Shown here piece by piece: positions 1 to 40,196 of a stretch of 40,196 bases of DNA. Position numbers and translations under genes: made by a program. How positions within the stretch are numbered: position 1 is the stretch's first letter; every line of letters starts with the position of its first letter. This stretch comes from a bacterium. GTDB taxonomy: Bacteria; Patescibacteriota; Minisyncoccia; UBA6257; GWB1-50-10. The stretch is from assembly GCA_027310235.1 (NCBI GenBank), contig DAIDBF010000008.1, positions 1-40,196 on the forward strand, given 5' to 3'. The notes under the pieces are model-generated. The model was not told the origin of the DNA. It ran no database searches and worked only from the letters and a program-made list of their open reading frames with translations.

Positions 1-582
1 GCCCGTTACCACGCTCGTACCCATACACACGAAATCCGGCCGTTCCGTCGGCGTTTCGTTTTTCCCGATCCGCTTCTCTTCCACATATTTCGGAACCGGA
101 AACGACTCGCCCGTGAGCGCCGCCTGGTTTACGAAGCAATCCTTCGCTTCGAGCACGCGGGCATCGGCGGGAACCGCGTCGCCGGCGTAGAGCGACACGA
201 CATCTCCCGGCACGATTTCTCTTTGATCGATTTCTTTCTTCTCTCCATCCCGTATCACAGTCGCGGTAGTCGTGACCTTTTCAAGAAGTTTCAAGACGGT
301 CTTCTCGGATTTATAGCTGTTTACAAAATCAAGTATGGCGGAAACGAACACCATAACGATAATAATCACCGCATTCGTGCGCTCTCCCACGAAGAAAGAA
401 ATGACGGAAGTGCCAATAAGCAAAAGAAGGAGAGGACTTCCGAATTTCTGGAGAAATGCGATAAGCGGTCTGAACCGCTTTCTCTTTGCGATGGTATTTT
501 CTCCGAACTTACGCAGCCGATCAACGGCTTCTCTCGAGGAAAGTCCCTGAAACGTTTTGGGTGATCCGTTATTCGACGTCAT
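1..582 (-). CDS. P-type cation-transporting ATPase, N-terminal part (the rest of the gene lies beyond the window start)
   Basis: The minus-strand frame is open from base 1 to the ATG at 582-580. My translation is MTSNNGSPKTFQGLSSREAVDRLRKFGENTI...VIRDGEKKEIDQREIVPGDVVSLYAGDAVPADARVLEAKDCFVNQAALTGESFPVPKY. It shows two N-terminal TM segments and the actuator TGES motif. It is absent from the ORF track because the window edge truncates it. It overlaps the xseB stop by 14 nt. Confidence 0.75.
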   Translation of the reverse strand, partial: MTSNNGSPKTFQGLSSREAVDRLRKFGENTIAKRKRFRPLIAFLQKFGSPLLLLLIGTSVISFFVGERTNAVIIIVMVFVSAILDFVNSYKSEKTVLKLLEKVTTTATVIRDGEKKEIDQREIVPGDVVSLYAGDAVPADARVLEAKDCFVNQAALTGESFPVPKYVEEKRIGKNETPTERPDFVCMGTSVVTG

Positions 583-790
583 CCGAAAGATCCTTCTTTA
601 TCTCCTCGAATTCGTTCTCCACCTTCCTGATTTTTTGCTTCAAGTCCTTTATCAGTTCCGCTCCTTCCTTCACTCGTTTTAATCCTTCTTCGACGTCTAT
701 CTGATCCTGCGCTTCGAACCACTGGACAATTTTCTCGAGTTTCCCGAGTTCCGCGCCAATCTCTTTTTTTTCTTTCTTCGGTTTTTCCAT
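569..790 (-). CDS. xseB: exodeoxyribonuclease VII small subunit
   Basis: A 73-aa helical protein (LEKIVQWFEAQDQIDVEEGLKRVKEGAELIKDLKQKI) lying 9 nt downstream of xseA. Confidence 0.85.
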   Translation of the reverse strand: MEKPKKEKKEIGAELGKLEKIVQWFEAQDQIDVEEGLKRVKEGAELIKDLKQKIRKVENEFEEIKKDLSDDVE

Positions 791-799
791 ATATGATGA

Positions 800-2038
800 T
801 TATCCGTTTTGTTCTATTTGTTCGACTCGCGCCTTGAGGGACCCTTTGTGGAGCCGCACTGCAATCGGCCGCCCTTCGCCCGTATCCGCCGTATCCCGCA
901 CCACGTTCCCCTTCTCATTGAAAATAATACTATATCCGAGGCGTAAATTCCTCTCAGGATCGACTGCGGTGAGATACTGCGCCGTGCGCTTCAGGAATTC
1001 GTTCACTTCCTGGACCCGAAGCGAAAATGCATTCACTATGACGTCTTCAATGATTTTATACCGCGTGATGAGACGCGAAATCTTCTCTAAAAGACGATCG
1101 GTATGGGCGACCACGCGCGATCTCGATTCGTCGAGCGCGCGTTCGAATGAATCAAAAAGCTCGCGTTCAAGATTCGGAAGTCCGAGCATGAGCTTGTCCC
1201 ATGACGCATTCACCGCCATCGCGGCGAATGAGGGCGTCGAGGTCATGACATCCGCGACCAAACTCGCGATAGGAACGTCGCGATCGTGGCCGATCCCCGC
1301 GATCACGGGAATGGACGAGGCGAATATCTCCCGCGCCACGAGTTCGTTGTTGAACGGCTGAAGGTCTTCCAAACTTCCTCCGCCGCGAATCAAAACAATC
1401 ACGTCGCATTCCGGCATTCTCGTATTGAACCATCTGATTCCTTTTATGATATTTCGAGGTGCGGAGGATCCTTCGACCCGCACGTCGAAGAGATGAAGCT
1501 TCATCCCGAGCGGTTTTAAGTTCTTCCTGAAGTCATCGATCACGGCTCCCGTCTTCGAGGTGATGATACCGACTTCCTGTATACACTCCGGGAGTTCACG
1601 TTTCCTTCGGAAAAGTCCCTCCTCCTCCAACTTTTTCTTCAGAAGTTCGTATGCGCGGCGAAGCGACCCTTCCCCGAAAAGCTCAAACTCTTTCACCACA
1701 AAGCTGAATTTGCCTTTTGGTTTATGGATACTGGGATACCCATGAACCTTTACGAGAAGTCCCGCTTCAAGAGAAATTCCTGCCGTACGATAGACGAAAG
1801 GATTTATATAACAATTAAGAACTCCCTCTCCTTCTTTGTCTTTCAAAGTGACATAAACACCAGTTGGATGGGAGTTAAACTCGGAGATTTCTCCTAGCAC
1901 GGTATACTCTTCTCGTTTGAAGATCTCGTTTACGTAGTCGAGAAACTCTCCCACCGAAAAAACGGGCTTGGAGGTTTTTTCTTCGCGTTCTTCTTCCGGA
2001 TTATCGAAAAGAGTGTGTTGTTTTTTTCTTTTTGGCAT
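800..2038 (-). CDS. xseA: exodeoxyribonuclease VII large subunit
   Basis: 412 aa. It has an N-terminal OB-fold region (VLGEISEFNSHPTGVYVTLKD) and a catalytic core (GIITSKTGAVIDDF, LIRGGGSLEDLQPFN). Confidence 0.9.
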   Translation of the reverse strand: MPKRKKQHTLFDNPEEEREEKTSKPVFSVGEFLDYVNEIFKREEYTVLGEISEFNSHPTGVYVTLKDKEGEGVLNCYINPFVYRTAGISLEAGLLVKVHGYPSIHKPKGKFSFVVKEFELFGEGSLRRAYELLKKKLEEEGLFRRKRELPECIQEVGIITSKTGAVIDDFRKNLKPLGMKLHLFDVRVEGSSAPRNIIKGIRWFNTRMPECDVIVLIRGGGSLEDLQPFNNELVAREIFASSIPVIAGIGHDRDVPIASLVADVMTSTPSFAAMAVNASWDKLMLGLPNLERELFDSFERALDESRSRVVAHTDRLLEKISRLITRYKIIEDVIVNAFSLRVQEVNEFLKRTAQYLTAVDPERNLRLGYSIIFNEKGNVVRDTADTGEGRPIAVRLHKGSLKARVEQIEQNG

Positions 2039-2044
2039 TTACCC

Positions 2045-2053
2045 AGTATACCA
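2045..2053 (-). promoter_or_regulatory. extended -10 promoter (TGGTATACT) for xseA, 6 nt from the ATG
   Basis: The minus strand reads GTTGGTGGTATACTGGGTAAATG. There is no room for a Shine-Dalgarno leader. Confidence 0.45.
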
Positions 2054-2092
2054 CCAACTATAAATACCAATAACACCTCCCTAATAAATTCC

Positions 2093-2269
2093 TTCCCTTC
2101 CGAGTGAGAATAGCGAAACGAGGACACAAATACACGAGTAAGGACGAAGAACACAAGAAATTACGCACTGTCCGAGTCCCTTCAGGTCGAGTTTGCGTAA
2201 TTTCCGTGTGTTCGAGGACGAGCGAGTTGTATCTGTCCGAGTGAAGCTTTTTTCTCACGAGAGAGGGAA
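2093..2269 (-). repeat. structured repeat family F1, copy 1 (reverse orientation; starts 5 nt after the dnaJ stop)
   Basis: The outer arms ttcccttccgagtgaga (2093-2109) and tctcacgagagagggaa (2253-2269) are imperfectly complementary. The central 11-bp hairpin pairs 2157-2167 with 2194-2204. It encloses a 26-nt loop nearly identical to the loops at 11386-11411 and 25682-25707. Confidence 0.65.
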
Positions 2270-2274
2270 AGAAT

Positions 2275-3372
2275 TTATAGCTCCCCCTCCAACTCCTCCA
2301 AAAGTTTCTTTGCTTTTCCCGAAATATGCTTCGGAACGCGAAGATCGAAGGTAATGTAGAGATCGCCGCGGCCCGAGGATCCGAACTTCGGCATTCCGCG
2401 ATGCGGTATCTTCATCTTCTCCTGAAGCGAGAATCCGCGCGGAATCGCCACCGTGAACTTCTCTCCGCTTATGTCTCCAAGTTCCATTTCTTTCTCAAGA
2501 AGCACATCCTGAACTCGCACTTCTTTTATGAGGTACAGATCGGATTTTCTCCTCGTAAAATGCGGATGGGGTTTTACTCTGACTACGACATAACAATCGC
2601 CATTCCCCCCGCCACGTTCACCCGTTTCTCCCATGCCCGTCACCTTTATCACTTGTCCGTCCTCAACGCCGGGCGCGATCGAGAAGTGCACGACTCTTGC
2701 GCCGAACACCCGGCCCTTCCCTTTGCAGGAAGCACACGGCGCATTCGGAACCTTTCCCGATCCGAAGCAGTCGGGACATTGCTGGACTTGGGCGAACTGA
2801 CCGAAAAACGTCCTCCGTTCGACGCGTATCTCGCCGCGTCCGCCGCACTTCGTACAGTCCTTCTGGCCTTTTTCTTTCGCATACCCGAGCCCCTTGCACG
2901 TCTCGCAGAGCACGTTCGTCTTGAAACTCACTTCCCGCGTGATCCCGTGAAACGCCTCCTCAAGCGAGATGTCCTGCACGATCTCGACGTCTGCGCCCTG
3001 GGTATACGTGTGCCGCTTCCTTCCTCCTCCACCGAACTGCTCGAAGATGCTCTCAAAAATGTCGTTCATATCGACTCCTTCTCCCGCATTCCATCTGAAA
3101 CCGCTTCCCCCGAAATCTACCCCTTCAAACGGATTTCCTCCTCCCGGCATTCCTCCTCCCTCGAACACTCTTCCGAACTGATCGTACTGGGTCTTTTTTT
3201 CCTTATTGCCGAGCACCTGATATGCTTCGTTCACTTCTTTAAATTTCTTCTCGTCTCCCCCCTGCTTGTCCGGATGGTATTGGTGTGCCAGTTTCCGGTA
3301 TGCCTTTTTTATCTCATCTTCGGAGGCACCCTTCGAAACGCCGAGTACTTTGTAGTAATCTTTCGATTCCAT
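2275..3372 (-). CDS. dnaJ: molecular chaperone DnaJ
   Basis: It has a J domain with HPD ([12 protein letters not shown]), a Gly-rich linker and four CxxCxG zinc motifs ([32 protein letters not shown]). Confidence 0.95.
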
Positions 3373-3387
3373 AACGATTCTTGAAAA

Positions 3388-4452
3388 TTAAGGAAGGATG
3401 GGAAACCTTCTGGTTCTCGTCTCAACGCTCATGACCGCAAATCCCGTCACGAGGCATAGTTTGAAAAAGATGAATCCGAGAAGTCCGATGAGCCAGTAGA
3501 GAAGCACCGCCACACCTTTGATGGAGAGAAAGAACAGTACGATCGCCGCAACGGAGAGTATGCCGCTCGCCGCAGTTCCCATCTTCCCGATATACTCTTT
3601 TCCGAGATCATAAAGAAGCGTATTTACCGACTCGTTCCTGTTGACGTCTCCGAACTGCGCCACGAACGCGGCGTTCGCCTGCTGTTTTGCCTGACTGAAA
3701 TACAATTCTTGTTGTTTCGGCGGGAGTTCACGAAATCCGATCTGCTGCGTATGTCCCCCCGTCTCCGCCACGGTGAAATTCGTTCGCTCGAGCTCTCCTC
3801 TTACCAATGTATCGATGAAGGTCTGGACCGACATTCCGAACGAGACATTCGGAATCCAGAGATGTACTACCGGCTCCGCGGTCGAAGTGACGCTCTGAAG
3901 CATCGCTCTTCCCAGCGTATCCGTAAAGTTACCCCATACGAAATAATTCAGGTAGAGCAGCAGGGAAATGAATATAAGGAATCCGCTCGTAAGCTTCGGA
4001 AGCACATTTTTCGAGACGGAAAAAAACTGCGGTTCGATGCTGTTCTCGACCGTATTTCTTCCCCGTCTGATCGCAGTACCGATAAAAAGAAAAGCGAGGA
4101 TTGCCGCCACAAGAAGATACGGAAGCGTCACGGAATCGAAGTGAGTCCGAAACACGGCAAGCGGAACAAGTATCTCGCAGAGTGTGATGGAAAAGAGCTT
4201 CCATGATCCTTTCACGAAAAAAATCTGGACAAGCTTCAGCGCCCAAAAAAGAAGTGTTGCGACCACGAACGTCCAGAAATAGGGGGGACTCGGACTCGCG
4301 GAGAAATTCATAAACCCGGAAACCGCCGCGGCGCTCGCCGCGACGCCGAGAAGCCCCAGAAGAAGCATCTTCCAGGCGCTTCTATCCGTTTCCGGCTCCC
4401 GCCGTTCACTGATTATTTCCAGGTTCGGGTTGTGAGGAAGGTTCGGCTCCAT
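3388..4452 (-). CDS. multi-pass membrane protein of unknown function inserted between dnaK and dnaJ
   Basis: A 354-aa ORF with several hydrophobic segments. The start at 4452 overlaps dnaK by 47 nt. An alternative start (MLLLGLLGV) at 4368 would remove the overlap. Confidence 0.5.
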
Positions 4453-6316
4453 TGTTTTTATTATAGAGGGACTCGCCTATCTTTTGAAGCGCCGAGGAGA
4501 GATCAGTTGAGGCGCTTGTAATGGCTTCTTTGTCTTCTCCCTGCTTCACTTCATTGAGACGTGCGATTTTTTCCGTTATATCCTTCTTCATGTCTTCCGT
4601 TACTTTATCCCCGAGATCGCGCAAGCTCTTCTCCGCCGTATAGACGAGCGCTTCCGCCTGGTTCCGTAACTCGATCAGCTCTTTCTTTTTTTCATCTTCC
4701 GTCGCGTGTTCGGCGGCTTCTTTCTTCAAACGTTCCACCTCGTCTTTACTCAAGCTCGTCGAGGCCTCGATGCGCACCGATTGCTCCTTTCCGGACGCTT
4801 TGTCTTTCGCGGAGACGGTAAGAATCCCGTTTGCGTCGATGTCGAAGGTCACTTCGATCTGCGGCACGCCGCGCGGTGAGGGAGGAATGCCGTCCAAAAT
4901 GAAGCGCGCAAGCGTTTTCACGTCCGCCATCATCGGACGTTCTCCTTGGCCGATATGTACCTCGACGGACGTCTGATTGTCGGCCGCGGTCGAAAATACC
5001 TGGGTCTTCGAAGTCGGAATCGTCGTATTCTTCTGAATCATGGGCGTCGCAACGCCGCCATAGGTCTCAATGCTCAAGGTAAGCGGCGTTACATCAAGAA
5101 GAAGGATGTCCTTCACCTCGCCTTCGGTTTTACGTCCCTCTTTCTTCGCAAGAAGAATCTCGCCTTGGATGCCGGCGCCGATTGCCACCACTTCATCCGG
5201 ATTGATACCCTGATGCGGTTCTTTGCCGAAAAGTTTGCGTACGGCCTCCTGAATCGCCGGCATTCTTGTCTGGCCGCCGACCAGAATAACCTCGTTGATA
5301 TCCGAGAGCTTGAATCCGGCACCCTTCGGCGGCGCCGTCGTCACGGTATCTTTCGTAAGCTGGATCGAGTGATCGATGTACTCCTGCACCAGCGATTCGA
5401 GTTTCGCCCGCGTGAGTTTCAGGAGAAAATGTTTCGGACCGGAAGCGTCGGAAGTGACATACGGGAGATTGACCTCCGTTTCAAGCGCGGTCGAGAGCTC
5501 GTGTTTCGCCCGTTCCGCAGCTTCCTTGAGACGCTGTAATGCGAGCGTATCTTTCGATAGGTCCACTCCTTCCTGTTTTTTATACTCCTGCACGAGATAC
5601 TCGATGATCGTTCGGTCGAAATCGTCGCCGCCCAAGTGCGTGTCGCCTCCGGTCGCTTTCACTTCAACGGTCTGTTCCTTGGTTTCAGGGTCATAACTCA
5701 TCTCGAGCACCGATATGTCAAACGTACCGCCGCCGAAGTCATATACAACGATCTTCTGGTCTTTTTCCTTGCCGAGTCCGTATGCGAACGCCGCCGCAGT
5801 CGGTTCATTGATAATACGATCAACCTTGAGCCCCGCGATCTCGCCGGCGTTTTTAGTCGCTTGGCGCTGACTGTCGTCGAAATACGCCGGAACGGTAATA
5901 ACCGCTTCGTCTATCTTCCCCCCGAGCTTCGCCTCCGCATCCGCTTTGATTTTCTGGAGCACCATCGCCGAGATTTCTTCAGGTTTGTACCACCGATCGC
6001 CCATTTGTATCTCCACTCCGCCGGTTTCGCTTTTTCTGATTTCGTACGGAAGCCATTTTTTATCGCGCTGGACCTCGGCATCTTCCCACTTGCGCCCGAT
6101 GAGCCGCTTTACCGAGTAGATGGTGTTTTTCGGATTCACGACCGCCTGTCGCTTGGCCAAAACTCCCACAAGACGCTCGCTCGCCTTGCTTAACGCGACG
6201 ATAGACGGGGTCGTTCTCGCCCCTTCGCTGTTCTCGAGAACCTTCGGCTCTCCCCCGTCCATTACGGACGCGGCCGAGTTCGTAGTTCCCAAATCGATTC
6301 CTAAAATTTTTGCCAT
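4406..6316 (-). CDS. dnaK: molecular chaperone DnaK (Hsp70)
   Basis: 636 aa with the canonical signatures [17 protein letters not shown] and [11 protein letters not shown]. Confidence 0.97.
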
Positions 6317-6350
6317 AGTTTTTGTAATAGTATTGCTGACCTTTTTTTTG

Positions 6351-6869
6351 TTATGATTCGCCTTTTATTTTTACCAGTACGACCCGCGCCGGACGCATTG
6401 TTTTTCCATGAAGCAGGTACCCTTTCGTTACCTCTTCCGCAATTGATCCCGGCGGCCCCTCCGCTTCGACCTCTCCAATCGCTTCCGCGATCTCCGGATT
6501 GAACGGATCACCCGGATGCATAGGTATCGCCTCCACTCCGTATCTTTTCATCGTATCGTAAAGCTGATTTCTCACGAGCGTCATCCCCTTCTTCGAAACG
6601 TCATCTTCGCGCATCGCGGAGAGACCAAGCTCGAAGCCATCGAGAATCACGATCAGATCGAAAAGGAGCGCTTCGTTGCTCCGCTTTGCGAAATATTCCA
6701 TCCGCTCCGCTTCCTCTTTCTTATAATTCGAGAGGTCCGCCTTCGCCCGCTTCCATCCATCGAGATATTCGTCCCGCAATCGTTCGGCTTCAAGAAGATC
6801 GGCACGCATCCCGGCGTCGCCTGGCTTTTGGATATTATTTTCTTCTTCTTTTTTTGTCTCCTCCTCCAT
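6351..6869 (-). CDS. grpE: nucleotide exchange factor GrpE
   Basis: 172 aa. It has a coiled-coil N-terminus and a GrpE C-terminal beta domain ([26 protein letters not shown]), and it sits between hrcA and dnaK. Confidence 0.9.
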
Positions 6870-6924
6870 ATTATTTAAATGTTACACTTGCTTCCGGTTG
6901 TTATCTTCTCATTTCTTAATTCTC

Positions 6925-7623
6925 TTATTCCAACGACTTTTCGAAAAACCTGAATGCCCGAATGGGTTTTGCATAATCCATCCGCTTCGGTCCGATTGCA
7001 AGCAGTAAAAAATCGCCGTCATCGCACTTTAGACAGGAGGCGACGACCGCGACGTGCGCGCTTTTGGTAAAGGGGCTCTTACCGATAAATACCCGGGGCC
7101 ACGAACGCTCTTCCTCCCACCAGGAACGGAGTTCCTGAACGCGCGAAGGGATGGATTCGAAGTCGTTCACGATCTGGATCATCTCGTTCGTAGTAATCGC
7201 ATCGTCCTGAAGACGGCTCAAAAGTTCATGAAGTCCGCTCTCATACACCTCGTCGCGCTCCGGTTCGTATCCCACGCTTAAACCCCCGAACCGTTCGGCA
7301 AGATCTTCCACGAACGTGCGTCGGGCTCCTTTTTTAAAATCATCGAGTACGTCTTCGAATCCGTGGGTACTCCGCGCTTCTTCTTCCTGAAGTGTCCGCT
7401 CGGTGAAAAAACGATAGGCCTTGTCCGAGGGTATTCTTCCGCCCGAAGGATGACGCTGGAAGAAGTATCCCGCCCCACTCAGCTCGTTAAGCTCCCAGCG
7501 TATCATCGCCGGCTTGATGCCGAAATCATATGCCTCGTAGAGGGACTCCGAGGTGACGGGCTTTCCCGTTTTCACGAACTCGCGGATTGCCGTCTCAAGA
7601 ATTGCCTGCGTCCGTTCCTGCAT
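6925..7623 (-). CDS. hrcA: heat-inducible transcription repressor HrcA (short form, 232 aa)
   Basis: It has an N-terminal winged-helix region (GKPVTSESL...KPAMIRWELNELSGAGYFFQRHPSGGRIPSDKAYRFF). It heads the grpE-dnaK-dnaJ cluster and has a CIRCE operator upstream. Confidence 0.8.
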   Translation of the reverse strand: MQERTQAILETAIREFVKTGKPVTSESLYEAYDFGIKPAMIRWELNELSGAGYFFQRHPSGGRIPSDKAYRFFTERTLQEEEARSTHGFEDVLDDFKKGARRTFVEDLAERFGGLSVGYEPERDEVYESGLHELLSRLQDDAITTNEMIQIVNDFESIPSRVQELRSWWEEERSWPRVFIGKSPFTKSAHVAVVASCLKCDDGDFLLLAIGPKRMDYAKPIRAFRFFEKSLE

Positions 7624-7631
7624 ATAGGTAC

Positions 7632-7661
7632 AGTATAGAAATTAGCACTCAAGCGTGTCAA
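7632..7661 (-). promoter_or_regulatory. sigma70-type promoter of the hrcA operon (TTGACA, 18-nt spacer, TATACT), 8 nt from the ATG
   Basis: The minus strand reads TTAGCACTTGACACGCTTGAGTGCTAATTTCTATACTGTACCTATATG. The -35 box lies inside the CIRCE spacer. Confidence 0.55.
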
Positions 7662-7668
7662 GTGCTAA
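7642..7668. promoter_or_regulatory. CIRCE operator (HrcA binding site)
   Basis: The sequence ttagcactc-aagcgtgtc-aagtgctaa matches the consensus TTAGCACTC-N9-GAGTGCTAA with one mismatch. Confidence 0.85.
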
Positions 7669-7673
7669 AGTGG

Positions 7674-7829
7674 TCATCAGGATTTCTTCTTGGTACTCCC
7701 GCACCGGGTGTCGGAATGCTCCAGCGGCATTCCGCACCCTACGCTCTCGGCTCGCGACCCGCCTTCCGGCGGGGCCAAGCTCGCTTCGCCTGCGAGAGTG
7801 GCGGTCATACCAAAAAGAAATCTTGATGA
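7674..7829 (-). repeat. structured repeat family F3, copy a (probably reverse orientation)
   Basis: The 22-nt outer arms tcatcaggatttcttcttggta (7674-7695) and taccaaaaagaaatcttgatga (7808-7829) pair at 20 of 22 positions. The GC-rich core contains cccgcc-ttcc-ggcggg and gagcttgg-like motifs resembling the cores at 8439-8613 and 11563-11736. Confidence 0.45.
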
Positions 7830-8422
7830 AATGGGAGTTCTCCTGTTCTATACTTTATGCATCGAGTATGAGAATGGTTTTATTGCTCCCCGGATGGCTG
7901 GAATCGCTCAAGATGTACGGGGGCGACGCCAATCTTGAGATTTGTATAGACGCGTTGGATGAACGCTCCGCCTCCGCCGATTACATTATCGGCGTAAGCT
8001 TGGGTGCTTTGGTTGCCCCCAAAAATATAAATCGTATATCGGGGAAAATAATCTTAGTCAATCCTCCCCTTCCAAAAAGAAGTATCTTTACTTGGTTCGT
8101 AAATTGGCTGCGATTTTTGATAACCGAAGGTTTACTTCCCGAAAGACAGAGGTTTACGAGAAACCCGATTATATTCATCGCTACCCTCGTGGATTGCATA
8201 AAACTCCTCACTACCGACTTTTCGAAAAGTTTCGACTAGCTTCCAAAAGAAAAACTAAAAGTAATCCGAGGGAAAAACGATCGGTTCTTTTGCGATCAAG
8301 ACGCGGTGAAATTTCTGAACGCAAAGAACATACCATGTATCGAGGTTAATGGAGGACACAACTGGTCCGAGGATATAGAAAAAACAATAGCCACCCTAAC
8401 GGACGTGAAAGAGAGTTCTTAG
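7826..8422 (+). pseudogene. alpha/beta-fold hydrolase (about 198 aa) interrupted by an in-frame TAG at 8237-8239
   Basis: The N-terminal half (7826-8236) carries the nucleophile elbow GVSLGA. The same frame continues after the TAG as LPKEKLKVIRGKNDRFFCDQDAVKFLNAKNIPCIEVNGGHNWSEDIEK... up to the stop at 8420-8422. That continuation supplies the Asp and His regions expected of the catalytic triad. Confidence 0.6.
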
Positions 8423-8438
8423 ACGAAGGAACTAACAG

Positions 8439-8613
8439 GCAATTATTATCCCTCGAGTGAACATTTGCCGGAGGGCGTCTGCACATTTCCGAGCGGTTTG
8501 CGCCGCCGAGCCAGGACCCCCGCCCTTAGGCGAGTCGGGTGGCGAGGAGCAACAAAGCGAGGTTGAATGTGCAACGCCAGGAGGTATTTGTGAACGAGAG
8601 GGATAATGATTGC
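8439..8613 (+). repeat. structured repeat family F3, copy b
   Basis: The outer 16-nt arms are gcaattattatccctc (8439-8454) and gagggataatgattgc (8598-8613). An inner helix pairs cgtctgcacatt with aatgtgcaacg. The conserved core is gccgagccagg...ggtggcgaggagc...aaagcgaggt. It lies between the convergent hydrolase and pilin genes, 3 nt from the pilin stop. Confidence 0.6.
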
Positions 8614-8616
8614 CCC

Positions 8617-9411
8617 TTACGGGCACGCGGCGGAACTCGTTGCAATCGCTCCCGCGTTCGTCAATGTCATTAGGAGACACGAACCGCTCGGCGTTACGAA
8701 GACAACTCCGTATGTGGATGCGGAGAAACCGATGTTTCCGTAGGACTTTAATACCGTCGCTCCCGCGACTCCCGTCCCGAAAGTAGTCAATCCGTTCACA
8801 TTTAATGTTCCGCTGAAATATCCGTTTCTCCACTGGTTTGTGGCTGTACCCAAATCAAGCGTACCATTCGAAGCGGGATAGACCGACGAGTCGAACTGCG
8901 CCGCGGAGACGCGCGCAACGGAGGTTTCCAAGGAACGCGTAAGCTGCGCCGCCGGATTCCCAGCATTGTAGCTCATCGAGAGATCAAGCTGCACGATCGC
9001 CGTTCCTCCTGGATTCTGATAGGGCGTCACGGTAAAACCGGTTACCGTCACGTTGGAGTCCGTAAGCGCGACGGGGTTCGATGATCCTTGCTGCAGATAC
9101 ACTGTCGTGCCGCTTAAATACATCAGCGTGGGATCATTCGTAGAAGTGGCCATACGAAGACGAAGTGTCGAGGTCGGCGTTCCAAAGGTCATATCTATCA
9201 AGCTTGAGTTTTGCACCATCTGCTTTAAGGTGTCTCCCACAAACCCTATCTGACGGTTTACTTCTCCTGTTGACCCCTGTCTTGTCTGAATTTTCGTGAT
9301 GGTGGTCAGAATCGCAACTAGAAAAATCGCGCTCACCGTGAAGATGGCGATATAAATAATAAGCTCAACGAGCGAAAAACCCTCCCGCCTGGAAACAAAC
9401 TTCTTTTGCAT
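8617..9411 (-). CDS. type IV pilin / pseudopilin-like protein with a prepilin N-terminal methylation motif
   Basis: MQKKFVSRREGFSLVELIIYIAIFTVSAIFLV is a class III signal peptide (G/FSLVE). The start at 9411 has the SD-like sequence AAGAGGG upstream. The ORF track start at 9444 is less likely. Confidence 0.7.
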   Translation of the reverse strand: MQKKFVSRREGFSLVELIIYIAIFTVSAIFLVAILTTITKIQTRQGSTGEVNRQIGFVGDTLKQMVQNSSLIDMTFGTPTSTLRLRMATSTNDPTLMYLSGTTVYLQQGSSNPVALTDSNVTVTGFTVTPYQNPGGTAIVQLDLSMSYNAGNPAAQLTRSLETSVARVSAAQFDSSVYPASNGTLDLGTATNQWRNGYFSGTLNVNGLTTFGTGVAGATVLKSYGNIGFSASTYGVVFVTPSGSCLLMTLTNAGAIATSSAACP

Positions 9412-9433
9412 ACGTTTTCCCTCTTTCTTGTAG

Positions 9434-9443
9434 TATAATACCA
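9434..9443. promoter_or_regulatory. overlapping divergent -10 boxes (plus TATAAT for the glycosyltransferase; minus TGGTATTAT for the pilin gene)
   Basis: The plus strand reads gtagTATAATaccacaaATG, only 7 nt to the ATG at 9447. The minus strand reads TGGTATTATACTACAAGAAAGAGGGAAAACGTATG. The -35 boxes are weak. Confidence 0.4.
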
Positions 9444-9446
9444 CAA

Positions 9447-11300
9447 ATGAGCTTCTTTCGTAATCACACGCTCTTTGCGCCCGTCGCCATTTTCGTCATC
9501 CTCATCCTCTCGGGTTCTCTTATGTGGCTTACGAGCGGCCAGGAATCGGCGATTATGGATGAACTCGCCCATATTCCCGCCGGATACGGATATGCACGGT
9601 TCCTCGATTATCGGCTGAATCCGGAGCATCCTCCCCTCCTCAAAGCACTCTCCGCCCTCCCTCTCCTTTCTCTTCCGCTCACTTTCCCGACAGGAAGCTC
9701 TCATTGGACAGACGACACGAACGGCCAGTGGGATGTGGGAACTCTCTTCTTTTATGGATCGGGGAACAACGCAGATCAGATCCTCGAATACGTGAGGATA
9801 TTTCCCATCCTCCTCACGCTCCTTACTATCGTCCTCGTATACGTCTGGGCGCGCGAACTTTTTGGGAACGAGTGGGCGCTTCTTCCTGCATTCCTTTTCG
9901 GACTTTCTCCCACTGTACTCGCGCACGGACATTACGTGACGACCGATATCGCGGCGACATTCGGTTTTCTGCTTGCTACCTATGCATTCGTACGATTTTT
10001 AAACTCCCCTTCGCGCAACCGTCTTATCTGGGCGGGAATCGCACTCGGCATCGCGGAGCTCGCGAAGTTTTCCGTCGCGCTCCTCATCCCTTCTTTCGTG
10101 CTCTTCGCGGCATGCTATGCGATCGGAGAAACAATCCGGAAAAAAAACTCCGGCAACCCGGGGCGGCTGTTCCGTTTTTTCATTTCCCGCGCATGCTTAC
10201 GGATCGGGCAGTTGATTCTTATCTTCCTCATCGCACTCGCCGTAATCTATGTCGTGTATTTCATCGTCACCCTGAACTACCCGGCAGAAAAACAGGTGGA
10301 AGATACAAAAGCCATACTTGCCTCTTTCAGTCCTGCGTGGGCGGGAAACTTCGTGACGCAACTCGCGGGACTCGAGATTACCAGACCGATTGCGCAATAT
10401 TTTCTGGGCATCGCCATGGTGCTCCAGCGCTCAAGCGGCGGGAACACGGCATACTTCCTCGGCCACGTTTCGTCAGGCGGATGGTGGTACTACTTCCCCG
10501 TCGTCTTTCTCCTTAAGGAACCAATCCCTTCACTCATTCTCATCTTTATCGCACTTCTCACGGGACTCGCGGTACTCTTCGCGAAATCGCCCTTCGGAAT
10601 GAAACGAATGCGGCGCCTCGGGGAATATCTCGGAATCCACTTCGGCGAGTTCGTCATGATCCTTACCGTTCTGCTCTACTGGCTCTACAGCATTCGCTCG
10701 CCCTTGAATATCGGGATACGACATCTTCTCCCGACGCTTCCTTTCCTTTACATTCTCGCCACCGTCGGCATACAGCGCTTGCTTCGCGGAGACGTGAAGA
10801 AACGTCTTTGGAAAATCGCAGGTGTTGTCATTCTTGCATCTTGGTATCTCGGAGAAACAGTCGCGGCGTACCCTTATTTTCTCTCTTATTTCAACGAAAT
10901 CGGAGGAGGAACGGCGCAGGGATATCGGTATGTTACCGATTCGAATTACGACTGGGGACAGGATATGAAACGGCTTGCCGCATTCGTGAAGGAGCATAAT
11001 ATTCAAAAAATAGCCGTTGATTACTTCGGCGGCGGGGATCCGAAATATTATCTGGGCGACGATACCGTCGAACAGTGGAAATCGAGCAAAGGTGATCCGC
11101 GCATCGACGGAATCGAGTGGCTTGCGGTGTCGGTAAACACGCTCGAGAACGCAATTGCACCTACCGAGAACGGTTTTACGAGAAACACGAAAGACAGCTA
11201 TGAGTGGCTCACTTCGCTCCGCCCCCCCAAAGAAGGCATGGGGCAGGTTCCCGAGCCCGACTACCGGGTGGGGACCTCGATTTTTGTGTATCACCTCTAG
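9447..11300 (+). CDS. GT-C fold membrane glycosyltransferase (ArnT / PMT / family 39-like)
   Basis: 617 aa with many TM segments. It has the first-loop motif AIMDELAHIPAGYGY and a large C-terminal soluble domain. Confidence 0.65.
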   Translation: MSFFRNHTLFAPVAIFVILILSGSLMWLTSGQESAIMDELAHIPAGYGYARFLDYRLNPEHPPLLKALSALPLLSLPLTFPTGSSHWTDDTNGQWDVGTLFFYGSGNNADQILEYVRIFPILLTLLTIVLVYVWARELFGNEWALLPAFLFGLSPTVLAHGHYVTTDIAATFGFLLATYAFVRFLNSPSRNRLIWAGIALGIAELAKFSVALLIPSFVLFAACYAIGETIRKKNSGNPGRLFRFFISRACLRIGQLILIFLIALAVIYVVYFIVTLNYPAEKQVEDTKAILASFSPAWAGNFVTQLAGLEITRPIAQYFLGIAMVLQRSSGGNTAYFLGHVSSGGWWYYFPVVFLLKEPIPSLILIFIALLTGLAVLFAKSPFGMKRMRRLGEYLGIHFGEFVMILTVLLYWLYSIRSPLNIGIRHLLPTLPFLYILATVGIQRLLRGDVKKRLWKIAGVVILASWYLGETVAAYPYFLSYFNEIGGGTAQGYRYVTDSNYDWGQDMKRLAAFVKEHNIQKIAVDYFGGGDPKYYLGDDTVEQWKSSKGDPRIDGIEWLAVSVNTLENAIAPTENGFTRNTKDSYEWLTSLRPPKEGMGQVPEPDYRVGTSIFVYHL

Positions 11301-11495
11301 CGATACTCCTCCTGTCTTTCGCGAGCAGAAACACTTCCTCGCAAAAATCCTGCTCGTTCATCCTCGGAGATCCGAAAATTGCACAAACTCGACCTTATGG
11401 GACTCGAACAGTGTGCAATTTTTGATTTCCTTCGTCTTCACTCGCGGATTTTTGAACTCGTTCGTGTATGCTCACTCAAGACAGGAGGAGTATCG
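11301..11495 (+). repeat. structured repeat family F1, copy 2 (starts at the base after the glycosyltransferase stop)
   Basis: A perfect 17-bp outer helix pairs cgatactcctcctgtct (11301-11317) with agacaggaggagtatcg (11479-11495). The central 11-bp hairpin pairs 11375-11385 with 11412-11422 around the conserved loop aactcgaccttatgggactcgaacag. Confidence 0.7.
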
Positions 11496-11562
11496 CTGTC
11501 GTCCATATCTAGAAAATCTCGTTTTGAAAAAAAAGAGAGTTTATTTAGGACACAAGAACAAA

Positions 11563-11736
11563 GCGATCATCATTCCTCAAGAGAACATCGGTCGGAGAGC
11601 GTGAAAAAAATCCCCGAGCAACTCGCGTCGCCGAGCCAGGCCCCTCGCCCATAGGGCGTGCAGGGTGGCGAGGAGCGATAAAGCGAGGTGGATTTTCACG
11701 CTTGGAGACCCTGTGAACGAGAGGAATAATGATCGC
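11563..11736 (+). repeat. structured repeat family F3, copy c (tandem with F1 copy 2)
   Basis: The outer 16-nt arms are gcgatcatcattcctc and gaggaataatgatcgc. An inner 10-bp helix pairs agcgtgaaaa with ttttcacgct. The core gccgagccaggcccctcgccc-atag-ggcg...ggtggcgaggagcgataaagcgaggtgg is homologous to copy b. Confidence 0.6.
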
Positions 11737-11759
11737 TTATAACAAGAAAATAAGACGGG

Positions 11760-12569
11760 CTATTGGTAATATATCCTGTTCGGGATTTGGAGATCCACGG
11801 TCTTCACCTTCGAAAAATTAAGCTTACCCGACAGACTTCTTAAGATTGAGTTCAGATTCTCCGGCACGAAATCAAGAGCGAAGAGAAACGTCGGTCCCTG
11901 CGCGATCTCCGCAGACCACGCACGGAGCGAGCTATCCTCAAGAGTCACTCGAAGAGGAACAAATCCTTCGTTTTTAAGCGTTCGTAAGGTTGAAAACATA
12001 TTGTGAATCCATGAGCGGTTCGGAAAAAACGGCATCCCAAGAAGAGGCGTCCGCCGGTTCGTATCGCGAATCGTAAGAATGAGCGTCCCTTCGGCACTCG
12101 GCGCGGGAGCATACAGAACTCCCTCTTCGTCCATCAGAAAACATCCCGTCTCCGATGCTCCGCAGAGAATGCCGTATGGCGTTCGCGGTTCGACGATAAT
12201 ATCCACCTCTCTGGAGAAAAAATGAGGGGTAACCGTGATGCTTTTCAAATCAGGATACCGCTCCAGCTGCTTCGGCACTGAACCGAGCTCCCAGAAGAGA
12301 ATGTTGTTCGGCCCGAGCCATCCGCGCCACGGCACCGTGAGCATGCGGATCGAAAGCGCCGACGTGAGCTCTTCCTTGGACAACTGCGTCGATCCCTCGA
12401 GTCTAAAATCACTCACCTTGAACCACGAGAAATGGAGTATGAAGTACGCGCACCCGATAAGAAGCATAACGAGGAGCGCGATGCCGATAATCCAGTACCA
12501 CAGCGCGCGATGCGCCCGCCTCTGGCGCACCGCCGGATAATTCGATTCGTATCCTTTTTTCTGAAACAT
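11760..12569 (-). CDS. ftsQ: FtsQ-like cell division protein (single TM plus a POTRA-like domain)
   Basis: 269 aa. It has an N-terminal TM segment (WYWIIGIALLVMLLIGCAYFIL) followed by VSDFRLEGSTQLSKEELTSAL. Confidence 0.5.
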   Translation of the reverse strand: MFQKKGYESNYPAVRQRRAHRALWYWIIGIALLVMLLIGCAYFILHFSWFKVSDFRLEGSTQLSKEELTSALSIRMLTVPWRGWLGPNNILFWELGSVPKQLERYPDLKSITVTPHFFSREVDIIVEPRTPYGILCGASETGCFLMDEEGVLYAPAPSAEGTLILTIRDTNRRTPLLGMPFFPNRSWIHNMFSTLRTLKNEGFVPLRVTLEDSSLRAWSAEIAQGPTFLFALDFVPENLNSILRSLSGKLNFSKVKTVDLQIPNRIYYQ

Positions 12570-12578
12570 AAGCGTGAT

Positions 12579-13208
12579 TTACTGGTACACCCTCACAGGA
12601 AATGAGTACGTATTCGTTGTAGTATTCCCTCCGACCTCCATTTGTATAGTGTAGTCCCCTTCTTTGTCCCACGCGTGATTGATAACCGTAACTTCATTCT
12701 TCACGACTGTGCCGTTGTCCGCGGCCGCTCCGTCGCCCCAATCGACCCGATAGGAACTCCCGCTATTGATCGAAAAACTCAAGGGCACCGAAACTTTTGT
12801 CATAATCGTCGCCGGCGGAGGAGGAATATAAAAAGACGAGCTCGTGGGCTGAGAGATCGTCCCGCTCGTAAAAAGAGGCGCTGCTTGCAGATACGTGTTA
12901 TTCACCGTTACGGGAGAAGTTCCCTGAAGACCCGCGCCGGCATTCTGAATCGCTTCTCCCGCGCCCGAGAGCAACTTTCCCACCGTATCCCCGAGAAACG
13001 TCTTTATATTTGAGAACGTGCCACTCGCGACGTTCGTGCCGATTTCTTTTGCCTTGGATTCCGCGGCACTCCCGATGTTTTTCGAGGTCGTCTCGACGAA
13101 TTTTCCCGCATCCCCCGTTCCCCACCAGTTGTTATAGGAGTACCACGCGCCGTAACCGAGGAGCCCGAGAATAACGATCCATAAAAAAACTTTGAAAATC
13201 AACTTCAT
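12579..13208 (-). CDS. membrane-anchored protein with a C-terminal PKD-like domain
   Basis: 209 aa. It has an N-terminal TM segment. The C-terminus YRVDWGDGAAADNGTVVKNEVTVINHAWDKEGDYTIQMEV resembles the PKD WDFGDG...H.Y...G.Y pattern. Confidence 0.5.
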   Translation of the reverse strand: MKLIFKVFLWIVILGLLGYGAWYSYNNWWGTGDAGKFVETTSKNIGSAAESKAKEIGTNVASGTFSNIKTFLGDTVGKLLSGAGEAIQNAGAGLQGTSPVTVNNTYLQAAPLFTSGTISQPTSSSFYIPPPPATIMTKVSVPLSFSINSGSSYRVDWGDGAAADNGTVVKNEVTVINHAWDKEGDYTIQMEVGGNTTTNTYSFPVRVYQ

Positions 13209-13216
13209 TTTCTCTC

Positions 13217-13225
13217 ATTATACCA
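13217..13225 (-). promoter_or_regulatory. extended -10 promoter (TGGTATAAT), 8 nt from the ATG of the PKD-domain gene
   Basis: The minus strand reads GTTGTTTGGTATAATGAGAGAAAATG. Confidence 0.5.
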
Positions 13226-13277
13226 AACAACGAGAACGCATTCCCTGCGAACCTCTATCTGCAAAAGGAGGAAGCGT

Positions 13278-14531
13278 TTATCCTTTGATTTCTTTCTTCC
13301 CGATGTAATCCTGAATCACCTCCGGGATTTTGATGGTCCCCTCTTTGGTCTGGTAGTTTTCGAGAAGCGAAAGAAGAGGACGCTGCGAGAATGCCGTCGC
13401 ATTTAAGGTGTGTACAAACTCTTTTTTCCCGTCTTTCGTCTTGTACTTCACATTGATGCCGCGCGACTGGAAGTCGGTGGTGTTGGAGCAGGAATGCGTC
13501 TCGCGGTATCGTTCCTCGCTCGGGAACCACGCTTCGATATCGAACTGCCGCGCGTCTGTCCATCCCATGTCGCCGGTGCAAATTTCAACCACGCGATACG
13601 GAATCTCAAGCGCCTGCATGAGCTTCTCCTGAAGCGAGAGCAAAAACAGATGTTCCTCCCCCGATTGTTCCGGATGTACGAACGAGTACATCTCCACCTT
13701 GTCGAATTGATGCACTCTGAAGATTCCTTTCGTGTCTTTTCCGTACGATCCCGCTTCCCTTCTGAAACACGTCGAGAACCCGACGTAGCGCCGCGGGAGA
13801 TTCTGTTCTTCGAATGTTTCGTTCAGGTGATAGGGGCCCATCGTGTGCTCGGCGCTCCCAATAAGATACAGTTCATCCTTCGGGAAGTAATACCGTTCTT
13901 CTTTCTGATCTGCCGCGAGGCGTCCCATGCCCGCATAGACATCCGGTTTAATCATGACCGGAGGCAATATCGGAGTGAACCCTTCTTTGGTTAATATATC
14001 GAACGCGAGCCGCACGATAGCGAGCTCGAGAAGCGCCATATCCCCCACGAGATATCCGAAACGGCTTCCCGAGACCTCCGATGCTTTTTTCACATTGATG
14101 ATGCCGAGTCCTTCCGCAAGCGAGAGATAATCCTTGGGAACGAAATCGAATTCCGGTTTTTTTCCCACTTCGCGGAGCGTTTTGTTTTCGGTTTCGTCCT
14201 TTCCCACTGGCACGTCGGGAAAGGGAATATTCGGCAAGCGGTTCAACAGTTCTTTCCGCTTCGTCTCGGCGGTGGCGCACTCCGCCTCAAGTTCCGAGAT
14301 ACGCTGTTTTAAAAGCTGCGCGCGGCCTATCAGGTCCTCTTTCTGTTCCTTGGCGAGTTCCTTGCTTAGTGCATTCTGCTCCGCCTTAAGTTCATCGATC
14401 GCCTTTACCTTTCCGCGCCACGCAGTATCAAGCTGAAGAAACTTATCGACGAGCTTCTTGTCGATTTTTTTCTTCTCTACTCCTTCTTTTACCGCATCCG
14501 GATTCTCTCGGATGAAATTTACGTCTAGCAT
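13278..14531 (-). CDS. serS: seryl-tRNA synthetase
   Basis: 417 aa. It has an N-terminal coiled-coil arm and class II motifs (FRREAGSYGKDTKGIFRVHQF, TLNATAFSQRPL). Confidence 0.95.
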   Translation of the reverse strand: MLDVNFIRENPDAVKEGVEKKKIDKKLVDKFLQLDTAWRGKVKAIDELKAEQNALSKELAKEQKEDLIGRAQLLKQRISELEAECATAETKRKELLNRLPNIPFPDVPVGKDETENKTLREVGKKPEFDFVPKDYLSLAEGLGIINVKKASEVSGSRFGYLVGDMALLELAIVRLAFDILTKEGFTPILPPVMIKPDVYAGMGRLAADQKEERYYFPKDELYLIGSAEHTMGPYHLNETFEEQNLPRRYVGFSTCFRREAGSYGKDTKGIFRVHQFDKVEMYSFVHPEQSGEEHLFLLSLQEKLMQALEIPYRVVEICTGDMGWTDARQFDIEAWFPSEERYRETHSCSNTTDFQSRGINVKYKTKDGKKEFVHTLNATAFSQRPLLSLLENYQTKEGTIKIPEVIQDYIGKKEIKG

Positions 14532-14738
14532 ATGCCAATTTATCTTATTTTTCGAGCCATAACATTATGGCGATGAAAAATAAGCCATAATATTGAGCAC
14601 CCCCCACCTTTTCCTTCCCGGATGAGGGTTCGTGTTCGACGATTGCGTTGTTTTTGAATGATGTTCATAATGCTTGGTTTGTTATTCAAAAGGTGGGGGT
14701 AAGGTTTTGTCGATCGCACAAGGTGCGATACAAAGCCC
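14532..14738. repeat. structured repeat family F2, copy A (fills the lysS stop to serS ATG gap exactly)
   Basis: The helices are P1 aatttat/ataatatt, P2 cttattttt/aaaaataag, P3 cccccacctttt/aaaaggtggggg and P4 atcgcac/gtgcgat. The conserved linkers are gagcacc, ggtaaggttttgt and acaaagccc. Confidence 0.7.
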
Positions 14739-16184
14739 TTATTGTTCTTCTTTCATTAACGGGAAAAAGACCGCCTCCCGCATGGGCTTATCCATAATAA
14801 CCGCAAAAAGACGCTCCGAGACGCCGAATCCCGCAGCGGGCGGCATCCCATACTCGAGCGCTTCCAAAAAATCTTCATCCAGCATCTGGGCTTCATTATC
14901 TCCCGCGGCGCGAAGCGCCATTTGCTCTTCGAATCTTCCGCGCTGATCCTCCGGATCGTTCAACTCGGAAAACCCTTTTCCGAGCTCCGTCCCTAATGCA
15001 ACGATCTGAAAACGCTCTACGCGATCCGGTTTACCGGGAACGCGTTTTGCAAGCGGCTCGATTGCTACGGGGGGATTTATAAGAAAACAGGGCTCCGTTA
15101 AATTCGGACGGACGGTTTTTTTATAGATAAGATCAATAAGCCGTCCTTTCCCGGAATTCGGTTCGAATGGGATGCCGAGTTTCCGTGCGTGCGCTTCCAA
15201 TACTTCACGCGAAACCGTTGTGAGATCGAGTGCATTGTATTTTTTGAAAACTTCGTAGTAGTCCACTTTCTTCCATTGTTTTCCCCAGTTCACCTTTTTT
15301 CCGCTATGGACCATGAGAAGCGAACCGCACGTTTTTTTGATCGTCGCCTTGAACATCTTCTCCATGAGACGCATCATATCGTCATAATCCGCATACGCCC
15401 AGTAGCACTCCATCTGCGTATAATCCTGCAGATGCTCTCGATCAATTCCTTCGTTCCTGAATATTCTTCCTATCTCGAAGACCTTCTCAAAACCCGCAAC
15501 GAGCATCTTTTTCAGAGGAAGTTCGAGAGAAATACGAAGATAAAAATCCCTGTCCAGTGCATTATGATGGGTTGCGAAAGGTTCCGCTTCCGCCCCTCCC
15601 GGTACCGGCTCCAAAACGGGTGTCTCGACTTCCAAAAAGTTCTCCTGTTTCAAAAATGTACGGATAGTCCCCCAAAACACGCTTTTCTTTTTCATGAGTT
15701 CCAAAACCTCATGATTCATGATCCCGTCGAGATACCGTTTCCTCAAACGCGTTTCGATGTCTTCAAGCCCGTACCACGAATCCGGGAGAGGGCGAAGACT
15801 CTTCGTGATTATCCTCGCATTTTTGGCAACCACGCTTTTCTCGCCGCGCTTCGTTGTTATCACTCCGCCGGCAACCTCGAGGAAATCCCCCTTGTCAAGC
15901 GTTTCCTTAAGAAGCGTGAATTCTTTCGTCTCTCCCTTCTTTAAAAGCACCTGTAGTTTCCCGCTCGCATCCTCGAGATCAAGGAATATGATACCTCCTT
16001 GATCCCGCATTCCAATCACGCGCCCCGTGAGCCACACCTTTTTCTTTCCGCGGACGAACGCCGAAAATCGCGTAAGCACTTCCGCGATATGCGCCGTTCT
16101 TTTCACCTGTATCGGATATGGATCCGCCACTTCCCGATACCGTGAAAGTTTTTTACGTCGTTCTTCGATAAAATCTTCCAACAT
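14739..16184 (-). CDS. lysS: lysyl-tRNA synthetase, class II
   Basis: 481 aa. It has an OB anticodon-binding domain and a class II core (FRNEGIDREHLQDYTQMECYWAY, GMPPAAGFGVSERL). Confidence 0.95.
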   Translation of the reverse strand: MLEDFIEERRKKLSRYREVADPYPIQVKRTAHIAEVLTRFSAFVRGKKKVWLTGRVIGMRDQGGIIFLDLEDASGKLQVLLKKGETKEFTLLKETLDKGDFLEVAGGVITTKRGEKSVVAKNARIITKSLRPLPDSWYGLEDIETRLRKRYLDGIMNHEVLELMKKKSVFWGTIRTFLKQENFLEVETPVLEPVPGGAEAEPFATHHNALDRDFYLRISLELPLKKMLVAGFEKVFEIGRIFRNEGIDREHLQDYTQMECYWAYADYDDMMRLMEKMFKATIKKTCGSLLMVHSGKKVNWGKQWKKVDYYEVFKKYNALDLTTVSREVLEAHARKLGIPFEPNSGKGRLIDLIYKKTVRPNLTEPCFLINPPVAIEPLAKRVPGKPDRVERFQIVALGTELGKGFSELNDPEDQRGRFEEQMALRAAGDNEAQMLDEDFLEALEYGMPPAAGFGVSERLFAVIMDKPMREAVFFPLMKEEQ

Positions 16185-16382
16185 GCTAATACTATCTTAC
16201 GTTTCGAGCCGTACTACGGCGATGAAACGTAAGCCATAGTATTGCGCACCGAGCACTCAACGTGAGCATCTCGGGATTCGACGATAATTGTGATGTGGTG
16301 TGATTCATGGTGTTTCTTTCGAATATCGGGGTTGAGTGCTCGGTAAGGTTTTGTGTATCGCGCTTCGCGCGATATAAAGCCC
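16185..16382. repeat. structured repeat family F2, copy B (fills the greA stop to lysS ATG gap exactly)
   Basis: The helices are P1 aatactat/atagtatt, P2 cttacgtttc/gaaacgtaag, P3 gagcactcaac/gttgagtgctc and P4 atcgcgc/gcgcgat. By my manual alignment it has 8 mismatches in 198 nt against copy D. Confidence 0.75.
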
Positions 16383-16844
16383 TTACTGTATTTTCACAAT
16401 TGTATATTTGGAGATTCCCTTGGGTGTCTGCACCTCCACCGTCTCTCCGGCGTTTCTGCCCAAAAGCTCCCGTCCTAGAGGCGATTCGTTCGAAATAAGA
16501 TCTTGAAACGGATCCGCCTCGTTCGATCCCACGAGCGTGTATTCCACGCGCGCACCATTTCTTTCAAGCGAAACCTTCGATCCTAATCGGACTGTCGTTC
16601 CTCCTTTCGGCTGTTCCTCGATGATCGAAGATGCCTTGAGGAGCTCCTCAAGTTGAACTATCTTCTGTTCCAGAAGCGACTGCTCTTCACGCGCGGCCTG
16701 ATACTCCGCATTCTCCGAAAGATCGCCGAGATCTTTCGCGTGGCGCAGACGTTCGGAAACCGAACCGCGCCCCTCGGTCCTTAATGATTGCAACTCCGCA
16801 ACGAGTGCATCGTGGCGTTCCTTCGTTAAGTATTTTTGTGCCAT
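16383..16844 (-). CDS. greA: transcription elongation factor GreA
   Basis: The sequence MAQKYLTKERHDALVAELQSL...DLSENAEYQAAREEQ... is typical of GreA. The start at 16844 gives a normal 153-aa GreA. The ORF track start at 16940 runs into repeat F2 copy C. Confidence 0.85.
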   Translation of the reverse strand: MAQKYLTKERHDALVAELQSLRTEGRGSVSERLRHAKDLGDLSENAEYQAAREEQSLLEQKIVQLEELLKASSIIEEQPKGGTTVRLGSKVSLERNGARVEYTLVGSNEADPFQDLISNESPLGRELLGRNAGETVEVQTPKGISKYTIVKIQ

Positions 16845-17060
16845 TCTTGTCTTACTTTTTAAGCCCATCGTTGTGGCGCGAAAAAGTAAGCCACAAGAAT
16901 GAGCACCCCCCACCTTTTCCCAAAAGTGCGGGGGGTTCAACTGACCTTTTGTTTTGTTGATAATGCATATATTTGTCTAAAATTGTTTTCTAAAAGGTGG
17001 GGGGTAAGGTTTTGTCGATCGCGCTTCAAGCGGTGCGTGGAGAAGCGCGATACAAAGCCC
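16845..17060. repeat. structured repeat family F2, copy C (fills the mrdA stop to greA ATG gap exactly)
   Basis: The helices are P1 attcttgt/acaagaat (which includes two bases of the greA start codon), P2 cttacttttt/aaaaagtaag, P3 ccccccacctttt/aaaaggtgggggg and P4 atcgcgcttc/gaagcgcgat. Confidence 0.7.
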
Positions 17061-18914
17061 TTATTTCTTTAATCTATTCTGATAGTACCACAAGAATATA
17101 TCCCGCGCCACCGGCACGACATTCAAACTTCCCTCTCTCGCGTTCTCGATCAAGATCACAATCGCAATTTCAGGATTCTCATATGGAGCGAACCCGACGA
17201 AGAACGCGTTCGTCTTCGTATTATTTGAAACCTGCGCCGAGCCCGTTTTCGAAGCGACGTCGATCGGAAGATCATGCAGAAGATACCCCGTACCGTACGG
17301 TTTCGTAACTCCGTCGCGCATTCCCTGGCGCACGAGCGAAATGGCACGCCCCGCTTCTCCGCTCAAATCGATCCGTATCGATTCCTTGTTTTCCAAAACA
17401 ACGGCTCCTTTCGGATCTTCCGCATCTTTCACGATGCGGGGCGTATATAACTTCCCGCCGTTCGCGATTGCGGTGATGTAATTCAAAAGTTCGATCGGGG
17501 TAACCGCAAAATCTCCCTGGCCTATGCTTACATTGAACGTATCCCCCAGCCGCCACGGTTCGCGCTTTGTCGCTTCTTTCCACGCGGCATCGGGAAGGAA
17601 TCCCGTATCTTCACCCGGAAGATCGATGCCGGTTTTCCGATCGAGTCCGAACTTTTGCCACCACTTCTTCAACCCGGAAATACCCAGTCCGCGCTGGTCG
17701 CCGAACCCGCCGCCCACTTCGTAAAAATATACATTGCTTGAACGCGCGATCGCCGAGTACATATCCACCCATCCTTGCGGGCGCCAATCCAAAAATCTCG
17801 AGGGATTCGACGGATCGTAGGGATTCGGCACATCGAGATATCCCGGCGAATAGATCTGATGCAATGGATCCAAAATTCCATCGACGAGCGCGCCTGTCGC
17901 CACAAGCGGCTTGATCGTCGAACCGGGACTGTAACGCCCGCTCACTGCTCTGTTAAACATCGGCTCGTACTTCGCATTCAAAAATTCGCTTATGGAACCG
18001 GGATTATACGAAGGAATATTGAAAAGTGCGAGCACTTCCCCGTTCTGGGGATTCATCGCGATTCCTACTCCGACATTCCTTCCGAGTCCTTGGATTGCTG
18101 TCTGCAACCGGTTGTAAAAATAATTCTGAAAATCGCGATCGATATAGGTATTCAAACTGTCGCCGATCTCCGCTTCCCGCACCGCGCGCTCGTCCTGGAT
18201 CTTCCCGCTCGCATTCCTGATAATCATCTTTTCGCCGTCAACTCCGCGGAGATACGAATCGTAAAACGCCTCGAGCCCCGCTCTCCCCATCTGATCGTCG
18301 ATCACGAGATCTTGGTGTTCCGAGAGATCTTGTTCGCTCACGAGCCCCGTATACCCGATGAGGTGCGAGAATGCCAAAGGAGAAGAAGGAACTCGTTCAA
18401 ACGAAGGATCCGCTTCGATGCCCGGCAGTTCCGCCGCAGTAATCGCCACAAGTTCGTCGCGGGAAATACCGTTTTTGAGCACCAATCGCGCACTCAAACT
18501 CCAGTCCCGTTCCCCGATCTTTTTTCGCACCTCGGCGGTATCGAGATTCAGAATCGTACTCACCGCGCCGATTACCTCAACCCGTCGTTCCGAATCGACG
18601 GGCAACATACTCGGCACGAGTACCACATCGAATGCCGGTTCATTCGCGACGAGCGGCTCGTGAAAACGATCGTAGATGATTCCCCGGGGCGCAACCTCGG
18701 TTTTCACGTCGCTCATGTTCAACACTGCGCGCTTTTCGTAAAACGAATGGCTAACCCCTCCCACGTATACGAGCTGCACCACAATCGCCAGGACCGCAAG
18801 GACCGCAATCAAGAGAAACCGTTTGAATACCTTATCCGCGAGCGGAATCTCGAGAAAGTCCTCCTCCGCCGCACGATCGGTCAAAATATCTTCAAGGTTA
18901 AGATCTCCCCGCAT
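17061..18914 (-). CDS. mrdA: penicillin-binding protein 2 (elongasome transpeptidase)
   Basis: It has the motifs STIKP (SxxK), SSN and KTGS, with a TM anchor after MRGDLNLEDIL. The start at 18914 overlaps the mreD stop by 17 nt. The 684-aa track ORF extends spuriously through mreD. Confidence 0.85.
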   Translation of the reverse strand: MRGDLNLEDILTDRAAEEDFLEIPLADKVFKRFLLIAVLAVLAIVVQLVYVGGVSHSFYEKRAVLNMSDVKTEVAPRGIIYDRFHEPLVANEPAFDVVLVPSMLPVDSERRVEVIGAVSTILNLDTAEVRKKIGERDWSLSARLVLKNGISRDELVAITAAELPGIEADPSFERVPSSPLAFSHLIGYTGLVSEQDLSEHQDLVIDDQMGRAGLEAFYDSYLRGVDGEKMIIRNASGKIQDERAVREAEIGDSLNTYIDRDFQNYFYNRLQTAIQGLGRNVGVGIAMNPQNGEVLALFNIPSYNPGSISEFLNAKYEPMFNRAVSGRYSPGSTIKPLVATGALVDGILDPLHQIYSPGYLDVPNPYDPSNPSRFLDWRPQGWVDMYSAIARSSNVYFYEVGGGFGDQRGLGISGLKKWWQKFGLDRKTGIDLPGEDTGFLPDAAWKEATKREPWRLGDTFNVSIGQGDFAVTPIELLNYITAIANGGKLYTPRIVKDAEDPKGAVVLENKESIRIDLSGEAGRAISLVRQGMRDGVTKPYGTGYLLHDLPIDVASKTGSAQVSNNTKTNAFFVGFAPYENPEIAIVILIENAREGSLNVVPVARDIFLWYYQNRLKK

Positions 18915-19380
18915 AATAGTTGCGTATCTGTTTTGTGGCGAGCCATACGAATGTTCCCAAGACCAGGTTGTAGAGCGTTTCCTCGGCCGCAATCCCAAAC
19001 AGAAAGGGTGTGCCGTGCAGTGCGGCGCGTATTCCGAAGAACAGCAACGTTCCCGAAACGATAATAACGAGAAAATCGAGGAAGGGGGTACCGACGAGCT
19101 TCCGGCGGAGTACATACATTCCGAGGATAAGCAGTGAAAGTATCACGACCGGTTCGATCCAGAAACGGAATAAGAACGAGTAGAGCACGATGAAGATGCA
19201 AAGAAGTACGAGAAGCGCCCAAAAAGGAGATCGCTCACCGAAGTTTGTAGCGGTAAGAAACACGGCAAAAAAAATAAGAACCAGATTGGGCACTATTCCC
19301 GAGATCTGGAACATGCGCGTCCCTTCAAAGAAAAGAGTGAGTGCGAGTAGTGCACAAGCAATCGGAAATTTATAATACAT
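18898..19380 (-). CDS. mreD: rod shape-determining protein MreD
   Basis: A 160-aa polytopic membrane protein located between mreC and mrdA. Confidence 0.6.
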   Translation of the reverse strand: MYYKFPIACALLALTLFFEGTRMFQISGIVPNLVLIFFAVFLTATNFGERSPFWALLVLLCIFIVLYSFLFRFWIEPVVILSLLILGMYVLRRKLVGTPFLDFLVIIVSGTLLFFGIRAALHGTPFLFGIAAEETLYNLVLGTFVWLATKQIRNYYAGRS

Positions 19381-19386
19381 AGTCCG

Positions 19387-20094
19387 TCATGAAGGGAAAT
19401 TCGTTACGACAAGAACGCGATCGATGTCTTCGAACTTGAAAAGCGGATCGACCGTGGCGCGAAGCCAGAGTGCATTACTCCCCTCTCGAAAGTCGCTTGC
19501 GTTCCCCAATAAGAGATCCATGGGAAACTCCGGTGCGAGATTCAAGACGGCATCTCCCGCGGTCGTCGATGCATTTTTGGGCAGCAAATCAACGTAAGGA
19601 GTTGCACCGCCCACCAAGACGGCCTTTACCCTCCCCGCTCCCACGGAGACGGTACTTTTCCATGAAGGATCGAAGATCGTTTCGACCTCGCTCTTTGTTC
19701 TTGATACTGTTTTTATCTTCCCCAAAAGAACCTCGGGGGCCGCAAGCACCGGCATTCCTTCTTTCAGCCCGTCAGCCGATCCCGCATTAATGGAGATCGA
19801 GGCATAATCATTGAAGGGATAAAGAGAAAATACCTTTACTTCTTTTACGCGATACTTTCCCGATACAACCGAAGCATCAGAAACGAAGGTGGAGGTGGCG
19901 CATCTCACCGCGAGCGCTTCATATTCGAGATGTAGTTTTTCGAACGAACGATAATCGAAAGAAGGATCGGTTGATCCCACAAGCGCTACCCGCATGTTCG
20001 CGAAAAATCTGACAAGCGGAACGCGCCATATAAAAAGAATGGCGGCGATAAGCACGCATATCGTTACGGTGACGAAAACCCTGAACGACTTCAT
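19387..20094 (-). CDS. mreC: rod shape-determining protein MreC
   Basis: 235 aa. It has an N-terminal TM segment and beta-rich domains (GMPVLAAPEVLLGKI, GDAVLNLAPEFP), and it lies downstream of mreB. Confidence 0.75.
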   Translation of the reverse strand: MKSFRVFVTVTICVLIAAILFIWRVPLVRFFANMRVALVGSTDPSFDYRSFEKLHLEYEALAVRCATSTFVSDASVVSGKYRVKEVKVFSLYPFNDYASISINAGSADGLKEGMPVLAAPEVLLGKIKTVSRTKSEVETIFDPSWKSTVSVGAGRVKAVLVGGATPYVDLLPKNASTTAGDAVLNLAPEFPMDLLLGNASDFREGSNALWLRATVDPLFKFEDIDRVLVVTNFPS

Positions 20095-20219
20095 CCCTCA
20101 CATAACATGCATCAAGCCGTGCTGCATCCATTTCCTCATGCGGCACAGACCCGAGGCATGCTGACTAAACGATCTCTTTTCTTGAGACATACGAACGTAA
20201 TGCATGTTATGTGAGGGGT
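20095..20219. other. structured intercistronic spacer F4 (fills the mreB stop to mreC ATG gap)
   Basis: A perfect 18-bp outer helix pairs ccctcacataacatgcat (20095-20112) with atgcatgttatgtgaggg (20200-20217). An inner hairpin pairs gtgctgca (20119-20126) with tgcggcac (20139-20146). Confidence 0.6.
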
Positions 20220-21245
20220 TCATAATACTACCTTCGAGTTGGAAAACGTATCCAGAATGTTCTTGTATTGCTCCATATTCTCCGTGATGAGTCCCGTTCC
20301 CCGCACCACGCAGAGAAGCGGTTCATCCACGAGATGCACCTTGACGCCGATCTCTTTTTCGAAAAGCTGTTCGACGCCCCGAAGCATGCTCCCCCCTCCC
20401 GAGAGATAGATACCGTTCTTGTACACGTCGCCTACGAGTTCCGGCGGAGTGACGTCGATAAGTTCCTTCAAGGTCTCGATGACCTGTTTTAAGGGCTTCG
20501 TGAGCCAGTATCTGACTTGCGTATCCCGTATTACCGCCTCCCGGGGAAGCCCCGACACCGCATCGCGCCCGCGGATCACGAGATCAAGGCGTTCACTCTG
20601 GGGTATCGCCTCACCCACGGCGATTTTTATCTCCTCCGCCGTCGGCTCGCCGATATGGAGTTTCAATTCTTCCTTTACCCCTTTTACGATTTCGTGATTC
20701 AAATAGTCGCCGGCGATTTTGAGTCGTTTCGAGACCACGATTCCGTTCATCGAGATAATCGCCATATCGGTCGTTCCCGCGCCGATATCGACGACGAGAT
20801 GCGCCGTCGGCTGATTGATGTCGAGCCCGCTTCCCAGCGCGGCCGCGACCAATCGTTCGATGAGATGTACCTTGCTCACTCCCACTTCGCGGAGTAAATC
20901 CTCAACCGACTTCCGCTCCACTTCCGTCAGGTTCGTCGGAACGCTTATCACCGTTTCGGTAAACCAAGACCACGGTATGGAGTTGGATTTCAAAAACCGC
21001 TGTACCATCTCCTTCGCCATGTCGAAATCGCCGATTACGCCGTTTACCATCGGACGAAGCGCCGTCACGTGATTCGGCGTCCGGGAAAGCATTTTTTTCG
21101 CATCGCTTCCCACGGCGACGACGCGATTCGTGCGATTATTGAAGGCAACGATCGAAGGTTCATTCAAAATAATTCCGGTGCCTTTCAAATATACCTGCGT
21201 CGTATCGGTTCCGAGATCTATTCCTATGATTTTTTTGATAATCAT
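20220..21245 (-). CDS. mreB: rod shape-determining actin homolog MreB
   Basis: 341 aa with IGIDLGTDTTQVY, VVDIGAGTTDMAI and GIYLSGGGSMLRG. Confidence 0.92.
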   Translation of the reverse strand: MIIKKIIGIDLGTDTTQVYLKGTGIILNEPSIVAFNNRTNRVVAVGSDAKKMLSRTPNHVTALRPMVNGVIGDFDMAKEMVQRFLKSNSIPWSWFTETVISVPTNLTEVERKSVEDLLREVGVSKVHLIERLVAAALGSGLDINQPTAHLVVDIGAGTTDMAIISMNGIVVSKRLKIAGDYLNHEIVKGVKEELKLHIGEPTAEEIKIAVGEAIPQSERLDLVIRGRDAVSGLPREAVIRDTQVRYWLTKPLKQVIETLKELIDVTPPELVGDVYKNGIYLSGGGSMLRGVEQLFEKEIGVKVHLVDEPLLCVVRGTGLITENMEQYKNILDTFSNSKVVL

Positions 21246-21251
21246 GTTCGT

Positions 21252-22505
21252 TTATTCGTTGAGTATTTTCTCGAACTCTTTCAACTTTACTACCTTTACG
21301 TTTGCTTCATTTCTTCGTTTGATTTCGATTTTATCCTGCACCATTGTCTTTTCGCTCACGACAACCCGCCACGGCAATCCTATCAAATCCGCATCGAAGA
21401 ACTTCTCGCCCGTCGTCGCTCTCGTTCGATCGTCGAAAAGAACCTCGACGCCGCTCTTTACAAGTTCATCATACACGTTCGTCCCGAATTGCTGAAGTTC
21501 CGGCGTCGCTTCTCCAATCTGGAGGAGGTGCGCCTGAAATGGTGCGACCGATTCCGGCCAGACAATTCCTTTCTCGTCGTGATGTACCTCAACAATCGTA
21601 CCCATCAGGCGATCGACACCGATCCCGTAGGATCCCATAACGACGGGGGTCATTTTTCCCTGCGCGTCTTTGTAGGTGAACCCGACGGGTTCCGAAAACT
21701 TCGTACCGAGTTTGAAGATATTCCCTACCTCGACGGTCTTCACCTTATCGATAACGCCGCTTTGGCACTTCGGACAGGGACTTTTCGCCTTCAGTTTCGA
21801 AATCTCCTTGTTCTGCGCGAACCCGCACAAACGGCAGAGAAATGTCTCATCCTCTCCCGCGTCGGTCTCCACCATAAACTCGTGCGAATACTCCTTGGTG
21901 AAATCGCCTCCCGAGGCTTCCGTAATATATGATTTGAGTCCTGCACGGGTGAATATCTTGAGATACGCCTTTTTCGCTTCTTCATAAAACTCGGCAAGCG
22001 ACGCCTCGTCGGTATGAAAACTGTAGAGATCCTTCATGGTAAACTCGCGTCCGCGAAGTAGTCCCGACTTCGCACGCGGTTCATCCCGATACTTCGTCTG
22101 AATTTGATACACCGTACGCGGCAGGTCGGCATAAGAATCAATAACCGTCTTCCCGATAACCGCCATGATCTCCTCATGCGTCGGCCCGAGACCCACTTCG
22201 CGTCCCGAGTGATCCTTGAACTGGTACATAATCTTCGCCATCCCCTCCCATCTTCCCGTCGCATCCCACACTGAGCGCGGATGAAGCGCGGGCATGAGAA
22301 TTTCCGCGGATCCCAAGGCATTCATCTCTTCTTCGATGATGCGGATGACCTTCTCGCGAACACGCCATCCCAAGGGCAAATAGGAATATACCCCCGCCAT
22401 CAATTTCTCAACGAAGTTGCCCCGAATAAGGAGCTGGGCATTTATTGCGACCTCATCCCTTGGGAAGTCCTTCTGGGTTCTGAAAAACAATTGCGACTGC
22501 CGCAT
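21252..22505 (-). CDS. proS: prolyl-tRNA synthetase (bacterial-like core without a full INS editing domain)
   Basis: 417 aa with class II motifs (RDEPRAKSGLLRGREFTMKDLYSF, GSYGIGVDRLM). A CRLC...CPKC segment sits where the INS domain normally lies. Confidence 0.9.
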   Translation of the reverse strand: MRQSQLFFRTQKDFPRDEVAINAQLLIRGNFVEKLMAGVYSYLPLGWRVREKVIRIIEEEMNALGSAEILMPALHPRSVWDATGRWEGMAKIMYQFKDHSGREVGLGPTHEEIMAVIGKTVIDSYADLPRTVYQIQTKYRDEPRAKSGLLRGREFTMKDLYSFHTDEASLAEFYEEAKKAYLKIFTRAGLKSYITEASGGDFTKEYSHEFMVETDAGEDETFLCRLCGFAQNKEISKLKAKSPCPKCQSGVIDKVKTVEVGNIFKLGTKFSEPVGFTYKDAQGKMTPVVMGSYGIGVDRLMGTIVEVHHDEKGIVWPESVAPFQAHLLQIGEATPELQQFGTNVYDELVKSGVEVLFDDRTRATTGEKFFDADLIGLPWRVVVSEKTMVQDKIEIKRRNEANVKVVKLKEFEKILNE

Positions 22506-22514
22506 ATAAGGGAG

Positions 22515-22543
22515 ATTGTACCAGAGGTTTTTCCCTGTTACAA
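22515..22543 (-). promoter_or_regulatory. sigma70-type promoter of the proS-mreBCD-mrdA-greA-lysS-serS gene string (TTGTAA, 17-nt spacer, TGGTACAAT), 9 nt from the ATG
   Basis: The minus strand reads TTGTAACAGGGAAAAACCTCTGGTACAATCTCCCTTATATG. Confidence 0.55.
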
Positions 22544-22559
22544 ATAAGAAGGAATAAAA

Positions 22560-22589
22560 ATCTATCGAGGCCGGGCCTCCTTAATATTG
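22560..22589 (-). terminator. GC hairpin (GAGGCCCGGCCTC) with a downstream T-run; first copy of a 30-nt direct repeat
   Basis: The minus strand reads CAATATTAAGGAGGCCCGGCCTCGATAGATTTTTATTCC, downstream of the Cys-rich gene. The same 30-mer, with 2 mismatches, recurs at 24429-24458. Confidence 0.5.
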
Positions 22590-22648
22590 AACTCCCACTA
22601 CCTCCCTTTAATAGCACGCCTCACAACCACAACGCCTTCGGGTCGGGG

Positions 22649-22683
22649 CTCCGACCTCCGACATATTCGTCGGAGCGTCGGAG
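22649..22683. other. 14-bp inverted repeat hairpin in the 3' region of the Cys-rich gene
   Basis: The sequence is ctccgacctccgac-atattc-gtcggagcgtcggag, with one bulged base. Confidence 0.5.
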
Positions 22684-22693
22684 TACACCCTCA

Positions 22694-24415
22694 TTATATT
22701 ATCTCGGCTTGGTAACATGATTCACAATATATTATTTCCTTTCGATCCGGAGCGTAGGAGGTCTCGAACTCGTTAGGACATGATTCGTTTCCATGAAAAT
22801 GAGAGGCTGTGTTCCGATACCCGTTTTTCTTCGTTGAAGATTCTGAGGATAAACACTGACATCGCCGGAGCCACAGTCGATAAGGTTGCCGATCGGCGCG
22901 ACGTTCGGCAAAGCCACATTGAGGGCACTTTCGCGGGAGTGGCAGATTGAATCGCTTATAGAATTGAAGCTCGGCTGGGATAATTCGATAGTTCCTTCCA
23001 CACAAGACGCAACTTAAAATCTCCTTCGAAATATTTTCTGTAACATCCTTGATATTGTCAGGAATCTTATCCGACGAAAGTGTTTCTTTCCTGGTTGTAT
23101 ATTGGAAATCGCTTTGCCATCCATATCCCAACTCTCGCGCGTGAGATTCTTCGAGAGGATAGTGATCATGCGCAACGGTCTCATTATACGCAAACGTGGA
23201 GAATGCCGCCCCCGGATGTTTTTCCAACTCTCCTCTCCTCTCGCAATCGGCAAGAATACGCGTATATTCATCTTTCGTATATTGTTTGTTCAGCAAACAG
23301 TATTCTTTCTTTTTCAGCCCTGTGGAAGCCGTACAGCTTGAACAGGTAATGAGACTATCGCAGTATGAGCAGTCCGCTGAATTTGCCAGATTGAAACAAA
23401 ACTTAAGATTGGTACCTCCCTTGATCACGGAGCAAGCATAGAAAAATTCTACCGGCTCTACGCCAATCGAGTAGGAGTACATACCGCGACCGGAATTCAA
23501 AATGCTCGCCACCGATTTAACATCCTTCACATTAAAACCGTCAAAGCACCAGTGTGCGTTATTAGTCCCTTCAAGATAATTTCCTTCGATGTTGTTTGAC
23601 TTCAAAATAAAAGCAAAGCGTCGCAGTGCCTTTTTCTTTATCTCAAAATATCGTTTCTCCTGCTCATGGTGATTCACCCAACCACCCGCGAATGCTTCGG
23701 ATTTTATCTTCTCAAACTCTTCTTTGGATACTTGTCTGTTGAAGGCATACCAAGATTTATTTCTCAGATTCCAGGAAAAAATACAGTTAGAACACCCCTT
23801 AAGATCATAACTAAAATAACACTCCGAGCAATCCGAGGAATCCTGCAAATAGGCGCAACGAAAACATTTTGATACATCAATACAGTACGCTAAGAGTTCG
23901 CTTTCAACCGCTTTACTCGATGCAATAACGTCCTTCACGTTATTAATCCACATCGAATAGATACCATTCTCACATCCCGCCACCAAGTAACTAAAATAAA
24001 CATCTTTGGAACTACGGACGTGGTTTCCATAATCACAATTCGTAGAATTGATGATAATGAGCGCCTCTCGTGGAACCCTTAACTGAAGCTCTTTGAATTG
24101 ATCGAGAAGTGGCTTTTCCAGATCATAGTCAGTGGCATAATCGGTGCCATCCCATCCATCCGACCACCAGCAATCATGACACCATACCACGTAAGGAGAT
24201 GAGGGATGATACATAGAAAGAATCGGCTTTTTACAATGTGCACATGTGCTCTTATAGAGATTGCGCTCGTTGCGCCACGCCATAACACTGCCTACTCCGC
24301 ATATAGAACAAAGCACGGGCGGCTGAACCTTCATTTGTCTGCAAAAATCTACATCCTCGGGCTCAAGCACAAAGGAGTTTTTGCAATTCTGACACTTTCT
24401 TGTTTCCGAGTTCAT
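22694..24415 (-). CDS. large Cys-rich protein of unknown function (terminal zinc-ribbon-like modules and central CxxC repeats)
   Basis: 573 aa. The N-terminus is CQNCKNSFVLEPEDVDFCRQMKVQPPVLCSICG...CAHCKKPI...CHDC. The centre carries repeated C-x2-C and C-x-C units. The C-terminus is CVLCGRNYRIIPAELQFYKRFNLPLPRKCPQCG...CPNEFETSYAPDRKEIIYCESCY. A paralog lies at 39472-40196. Confidence 0.7.
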   Translation of the reverse strand: MNSETRKCQNCKNSFVLEPEDVDFCRQMKVQPPVLCSICGVGSVMAWRNERNLYKSTCAHCKKPILSMYHPSSPYVVWCHDCWWSDGWDGTDYATDYDLEKPLLDQFKELQLRVPREALIIINSTNCDYGNHVRSSKDVYFSYLVAGCENGIYSMWINNVKDVIASSKAVESELLAYCIDVSKCFRCAYLQDSSDCSECYFSYDLKGCSNCIFSWNLRNKSWYAFNRQVSKEEFEKIKSEAFAGGWVNHHEQEKRYFEIKKKALRRFAFILKSNNIEGNYLEGTNNAHWCFDGFNVKDVKSVASILNSGRGMYSYSIGVEPVEFFYACSVIKGGTNLKFCFNLANSADCSYCDSLITCSSCTASTGLKKKEYCLLNKQYTKDEYTRILADCERRGELEKHPGAAFSTFAYNETVAHDHYPLEESHARELGYGWQSDFQYTTRKETLSSDKIPDNIKDVTENISKEILSCVLCGRNYRIIPAELQFYKRFNLPLPRKCPQCGFAERRADRQPYRLWLRRCQCLSSESSTKKNGYRNTASHFHGNESCPNEFETSYAPDRKEIIYCESCYQAEII

Positions 24416-24428
24416 GCGATGTTTTTCA

Positions 24429-24458
24429 ATCTATCGAGGCCGGGCCTCGATAATATTG
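24429..24458 (-). repeat. second copy of the 30-nt hairpin repeat, between the ddl stop and the Cys-rich gene ATG
   Basis: The sequence atctatcgaggccgggcctcgataatattg compares with atctatcgaggccgggcctccttaatattg at 22560-22589. Confidence 0.6.
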
Positions 24459-24466
24459 TGGATAAC

Positions 24467-25549
24467 TCAAGATTTCCTCTTATGCGAAGTGAATGCCGCC
24501 TCGACGAGCATCTCGAGAAGTTTTTGGAAAGAAATTCCATACGTATGCGCCGCCTTGGGAAGCAGGCTTTCACTCGTAAGCCCGGGAATCGTATTGATTT
24601 CGAGTACATAGATCTTCCCGTCCTTGCCTACCATCATGTCCGTCCTCGAGAATCCCCTACATCCCGTAAGCCGATGGGACTTGAGAGCGATGTTTCGAAA
24701 CTCCCTCAAGTATGACTCGGGAAACCGCGCCGGCGTTATCTCATCCGATCCGCCCGACTCATACTTAGCTTTGTAATCGAAGAAATGACTTACTCGCGGC
24801 ACGATTTCCGTAGGCGGAAGCGCAAACGCCGAACCGTGTGTTCCATGATCGATAACGCCGCACGTAACTTCCCTCCCCAAAATTAAGGGTTGTACCAATA
24901 CATCTTTATATGTTTCGGCGGCTTCGCGAAGCACCCTACGAAGCGATTCTTCATCTTTTACGATCTCCACGCCGATACTCGAACCTCCCGCATTCGGCTT
25001 CACTACCCAAGGTTTCTCGAGATACCACGTTATTCTTTGTACCACCTCATCTTCGTGTTTTTTGAAATCATTTACCCCGTTACTCCCCGCAGCATAACGT
25101 GAGGTTCCTCCTTTCAAAGAATCTTTATTTATTTCCTCCTTATTATCAGAAAACTTTGATTGTCGGGGAGTAACGGGGTGAAGATGGAAATGAAGTGTGG
25201 GAGGAATCATAAGCCCTGCGTCGCGGAACAGCCGGAGCGAAAGAAACTTATTCATGCCGAGCGCACTCGAGAGTTTCCCCGAGCCCGTATACGGAATCGA
25301 TGCCTCCTCCAAAATCGCTTGTATCGTACCATCCTCGCCGTACGCGCCGTGCATCGCGATAAACGCGACGTCAAAGCGGTTCGGAAGCTCTTCCGGAGGA
25401 AATGGCCACTCACCTTTTTTATCAATGGTAATAATCTCCGCGGTAAACTTCTCAGAATCAAAGCTCTTCAAAACATTCTCTCCCGTCATTAGTGACACTT
25501 CGTACTCCGAAGAAGGCCCTCCCACGAGGATCGCAACCCTTATTTTCAT
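24467..25549 (-). CDS. ddl: D-alanine--D-alanine ligase
   Basis: The sequence MKIRVAILVGGPSSEYEVSL... is typical, with an ATP-grasp core (KPNAGGSSIGV, LEINTIPGLT). GGAGGG precedes the ATG at 25549. The ORF track start at 25573 is the alternative. Confidence 0.88.
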   Translation of the reverse strand: MKIRVAILVGGPSSEYEVSLMTGENVLKSFDSEKFTAEIITIDKKGEWPFPPEELPNRFDVAFIAMHGAYGEDGTIQAILEEASIPYTGSGKLSSALGMNKFLSLRLFRDAGLMIPPTLHFHLHPVTPRQSKFSDNKEEINKDSLKGGTSRYAAGSNGVNDFKKHEDEVVQRITWYLEKPWVVKPNAGGSSIGVEIVKDEESLRRVLREAAETYKDVLVQPLILGREVTCGVIDHGTHGSAFALPPTEIVPRVSHFFDYKAKYESGGSDEITPARFPESYLREFRNIALKSHRLTGCRGFSRTDMMVGKDGKIYVLEINTIPGLTSESLLPKAAHTYGISFQKLLEMLVEAAFTSHKRKS

Positions 25550-25594
25550 CTCATCTTTTCCCTCCGGTCCCATACCTTCATTGTACTACAGTAA

Positions 25595-25792
25595 GAGGAA
25601 TCTCTCCCACTCCCTCACGAGCAGAAACGTTCGCTCGCAGGAATTCACCTCGTTCGTCCTTGCACCCGCGGCAATTATGCAAACTCGACCTTATGGGACT
25701 CGGACAGTGCATAATTGCTCGTGTGCGTCGTCCTCACTCGGGAATTCCTCAACTCTCTCACGTATGCTCGTGAAGGAGGAAAGAGATTCCTC
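25595..25792 (+). repeat. structured repeat family F1, copy 3
   Basis: An outer 11-bp helix pairs gaggaatctct (25595-25605) with agagattcctc (25782-25792). A further helix pairs tcacgagca with tgctcgtga. The central 11-bp hairpin pairs 25671-25681 with 25708-25718 around the loop aactcgaccttatgggactcggacag. Confidence 0.7.
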
Positions 25793-25825
25793 TCGAAATT
25801 TCCACCAAATCCAACAAAAAATTTC

Positions 25826-26094
25826 TCTCCTTCTCGATGGACGAGCACCGCGTTCCTCCGAACGATGTTCATTCCTCCGTCCCCAACAAAAACCACCAGA
25901 GTTTTTCCCCTTTTCCGAGCACGCCTTATGGAGCGAGTATAAGAACTTTTGCCCGAGCCGACGCAGGAAATAGGAGGCACGCACTGTCCGAATCCCGAAG
26001 CGAAGCGGAGGTTGAGTTGCGCGCTCCCGTTCATTTCCCAGGATGCGAGGCAAGGAGTTCTGCGAGCGGAATACTGCGTGCGAGGGGAAGGAGA
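25826..26094 (+). repeat. possible degenerate F3-like element in tandem with F1 copy 3
   Basis: The interrupted outer arms are tctccttc-tcg and cga-ggg-gaaggaga. The internal motifs ccgagca, gcccgagcc and aagcggaggttga resemble the F3 core. Similarity is weak. Confidence 0.3.
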
Positions 26095-26099
26095 AAAAC

Positions 26100-27140
26100 T
26101 CACTTCCAAAACCTCGTGATGTCCTGCACCGTCACCAAAACCATAAGCACAAGAAGTGCCGCAAACCCAATACCATTCACCGCAAGTTCAATCTTCCTCG
26201 GAACAGGGCTTCCTTTTATTTTTTCGATGAGAAGGAAAAGAATGCGTCCCCCATCGAGCGCGGGAAATGGAATTAAGTTAATAACGACGAGATTGACGGA
26301 AATCAAAGCGAGAAGCTGCAAAAAATATACAAACCCGAGCGCGGTCGCCTGGCTCGCCAAGAACACAATACCGACCGGACCCGCAACTTCCTTAAGTATG
26401 CCCGGCGTAGTGAAAATACCGACGATGAGACGGAATAAGCTTACCGCGATAAGCACGAGTGCTCCCCACGCTTCCTTCAGTCCCGTAAGAAGCGCCTGAA
26501 AAAACGGCTGAGAATCAAACCCGACCTCTGCCAAGCCCACTCCGAGCGCCCCTTCCCCTATGGGAGGGTTTTCTCTCTTCTCCATTGAAAACGTATATGA
26601 TTCGGTGCCTCGAAGCACGGTGAGCGTAACCTCGGAAGTTAAACTTGCCTTTACGCCGTTAATAAACGCCGTCGCGTCGATAGGATCCGCCAAGCGCATA
26701 CCTCCAATGGATGCTTCGGTGATAATGTCTCCGCTCTGTGCTCCCGCAGTCGCGGCGGGCGAATTACTCGAAACATCGGCGATCGCAAGATGCCTCGGGG
26801 CGCCCACCATGAATACAATCGAAAACAAAAGCCATCCGATCACGAAGTTCATACATACCCCCGCAATAAGCACCGGAAGACGTTTCCGGAACGGTTGGTT
26901 TTGGAATCCATCTTTCGACTTCGTCTCCCCTTCCTCTCCGAAAAGCTTCACGAACCCTCCGAATGGAATGAGATTGACACTATAAAGCGTTTTCCCTATT
27001 TTCTTCCCGAAAAGGCGCGGGGGAAATCCAAAGCCGAACTCCTCGACTCTCATTTTAAAGAGCTTCGCAAAAAGAAAATGCCCCGCTTCATGCACGAACA
27101 CAAGAAGCGCGAGTCCCGCAATTACGAGTATGATTGTCAT
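26100..27140 (-). CDS. rseP: RIP metalloprotease RseP (site-2 protease, M50 family, with a PDZ domain)
   Basis: 346 aa. It has the HExxH motif (VHEAGHFLFAK), a PDZ-like middle region and the C-terminal NLIPFPALDGG motif. Confidence 0.88.
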   Translation of the reverse strand: MTIILVIAGLALLVFVHEAGHFLFAKLFKMRVEEFGFGFPPRLFGKKIGKTLYSVNLIPFGGFVKLFGEEGETKSKDGFQNQPFRKRLPVLIAGVCMNFVIGWLLFSIVFMVGAPRHLAIADVSSNSPAATAGAQSGDIITEASIGGMRLADPIDATAFINGVKASLTSEVTLTVLRGTESYTFSMEKRENPPIGEGALGVGLAEVGFDSQPFFQALLTGLKEAWGALVLIAVSLFRLIVGIFTTPGILKEVAGPVGIVFLASQATALGFVYFLQLLALISVNLVVINLIPFPALDGGRILFLLIEKIKGSPVPRKIELAVNGIGFAALLVLMVLVTVQDITRFWK

Positions 27141-27143
27141 ACG

Positions 27144-27692
27144 TTATTCCGCTATTTCTTGTATCTTCTTCGAGACGGCTTCCTCGATCATTCCGTTCAA
27201 CTTCTCAACCTCCTTTTGCACCTCTTCTTTCGCCTTAAATTTCCTGTCCTCGCTTAACTCTCCGGATTCGAAAAGTTCCTCCACCATCTTCATCACCTCG
27301 TCGCGAACGTGCCGCACCTCGATACGGTGTTCTTCTGCAACTTTCTTCACGTGCTTCACTAATTCGTCGCGCCGTTCCTGACTCAACTCAGGAAGGAAAA
27401 TGCGCACATTGTTCCCGTCGACATTCGCCGAGACGTTCAAGGAAGACGACTCGATCGTTTTTACGATCCCCGGGATCGCCGCTTTGTCCCATACTTGGAT
27501 GAAAAGTTCGCGCGGCGGCTGAACGCCGATCGATCCTACTTGTTTCAAGGGAACCATCTGCTCGTAATACGAAACCCTGATGTCCTCAAGGAGCGCGGGA
27601 GAAGGACGGCCCGTACGGACTCCTCCTAGGGCTTTTTTCAAATCCTCCACGATTCCCTTTCCTTTGTGCGTGATAAGTTCGAGATAAGTCAT
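27144..27692 (-). CDS. frr: ribosome recycling factor
   Basis: 182 aa (GVRTGRPSPALLEDIRVSYYEQMVPLKQV...LPELSQERRDELVK). Confidence 0.92.
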   Translation of the reverse strand: MTYLELITHKGKGIVEDLKKALGGVRTGRPSPALLEDIRVSYYEQMVPLKQVGSIGVQPPRELFIQVWDKAAIPGIVKTIESSSLNVSANVDGNNVRIFLPELSQERRDELVKHVKKVAEEHRIEVRHVRDEVMKMVEELFESGELSEDRKFKAKEEVQKEVEKLNGMIEEAVSKKIQEIAE

Positions 27693-28501
27693 GAGACGGT
27701 TTTTAACAATTCTTGTATCGCCTTTTTCTGTAAGTTCATATTCACATTATAGCGCGTGATGAGTGATTTGCGCCAAAGGAGTTTCCGCAAGAGCCCCGCA
27801 TACTTCTTCCGATCTTTGCGCCATAGCGCAAGAATCGAACGCTCGAGAAATGCGCGACAATCATCTTCTTCCCCTCCTTGCTCCTCCGCTTGAAGCGCGC
27901 TTCCCAGTCGCCCGAATGAGAGCGATGCCCGCCGTTCCGCTTCCTTCGGGGTAACATCATACGCTTCGGCAAGAACCTTCGCAACTTCTTGTTTCGCCAT
28001 TCTTCTGAAATAGATCTGCTGCACGCGGGAGCGAAGTGGAGGGAGAAGCATCTGAGGATCCTCCGCAACAAGGAGGATGAGTGAAGAAACAGGCGGCTCT
28101 TCCACAATTTTCAAGAGCGCGCTTTGCGCTTCGTTCGTAAGCAGGTTCACATCGGGAATAATGATGGTACGCCGCGGAGATCGAAATGGTTTCTGAAACA
28201 GGAACTCCTTCACGAAGCGAGCCGCATCTACTCCTATAGTCGCTTCTCCTTCTTCAGGAATGAGTATATGCGCATCAAGAAGCGGCGAGGGCGTCTCCTC
28301 GAATGCGCCCGTCTCAAGCGCATAAGCGAGCAACTTGGCGCACGTCGCCTTCCCGATGCCTTTATCACCGTAAAAAAGATACGCGTGGCCAAGCGTGCCA
28401 TCCTTTATTTGCCGAGAGAGCGCGCGAAGAATCTCCTCGTGTCCGAAAAGCCGCGCCTTGGCTTTATCTCTTGTTGAGAAGCGTTCGCTTGTAGACATCA
28501 A
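27689..28501 (-). CDS. holB: DNA polymerase III delta' subunit
   Basis: 270 aa. It is an AAA+ clamp-loader-like protein (GHAYLFYGDKGIGKATCA, ALLKIVEEPP). Confidence 0.75.
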   Translation of the reverse strand: MMSTSERFSTRDKAKARLFGHEEILRALSRQIKDGTLGHAYLFYGDKGIGKATCAKLLAYALETGAFEETPSPLLDAHILIPEEGEATIGVDAARFVKEFLFQKPFRSPRRTIIIPDVNLLTNEAQSALLKIVEEPPVSSLILLVAEDPQMLLPPLRSRVQQIYFRRMAKQEVAKVLAEAYDVTPKEAERRASLSFGRLGSALQAEEQGGEEDDCRAFLERSILALWRKDRKKYAGLLRKLLWRKSLITRYNVNMNLQKKAIQELLKTVS

Positions 28502-29471
28502 GATGATTCAAAATAATGGCGGTTCCTTTGGCCACGCACAAAATGGGGTCTTCCGCGACGTACGCGGCGACGCCGAGGGATCGTTTGAAGAACTCCTCGA
28601 GATCCCTGAGCTGCGCGCTTCCGCCAGAAAGGATGATCCCCTTTTCCATGATGTCGGCCGCGAGCTCGGGAGGCGTCACGTTAAAGACGGATTGTACCGC
28701 ACTCATGATATCGACAAGATGCGGATTCACCGCTTCGGCAATCTCGTTCGAGCTAACAAGAAGATCCTTGGGAAGTCCGGACGCGAGATCTCTCCCGCGG
28801 ATTTTCATTTCCGTCTTCGTCCTGTTCGGAAGCGCCGTGCCGATCGAAATTTTTATATTCTCGGCAGTCGTGTCTCCGATCGCGAGCCCGAACTTCTTCT
28901 TCACGTAATCGGAGATCGATTGATCGAAGCGGTTCCCCGCGACGCGCACGCTCGCCCACGTCACGATGCCTCCCAAAGAGATTACCGCGACTTCGGTCGT
29001 GCCGCCGCCTATATTTACGATCATGTTTCCCTCTGCGGAGTGGATCGGGATGCCCGCACCGAGTGCGGCAAGAAGCGGCTCTTTTACGAGATATATCTCC
29101 TTCGCTCCCGCTTCCTTCGCCGCGTTCATCACGGCGCGATACTCCGTCGAGGTGATGCCCGCCGGAACCGAGATCACCACCTCGGGACGAAACACGTTGA
29201 AGGGCCCCACACTCTTCGAGATGAAATAGCGTAGCATCGCTTGCGTAATGTAATACTCGGCGATCACGCCGTCTTTCAAGGGCTTGTAGGTCACGATATC
29301 ATCCGGCGTGCGTCCCACCATTTCTTTCGCTTCCGCTCCTACTGCAAGCACGCTGTTGTCGGGTCTTCGAAGCGCAACCGCCGTCGGTTCGTTTATCACG
29401 ATGCCTCGATTCGGAAGAAACACGAGCGTATTCGTGGTTCCGAGATCGATTCCTATCTTTCTGGTAAACAT
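28464..29471 (-). CDS. mreB: second MreB-family actin homolog
   Basis: It carries [32 protein letters not shown] and GIILSGGSAQLRDL. The start at 29471 is preferred over the track start at 29600. Confidence 0.85.
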   Translation of the reverse strand: MFTRKIGIDLGTTNTLVFLPNRGIVINEPTAVALRRPDNSVLAVGAEAKEMVGRTPDDIVTYKPLKDGVIAEYYITQAMLRYFISKSVGPFNVFRPEVVISVPAGITSTEYRAVMNAAKEAGAKEIYLVKEPLLAALGAGIPIHSAEGNMIVNIGGGTTEVAVISLGGIVTWASVRVAGNRFDQSISDYVKKKFGLAIGDTTAENIKISIGTALPNRTKTEMKIRGRDLASGLPKDLLVSSNEIAEAVNPHLVDIMSAVQSVFNVTPPELAADIMEKGIILSGGSAQLRDLEEFFKRSLGVAAYVAEDPILCVAKGTAIILNHLDVYKRTLLNKR

Positions 29472-29496
29472 AAAGGTTTCGTTAGCTGATACATAG

Positions 29497-29525
29497 ACAT
29501 TAGCGAAAAACAGCCCCCAATGCAA
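29497..29525 (-). promoter_or_regulatory. candidate promoter of mreB2-holB-frr-rseP (TTGCAT, 17-nt spacer, TAATGT)
   Basis: The minus strand reads TTGCATTGGGGGCTGTTTTTCGCTAATGTCTATGTATCAGCTAACGAAACCTTTATG. Confidence 0.4.
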
Positions 29526-29645
29526 CCAAGAGAGATATTGATCATATAATAGTCGTACCGCATTCCTCCTCACCTCGGGCGCTCCGGGCTGCTTGGCCAA
29601 GTCTTACCCTCGTTCGGAGGAACGCGGTACGGAGAAAACCAAATA

Positions 29646-29674
29646 TTGCCTCGGAAACACTCTTTCAGTATAGT
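29646..29674 (+). promoter_or_regulatory. candidate promoter (TTGCCT, 17-nt spacer, TATAGT) placing the transcription start at the 5' edge of the F5 leader
   Basis: The plus strand reads ttgcctcggaaacactctttcagtatagtgatacacgaatgagtcccgcacc. Confidence 0.45.
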
Positions 29675-29688
29675 GATACACGAATGAG

Positions 29689-29815
29689 TCCCGCACCTTT
29701 TGAGGATTGTGGGAGTTAAGCGTAAGGTTAGAGTAAGATGCAACAAACGAAAAATGTCGTAAATAACCAGAGGATGATGCGCTTCGTAAGAAGCGTGATC
29801 CTCTAAAGGTGCGGG
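29689..29815 (+). promoter_or_regulatory. structured 5' leader family F5, copy 1 (ends at the ATG of the PEGA-domain gene)
   Basis: The outer helix pairs tcccgcaccttttgaggat with atcctctaaaggtgcggga (one U-U mismatch). An internal GNRA hairpin is gcgcttc-gtaa-gaagcgt. The last 32 nt are identical to the element upstream of rpmJ. Confidence 0.65.
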
Positions 29816-31168
29816 ATGAGCACGACACTACGAAGAGTCCTCTTCTACTTCTTTATCCTTATATTCTTGGTGCTTGGCGCCTATCTTCTCATAACGGCGC
29901 AGGGCCTTACCTTCGATTTTCAAAATTTTCAATTCGTGAAAACCGGAGCTCTTTTCTTGAAATTTAATCCCTCGGATGCTTCGCTGTTCCTGAACGGAAA
30001 GCCGAAAGAAATCTCCCGTGGATTCGTGATCCCGAGCGTTCTCATCACCGATCTTCGCCCCGGCGCATATCGTCTCGAACTCCGAAAAAAGGGATATGCA
30101 ACGTGGGAAAAAAATCTTGACGTGAAATCGGGACTGGTAACCGCCGCCACACACATCGAACTTTGGCCCGCCACTTCCGCGTTTAAAAGTGTGCTCCAAA
30201 ACCCCGTATCCGATTTCTGGATGACGAACAAAGGAGCAGTACTTTTTTATCCCGACCGTACGCTTCATTTCGATGGCGTCACGCTTCGAGGAAACACTAT
30301 CGCGGCAAGCGACGAAAACTCGAATCTCGTCGTCACGAAGAGCGGGAATACCTATTTTCTGATCGACCTTGAGGAGCCCGAAACCGCCACGAATCTCTCT
30401 TCCCTCTTTGCTTCGCTTGAAACAAGCACATTTAACCTCACGAAAGCGGAAACTATACAAACTATCCTTTTTCACCCCTTCAGCGGATCGAAGCTTCTTA
30501 TCACAACTCCCAAAAACCTCTTTTCGTTCGACATGAAACGGGTGCGCCTCGAGAAGCTTCTTATTTCCTCTTCCACCGTCTCCACCGCGGTAAGCGACAA
30601 TGAAGCGTTGCTACTCGATAATAAAGGAACACTTTCCGTCTATAATCTTCTCCTCCAGACGAAGAATGAGTATCCTCTTGCCGTTACCCACGTTAAGAAG
30701 ATGACGACAAGTCCGAGCGGAGATACGGTATTTATTTTGAAAGAGAACGGCGATCTCATTCAATATGATAGGAGTTCTCGTGCAACTTCAACGCTCGCGG
30801 AAAACGTGAAATCATATTATCTCTCTCCCGGCGAAGAACGCATGGCACTCATCCAAAATGACGGATCGCTCTCCTTGCTCGCGCTCAAGGATTACCGCAG
30901 TGACACCGACGTGGTGGAAGGTACGAGTTGGGATGTTCCGTTGTACAAGAATGCGGCTCCGGAATTGTTTTTCTGGCTCAGTGATTTTCCTAATTACGGA
31001 CTTGTCACTACGACCGATGGCACACTTCTCGTCGTCGAACTTGACGGAAGAACTCCTATGAATGTCTACAAATTCGCGGAAACGATTAAAAAGACGGTTC
31101 CCTCGGGAGCGACGTTGTATCTTCTCAAAAACGACGGCACCCTCGTCGAGACGACGCTAGGAGAGTAA
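29816..31168 (+). CDS. membrane-anchored PEGA-domain protein with a beta-rich C-terminal region
   Basis: 450 aa. It has an N-terminal TM segment and a PEGA-like motif (DLRPGAYRLELRKKGYATWEKNLDV). Confidence 0.5.
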   Translation: MSTTLRRVLFYFFILIFLVLGAYLLITAQGLTFDFQNFQFVKTGALFLKFNPSDASLFLNGKPKEISRGFVIPSVLITDLRPGAYRLELRKKGYATWEKNLDVKSGLVTAATHIELWPATSAFKSVLQNPVSDFWMTNKGAVLFYPDRTLHFDGVTLRGNTIAASDENSNLVVTKSGNTYFLIDLEEPETATNLSSLFASLETSTFNLTKAETIQTILFHPFSGSKLLITTPKNLFSFDMKRVRLEKLLISSSTVSTAVSDNEALLLDNKGTLSVYNLLLQTKNEYPLAVTHVKKMTTSPSGDTVFILKENGDLIQYDRSSRATSTLAENVKSYYLSPGEERMALIQNDGSLSLLALKDYRSDTDVVEGTSWDVPLYKNAAPELFFWLSDFPNYGLVTTTDGTLLVVELDGRTPMNVYKFAETIKKTVPSGATLYLLKNDGTLVETTLGE

Positions 31169-31208
31169 AAATTCTTTCTCCTCGAGGAAGTGAGGAGGAA
31201 GAATTTTT
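31168..31208. terminator. bidirectional intrinsic terminator between convergent genes
   Basis: The sequence is aaaattctttctcctc-gaggaagt-gaggaggaagaattttt. It forms a stem of about 15 bp with a T-run on both strands. Confidence 0.65.
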
Positions 31209-31225
31209 GGGAATGTATGTTGTTA

Positions 31226-31984
31226 CTACTCTCCAAAATATACCTTTTTCAGTCGCTCATCGTTTCGTATCTCGTTCGGAACTCCTTCAAGATATTTTTC
31301 TCCATCGACAAGCACAACAACGCGATCGGCAATATCAAAAAGGAACTTCAAATCATGTTCTACGATAATCGCCGTGTGACCGTGCTCTTTTACAAGTTTT
31401 TTGATAATCTCGGAAAGTTTGCTCTTTAAGATCGGTGCAACACCGGCGGTAGGCTCATCTACTAAGAGGAGATTTCCTTTCGAAAGCCGAAGGCGAGTAA
31501 GCTCAAGGAGCCGCAGTTGGCCCCCGGAAAGCAATCCCGCAACCAGATTCCTGTGGGGCAAAAGATCCACGTCTTCGAGCGCTTTTTTGATTTCCGTATC
31601 CATCTTCTTTCGATATTTTGAAGAAAAAGCCCACCACCAAGGATACTGTTCCGCGCGCTCAATCGCGATTATCAGATTTTCTTCTACCGTCATGTCTCGG
31701 AACACACCCGCGTGCTGGAAACTCCGATTTATCCCGAGACGCGCTCGAGTATACGCCTCCAAATCCATTATATCCTCTCCCCGAAAAGTAATGATCCCCT
31801 CTTCCAAAGAGAGGAACCCGGAAAGTGCATTTAAGAGTGTGGTTTTCCCGCACCCGTTCGGACCGATTATACCGACGATCTCCCCTTCCTGAACCTCGAA
31901 CGAAACATCGTGAAGGATGGGTCTTTTTCCGATTCGGACATGTAGATGTTCGACTGAAAGAAGTTGTTTTGTTGCGTCTTCCAT
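31226..31984 (-). CDS. ABC transporter ATP-binding protein (LivG/LivF-like)
   Basis: It has Walker A GPNGCGKTT, the signature LSGGQLRLLE and Walker B LLLVDEPTAG. Confidence 0.85.
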   Translation of the reverse strand: MEDATKQLLSVEHLHVRIGKRPILHDVSFEVQEGEIVGIIGPNGCGKTTLLNALSGFLSLEEGIITFRGEDIMDLEAYTRARLGINRSFQHAGVFRDMTVEENLIIAIERAEQYPWWWAFSSKYRKKMDTEIKKALEDVDLLPHRNLVAGLLSGGQLRLLELTRLRLSKGNLLLVDEPTAGVAPILKSKLSEIIKKLVKEHGHTAIIVEHDLKFLFDIADRVVVLVDGEKYLEGVPNEIRNDERLKKVYFGE

Positions 31985-31990
31985 ATCCGT

Positions 31991-32845
31991 TTAGATAGAA
32001 CGTTTTTCAGAAGTATAACCGGACGATAAACGACGTACAAGCACGATGAGAAAGCACGAATAAAAAAGAAGGCGTAAATGCCCGATTATTGTTGAGGGAA
32101 ACGGGAAAAATCTTAAAATCTCGGGGAGAAGAGTAACAAAAAGGGTTGCGATTGCCATCCAACGAATCCTCGGCCGCATCGCAAGAATGCTTATAGTGAG
32201 CATAGGAAGCAAGAGTGGAATTCCTCCCAAGGTCGGATCCAAAAACTGGATGCGCCAGATTACTACAATTCCCCCAACCGCGCTCACGAACGAAGCAAAT
32301 ATGATAACAAGAGAACCGACAGTACGGGAATTACACCCTAATGAATCGAGGAGGGTAGTATCTTCCTTATGAGCCTGAAGCATCCGTCCTAAAGGAGATT
32401 TTAGTACAAAATACTCAGAGAGAAGGAATACGATCGCTATAACACCTTCCAGAACCACAAGCGTCAAAAGACTCGAGAGAAATGCCGGTTTTGGGACTCC
32501 GGCAATGCCGAGCACCCCGCCGGTAACGGAATCCCATGAACGCAGAAGCGCATCAAATGCAAGTACGCTCGCAAGAGTGAATACCACGAATGTATCGCTT
32601 GAAAGGCGCCGATAGAGCAGTGAGAAGAGAACTCCTAAAACCAAAGAAGAGAAGAGAGCCGCTATGATAGCAAGCGAAATGGCGACTCCTCCTTTTCCCA
32701 AAATAGTGAAGGTATATGCACTCAAAGAAAACGAAACGGGGAAGCCGAGAAAAAGAATCCCTGCAATGGAGATCGAGAGATGCTGCCCTGTTTCGATTAT
32801 TAGATTCTCAAAAAATCTCGCGATTTGTGTGTAGAAGTATCCCAT
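31991..32845 (-). CDS. branched-chain amino acid-type ABC permease (LivM-like)
   Basis: A 284-aa polytopic membrane protein adjacent to the LivH-like permease and the ATPase. Confidence 0.7.
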   Translation of the reverse strand: MGYFYTQIARFFENLIIETGQHLSISIAGILFLGFPVSFSLSAYTFTILGKGGVAISLAIIAALFSSLVLGVLFSLLYRRLSSDTFVVFTLASVLAFDALLRSWDSVTGGVLGIAGVPKPAFLSSLLTLVVLEGVIAIVFLLSEYFVLKSPLGRMLQAHKEDTTLLDSLGCNSRTVGSLVIIFASFVSAVGGIVVIWRIQFLDPTLGGIPLLLPMLTISILAMRPRIRWMAIATLFVTLLPEILRFFPFPSTIIGHLRLLFYSCFLIVLVRRLSSGYTSEKRSI

Positions 32846-32851
32846 TTTTCA

Positions 32852-33718
32852 TTAACTTTTTCTGCTTTCACGTACGAAGAGACCGTTCGGACGAAGACCT
32901 AGTAAAATAGAAGCTACTGCAAACACCAATACCATCTTCCAATTCAAGGAAACGCCCTCAAGAGAACCTATTATAGTTTCGGGGATAAGTACCACAAGAT
33001 AGGAAGCAATCACGGTTCCCCTGATATCGGAAACACCTCCGACGAGAAACGCGATAAAAGCCATGATAATAAGCTGGAACCCCATCGTCGGCGTGAGCGC
33101 TGTATTCAAACCCGCAAGAATCCCGATTGCCCCGGCGATAAAACTCCCGACTATGTAAACCAAAAATCGTACTTTCTTTGAGTCTACTCCGGAACTTTCC
33201 GCAGAGAACGAATTTTCCGCGATAGCCCTTAACATCCTCCCCCATGGGGTAAAGTGAACGAAGAAGAATAAAAGAACAGCAATCATGACCCCAAAACATA
33301 TCGTGATGAGTCCGGGGATGGGAATTTGGAACACACCGAATTCATAAACGGGCAGGATGCCCGGAATTATGTTCTTTCCATCAGTACCAAAGACGATTGA
33401 TATCAGTGATTCAAGCACGATCGCAAAAGAGAAGCTCGTAAGGAGTGCAAAAAGATGCTCCTGTTTCCTCGTGAGCCGCTCATTCAAAAGAAAATTTATA
33501 ATCCCCAGAACAACGGAAACACCTATCGTCAGAAGAATTGTCCACACAATTTGGAGATGCGCTGAAATACTAAAATAGAGTGCATAAGCGATTCCCGCTC
33601 CTATGGCTCCAAGAGCAAAATTTTGCACCTTACTCACCGAATATACAAGGAAAAGCGCAAGTGCCAGTAATAGCACTTGCGTTCCCATAACAAAACTATA
33701 AATCAGGATCTGCACCAT
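32852..33718 (-). CDS. branched-chain amino acid-type ABC permease (LivH-like)
   Basis: A 288-aa polytopic membrane protein in the conserved LivH position. Confidence 0.7.
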   Translation of the reverse strand: MVQILIYSFVMGTQVLLLALALFLVYSVSKVQNFALGAIGAGIAYALYFSISAHLQIVWTILLTIGVSVVLGIINFLLNERLTRKQEHLFALLTSFSFAIVLESLISIVFGTDGKNIIPGILPVYEFGVFQIPIPGLITICFGVMIAVLLFFFVHFTPWGRMLRAIAENSFSAESSGVDSKKVRFLVYIVGSFIAGAIGILAGLNTALTPTMGFQLIIMAFIAFLVGGVSDIRGTVIASYLVVLIPETIIGSLEGVSLNWKMVLVFAVASILLGLRPNGLFVRESRKS

Positions 33719-33739
33719 ATAATCCAGATCGCTTTGTAG

Positions 33740-34903
33740 TTATTGTTCACTCTGAAGCACCGCTTTCCCGTTTTGAATCAAATATTTTCCGCTCAAAGTG
33801 ATACGTACGAAGTTGTGCCCATCAAACGCGATATCACCGATATGTCCCTTAAATCTCCCGCGTGAGAGATCATTCAGAACTTTCTCGGCATCGTTACCGT
33901 CTTTTGTAATCAAGCTGGTAATAAGGTCTACGGCGTCGAGCGTAGAAGCGGTGTAATAATGACCAAGGTCATTCAGAGTACCGCCTTGGTCTTTATTTAT
34001 CGCTTCCTCGATTGCGAGAAGTTCTGGAGAGTTCACGTTTGGGGCATCAATAACGATCATCCCCTCGGTGAAATTTCCCGCAGGGGCGCGCCCCGAATCA
34101 AGAAGATACGCGAGCTGGCCAAAGAGTTTATATCCTGTCCATGCCTTCATTTCCGCAAGCTGCCGAATAAGGTTCTCCGCAGTGACTCCTGGATTAGGAT
34201 TGAGAAGCACAGCATCAGGGCTTGCTTGGCGCACTTTTTCGAGCGTGCTCCTGAAATCAGAAGTTCCCTTCGGGAACGTCTCGTTTGCCACGACACTCAC
34301 CGACGGATAGTTCTTGATATCTTCAAGAAATGTATCCCGGATCCCGATGTTATACTCGTTCTGCTCAGTAATAACTGCCACCTTTTTATATGAACTCAAT
34401 GCCTTTGCGAGATCCTCGCCGGTCTTTTTATCCGAGTAAGAAAGCGAAAGGGTGTATTTTCCGATCCCTTCGATTTTCGGGTTTGAAGAACCCGGGGAAA
34501 GCACGAGAACCTGACTCTGGTCCGCAAGCGGAGCCATACTCATCGTCTCCGAAGAACAAAGACCTCCGATAATGAACTTCACTCCATCAATACTGGTGAG
34601 CTTCTGAAATGCATTCACTGCATCATTCCCTGCACACTTTCCGTCCTCATAGACTACCTCAAACTTGGTTCCGTTCTCGCCCGCAGCTTCGTTTATTTGC
34701 TTCACGCGATAAAGAGCTATTTTCTGCATCTCCTGCCCCAGAACAGCCGCATCTCCGCTTAATGGCGCGACAAAACCAATCTTCACTGTTTTTCCCGCGA
34801 CTGACGAAGGATTGGGACTGCCAGTCGCCGCGAAATATATCGCGATTACCACTACAACAAGTCCTACTACCCACCACAAACTTTTATTCGATTTTTGTTC
34901 CAT
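33740..34903 (-). CDS. periplasmic substrate-binding protein (LivK / type I PBP-like)
   Basis: It starts MEQKSNKSLWWVVGLVVVVIAIY (signal anchor), followed by KIGFVAPLSGDAAVLGQ. The start at 34903 is preferred over the track start at 35023. Confidence 0.7.
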   Translation of the reverse strand: MEQKSNKSLWWVVGLVVVVIAIYFAATGSPNPSSVAGKTVKIGFVAPLSGDAAVLGQEMQKIALYRVKQINEAAGENGTKFEVVYEDGKCAGNDAVNAFQKLTSIDGVKFIIGGLCSSETMSMAPLADQSQVLVLSPGSSNPKIEGIGKYTLSLSYSDKKTGEDLAKALSSYKKVAVITEQNEYNIGIRDTFLEDIKNYPSVSVVANETFPKGTSDFRSTLEKVRQASPDAVLLNPNPGVTAENLIRQLAEMKAWTGYKLFGQLAYLLDSGRAPAGNFTEGMIVIDAPNVNSPELLAIEEAINKDQGGTLNDLGHYYTASTLDAVDLITSLITKDGNDAEKVLNDLSRGRFKGHIGDIAFDGHNFVRITLSGKYLIQNGKAVLQSEQ

Positions 34904-35080
34904 TTTTTTATTTTTTTTTGACCTTTGTAATGGTCTTATCATCCCACTTGAGAAAAGGAACGTCAATGTAAACTGTGGATAAGGGAGGGGGCGAGTTTTG
35001 TTTTGTTTTCCCTCATCTCGCACAAAGCTCCGTTTGGAGCACTCCTCCTCGTCACTCCTCGGGAAATGAATGGAACTACT

Positions 35081-35132
35081 TGAGTTTACACTAAGTTATT
35101 TAGCTATGGCTAAATAACTTAGTGTAAACTCA
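35081..35132. other. perfect 24-bp AT-rich palindrome with a 4-nt loop
   Basis: The sequence is tgagtttacactaagttatttagc-tatg-gctaaataacttagtgtaaactca. It lies between the rpsI terminator and the transporter operon. Confidence 0.8.
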
Positions 35133-35185
35133 CATAAGGGCTGTTTTATTTTTACCATCGCCCACTCCTCACAACGGTGGCGCAA

Positions 35186-35213
35186 CAAAAAATCCCCTTT
35201 CGGGGACTTTTTT
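35186..35213 (-). terminator. intrinsic terminator of the ribosomal protein operon
   Basis: The minus strand reads AAAAAAGTCCCCGAAAGGGGATTTTTTGTTG, beginning 2 nt after the rpsI stop. Confidence 0.8.
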
Positions 35214-35214
35214 G

Positions 35215-35688
35215 TTAACGTTTGCGCCACTGCTGAGGTCTTCGTGCTTTTCGTAAACCGTATTTCTTGCGTTCCACTTTGCGGGGATCGCGTTTCAAGT
35301 ATCCGAGTGATTTCAGTTTCGAGCGCCAGATGGGATTCATCGCAACGAGCGCTCGCGCGAGTCCCAGTCGGATCGCCTTCGATTGTGCATTCACTCCTCC
35401 TCCTTTTACGATCGCCGTTGCATAGTACTCTTTCAAAGAAAGCGCCTCGAACGGTGCGCGCACGACTGCCTGGTACTTTGCGAGAGGAAAGTACTCAGAG
35501 AAGCTCTTTCCATTCACGGCCATCTCCGGCTCCTTGCCCGCTTTCGATCTGCCGGTAAAAAGACGCACGCGCGCAACGGCGGTCTTTCTCCTGCCTACCG
35601 CTTCGATATAGCGCTCCTTCGAAGCTCCCGTTTCCTTCGGTTTTTTCACCTTCTTCGATTGTTCCGTTTTCGTGGTTTTTGTCGGCAT
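35215..35688 (-). CDS. rpsI: 30S ribosomal protein S9 (with a Lys-rich N-terminal extension)
   Basis: It contains GRRKTAVARVRL and ends in KYGLRKARRPQQWRKR. Confidence 0.93.
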   Translation of the reverse strand: MPTKTTKTEQSKKVKKPKETGASKERYIEAVGRRKTAVARVRLFTGRSKAGKEPEMAVNGKSFSEYFPLAKYQAVVRAPFEALSLKEYYATAIVKGGGVNAQSKAIRLGLARALVAMNPIWRSKLKSLGYLKRDPRKVERKKYGLRKARRPQQWRKR

Positions 35689-35695
35689 AGGTTCG

Positions 35696-36037
35696 TTATA
35701 ATTCGATGGTTAACCGCTTCATCCGTCTCACGTTCAGGCGATTTTTGGGAAGCATGAGCTTCACCGCGTGACGTATGACCCACGCGGGATCCTTGGCGAA
35801 TTTTTCCTCGTACCGCTCTTCTTTCAAATGACCGAGAGGACCCGAGTGATGATAGTATTTCTTTTGCTGCGTTTTCCTTCCCGTCACCATGATCTTCGAC
35901 GCGTTCTTGAGAAGCACGGAGTCACTCCCCTCTTTCTGGGGGTCATAGGAAGGACTCTTTTTCCCCTGGAGAACGAGTGCTATCTCGGAAGCTATTCTTC
36001 CCAACGGTTTGTGTTTTGCATCGATAGTGTACTGCAT
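35696..36037 (-). CDS. rplM: 50S ribosomal protein L13 (short, 113 aa)
   Basis: It carries PLGRIASEIALVLQGKKSPSY, VTGRK and MLPKN, and lies upstream of rpsI. Confidence 0.9.
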   Translation of the reverse strand: MQYTIDAKHKPLGRIASEIALVLQGKKSPSYDPQKEGSDSVLLKNASKIMVTGRKTQQKKYYHHSGPLGHLKEERYEEKFAKDPAWVIRHAVKLMLPKNRLNVRRMKRLTIEL

Positions 36038-36066
36038 ACTTTAAACTTGAAACAATAAACTGGAAA

Positions 36067-36420
36067 CTATTTTATAAACTCTATCGTGACCATCTTCGAA
36101 CCGTCATGTTTTCTCGCGACGGCCTGTTTTACGATCCTTGTATATCCTCCCTTCCGCGCCGCATAACGGGGCGCAAGTTCGTGATACACTTTATATGCCG
36201 CGGCCTTGGGAAGATATTTAAGAAGCAGTTTCATTCCCGCAAGGTTCTGTTTTTTCCCGTAGGTCACGTATCGTTCCGCAACCATACGGATTTCTTTCGC
36301 CCTCGCTTCCGTCGTACGGATGCGTTCGTGACGTACGAGATTGTTCGCGAGCACTTTTAAGAAGGACTTTCTCGGTCCTCGTTTCAAACCAAATTTTCTT
36401 CCTTTGTTTAAATGACGCAT
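36067..36420 (-). CDS. rplQ: 50S ribosomal protein L17
   Basis: It starts MRHLNKGRKFGLKRGPRKSFLKVLANNLVRHERIRTTEARAKE. The start at 36420 is preferred. The track ORF start at 36492 runs into repeat F2 copy D. Confidence 0.92.
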   Translation of the reverse strand: MRHLNKGRKFGLKRGPRKSFLKVLANNLVRHERIRTTEARAKEIRMVAERYVTYGKKQNLAGMKLLLKYLPKAAAYKVYHELAPRYAARKGGYTRIVKQAVARKHDGSKMVTIEFIK

Positions 36421-36618
36421 GCCAATACTATCTTGCGTTTCGAGCCGTACTACGGCGATGAAACGTAAGCCATAGTATTGCGCACCGAGCACTCAACGTG
36501 AGTGATTCGGGATTCGACGATAGTTGTGATGTGGTGTGATTCATGGTGTTTCTTTCGAATATCGTGGTTGAGTGCTCGGTAAGGTTTTGTGTATCGCGCT
36601 TCGCGCGATATAAAGCCC
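36421..36618. repeat. structured repeat family F2, copy D (fills the rpoA stop to rplQ ATG gap exactly)
   Basis: It is 198 nt and differs from copy B (16185-16382) at 8 positions by my manual alignment. P2 is cttgcgtttc/gaaacgtaag, which contains a G-T pair when read on the plus strand. Confidence 0.75.
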
Positions 36619-37383
36619 TTACTTCTTCTTTTTCGTCTTCTTCTCCGTCTCTCCCTCTTCTTTCTCTGCGCTTTTCGGAACGGCGGGGATTACTTCAATC
36701 GCGCTCAGTTTCTCGAAGTGATCTTTCAAAATATTCGTCGCCTTATGAAGCGCCTCAGAAGGGCTGATCGAGCCATCCGTCGCTATCTCGAGTTCCAGGC
36801 GGTTATAATCGGTACGATCGCCTACACGCATGTCTTCCACCTTAAAGGCGACACGAACCACCGGAGAGAAGATCGCGTCCAGAACAATCGTTCCCACGAA
36901 AAGACGCTCCAAGCGATGCGCTTCCGAAATGACGTAGCCAAGCCCTTTTTCAACCGTGAGTTCTATATCAAGATCTGCGTTCTTTTTCGTAAGCGTCGCG
37001 AGATGCAAATTGTTATTGATAACTTGCACGAACGTAGTCGATTGAATATCGGCGGCAGTAACTTCCCGCTCCCCTTTCACGCGGAGCGAAAGCGTCTGCG
37101 GTTCGTCGGCATCAAAAATAAATCTTATTTTTTTCAGATTGAGCGAGAACTCAACGACATCTTCCATCATCCCCGGAATCGTCGAAAATTCATGATCCGC
37201 TCCTTTTATTTTGATCTGTGTGATTGCCGCACCGGGAAGCGACGACAAAAGCGTGCGACGCAACGCATTACCGAGCGTCGTTCCATAGCCGGTATACAAT
37301 CCTTCGATGTGAAACACACCGATGTTCTTGTTCTCGGAGACCTTCTTTACGACTACCGTTTCGCTTAAATGAGAGTATTTCAT
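36619..37383 (-). CDS. rpoA: DNA-directed RNA polymerase alpha subunit, N-terminal domain only
   Basis: It carries GYGTTLGNALRRTLLSSLPGAAI and ends after the NTD with AVPKSAEKEEGETEKKTKKKK. The alternative start at 37410 overlaps rpsD by 11 nt. Confidence 0.88.
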   Translation of the reverse strand: MKYSHLSETVVVKKVSENKNIGVFHIEGLYTGYGTTLGNALRRTLLSSLPGAAITQIKIKGADHEFSTIPGMMEDVVEFSLNLKKIRFIFDADEPQTLSLRVKGEREVTAADIQSTTFVQVINNNLHLATLTKKNADLDIELTVEKGLGYVISEAHRLERLFVGTIVLDAIFSPVVRVAFKVEDMRVGDRTDYNRLELEIATDGSISPSEALHKATNILKDHFEKLSAIEVIPAVPKSAEKEEGETEKKTKKKK

Positions 37384-37399
37384 ACTGTATGAGCCCTTG

Positions 37400-38002
37400 T
37401 TACCGGGCAAAAAATTGAACGACCAAGTTTATATCAAATGGTAATTGTAACCCTTCGAGCGGCGGGTTCGAAACGCACTTTCCCTCGAGCTGCTCCGGTT
37501 TGAGTTCGAGCCACGAAGGTGCCGAATATTCCTTGAGGCGAACATGGATATCCTCGAAGAGCTTCGAGTCCCGCGACTCCGGACGGATACGTACGACATC
37601 TCCTATTCTCACACGAAATGAAGGAATTGTCACTTTTCTTCCGTTCACAAGGATGTGCCCGTGCGAGACAAGCTGGCGGGCGATGCGGGGCGATTTCGCA
37701 AATCCCATGAGAAACACGACGTGGTCCAACCGCGTCTCGAGCCGAAGCAGGATGTCTTCCTGCGAATGGTGGGAGAACAAGTTTTGCATCTGGCGGTTGT
37801 TGAAACCGTACGAAAGCTGAGCTTTCTGTTTTTCCTGAAGCTGACGCCCGTAATCGGAGACCATCCGACGATGTTTCTGTCCGTGCATCCCGGGACGGTA
37901 CGGATGACGCACCATCGCGCACTTCGGCGAATTACAACGATCCGCTTTGACAAAAAGCTTTACCCCGAGGGATCGTTCTTTTTTTTCCTTAATGCTTCTC
38001 AT
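37400..38002 (-). CDS. rpsD: 30S ribosomal protein S4
   Basis: 200 aa with SDYGRQLQEKQK and an S4 RNA-binding domain (RLDHVVFLMGFAKSPRIARQLVSHGHILVNG). Confidence 0.93.
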   Translation of the reverse strand: MRSIKEKKERSLGVKLFVKADRCNSPKCAMVRHPYRPGMHGQKHRRMVSDYGRQLQEKQKAQLSYGFNNRQMQNLFSHHSQEDILLRLETRLDHVVFLMGFAKSPRIARQLVSHGHILVNGRKVTIPSFRVRIGDVVRIRPESRDSKLFEDIHVRLKEYSAPSWLELKPEQLEGKCVSNPPLEGLQLPFDINLVVQFFAR

Positions 38003-38004
38003 AG

Positions 38005-38457
38005 CTATACTCTCCTTGTTTTTCGCGGACGAGGTCCGTTATGCGGGATCGGCGTTACATCCCTGATTGCAATGATATTCAATCCCCTTGCAGCAAAGGA
38101 TCGGATCGCGGAATCTCTTCCGCTTCCCACGCCGCGTATGCGGATCTCCACTGTCGAGGGGCCGGTTTTCTCTATCTTCTGAGCGATCGCTTCCGCAACT
38201 TTCGATGCGGCAAACGGCGTTGCTTTCTTCGGACCGGAAAATCCGAGCGATCCCGCAGACATCCACGCAATTACTTTTCCCTGCATATCGGTCACGGTGA
38301 TGATCGTATTGTTATAGCTCGTTTGGATATAGATTCTCCCCTGTTCCACGCGCGATTTTCCTCCCGTACTTGCCTGTTTGGCAACGGTGCTTTCCATCGA
38401 CTCATTCTCTTTAATGAGTTCTTCTTTCGATTTTTGGATTACTTTCTTCTTACCCAT
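38005..38457 (-). CDS. rpsK: 30S ribosomal protein S11 (with an N-terminal extension)
   Basis: It carries GRIYIQTSYNNTIITVTD, GVGSGRDSAIR and DVTPIPHNGPRPRKTRRV. Confidence 0.93.
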   Translation of the reverse strand: MGKKKVIQKSKEELIKENESMESTVAKQASTGGKSRVEQGRIYIQTSYNNTIITVTDMQGKVIAWMSAGSLGFSGPKKATPFAASKVAEAIAQKIEKTGPSTVEIRIRGVGSGRDSAIRSFAARGLNIIAIRDVTPIPHNGPRPRKTRRV

Positions 38458-38564
38458 ACCTTAATTTTTAATTTAAAATTTTTAATCAAATCTTAATATT
38501 TTAAAACTAAAAATTTCATCATTTAAAATTGAATAAAAATTTCAAATTAAGAATTACAAATTTA
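38458..38564. other. extremely AT-rich 107-nt spacer between rpsM and rpsK
   Basis: It is composed almost entirely of A and T, with reiterated aattttta/ttaaaat units. Flanking DNA is of ordinary composition. Confidence 0.7.
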
Positions 38565-38948
38565 TTATTTAAGCTCCACCTTTCTCTTTCCGCTTCCGGC
38601 GGTCTTTCGCACGTTGCCGCGCACTGTTCTCGAATTCGTCTTCGTACGCTGACCCCTTACGGGAAGTCGTCTCACGTGGCGGACGCCTCGATATGCTTTC
38701 ACATCCTTCAATCGATTGATGTTCTGCCGGATTACCTGCCGCAACTCTCCTTCCACCTTTACATGTTTTTCGAGATAAGATTGAATTTTGTTCACTTCCT
38801 CGGGCGTCAGATCCTTCGCGTGTTTTTCAGCGTCGATATGAGATGCTTCGAGAATTTTAATGGCGTTTGTCGGTCCTACCCCGAAAATATAACGAAGCGC
38901 GATGCGCGTTTTCTTGTTATCAGGAATATTTACGCCGGCTACTCTCAT
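38565..38948 (-). CDS. rpsM: 30S ribosomal protein S13
   Basis: It starts MRVAGVNIPDNKKTRIALRYIFGVG and contains YRGVRHVRRLPVRGQRTKTNSRT. Confidence 0.94.
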   Translation of the reverse strand: MRVAGVNIPDNKKTRIALRYIFGVGPTNAIKILEASHIDAEKHAKDLTPEEVNKIQSYLEKHVKVEGELRQVIRQNINRLKDVKAYRGVRHVRRLPVRGQRTKTNSRTVRGNVRKTAGSGKRKVELK

Positions 38949-38953
38949 TGTTG

Positions 38954-39070
38954 TTATCCTTGTTTCTGCTTATGCTTCGGATTTTTTTTGCAAATGACAT
39001 AAAGCCGTCCTTTGCGGCGGACGGTTTTGCAATCACTGCAAATCTTTTTTACCGACGCTCGTACTTTCAT
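38954..39070 (-). CDS. rpmJ: 50S ribosomal protein L36
   Basis: It is not in the ORF track because it is only 38 aa. My translation is [38 protein letters not shown]. It sits in the canonical position between infA and rpsM. Confidence 0.9.
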
Positions 39071-39194
39071 CCCGCACCTTTAGAGGATCACGCTTCTTAC
39101 AAAGCACAATACTCTCCGGTTATTTACGACATTTTTTTGTTGCATTTTATCTCAATTTTACATTCCCACAACCCTCTAAAGGTCGGGATTCATA
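39071..39194 (-). promoter_or_regulatory. structured leader family F5, copy 2 (fills the infA stop to rpmJ ATG gap exactly)
   Basis: The minus strand reads AATCCCGACCTTTAGAGGGTTGTGGGA...GTAAGAAGCGTGATCCTCTAAAGGTGCGGG-ATG. The outer helix pairs CCCGACCTTTAGAGG with CCTCTAAAGGTGCGGG (one bulged G). It is homologous over its full length to 29689-29815. Confidence 0.65.
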
Positions 39195-39425
39195 CTATAA
39201 CCTTCTCACGATCCGTCCGCGTTTGTCGGTCGGACTTGTCATTTCGAGTATTACCCGATCGCCGGGAATTACGCGAATTCGATGAAGTTTTAACTTTCCC
39301 GCAAGGTGTCCGAGAATTTCTTTTTTCTCTTCCCCCTCCCTTCCTACATTCACGCGGAAGAGAAGACCCGGCAAGGCCTCTTCAACTTTTCCCTCGACTC
39401 TCAAGAAGCTCGGATCGGTTTTCAT
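39195..39425 (-). CDS. infA: translation initiation factor IF-1
   Basis: 76 aa with an S1-like fold (RVEGKVEEALPGLLFRVN...GKLKLHRIRVIPGDRVILEMTSPTDKRGRIVRR). Confidence 0.9.
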   Translation of the reverse strand: MKTDPSFLRVEGKVEEALPGLLFRVNVGREGEEKKEILGHLAGKLKLHRIRVIPGDRVILEMTSPTDKRGRIVRRL

Positions 39426-39440
39426 TAATAGGCAGGTTCT

Positions 39441-39469
39441 ATAGTAACGAAGACCCTAGGGAATGTCAA
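39441..39469 (-). promoter_or_regulatory. sigma70-type promoter of the infA-rpmJ-rpsM-rpsK-rpsD-rpoA-rplQ string (TTGACA, 17-nt spacer, TACTAT)
   Basis: The minus strand reads TTGACATTCCCTAGGGTCTTCGTTACTATAGAACCTGCCTATTAATG. There are 15 nt from the -10 box to the ATG and no SD. Confidence 0.6.
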
Positions 39470-39471
39470 CA

Positions 39472-40196
39472 TTATATGACCTCGCTTTGGTAACACGCTT
39501 CACAATACACGATCTCCGGGCGATCTGGAGCGAAGGTTGTTTCGAACTCATTCGGGCACTTCTCTTTGCCGTGCTGGTGCGACGCGACATTTACGTACAC
39601 GCCGTTTCCCGACCTCGCTCCCTCGCATTGGCATATACGACGCCAAAGCGTAAAGGGATTACGTTTTTTGAGCCGTTCATAATGCCTGCAGTTCGGGCAT
39701 AATCGCGGAAGCGGGATACGCATACGGCGATAGAATTCGAGTTCTTCTTTGGCAAGTTTGAACGCGGTGGCGCACTGTTCCATGCATTTTCCCTCGTGAG
39801 CGCATCCTATCACTTCATTTACAATATCATCGCTTGCCTCATCAATTCGTACCGGAAGATCTTCGGGTTTCTTCGTAATCACGTAATTCTTGTCTCCCGA
39901 ATCCCGCCATAGATATCCTTCGGCTTCCACCTGATTCTTCGTGAGCGGGAAGAACTCCTGTGCGATCGTCTCGTTGTACGCATGAGGACTCAACTCCCCG
40001 GGAGGAAATTCTCCATAAGCATACGTTCTTCTCTTCTTGTCCACGTACGGCATCGCGTTCATGTGTTCGATAACTTTCGGAAGCATTTTTTCATACTCCT
40101 CTTTCGAGTACTGTTTGTTCAGGATGCAGTACTCTTTATTGCGTACTCCAACACATCCGAAGCAGTTATTCGATCCGCGGCAGAAAAACGCATAAC
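39472..40196 (-). CDS. Cys-rich protein, paralog of 22694-24415 (5' end beyond the window)
   Basis: The frame stays open upstream of the track ORF (...NCFGCVGVRNKEYCILNKQYSKEEYEKMLPKV...). This aligns with SCTASTGLKKKEYCLLNKQYTKDEYTRIL of the first paralog. Both share the C-terminal module ...EELEFYRRMRIPLPRLCPNCR...CPNEFETTFAPDRPEIVYCEACY. Confidence 0.7.
   Translation of the reverse strand, partial: YAFFCRGSNNCFGCVGVRNKEYCILNKQYSKEEYEKMLPKVIEHMNAMPYVDKKRRTYAYGEFPPGELSPHAYNETIAQEFFPLTKNQVEAEGYLWRDSGDKNYVITKKPEDLPVRIDEASDDIVNEVIGCAHEGKCMEQCATAFKLAKEELEFYRRMRIPLPRLCPNCRHYERLKKRNPFTLWRRICQCEGARSGNGVYVNVASHQHGKEKCPNEFETTFAPDRPEIVYCEACYQSEVI

What the first reader, a model, noticed from the sequence alone, without database searches (positions are those of the whole stretch)
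11301..11495. Family F1: a structured element of about 195 nt with an invariant 26-nt loop on a fully covarying 11-bp stem, present in three copies
**Copies and central hairpin**
- Copies lie at 2093-2269 (reverse orientation), 11301-11495 and 25595-25792.
- The central hairpin arms are aaaattgcaca/tgtgcaatttt, gcaattatgca/tgcataattgc and gaaattacgca/tgcgtaatttc. Every arm difference is compensated on the partner arm.
- The enclosed 26-nt loop, aactcgacc-ttat-gggactcg[ag]acag, is almost invariant. Only the apical ttat versus gaag-type bases and one purine change.

**Other conserved parts**
- All copies have a long outer helix that closes the element. It is a perfect 17 bp in copy 2.
- They share the internal boxes gagcagaaac and gtatgctc.
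- They share a secondary helix: aaaaatcc/ggattttt in copy 2 and aggaattc/gaattcct in copy 3.

**Context**
- Copies 1 and 2 lie in sense orientation 5 nt and 0 nt after the stop codon of the last gene of an operon (dnaJ and the glycosyltransferase).
- Copy 3 is antisense to its neighbours.

A strictly conserved loop on a covarying stem is the pattern expected for a ligand, protein or RNA recognition site. It is not the pattern of a simple terminator.
Basis: seen in the sequence. Interest (0 to 1): 0.72.

Follow-up and report, generated by a model that had tools for sequence, protein, structure and literature searches.

The report
Rod-hairpin intergenic repeat family with conserved cap
The finding is real: it is one branch of a family of about 200-base hairpin-forming repeats that sit just after genes in a tiny uncultivated (Patescibacteria) genome. 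Their tip carries a short motif that also caps long hairpin repeats in unrelated Proteobacteria, and no database or paper searched here describes that motif.

Summary
**Observation.** The three copies, the covarying stems and the near-invariant 26-nt "loop" are confirmed.

**Extensions**
- The window holds six members of one scaffold family, not three. They carry interchangeable tips: A-type at 2083-2278 (-), 11299-11497 (+) and 25594-25793 (+); B-type at 25898-26101 (-); C-type at 11560-11738 (-) and 8436-8615 (-).
- Fifty unique relatives were found in related Patescibacteria contigs. On 44 aligned copies, 91.5% of cells pair and 53 of 60 pairs show compensatory change.
- Paralogues are old (85% identity or less). 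Orthologues are 85-95% identical, yet some orthologous sites lack the element.
- Elements usually start within a few bases of the stop codon of the upstream same-strand gene (30 of 40). They have no U-tract. Neighbouring elements are always convergent (9 of 9).
- The "loop" is an asymmetric internal loop plus a mini-hairpin: AACUC(R)ACC...GGGA(Y)UCGNACAG. It also caps unrelated long hairpins in Gallionellaceae and in other contigs whose genes score as proteobacterial.
- There is no Rfam, plasmid, phage or E. coli match.
- One such hairpin in Ferrigenium carries an IS110 insertion. The hairpin is the target there, not a bridge RNA.

**Verdict.** This is a new REP/BIME/ERIC-like structured repeat superfamily, most likely acting as a co-transcribed 3'-end RNA element with a factor-binding cap. 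The mechanism is inferred, not shown.

The parts
11299..11497 (+). F1 copy 2 (A-type cap), the copy named in the finding. It is a 199-nt rod hairpin that starts on the AG of the TAG stop of the PMT_2 glycosyltransferase gene.
   Evidence: MFE -87.1 kcal/mol, z = -10.3. Covariance model score 210.7 bits forward against 25.6 bits reverse.
11299..11318 (+). Outer stem P1, 5' arm. It pairs with 11478-11497 as a perfect 20 bp and overlaps the stop codon at 11298-11300.
   Evidence: (I4).
11478..11497 (+). Outer stem P1, 3' arm. It is purine-rich and contains GGAGGAG.
11352..11365 (+). 5' side of the large internal loop (GCTCGTTCATCCTC). It is pyrimidine-rich and conserved across copies as CCTCGCTCGTCCTCG.
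   Evidence: Alignment consensus. Unpaired columns are 67% pyrimidine.
11431..11445 (+). 3' side of the large internal loop (CTTCGTCTTCACTCG). It repeats TCGTC(C/T)TC in direct orientation, not inverted.
11374..11385 (+). Central stem, 5' arm. It pairs with 11412-11423. This is helix 8 of the family model, and all 11 of its pairs show compensatory change.
   Evidence: helix 8: 94.5% of cells paired. G-U 25 against A-C 6.
11386..11411 (+). Cap motif AACTCGACC-TTAT-GGGACTCGAACAG. It is an asymmetric internal loop (AACUC / UCGNACA) around a mini-helix (G6:C5', A/GA, CC:GG) closed by a tetraloop.
   Evidence: Covariation G:C 67, A:U 34, G:U 1, A:C 0 in 102 unique caps. The same motif sits on unrelated hairpins.
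2083..2278 (-). F1 copy 1 (A-type cap). It lies between dnaJ (stop codon inside the outer stem) and xseA.
   Evidence: An orthologous copy in MAG FK3.bin18 (L013) is 89% identical and shows compensatory changes.
25594..25793 (+). F1 copy 3 (A-type cap). It is antisense to ddl and rseP and forms a convergent doublet with the next element.
25898..26101 (-). Family member with a B-type cap (AACTCAACCT-CCGCTTCGCTTC-GGGATTCGGACAG). It starts at the rseP stop codon.
   Evidence: Covariance model 92.2 bits, E = 2.5e-19. Orthologues lie after rseP in L002 and L037 at 85-86% identity.
11560..11738 (-). Family member with a C-type centre (..GCTCCTCGCCACCC-hairpin-GGGGCCTGGCTCGGCGACGC..). It lies 21 nt after the stop of gene 11760-12569 and is the convergent partner of copy 2.
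   Evidence: Covariance model 52.6 bits, E = 2e-10. Fold -84.8 kcal/mol.
8436..8615 (-). Second C-type member. It starts 1 nt after the stop of the prepilin-like gene 8617-9444.
   Evidence: Covariance model 41.1 bits, E = 8e-8. Fold shown. It accounts for the direct repeats D14 and D16.

Best explanation
F1 is one subfamily (A-cap) of a superfamily of ~200-nt imperfect-palindrome repeats in a Patescibacteria (Jorgensenbacteria-like) genome. It is comparable in kind to REP/BIME, ERIC and Correia elements.

**Shown**
- Each copy folds as one rod-like hairpin of about 8 helices.
- The helix sequences drift but stay paired through compensatory changes.
- The pyrimidine-rich internal loops and the apical cap (AACUC-R-ACC...GGGA-Y-UCGNACAG) stay constant.
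- Copies are old, are conserved at orthologous sites, and are occasionally gained, lost or exchanged.
- They sit preferentially right after the stop codon of the upstream gene in the sense orientation, or as convergent doublets.

**Inferred mechanism**
- The element is transcribed as the 3' end of the upstream gene's mRNA.
- The long hairpin acts as a U-tract-independent 3'-end barrier or processing site. It protects the upstream message and insulates neighbouring transcription units, as REP, ERIC and phage T7 RNase III sites do.
- The cap and the CU-rich loops dock a trans-acting factor, a protein or possibly an RNA. Because the same cap tops unrelated hairpins in Proteobacteria, that factor is either widely conserved or horizontally spread.
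- How new copies arise is unknown.
For: **Structure**
- On 16 copies, 46 of 60 predicted pairs show compensatory changes.
- On 44 copies, 91.5% of cells are paired against 68% in shuffles and 51% or less in slid controls. 53 of 60 pairs change on both sides, and the covariation score is 0.64 against 0.21.
- Among close (84-98% identical) pairs from different loci, mostly orthologues, there are 53 compensated double changes against 10 double changes that break a pair.

**Strand asymmetry and sense orientation**
- The covariance model scores 210.7 bits forward against 25.6 reverse.
- The upstream gene is on the same strand for 30 of 40 elements (p = 0.002). 25 of those start -7 to +29 nt from the stop codon.
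- The upstream gene is on the same strand for 41 of 58 of the other cap-bearing hairpins (gap of 9 nt or more, mostly high-GC) and 71 of 98 overall, p = 1e-5.
- G-U greatly exceeds A-C in the helix that closes the cap and in the central stem, 25 against 6.
- Pyrimidine-pyrimidine mismatches number 142 and 90, against 3 and 11 purine-purine mismatches.

**Not recently amplified**
- Paralogues within a genome are at most 85% identical (median 68%). The best matches are orthologues in other genomes at 85-95%. That is at least as conserved as the flanking coding DNA at 78-86%.
- No transposase or other recurrent neighbour was found. Neighbours are dnaJ, trmD, SMC, rseP and similar genes.

**Not a canonical terminator**
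- There is no U-tract.

**Cap conserved across distant hosts**
- Patescibacteria, Gallionellaceae, and contigs whose genes match Proteobacteria-specific NCBIfam models, in loci with GC of 0.43-0.72.
Against: - No transcript data were available, so RNA-level function is inferred.
- The wobble test over the whole structure is not RNA-like. In consensus stems A-C mismatches (108) outnumber G-U (73). The reverse strand has the lower predicted energy in 49 of 50 copies. This fits a DNA palindrome, or use on both strands, as well as it fits an RNA.
- Some features are those of mobile or selfish DNA: presence/absence and type differences at orthologous sites, mosaic caps, a scaffold-only copy and a copy with an insertion in the cap.
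- About a quarter of copies are not downstream of a same-strand gene. One conserved doublet lies between divergent genes.
- Compensatory changes in a DNA palindrome can also come from template-switch (quasi-palindrome) correction rather than from selection on RNA.
- Gene calls behind the orientation statistics are crude longest-ORF calls.
Confidence: 0.5

Rival explanations
1. Selfish, non-autonomous mobile DNA of the REPIN or MITE type. The hairpin and cap would be needed in single-stranded DNA for recognition by a trans-acting, probably single-copy, transposase or recombinase encoded elsewhere in the genome. The position after stop codons would simply be where insertions are tolerated.
For: - The elements are multicopy and dispersed.
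- Orthologous intergenic sites can be empty, or filled by a different type.
- Caps are mosaic; there is an internal-deletion copy (L032 7167-7283) and a copy with an insertion in the cap (L023 3092-3404).
- Doublets are obligatorily convergent, 9 of 9, as in REPINs (PMC3116915 read).
- A-C mismatches are not depleted.
- An IS110-family element sits inside a capped hairpin in Ferrigenium, as IS110/IS1111 elements do with REPs.
- The same cap in distant phyla could reflect a horizontally moving enzyme.
Against: - No near-identical paralogues: none above 85% identity among 156 within-genome pairs.
- Element ends are the least conserved part. There are no conserved terminal inverted repeats, no target-site duplications and no GTAG box.
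- No transposase was seen in about 0.76 Mb of flanks.
- Orientation is tied to the upstream gene, with stop-codon adjacency tighter than tolerance alone predicts. The median distance is about 3 nt upstream, against typically tens to hundreds of nt to the next downstream gene.
- Orthologous copies are conserved at least as well as coding DNA.
Confidence: 0.25
2. DNA-level architectural sites. The double-stranded or cruciform form would bind nucleoid or topology proteins, as BIMEs bind IHF and gyrase, and the conserved boxes would be protein-binding sites on duplex DNA.
For: - The conserved boxes are short repeated words (CTCG, GCTCCGC, TCGTCCTC) present on both arms in direct orientation.
- Both G-U-type and A-C-type mismatches are tolerated.
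- Elements lie at operon boundaries.
Against: - Duplex binding sites give no reason for about 60 base pairs of compensatory evolution.
- The strong strand asymmetry and the gene-linked orientation are not explained.
Confidence: 0.1
3. Independent trans-acting small RNA genes, or a ligand-sensing RNA. Each copy would be a discrete ~200-nt RNA whose cap or CU-rich, anti-Shine-Dalgarno-like loops bind a ligand, a protein or target mRNAs.
For: - Conserved single-stranded segments sit on covarying stems.
- The loops contain CCUC/UCCUC words complementary to GGAGG-type ribosome-binding sites.
- Position at gene 3' ends fits 3'-UTR-derived sRNAs.
Against: - There are tens of diverged copies per small genome, with interchangeable caps.
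- Copies are lost at orthologous sites.
- There is no promoter or terminator signature.
- There is no association with any gene function.
Confidence: 0.1
4. IS110-family bridge RNA, or an orphan derivative of one. This was suggested because a capped hairpin lies just upstream of an IS110 recombinase gene in Ferrigenium straubiae.
For: In L110 the repeat unit that contains the recombinase gene also contains a hairpin capped by AACTC-GCGCTTCGCGC-TCAAACAG.
Against: - Six copies of the same IS in different contexts share sequence only from CTTGTATCTT onward, about 207 nt before the ATG. The capped hairpin is flanking target DNA.
- No IS110 recombinase homologue is present in the window or in any of the loci that carry the cap motif; the only tblastn hits are the two copies in L110, the query's own locus.
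Confidence: 0.02

Closest known systems
REP / BIME elements and REPINs (Enterobacteria, Pseudomonas; REPIN-RAYT systems, PMC3116915)
   Same: - Extragenic, multicopy, hairpin-forming repeats.
- Compensatory changes keep the hairpin (PMC3116915).
- Often directly 3' of stop codons and co-transcribed (my knowledge of the REP literature).
- Occur as inverted doublets and as mosaics of several motifs.
- Persist for long periods.
- Are targets of IS110/IS1111 insertion (references within PMC11208160; seen here).
   Different: - REPs are 20-40 nt and REPINs about 100 nt; these are about 200 nt with about 8 helices.
- In REPINs the conserved parts are the two ends and the spacer varies. Here the ends vary, and the apex and internal loops are conserved.
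- No GTAG box and no RAYT gene were seen.
- The same apical motif occurs in different phyla, whereas REP sequences are lineage-specific.
ERIC/IRU (Enterobacteria, Vibrio) and Correia/NEMIS (Neisseria) elements
   Same: - Imperfect palindromes of 100-160 nt in transcribed intergenic regions.
- They fold in mRNA and change mRNA stability or are processed by RNase III or RNase E (my knowledge, not tested here).
- Copies are old and conserved between species.
   Different: - No sequence similarity: no blastn match in 5,426 E. coli genomes.
- Correia elements have conserved terminal inverted repeats and a TA duplication; these do not.
- The modular caps and the cross-phylum motif have no counterpart.
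MITEs (miniature inverted-repeat transposable elements)
   Same: Small, ORF-less, palindromic and dispersed, with presence/absence polymorphism.
   Different: - No conserved terminal inverted repeats.
- No target-site duplication.
- No recent near-identical copies.
- No related autonomous element found.
Phage T7-type RNase III processing hairpins / 3'-end stabiliser hairpins
   Same: Irregular long hairpins with internal loops placed between cistrons, which leave a protective 3' stem (my knowledge). This is the proposed mode of action.
   Different: Those are single-copy, phage-encoded and much shorter. Cleavage is not tested here.
IS110 bridge RNA
   Same: A structured RNA hairpin with large internal loops, physically next to an IS110 recombinase in one locus.
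   Different: Tested and not the same thing: the capped hairpin is the insertion target, not part of the IS.

Membership tests
Any Rfam 15 family | Score at or above the family's gathering threshold. | tested here: not met
   - 0 hits in the whole window.
- 0 hits in 20 cap-bearing loci.
- Permissive searches gave only generic long-hairpin miRNA models far below threshold.
REP / REPIN-RAYT | Extragenic, multicopy, hairpin-forming, with compensatory changes in the stem. | tested here: met
REP / REPIN-RAYT | Two highly conserved REP ends (invariant about 16-mers, GTAG box) in inverted orientation around a less conserved spacer. | tested here: not met
   The outer stems are the most variable part; invariant columns lie in the cap and internal loops. 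The definition is taken from PMC3116915.
REP / REPIN-RAYT | A cognate RAYT (Y1 transposase) gene, itself flanked by the repeats. | not testable with these tools
   - Only window-sized fragments of the genomes were available.
- No recurrent neighbour gene was found in about 0.76 Mb of flanks.
- A direct Y1-transposase profile scan of whole genomes was not possible.
MITE | Conserved terminal inverted repeats shared by copies, plus a target-site duplication. | tested here: not met
   - Terminal stems differ between copies and only covary.
- Flanks of the three window copies show no direct duplication.
Intrinsic (Rho-independent) terminator | A GC-rich hairpin followed immediately by a U-tract. 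| tested here: not met
   On average 4 of the 12 nt after the outer stem are T. Only 6 of 49 copies have 7 or more.
IS110-family bridge RNA | Encoded inside the non-coding end of an IS110/IS1111 element next to a DEDD recombinase gene. | tested here: not met
   - The IS boundary lies 3' of the capped hairpin.
- No recombinase homologue in the window or in any cap-bearing locus; the only tblastn hits are in L110 itself.
tRNA / tmRNA-derived element | A cloverleaf or tRNA-like domain detectable by ARAGORN. | tested here: not met
   - 0 genes in the window.
- Only an 11-13-nt complementarity of the cap's 3' half to the T-arm consensus.
ERIC/IRU | Sequence similarity to the enterobacterial 127-bp consensus. 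| tested here: not met
   No blastn match in E. coli complete genomes.
Integron attC site | R''/R' core sites (RYYYAAC / GTTRRRY) at the base of the hairpin, in a cassette array beside an integron integrase. | not tested
   By eye there are no GTTRRRY ends, and neighbours are housekeeping genes. No formal attC model was run.

The most novel reading that the evidence does not exclude
The cap, 5'-AACUC(R)ACC-[hairpin]-GGGA(Y)UCG(R)ACAG-3', may be a previously undescribed cross-phylum recognition module that marks long 3'-UTR hairpins for a dedicated factor.

- It is found in Patescibacteria, in Gallionellaceae, and in contigs whose genes match Proteobacteria-specific NCBIfam models.
- The factor would be a nuclease, an RNA-binding protein or a mobilising enzyme.
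- Alternatively the cap could pair with the tRNA T-arm: its 3' half is the exact complement of GUUCGA(G/A)UCCC.
- Under this reading the elements would define a new class of bacterial 3'-end or hairpin-repeat system rather than another lineage-specific REP.
- Their density, about 3% of a roughly 1-Mb streamlined genome, would then reflect host function.
Probability: 0.25. Interest if true: 0.8.

Novelty: new variant of a known kind. Interest (0 to 1): 0.62.

Why it matters
- Patescibacteria (CPR) genomes are extremely reduced. Spending about 3% of this window on 200-nt structured repeats argues that the repeats do something. In this window no gene end is followed by an obvious canonical intrinsic terminator (judged by eye from the hit list of a scan of 1-20000; the second half was not scanned).
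- The family gives a large natural set of covarying sequences, which defines a testable RNA or ssDNA structure.
- Its 22-nt cap, identical in unrelated bacteria, is a concrete handle for pull-downs or phyletic profiling to find the unknown partner.
- If that partner is a 3'-end processing or termination factor, it would bear on how these uncultivated bacteria end and stabilise transcripts. If it is a mobilising enzyme, it would define a new REPIN-like system.

Tried and rejected
1. **Known RNA family.** Rfam gathering and permissive scans found nothing.
2. **tRNA-like element.** ARAGORN found none.
3. **Plasmid, phage or E. coli relatives.** No blastn matches and no match in viral contigs.
4. 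**Intrinsic terminator.** No U-tract.
5. **Classical MITE.** No conserved terminal repeats, no target duplication, no recent copies.
6. **Associated protein.** All-against-all BLAST of flanking ORFs found no recurrent neighbour except spurious ORFs inside the elements. Pfam of candidates gave trmD, SMC, ABC and SDR proteins.
7. **IS110 bridge RNA.** This looked promising. It was rejected by aligning six IS copies: the capped hairpin is flanking target DNA.
8. **UCGA/UCGA mini-helix inside the cap.** RNAalifold predicted it, but 14 uncompensated A-C cells contradict it. It is replaced by the G6:C5' pair.
9. **Strand assignment by wobble counting.** The result is mixed. It is forward-like near the cap and in the central stem, reverse-like in helix 2 and in total energy.
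10. **Exact insertion boundaries.** Filled and empty orthologous sites could not be compared base by base, because the intergenic DNA is unalignable between the available genomes.
11. **Literature.** Searches for the MAG and contig accessions and for similar repeats found nothing relevant.
Full report
**1.

- The pattern AACTCGACCNNNNGGGACTCGRACAG occurs three times in the window, at 2168-2193 (-), 11386-11411 (+) and 25682-25707 (+). This is so even with three mismatches allowed, and none are expected in shuffled sequence.
- The surrounding ~195-200 nt align at 79% mean column identity.
- Each copy folds into a single rod-like hairpin: -87.1, -85.4 and -67.8 kcal/mol, with z-scores of -10.3, -6.6 and -5.4.
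- The outer helix of copy 2 is a perfect 20 bp (I4).
- dnaJ (2275-3372, -) and a PMT_2-family glycosyltransferase (9447-11300, +) end at or inside the outer stems of copies 1 and 2. Copy 3 lies antisense between rseP and ddl.
- One minor correction: the boxes GAGCAGAAAC and GTATGCTC are exact only in copies 2 and 3.

**2.

- A scan of species-representative genomes with the loop pattern found 13 more copies in three MAGs labelled only "bacterium". All fold the same way.
- RNAalifold on the 16 copies predicts 60 pairs, 46 of them with compensatory changes.
- A covariance model built from them (R1) found further members that share the outer scaffold but carry different apical modules:
  - B-type: AACTCAACCT-CCGCTTCGCTTC-GGGATTCGKACAG.
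  - C-type: an unrelated GC-rich centre.
  - D-type: AACUC-hairpin-UCAAACA.
  - One copy with a ~100-nt insertion in the cap (L023 3092-3404).
  - One scaffold-only 117-nt copy (L032 7167-7283).
- With filters off, the window has exactly six members: the three A-type copies, a B-type at 25888-26111 (-), and C-types at 11550-11748 (-) and 8426-8625 (-).
- Together they occupy about 1.15 kb, or 2.9% of the window.
- Across the window and related contigs I collected 50 unique members.

**3. Structure and evolution**

- On 44 model-aligned copies, 91.5% of cells form standard pairs, against 68% in shuffles and 51% or less in slid controls. 53 of 60 pairs change on both sides, and the covariation score is 0.64 against 0.21. 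The alignment was fitted to the model, which favours the structure, but the margin is large.
- The MAFFT-based result is independent of that fitting.
- Among pairs of copies 84-98% identical from different loci (mostly orthologues), there are 53 compensated double changes against 10 double changes that break a pair. By my estimate chance double hits would give only a few restored pairs.
- Unpaired columns are 67% pyrimidine. They carry the conserved words CCTCGCTCGTCCTCG, CTTCGTCCTCACTCG and GCTCCGC on both arms in direct orientation.
- Paralogues within one genome are at most 85% identical (median 68%). The best match of most copies is a copy in another genome at 85-95%, often at the syntenic position: after dnaJ in the window and L013, and after rseP in the window, L002 and L037.
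- The copies are therefore old and individually conserved, at least as well as the flanking coding DNA at 78-86%.
- Turnover still happens:
  - The site orthologous to window 11296-11761 is a 114-nt spacer without elements in FK3.bin18 (L009). In Ga0082335 (L026) it holds a single B-type element.
  - L002 has an A-type copy where the window has none, and lacks the one next to rseP.
  - L026 lacks the dnaJ copy.

**4. Position and orientation**

- I used crude longest-ORF gene calls. The upstream neighbour is on the same strand for 30 of 40 elements (p = 0.002). In 25 of those the outer stem starts -7 to +29 nt from the stop codon, often overlapping it.
- The distance to the next downstream gene is typically tens to hundreds of nt.
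- Elements closer than 200 nt to each other are convergent in 9 of 9 cases. That includes doublets lying between tandem or even divergent genes, which explains most of the "antisense" copies such as copy 3.
- There is no U-tract after the outer stem, so these are not intrinsic terminators.
- No transposase or other recurrent gene accompanies them.

**5. The "loop" is a conserved cap shared across phyla**

- A metagenome scan with a pattern that allows an insertion found 94 stretches. There were none in viral contigs.
- Besides relatives of the window, the same motif caps long (200-300 nt), often near-perfect hairpins of unrelated sequence in loci with GC of 0.43-0.72.
- In 102 unique caps, position 6 and position 5' are G:C 67 times, A:U 34 times, G:U once and A:C never. 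This replaces the UCGA/UCGA mini-helix that RNAalifold proposed, which 14 uncompensated cells contradict.
- The cap is thus an asymmetric internal loop (AACUC / UCGNACA) around a short helix with an A/GA mismatch.
- Host assignment:
  - The window's SerS has its best named relatives in Jorgensenbacteria, Minisyncoccia, Paceibacterota and "Patescibacteria group".
  - The largest high-GC group is Gallionellaceae; SecA is 87-90% identical to Gallionella and Ferrigenium.
  - Others carry genes that score above the curated cut-offs of Proteobacteria-specific NCBIfam models: pepN_proteo, acnB and the proteobacterial dedicated-sortase histidine kinase.
- The sense-orientation bias holds for these hairpins too: 41 of 58, and 71 of 98 overall (p = 1e-5).

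**6. Which strand, RNA or DNA?**

- For the forward strand as the folding species:
  - The covariance model scores 210.7 bits forward against 25.6 bits reverse.
  - Orientation is tied to the upstream gene.
  - G-U greatly exceeds A-C in the helix that closes the cap and in the central stem, 25 against 6.
  - Pyrimidine-pyrimidine mismatches vastly outnumber purine-purine ones.
- Against a clean RNA signature:
  - Over all consensus stems, A-C (108) exceeds G-U (73).
  - The reverse complement folds about 12 kcal/mol better in 49 of 50 copies. This is probably because its loops are purine-rich.
- I conclude that a folded single strand matters and that the sense strand is favoured. RNA against ssDNA is not settled.

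**7. A lead that failed: bridge RNA**

- In Candidatus Ferrigenium straubiae (L110), a hairpin capped by AACTC-GCGCTTCGCGC-TCAAACAG lies upstream of an IS110-family recombinase gene, inside a 1441-nt inverted duplication. It is homologous to the Gallionellaceae elements. That suggested a bridge RNA (architecture read in PMC11208160).
- Aligning six copies of this IS from different contexts shows that the IS begins at CTTGTATCTT, about 207 nt before the ATG. Everything upstream differs.
- The capped hairpin is therefore the insertion target, as REPs are for IS110/IS1111 elements.
- The recombinase has no homologue in the window or in any cap-bearing locus; the only tblastn hits are the two copies in L110 itself.
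- The Gallionellaceae elements are themselves mosaics of several small hairpins plus the capped one, much like BIMEs.

**8. Interpretation**

- The best-supported reading is a new REP/BIME/ERIC-like superfamily of structured intergenic repeats.
- In the window's host they most likely act in cis, as part of the upstream gene's transcript. They would form a U-tract-independent 3'-end barrier or processing hairpin whose cap and CU-rich loops bind a trans-acting factor.
- The steps from "sense-oriented after stop codons" to "3'-end function", and from "conserved cap" to "factor binding", are inferences.
- The main rival is selfish ssDNA-mobilised repeats of the REPIN type. It is supported by turnover, mosaicism, doublets and the IS110 hit. 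It is weakened by the absence of recent copies, of conserved ends and of any transposase.
- The two readings are not exclusive; REP, ERIC and Correia elements are both.

**9. Novelty**

- Nothing in Rfam 15, PLSDB plasmids, INPHARED phages, E. coli genomes or the searchable literature matched.
- The kind of element is known. What has no counterpart that I know of, or that I found in the databases and literature searched here:
  - about 200 nt and roughly eight helices;
  - conservation at the apex and internal loops instead of at the ends;
  - interchangeable caps;
  - a high density in a streamlined Patescibacteria genome;
  - a 22-nt cap shared with Proteobacteria.
- I rate it a new variant of a known kind, with interest 0.62.

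Noticed in passing
window 14565-14754, 16182-16398, 16871-17069, 36418-36634: A second, unrelated family of structured intergenic repeats (D1 and D3-D6). The copies at 16182-16387 and 36418-36623 are 96% identical, and units contain hairpins such as TTATGGCG..GCCATAA and GGTAAGGTTTTGT..GCGATACAAAGCCCTTA. They lie next to lysS, mrdA and other genes and are not hit by the F1 model.
   Followed up: no
window 11398-11411, and all caps in L001-L108: The 3' half of the cap, GGGA(C/U)UCG(R)AC, is the exact complement of the commonest tRNA T-arm sequence GU(U)CGA(G/A)UCCC (positions 53-63). The variable position is A or G in 95 of 102 caps, so it would pair with U55. Five tRNAs in related loci have GGTTCGAGTCC- or GGTTCGAATCC-like T-arms. 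Whether this is chance or functional is unknown.
   Followed up: partly
L110 14542-18206 (Candidatus Ferrigenium straubiae CP194331.1): Two inverted, 99%-identical copies of an IS110-family element flank a MUG113-domain gene. Each is inserted about 30 nt 3' of the cap of a long hairpin repeat. This may be a composite element and is an example of an IS110 element targeting these hairpins.
   Followed up: partly
window 35081-35132: A perfect 24-bp palindrome with a 4-nt spacer (TGAGTTTACACTAAGTTATTTAGC/GCTAAATAACTTAGTGTAAACTCA) in the 191-nt intergenic region upstream of gene 33740-35023 (I8).
   Followed up: no
window 29750-29819 and 39067-39136: A 70-nt inverted repeat, 90% complementary, with arms 9.2 kb apart (I3).
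   Followed up: no
window 22559-22589 and 24428-24458: The same short hairpin motif (AATCTATCGAGGCCGGGCCTC..ATAATATTG, 94% identical) follows two consecutive genes. It may be a small terminator-like repeat (D19).
   Followed up: no
window 3388-4452 (-): A 354-aa ORF with no Pfam or NCBIfam match lies between dnaK and dnaJ in the hrcA-grpE-dnaK-dnaJ cluster. It is conserved in L014 and L026.
   Followed up: no
L013 275-5007: Relative to the window, MAG FK3.bin18 has about 4.7 kb of extra DNA between the dnaJ-linked element and xseA.
   Followed up: no
L023 3092-3404 and L032 7167-7283: Two derivatives of the family. One has a ~100-nt structured insertion inside the 3' half of the cap. The other is a 117-nt scaffold-only copy that lacks the central stems and cap.
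   Followed up: partly
whole window: The window comes from a Patescibacteria (CPR) genome. GC is about 0.50, GC skew is negative throughout, and almost all genes are on the minus strand. In 1-20000 the terminator-like hits of the scan appear, by eye, to lie mostly inside genes rather than after them, so canonical hairpin-plus-U-tract terminators are not evident at gene ends there; 20001-40196 was not scanned.
   Followed up: partly

Follow-up and report, generated by a model that had tools for sequence, protein, structure and literature searches.

Strand-specific, three-hairpin repeats, probably non-autonomous mobile elements, lie directly after TAA stop codons in operons of a Patescibacteria clade

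The repeat family described here, F2 (~200 nt), is best explained, with reasonable but far from complete confidence, as a set of small non-autonomous mobile elements of the MITE/REP/MIRU-like class that adopt a strand-specific fold and are tolerated within operons by means of a relay open reading frame (ORF). F2 inserts directly 3' of TAA stop codons in operons, in a single polarity and without terminal inverted repeats (TIRs) or detectable target duplication. Selection maintains its three hairpin domains (P1/P2, P3, and P4) on the strand that lies antisense to the host genes. Its distribution is limited to a narrow clade of Patescibacteria (Parcubacteria/Paceibacterota-like), in which about 13 copies of 143–216 nt are known in total, and four of them lie in the window, the whole 40,196 nt stretch of DNA that was analyzed, from an ultra-small (CPR/Patescibacteria) bacterium.

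The genes at the F2 junctions of the window are on the minus strand, and the four copies are read on the plus strand. Copy A (14532–14738) occupies the lysS-serS junction, with its core at 14534–14738 and the AT at 14532–14533 representing residual spacer. Copies B (16185–16382), C (16845–17060), and D (36421–36618) occupy the greA-lysS, mrdA-greA, and rpoA-rplQ junctions, respectively; the 5' end of copy C, GCCAT, overlaps the greA start codon at 16842–16844. A search of the window with a covariance model returned the four copies and nothing else (E = 1e-42 to 1e-50), and the model had zero matches in unrelated viral DNA totaling 652 kb. There are exactly four occurrences of the linker GGTAAGGTTTTGT in the window, all on the plus strand, and shuffled sequence yielded 0.71 matches to it even when up to two mismatches were allowed. 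The four copies listed in the first-pass annotation are thus all present, and their placement was also correct: each adjoins a TAA stop, and its far end lies 0–2 nt from the next ATG or, in copy C, over the greA ATG. The gene names mrdA, greA, lysS, and serS were upheld by Pfam domains of the orthologues. The termini of the element are GCCAAT... and ...AAAGCCC.

The copies are built on a layout in which P1 encloses P2 and is followed by a linker (TGAGC/TGCGC), P3 with its long loop, a second linker (AA), and an extended P4. On the plus strand of copy A, the helices are P1 at 14538–14543/14587–14592, P2 at 14544–14553/14575–14584, P3 at 14599–14610/14689–14700, and P4 with its extension at 14703–14719/14723–14737; the corresponding positions in copy B, also on the plus strand, are 16190–16195/16236–16241, 16196–16205/16224–16233, 16248–16259/16334–16344, and 16347–16363/16367–16381. 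The consensus structure consists of three independent hairpins, P1/P2, P3, and P4, with unpaired ends. In a set of 10 distinct sequences from five genomes (the window and four related Patescibacteria), the predicted pairs were formed in 97.2% of cells, compared to 37%–48% with slid partners. Changes on both sides were found at 25 of the 46 pairs, a level reached in none of 500 shuffles. The order of the helices and the covariation proposed earlier are therefore both sustained, and the structured four-helix family is real. A kink-turn in P2 was set aside on inspection by eye, the register being wrong and the loop not being kept in copy C. The arms of P3, over ~11 nt only, can be aligned with those of a simpler hairpin family that ends in ...AAAGGTGCGGG directly before ATG; homology between the two is unproven.

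The pairing is asymmetric between the strands. Across the F2 copies, 18 cells on the plus strand contain G·U or U·G pairs, at eight independent positions, and the extended P4 contains an invariant U·G; the only C·A cell lies inside a misaligned stretch. On the sense RNA, all eight wobble positions become C·A mismatches. These observations agree with the earlier assignment of the fold to the plus strand, and, with selection for pairing acting on the antisense strand of the genes, a purely intercistronic mRNA reading is insufficient. Mutational bias was rejected as the source of the G·U excess, since deamination on the sense or lagging-template strand predicts the opposite asymmetry. The plus strand folds with −76 to −89 kcal/mol, and the sense strand also folds well beyond shuffles (z = −5.2 and −6.7). 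GC skew, which is negative throughout on the structure strand but is confounded by coding bias, suggests that the folded strand may be the leading-strand template as well as the transcription template.

F2 had no match in the collections searched, in line with the original remark that it was not recognized as a known RNA family. No match to Rfam 15 was obtained over the whole window at gathering thresholds, and at E ≤ 10 only chance-level matches were seen over 14400–17200. ARAGORN found no tRNA or tmRNA, blastn against phage and plasmid collections gave no F2 match, IMG/VR scans and a covariance-model screen of 80 chance loci found nothing, and an exact-protein lookup of L36 returned no match. 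On inspection by eye, a T-box leader was set aside on the grounds that the strand is wrong and that greA and rplQ are not aminoacyl-tRNA synthetase genes, and a hammerhead core (GAUGAAAC) on the absence of CUGAUGA.

Comparison with related genomes indicates that F2 is an insertion, because the orthologous junctions, originally of about 0–30 nt, are empty in relatives. In the closest relatives (LysS 80%–87% identical), the mrdA-greA-lysS-serS operon is preserved and its junctions are empty, with genes that overlap or lie 1–31 nt apart; one of these relatives, WY3.bin51, nevertheless carries F2 elsewhere (locus L013). The mrdA-greA junction is empty in L024, L027, and L030, and the C terminus of PBP2 together with its stop is the same in the empty L027 and in the filled window. 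The rpoA-rplQ junction is empty in L038, where it reads TAA ta ATG. Empty junctions are also found in the window itself, at rpsK-rpsD (38000–38007, minus strand; CAT ag CTA on the plus strand) and rpmJ-rpsM (38946–38956, minus strand; CAT tgttg TTA). Both are filled in FK3.bin18, by copies at L008 2650–2762 and L008 ~1637–1823, respectively, of which the first follows a TAA stop; the rpsK stop is thus TAG at the empty junction and TAA at the filled one. FK3.bin18 also has an orthologous counterpart of copy C (L010), so the mrdA-greA copy is kept in two genomes. Altogether, F2 was found at 12 different junctions in five genomes, and the occupied junctions vary between genomes. The unlinked copies B and D share 96% identity, the P1/P2 and P3-P4 modules have been reassorted among copies, and a single tandem case, one truncated and one full element, was seen. 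The greA-lysS junctions of L027 and L030 are possible deletion footprints. Exact gap-filling had been taken as a sign of a built-in function in expression, and this does not follow: it is simply the outcome of insertion into very short gaps, and gaps are filled no less exactly by several unrelated hairpin families, some of them at the same junctions as F2.

The host operons are tightly packed and highly expressed, with ribosomal proteins, aminoacyl-tRNA synthetases, greA, and PBP2 among the flanking genes, in conserved order. F2 has the same orientation at 12 of 12 junctions, all inside operons, and TAA directly precedes it at every one, compared to a background of 65% (P about 0.006). TIRs are absent, since GCCAAT... 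at one end shows no complementarity to ...AAAGCCC at the other, and no target-site duplication was detected: F2 is flanked by TAA on one side and, on the opposite side, by 0–2 nt followed by ATG. Of 11 copies, only three (A, L013, and L008) are compatible with a duplicated TA target. Also rejected was a site-specific TTG core with an attB-like GGGCTTTGGC, the sole empty site resembling it being greA-lysS of L027, which is better taken as a deletion footprint because no other empty site looks like GGGCTTTGGC. Guide/cleavage pairing in the style of IS608, of the flank (A/G)TAA with TT(G/A)T, showed no covariation. Neither a transposase, a recombinase, nor an ORF-bearing autonomous form of F2 was found in the window or in the related loci, which amount to about 284 kb. 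The strand-specific, selected structure and the insertion at the base after TAA point to an uncharacterized single-strand-based insertion mechanism.

It is possible, although we regard it as improbable on balance, that F2 is the substrate or non-autonomous form of an undescribed system in which a three-hairpin single strand is placed after the TAA of highly expressed operons and a built-in relay has evolved. Such a system might, for example, link insertion to the stop codon or to termination, or a recombinase or reverse transcriptase might rely on the plus-strand transcript of a master copy as its guide or catalytic RNA. A further, improbable proposal is that F2 is a derivative of IS200/IS605 of the palindrome-associated transposable element (PATE) type, mobilized as single-stranded DNA by a Y1 HUH TnpA that binds subterminal hairpins, and inserted 3' of xTAA. 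The likeness to PATEs is considerable: both are non-autonomous and lack TIRs and target-site duplications, both have subterminal hairpins (in F2, P4 lies 9 nt and P1/P2 5–6 nt from the ends) and a conserved flank on one side, here the TAA 5' of F2 on the gene-sense strand, and both show strict polarity and a strand asymmetry that suits a single-stranded substrate. The top strands of IS200/IS605 carry both target and hairpins and are located on the lagging-strand template. In F2, by contrast, the target flank and the intact hairpins are on opposite strands, and the replication-strand placement, as judged by GC skew, would be reversed, with the pairing strand on the leading-strand template. The two end hairpins of F2 are, moreover, dissimilar, and tnpA and tnpB are absent from the window and the related loci examined.

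If F2 is a mobile element of the MITE/REP/MIRU-like class, the molecule that folds is probably single-stranded DNA of the antisense strand, or else an antisense-sense transcript from a master copy, and the folded form would be recognized by an enzyme acting in trans. In the mRNA of the operon, F2 appears as its C/A-rich complement, which would fold less well, and an open P3 loop would expose an ATG. An ORF of 37–45 codons is present on the gene strand of all nine long copies, starting inside the P3 loop, 64–93 nt into the element, and stopping 6–13 nt short of the ATG of the next gene. In the window, these relay ORFs, all on the minus strand, lie at 14540–14668 in copy A (42 codons, stop 8 nt before the serS ATG; P = 0.034), 16192–16308 in copy B (38 codons, 7 nt before lysS; P = 0.031), 16852–16968 in copy C (38 codons, 7 nt before greA; P = 0.027), and 36428–36544 in copy D (38 codons, 7 nt before rplQ; P = 0.029). 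Over the long copies, the stop is 6–11 nt from the end of the element, with P = 0.011–0.037 per copy relative to dinucleotide shuffles, values that are not independent because the copies are related. Of four unrelated families of inserts that were tested in these operons, three likewise have a terminal ORF.

The predicted accessibility of the two start codons differs. In copy B, the probability of being unpaired is 0.69 for the region of the relay start and 0.12 for that of the lysS ATG. The relay start is predicted to be accessible in eight of the nine long copies (0.65–0.79), the exception being L019a (0.27, scored at an earlier in-frame ATG), and the downstream ATG to be sequestered in the seven non-L019 copies (0.12–0.34) but not in the two L019 copies (0.44 and 0.59). 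On this basis, ribosomes may load at the relay ATG without a Shine-Dalgarno (SD) sequence. They would then translate a putative relay that starts at the P3-loop ATG, crosses the 3' arm of P3 and then P1/P2, and stops 6–13 nt short of the next cistron; in doing so, they would open the hairpin that hides the downstream start, and they would re-initiate there. Such a relay would restore the termination-reinitiation coupling on which SD-less operons depend, and the orientation now observed would be the one that survived selection. The absence of an SD sequence had been remarked upon at F2; this is true, although it is neither specific to F2 nor a sign of a built-in expression function, as just 2 of the window's 32 genes have an SD core and SD sequences are scarce genome-wide. 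The peptide itself is not what is conserved, because the reading frame across the conserved core is different in L019a and L019b. The relay peptides have no homologues in the protein database, and the minimal copy (L019c, 143 nt, tuf-rpsJ) is without the ORF. A conserved small protein or type I toxin-antitoxin system was rejected for these reasons.

An unlikely alternative is that F2 is a cis-acting mRNA element of the host, such as a processing or stabilizing site for RNase III or another RNase or a structured initiation platform, which is kept to tune translation-related operons, its mobility being secondary. The folding of the sense strand beyond shuffles, the exclusive location within highly expressed operons, the long perfect helices, which would be plausible substrates of RNase III, and the retention of the mrdA-greA copy in two genomes would all be accommodated. 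The conversion of every wobble to C·A on the sense RNA would not, and close relatives manage with empty junctions, the filled junctions vary by genome, and the same junctions are taken by unrelated families.

The first-pass annotation had left room for a cis-antisense RNA or a DNA-level hairpin, and such molecules do need to be considered. It is quite improbable that each copy is an independent ~200-nt cis-antisense sRNA gene on the plus strand, ending at P4 and pairing with the operon mRNA to regulate the flanking genes, even though the plus-strand pairing is selected, the predicted folds are stable, and the U·G of the extended P4 is invariant. No promoter was found on either strand within the copies or in the DNA that precedes them, which at each locus is unrelated coding sequence. 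The moderately T-rich flank after P4, which had been described as terminator-like, lies outside F2 and owes its T-richness to the opposite strand, where the final codons of the upstream gene are rich in A and G, and P4 was not called as an intrinsic terminator by the terminator scan. The pattern of presence and absence and the shuffling of modules suit a selfish repeat better. An outward promoter in the P1 3' arm (TAnnnT, 4–7 nt before ATG) that generates a leaderless mRNA of the downstream gene, as would suit the leaderless style of the genome, is very improbable: many SD-less genes of the window have −10-like boxes 6–10 nt before ATG and some sense 3' ends fit (TAGTAT-TAGC-ATG, TAAATT-GGCAT-ATG, TAGCAT-TGGCAC-ATG), but the spacing is mostly 4–5 nt, too short for transcription to begin at the A of ATG, the hexamer varies (TAAGAC in copy C, AACACT in L019a) and is not conserved because P1 covaries freely, and neither a −35 element, a TG extension, nor a hit in the promoter scan was found.

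CPR/Patescibacteria genomes are regarded as streamlined and repeat-poor. In one Patescibacteria clade, operon junctions, even those between ribosomal-protein genes, have been repeatedly colonized by several structured insertion families, among which F2 is the most elaborate. F2 provides a natural example of a selfish element between essential, translationally coupled genes without SD initiation and appears to bring its own relay ORF for life in this setting. Repeats of the F2 type break short-read CPR assemblies at ribosomal operons and could be wrongly annotated as regulatory RNAs. The relay idea has been proposed for mycobacterial MIRUs but, to our knowledge, little explored.

Among known systems, REP/BIME, REPIN, ERIC, Correia, and RUP sequences resemble F2 in being multicopy structured extragenic repeats inside transcription units, and REP/BIME-type repeats can influence mRNA processing, stability, or translation. 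REPs are simple palindromes of 20–40 nt and the others are MITEs that have TIRs at their ends and duplicate TA or a similar target, and all of these repeats can lie in either orientation, whereas F2 has three distinct hairpin domains, no TIR, and one orientation and is fixed at the base after TAA. Classical (DDE-type) MITEs are likewise small, non-coding, and multicopy with filled and empty sites, but F2 lacks their TIRs and target-site duplications. The attC sites of integrons share with F2 a conserved structure with variable sequence, a location directly after ORF stops and between co-oriented ORFs, and a recombinogenic folded strand that is antisense to the ORFs. In attC, a single hairpin is formed from paired ends (R''/L'' with L'/R') with GTTRRRY cores, and the integrase is nearby; the ends of F2 are unpaired, it has no RYYYAAC/GTTRRRY cores, it lies among essential genes in conserved order, and the window contains no integrase.

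MIRUs are, like F2, small intercistronic operon repeats with empty and filled sites between relatives and one orientation relative to the genes. They are co-transcribed with those genes, as F2 would be. MIRUs insert at start codons and have a coupled internal ORF (PMC12548453; PMC3184786), which is thought to lessen the cost of insertion (Supply et al., 1997, via PMC3184786 and PMC12548453); in F2, the predicted relay ORF would provide an analogous coupling to the downstream gene. Compared by description, MIRUs measure 40–100 bp, are often tandem (VNTR), and have tetranucleotide direct repeats and imperfect TIRs, whereas F2 measures 143–216 nt, has three covarying antisense-strand hairpins without TIRs or target-site duplication, and belongs to a different phylum. 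The ORF of MIRUs extends into the stop and start codons on either side (−4 spacing), whereas that of F2 begins internally, in a loop, and stops 6–13 nt upstream of the gene that it precedes.

The four F2 copies in the window, elements of about 200 nt with helices P1 to P4, lie at 14532-14738 (A, lysS/serS junction), 16185-16382 (B, greA/lysS), 16845-17060 (C, mrdA/greA) and 36421-36618 (D, rpoA/rplQ), all in the same orientation with the structure on the plus strand. Pfam domains of orthologues identify the minus-strand genes around A-C as mrdA (PBP2), greA, lysS and serS, and copy D is flanked by rpoA and rplQ. The linker GGTAAGGTTTTGT has four exact occurrences in the window, on the plus strand only, and copies B and D are 96% identical. 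LysS homologues place the source organism in the Patescibacteria/CPR, Parcubacteria/Paceibacterota type. Exact-pattern scans of genome and metagenome collections found genuine further copies confined to a few related uncultured bacteria: MAGs FK3.bin18 (loci L008 and L010) and WY3.bin51 (L013), two metagenome contigs of identical sequence (L017 and L021) and a Hainich groundwater contig (L019). The remaining matches were dismissed as chance matches inside coding DNA. A covariance model added two copies in L019, one of only 143 nt with P3 shrunk to a short hairpin. Rfam gave no family for F2 at gathering or permissive thresholds, in agreement with the first-pass annotation, which had recognized no known RNA family in the element; a tRNA/tmRNA search found none at F2. 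Relatives without P4 are present on the minus strand of two related loci, L035 (15583-15727, 38 bits) and L038 (11887-12039, 36 bits), in the order GCCAAU-P1/short P2-UUGAGCACC-P3-GGUAA. They occupy the same position in two lineages, immediately upstream of an mreB paralogue.

F2 copies fold far more stably than dinucleotide shuffles on either strand, with the plus strand giving the more stable fold: -89.2 kcal/mol (z = -8.6) versus -69.7 (z = -6.7) for copy B, and -76.5 versus -64.4 kcal/mol for copy A. Covariation was tested on a covariance-model alignment of 10 distinct copies, and RNAalifold was also run. Standard pairs occupy 97.2% of cells, compared with 37-48% after shifting partners by 1-3 columns, and 25 of the 46 pairs show changes on both sides. 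None of 500 shuffles matches these values and the four helices, for which covariation had been proposed from the window copies, are therefore real and under selection. On the plus strand, 18 cells at eight independent positions are G·U or U·G, one of these positions, in extended P4, being invariant; the sole C·A cell falls in a locally misaligned part of copy A. Deamination bias, whether on the sense or the lagging-template strand, should skew the wobbles the other way, and mutational bias was rejected as the source of the asymmetry. The wobble pairs thus decide the strand: selection acts on pairing of the strand antisense to the genes, where the first-pass annotation had already placed the G-U pairs. 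The same annotation's terminator-like reading of P4 and its T-rich flank was not supported, as a scan called no terminator, and no intrinsic promoter, in F2.

The mreB-mreC-mreD-mrdA-greA-lysS-serS operon was retrieved from the closest relatives (LysS 87%, 85%, 80% and 69% identical). It contains no F2 in these relatives, and its genes overlap or sit 1-31 nt apart. WY3.bin51, one of these relatives, has an F2-free mre-serS operon, yet carries F2 at rplQ/rplM. FK3.bin18 carries it at mrdA/greA and also at rpmJ/rpsM and rpsK/rpsD, where the window is empty ('CAT tgttg TTA' and 'CAT ag CTA', respectively). Other empty junctions are rpoA/rplQ in L038 ('TAA ta ATG') and rpsK/rpsD in L041 ('TAA ct ATG'). 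With rplB/rpsS in L017 and tuf/rpsJ, rplV/rpsC and rpsN/rpsH in L019, F2 fills 12 different junctions across five genomes, all within translation-related or cell-envelope operons, and in every case the structure strand is opposite to the gene-sense strand. Its presence is polymorphic, paralogous copies can be nearly identical and short-read contigs end at F2. These comparisons show F2 to be an insertion. In L008, past an N-gap in the F2 copy, 'cat aatttg tta' at ~1625-1640 is an empty-type rpmJ/rpsM junction, which means either that the population mixes filled and empty genomes or that the scaffolding produced an artefact (coverage below 1x).

The insertion point can be read at mrdA/greA, which is '...aaaaaaaTAA att ATGgcacaa' when empty (L027) and '...aaagaaaTAA/GGGCTT.../ATGgcacaa' when filled (window). 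Since the two share the same PBP2 C-terminus, F2 entered exactly behind a pre-existing stop. Every F2 locus opens with TAA followed directly by GGGCTTTGT. L019b is only a seeming exception: the copy next to the rpsN stop is a truncated one, with the full copy in tandem behind it. In this truncated copy (L019 10609-10715), GGGCTTTGT is fused straight to a P3-like hairpin. TAA lies upstream in 12/12 junctions, compared with 65% of stops in these genomes (P ~0.006), and the rpsK stop is TAG at the empty junction and TAA at the filled one. F2 has no terminal inverted repeats, and its copies show no consistent target duplication. The greA/lysS gaps of L027 ('aggtttggc...') and L030 ('gagtttgtat..') look like F2 termini, perhaps footprints left by deletion. 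Modules reassort between copies: P1/P2 of L010 are as in window copy C, the orthologous locus, with P3-P4 as in the other FK3.bin18 copies, and L013 and L008 have P1/P2 in common despite different loci.

Several hairpin families unrelated to F2 also fill junctions exactly. A 125-nt palindrome with arms CCCTCACATAACATGCAT (window 20095-20219) fills mreB/mreC from TGA to ATG and holds a 35-codon ORF whose stop codon precedes the mreC ATG by 3 nt; L024 has a gap of equal length, and in L027 the two genes overlap and leave no gap. A two-copy hairpin family at 29686-29815 (plus sense) and 39071-39203 (minus sense), whose end reads '...AAAGGTGCGGG/ATG', or '...CCTCTAAAGGTGCGGG/ATG', stops right at the start codons of a beta-propeller gene and rpmJ. 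Its arms resemble those of F2 P3, the alignment being restricted to the arms; the infA/rpmJ gap in L008 is ~10 nt. The GCTACGAAATACGAA palindrome occupies three L032 junctions and rpoA/rplQ in L035 and L042; in these relatives the palindromic family, GCTACGAAATACGAATTTTG...TTCGTATATTCGTA..., takes up greA, lysS and rpoA/rplQ junctions (L032 1-116, 579-704 and 2150-2260; L035 10760-10885; L042 2216-2339). A remnant of this family, 'ccgtaattcgtagagaaatca', lies in the L024 lysS/serS gap. The TCGCGAACAATGCGAAT...AATTCGCATTATTGGTGATTACTCT family fills four alpha-operon junctions of L038 (~2530-2665, 3050-3176, 3630-3759 and 5498-5619); rpoA/rplQ is empty in this closest relative. Exact filling is therefore the outcome of insertion into near-zero gaps; the fit first remarked on for F2 is real but not specific to it.

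Other structured or repeated spacers occur in the window. Two large related inserts (8240-8616 and 11301-11759; repeat families D2, D14 and D16) bracket a PMT glycosyltransferase gene of opposite orientation, and part of their repeat is found again at 25602-25769. A 31-nt repeat with GC hairpin GAGGCCGGGCCTC (22559-22589 and 24428-24458, 94% identical) lies in the two intergenic regions either side of a 573-aa unknown gene. Long hairpin inserts are located about 180 nt upstream of the xseA promoter (2039-2274) and after rpsI (35024-35214, consisting of a terminator and a perfect palindrome of ~60 nt). The 107-nt extremely AT-rich rpsM-rpsK spacer (38458-38564), 1 nt long in L008, lacks a relay ORF, the small sense-strand frame described below.

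All nine long F2 copies contain, on the gene strand, a relay ORF of 37-45 codons that initiates at an ATG conserved in the P3 loop. Its stop lies 6-11 nt short of the F2 end, leaving 6-13 nt to the ATG of the next gene. Tested against dinucleotide shuffles, an ORF of that length and end position has P = 0.011-0.037 for each copy, values that are non-independent because the copies are related. In L019a/b the frame over the conserved core is a different one (WGWVLTVVA versus GGGCSILWL), indicating that the open frame is preserved and the peptide is not; the peptides had no match in a protein database. In the predicted sense RNA of eight of the nine, the relay ATG falls within open, A/C-rich sequence (P(unpaired) 0.65-0.79, versus 0.37 for the whole element); the L019a value is 0.27, an earlier in-frame ATG having been scored. 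The downstream ATG is predicted to be sequestered beside P1 in the seven non-L019 copies (0.12-0.34), with 0.44 and 0.59 in the two long L019 copies. Of four unrelated insert families tested, three likewise had a terminal ORF: mreB/mreC (35 codons, P = 0.024), infA/rpmJ (21 codons, P = 0.054) and the L032 palindrome (29 codons, P = 0.020). The minimal copy has none; its junction, tuf/rpsJ, is probably an operon boundary, judging from other bacteria.

A 4-mer Shine-Dalgarno core at -22 to -4 precedes 2 of 32 window genes, compared with 22% of random 19-mers, and in many first genes of the window a -10-like box precedes the ATG by 6-10 nt. This combination suggests that translation in this CPR organism is mainly leaderless or coupled. 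SD-independent, leaderless-type initiation appears to be the genome's rule, and the missing Shine-Dalgarno sequence in the F2 gaps, correctly noted at first, is no property of F2.

F2 is probably a non-autonomous mobile element whose folded single strand, as DNA or as RNA made from a master copy, would serve as substrate for an enzyme. In the surviving orientation, the operon mRNA would bear the weaker, translatable complement plus the relay ORF. No transposase or recombinase was found in the window, and no ORF-bearing F2 relative in 284 kb of related loci or in IMG/VR. Mobilization of the IS200/IS605 type, as for palindrome-associated transposable elements (PATEs), matches the end architecture of F2 but fails on strand logic, the intact hairpins being on one strand and the TAA flank on the other. 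GC skew also suggests that the structure strand is on the leading-strand template, although coding bias confounds this reading. That an undescribed single-strand, stop-codon-linked insertion system stands behind F2 is a speculative proposal, and we consider it improbable.

Literature searches returned no account of F2-like elements in Patescibacteria. F2 falls within a broad and familiar class, the small intergenic repeats of bacteria, and lies outside every family testable here. The relay-ORF idea has a precedent in the coupled internal ORF of the mycobacterial interspersed repetitive unit (MIRU; PMC12548453; PMC3184786), of which the putative F2 relay ORF would be the functional counterpart. 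F2 is distinguished by three covarying hairpin domains with selection on the antisense strand, by entry at the base after TAA with strict polarity, and by its location inside ribosomal-protein operons of a CPR lineage.
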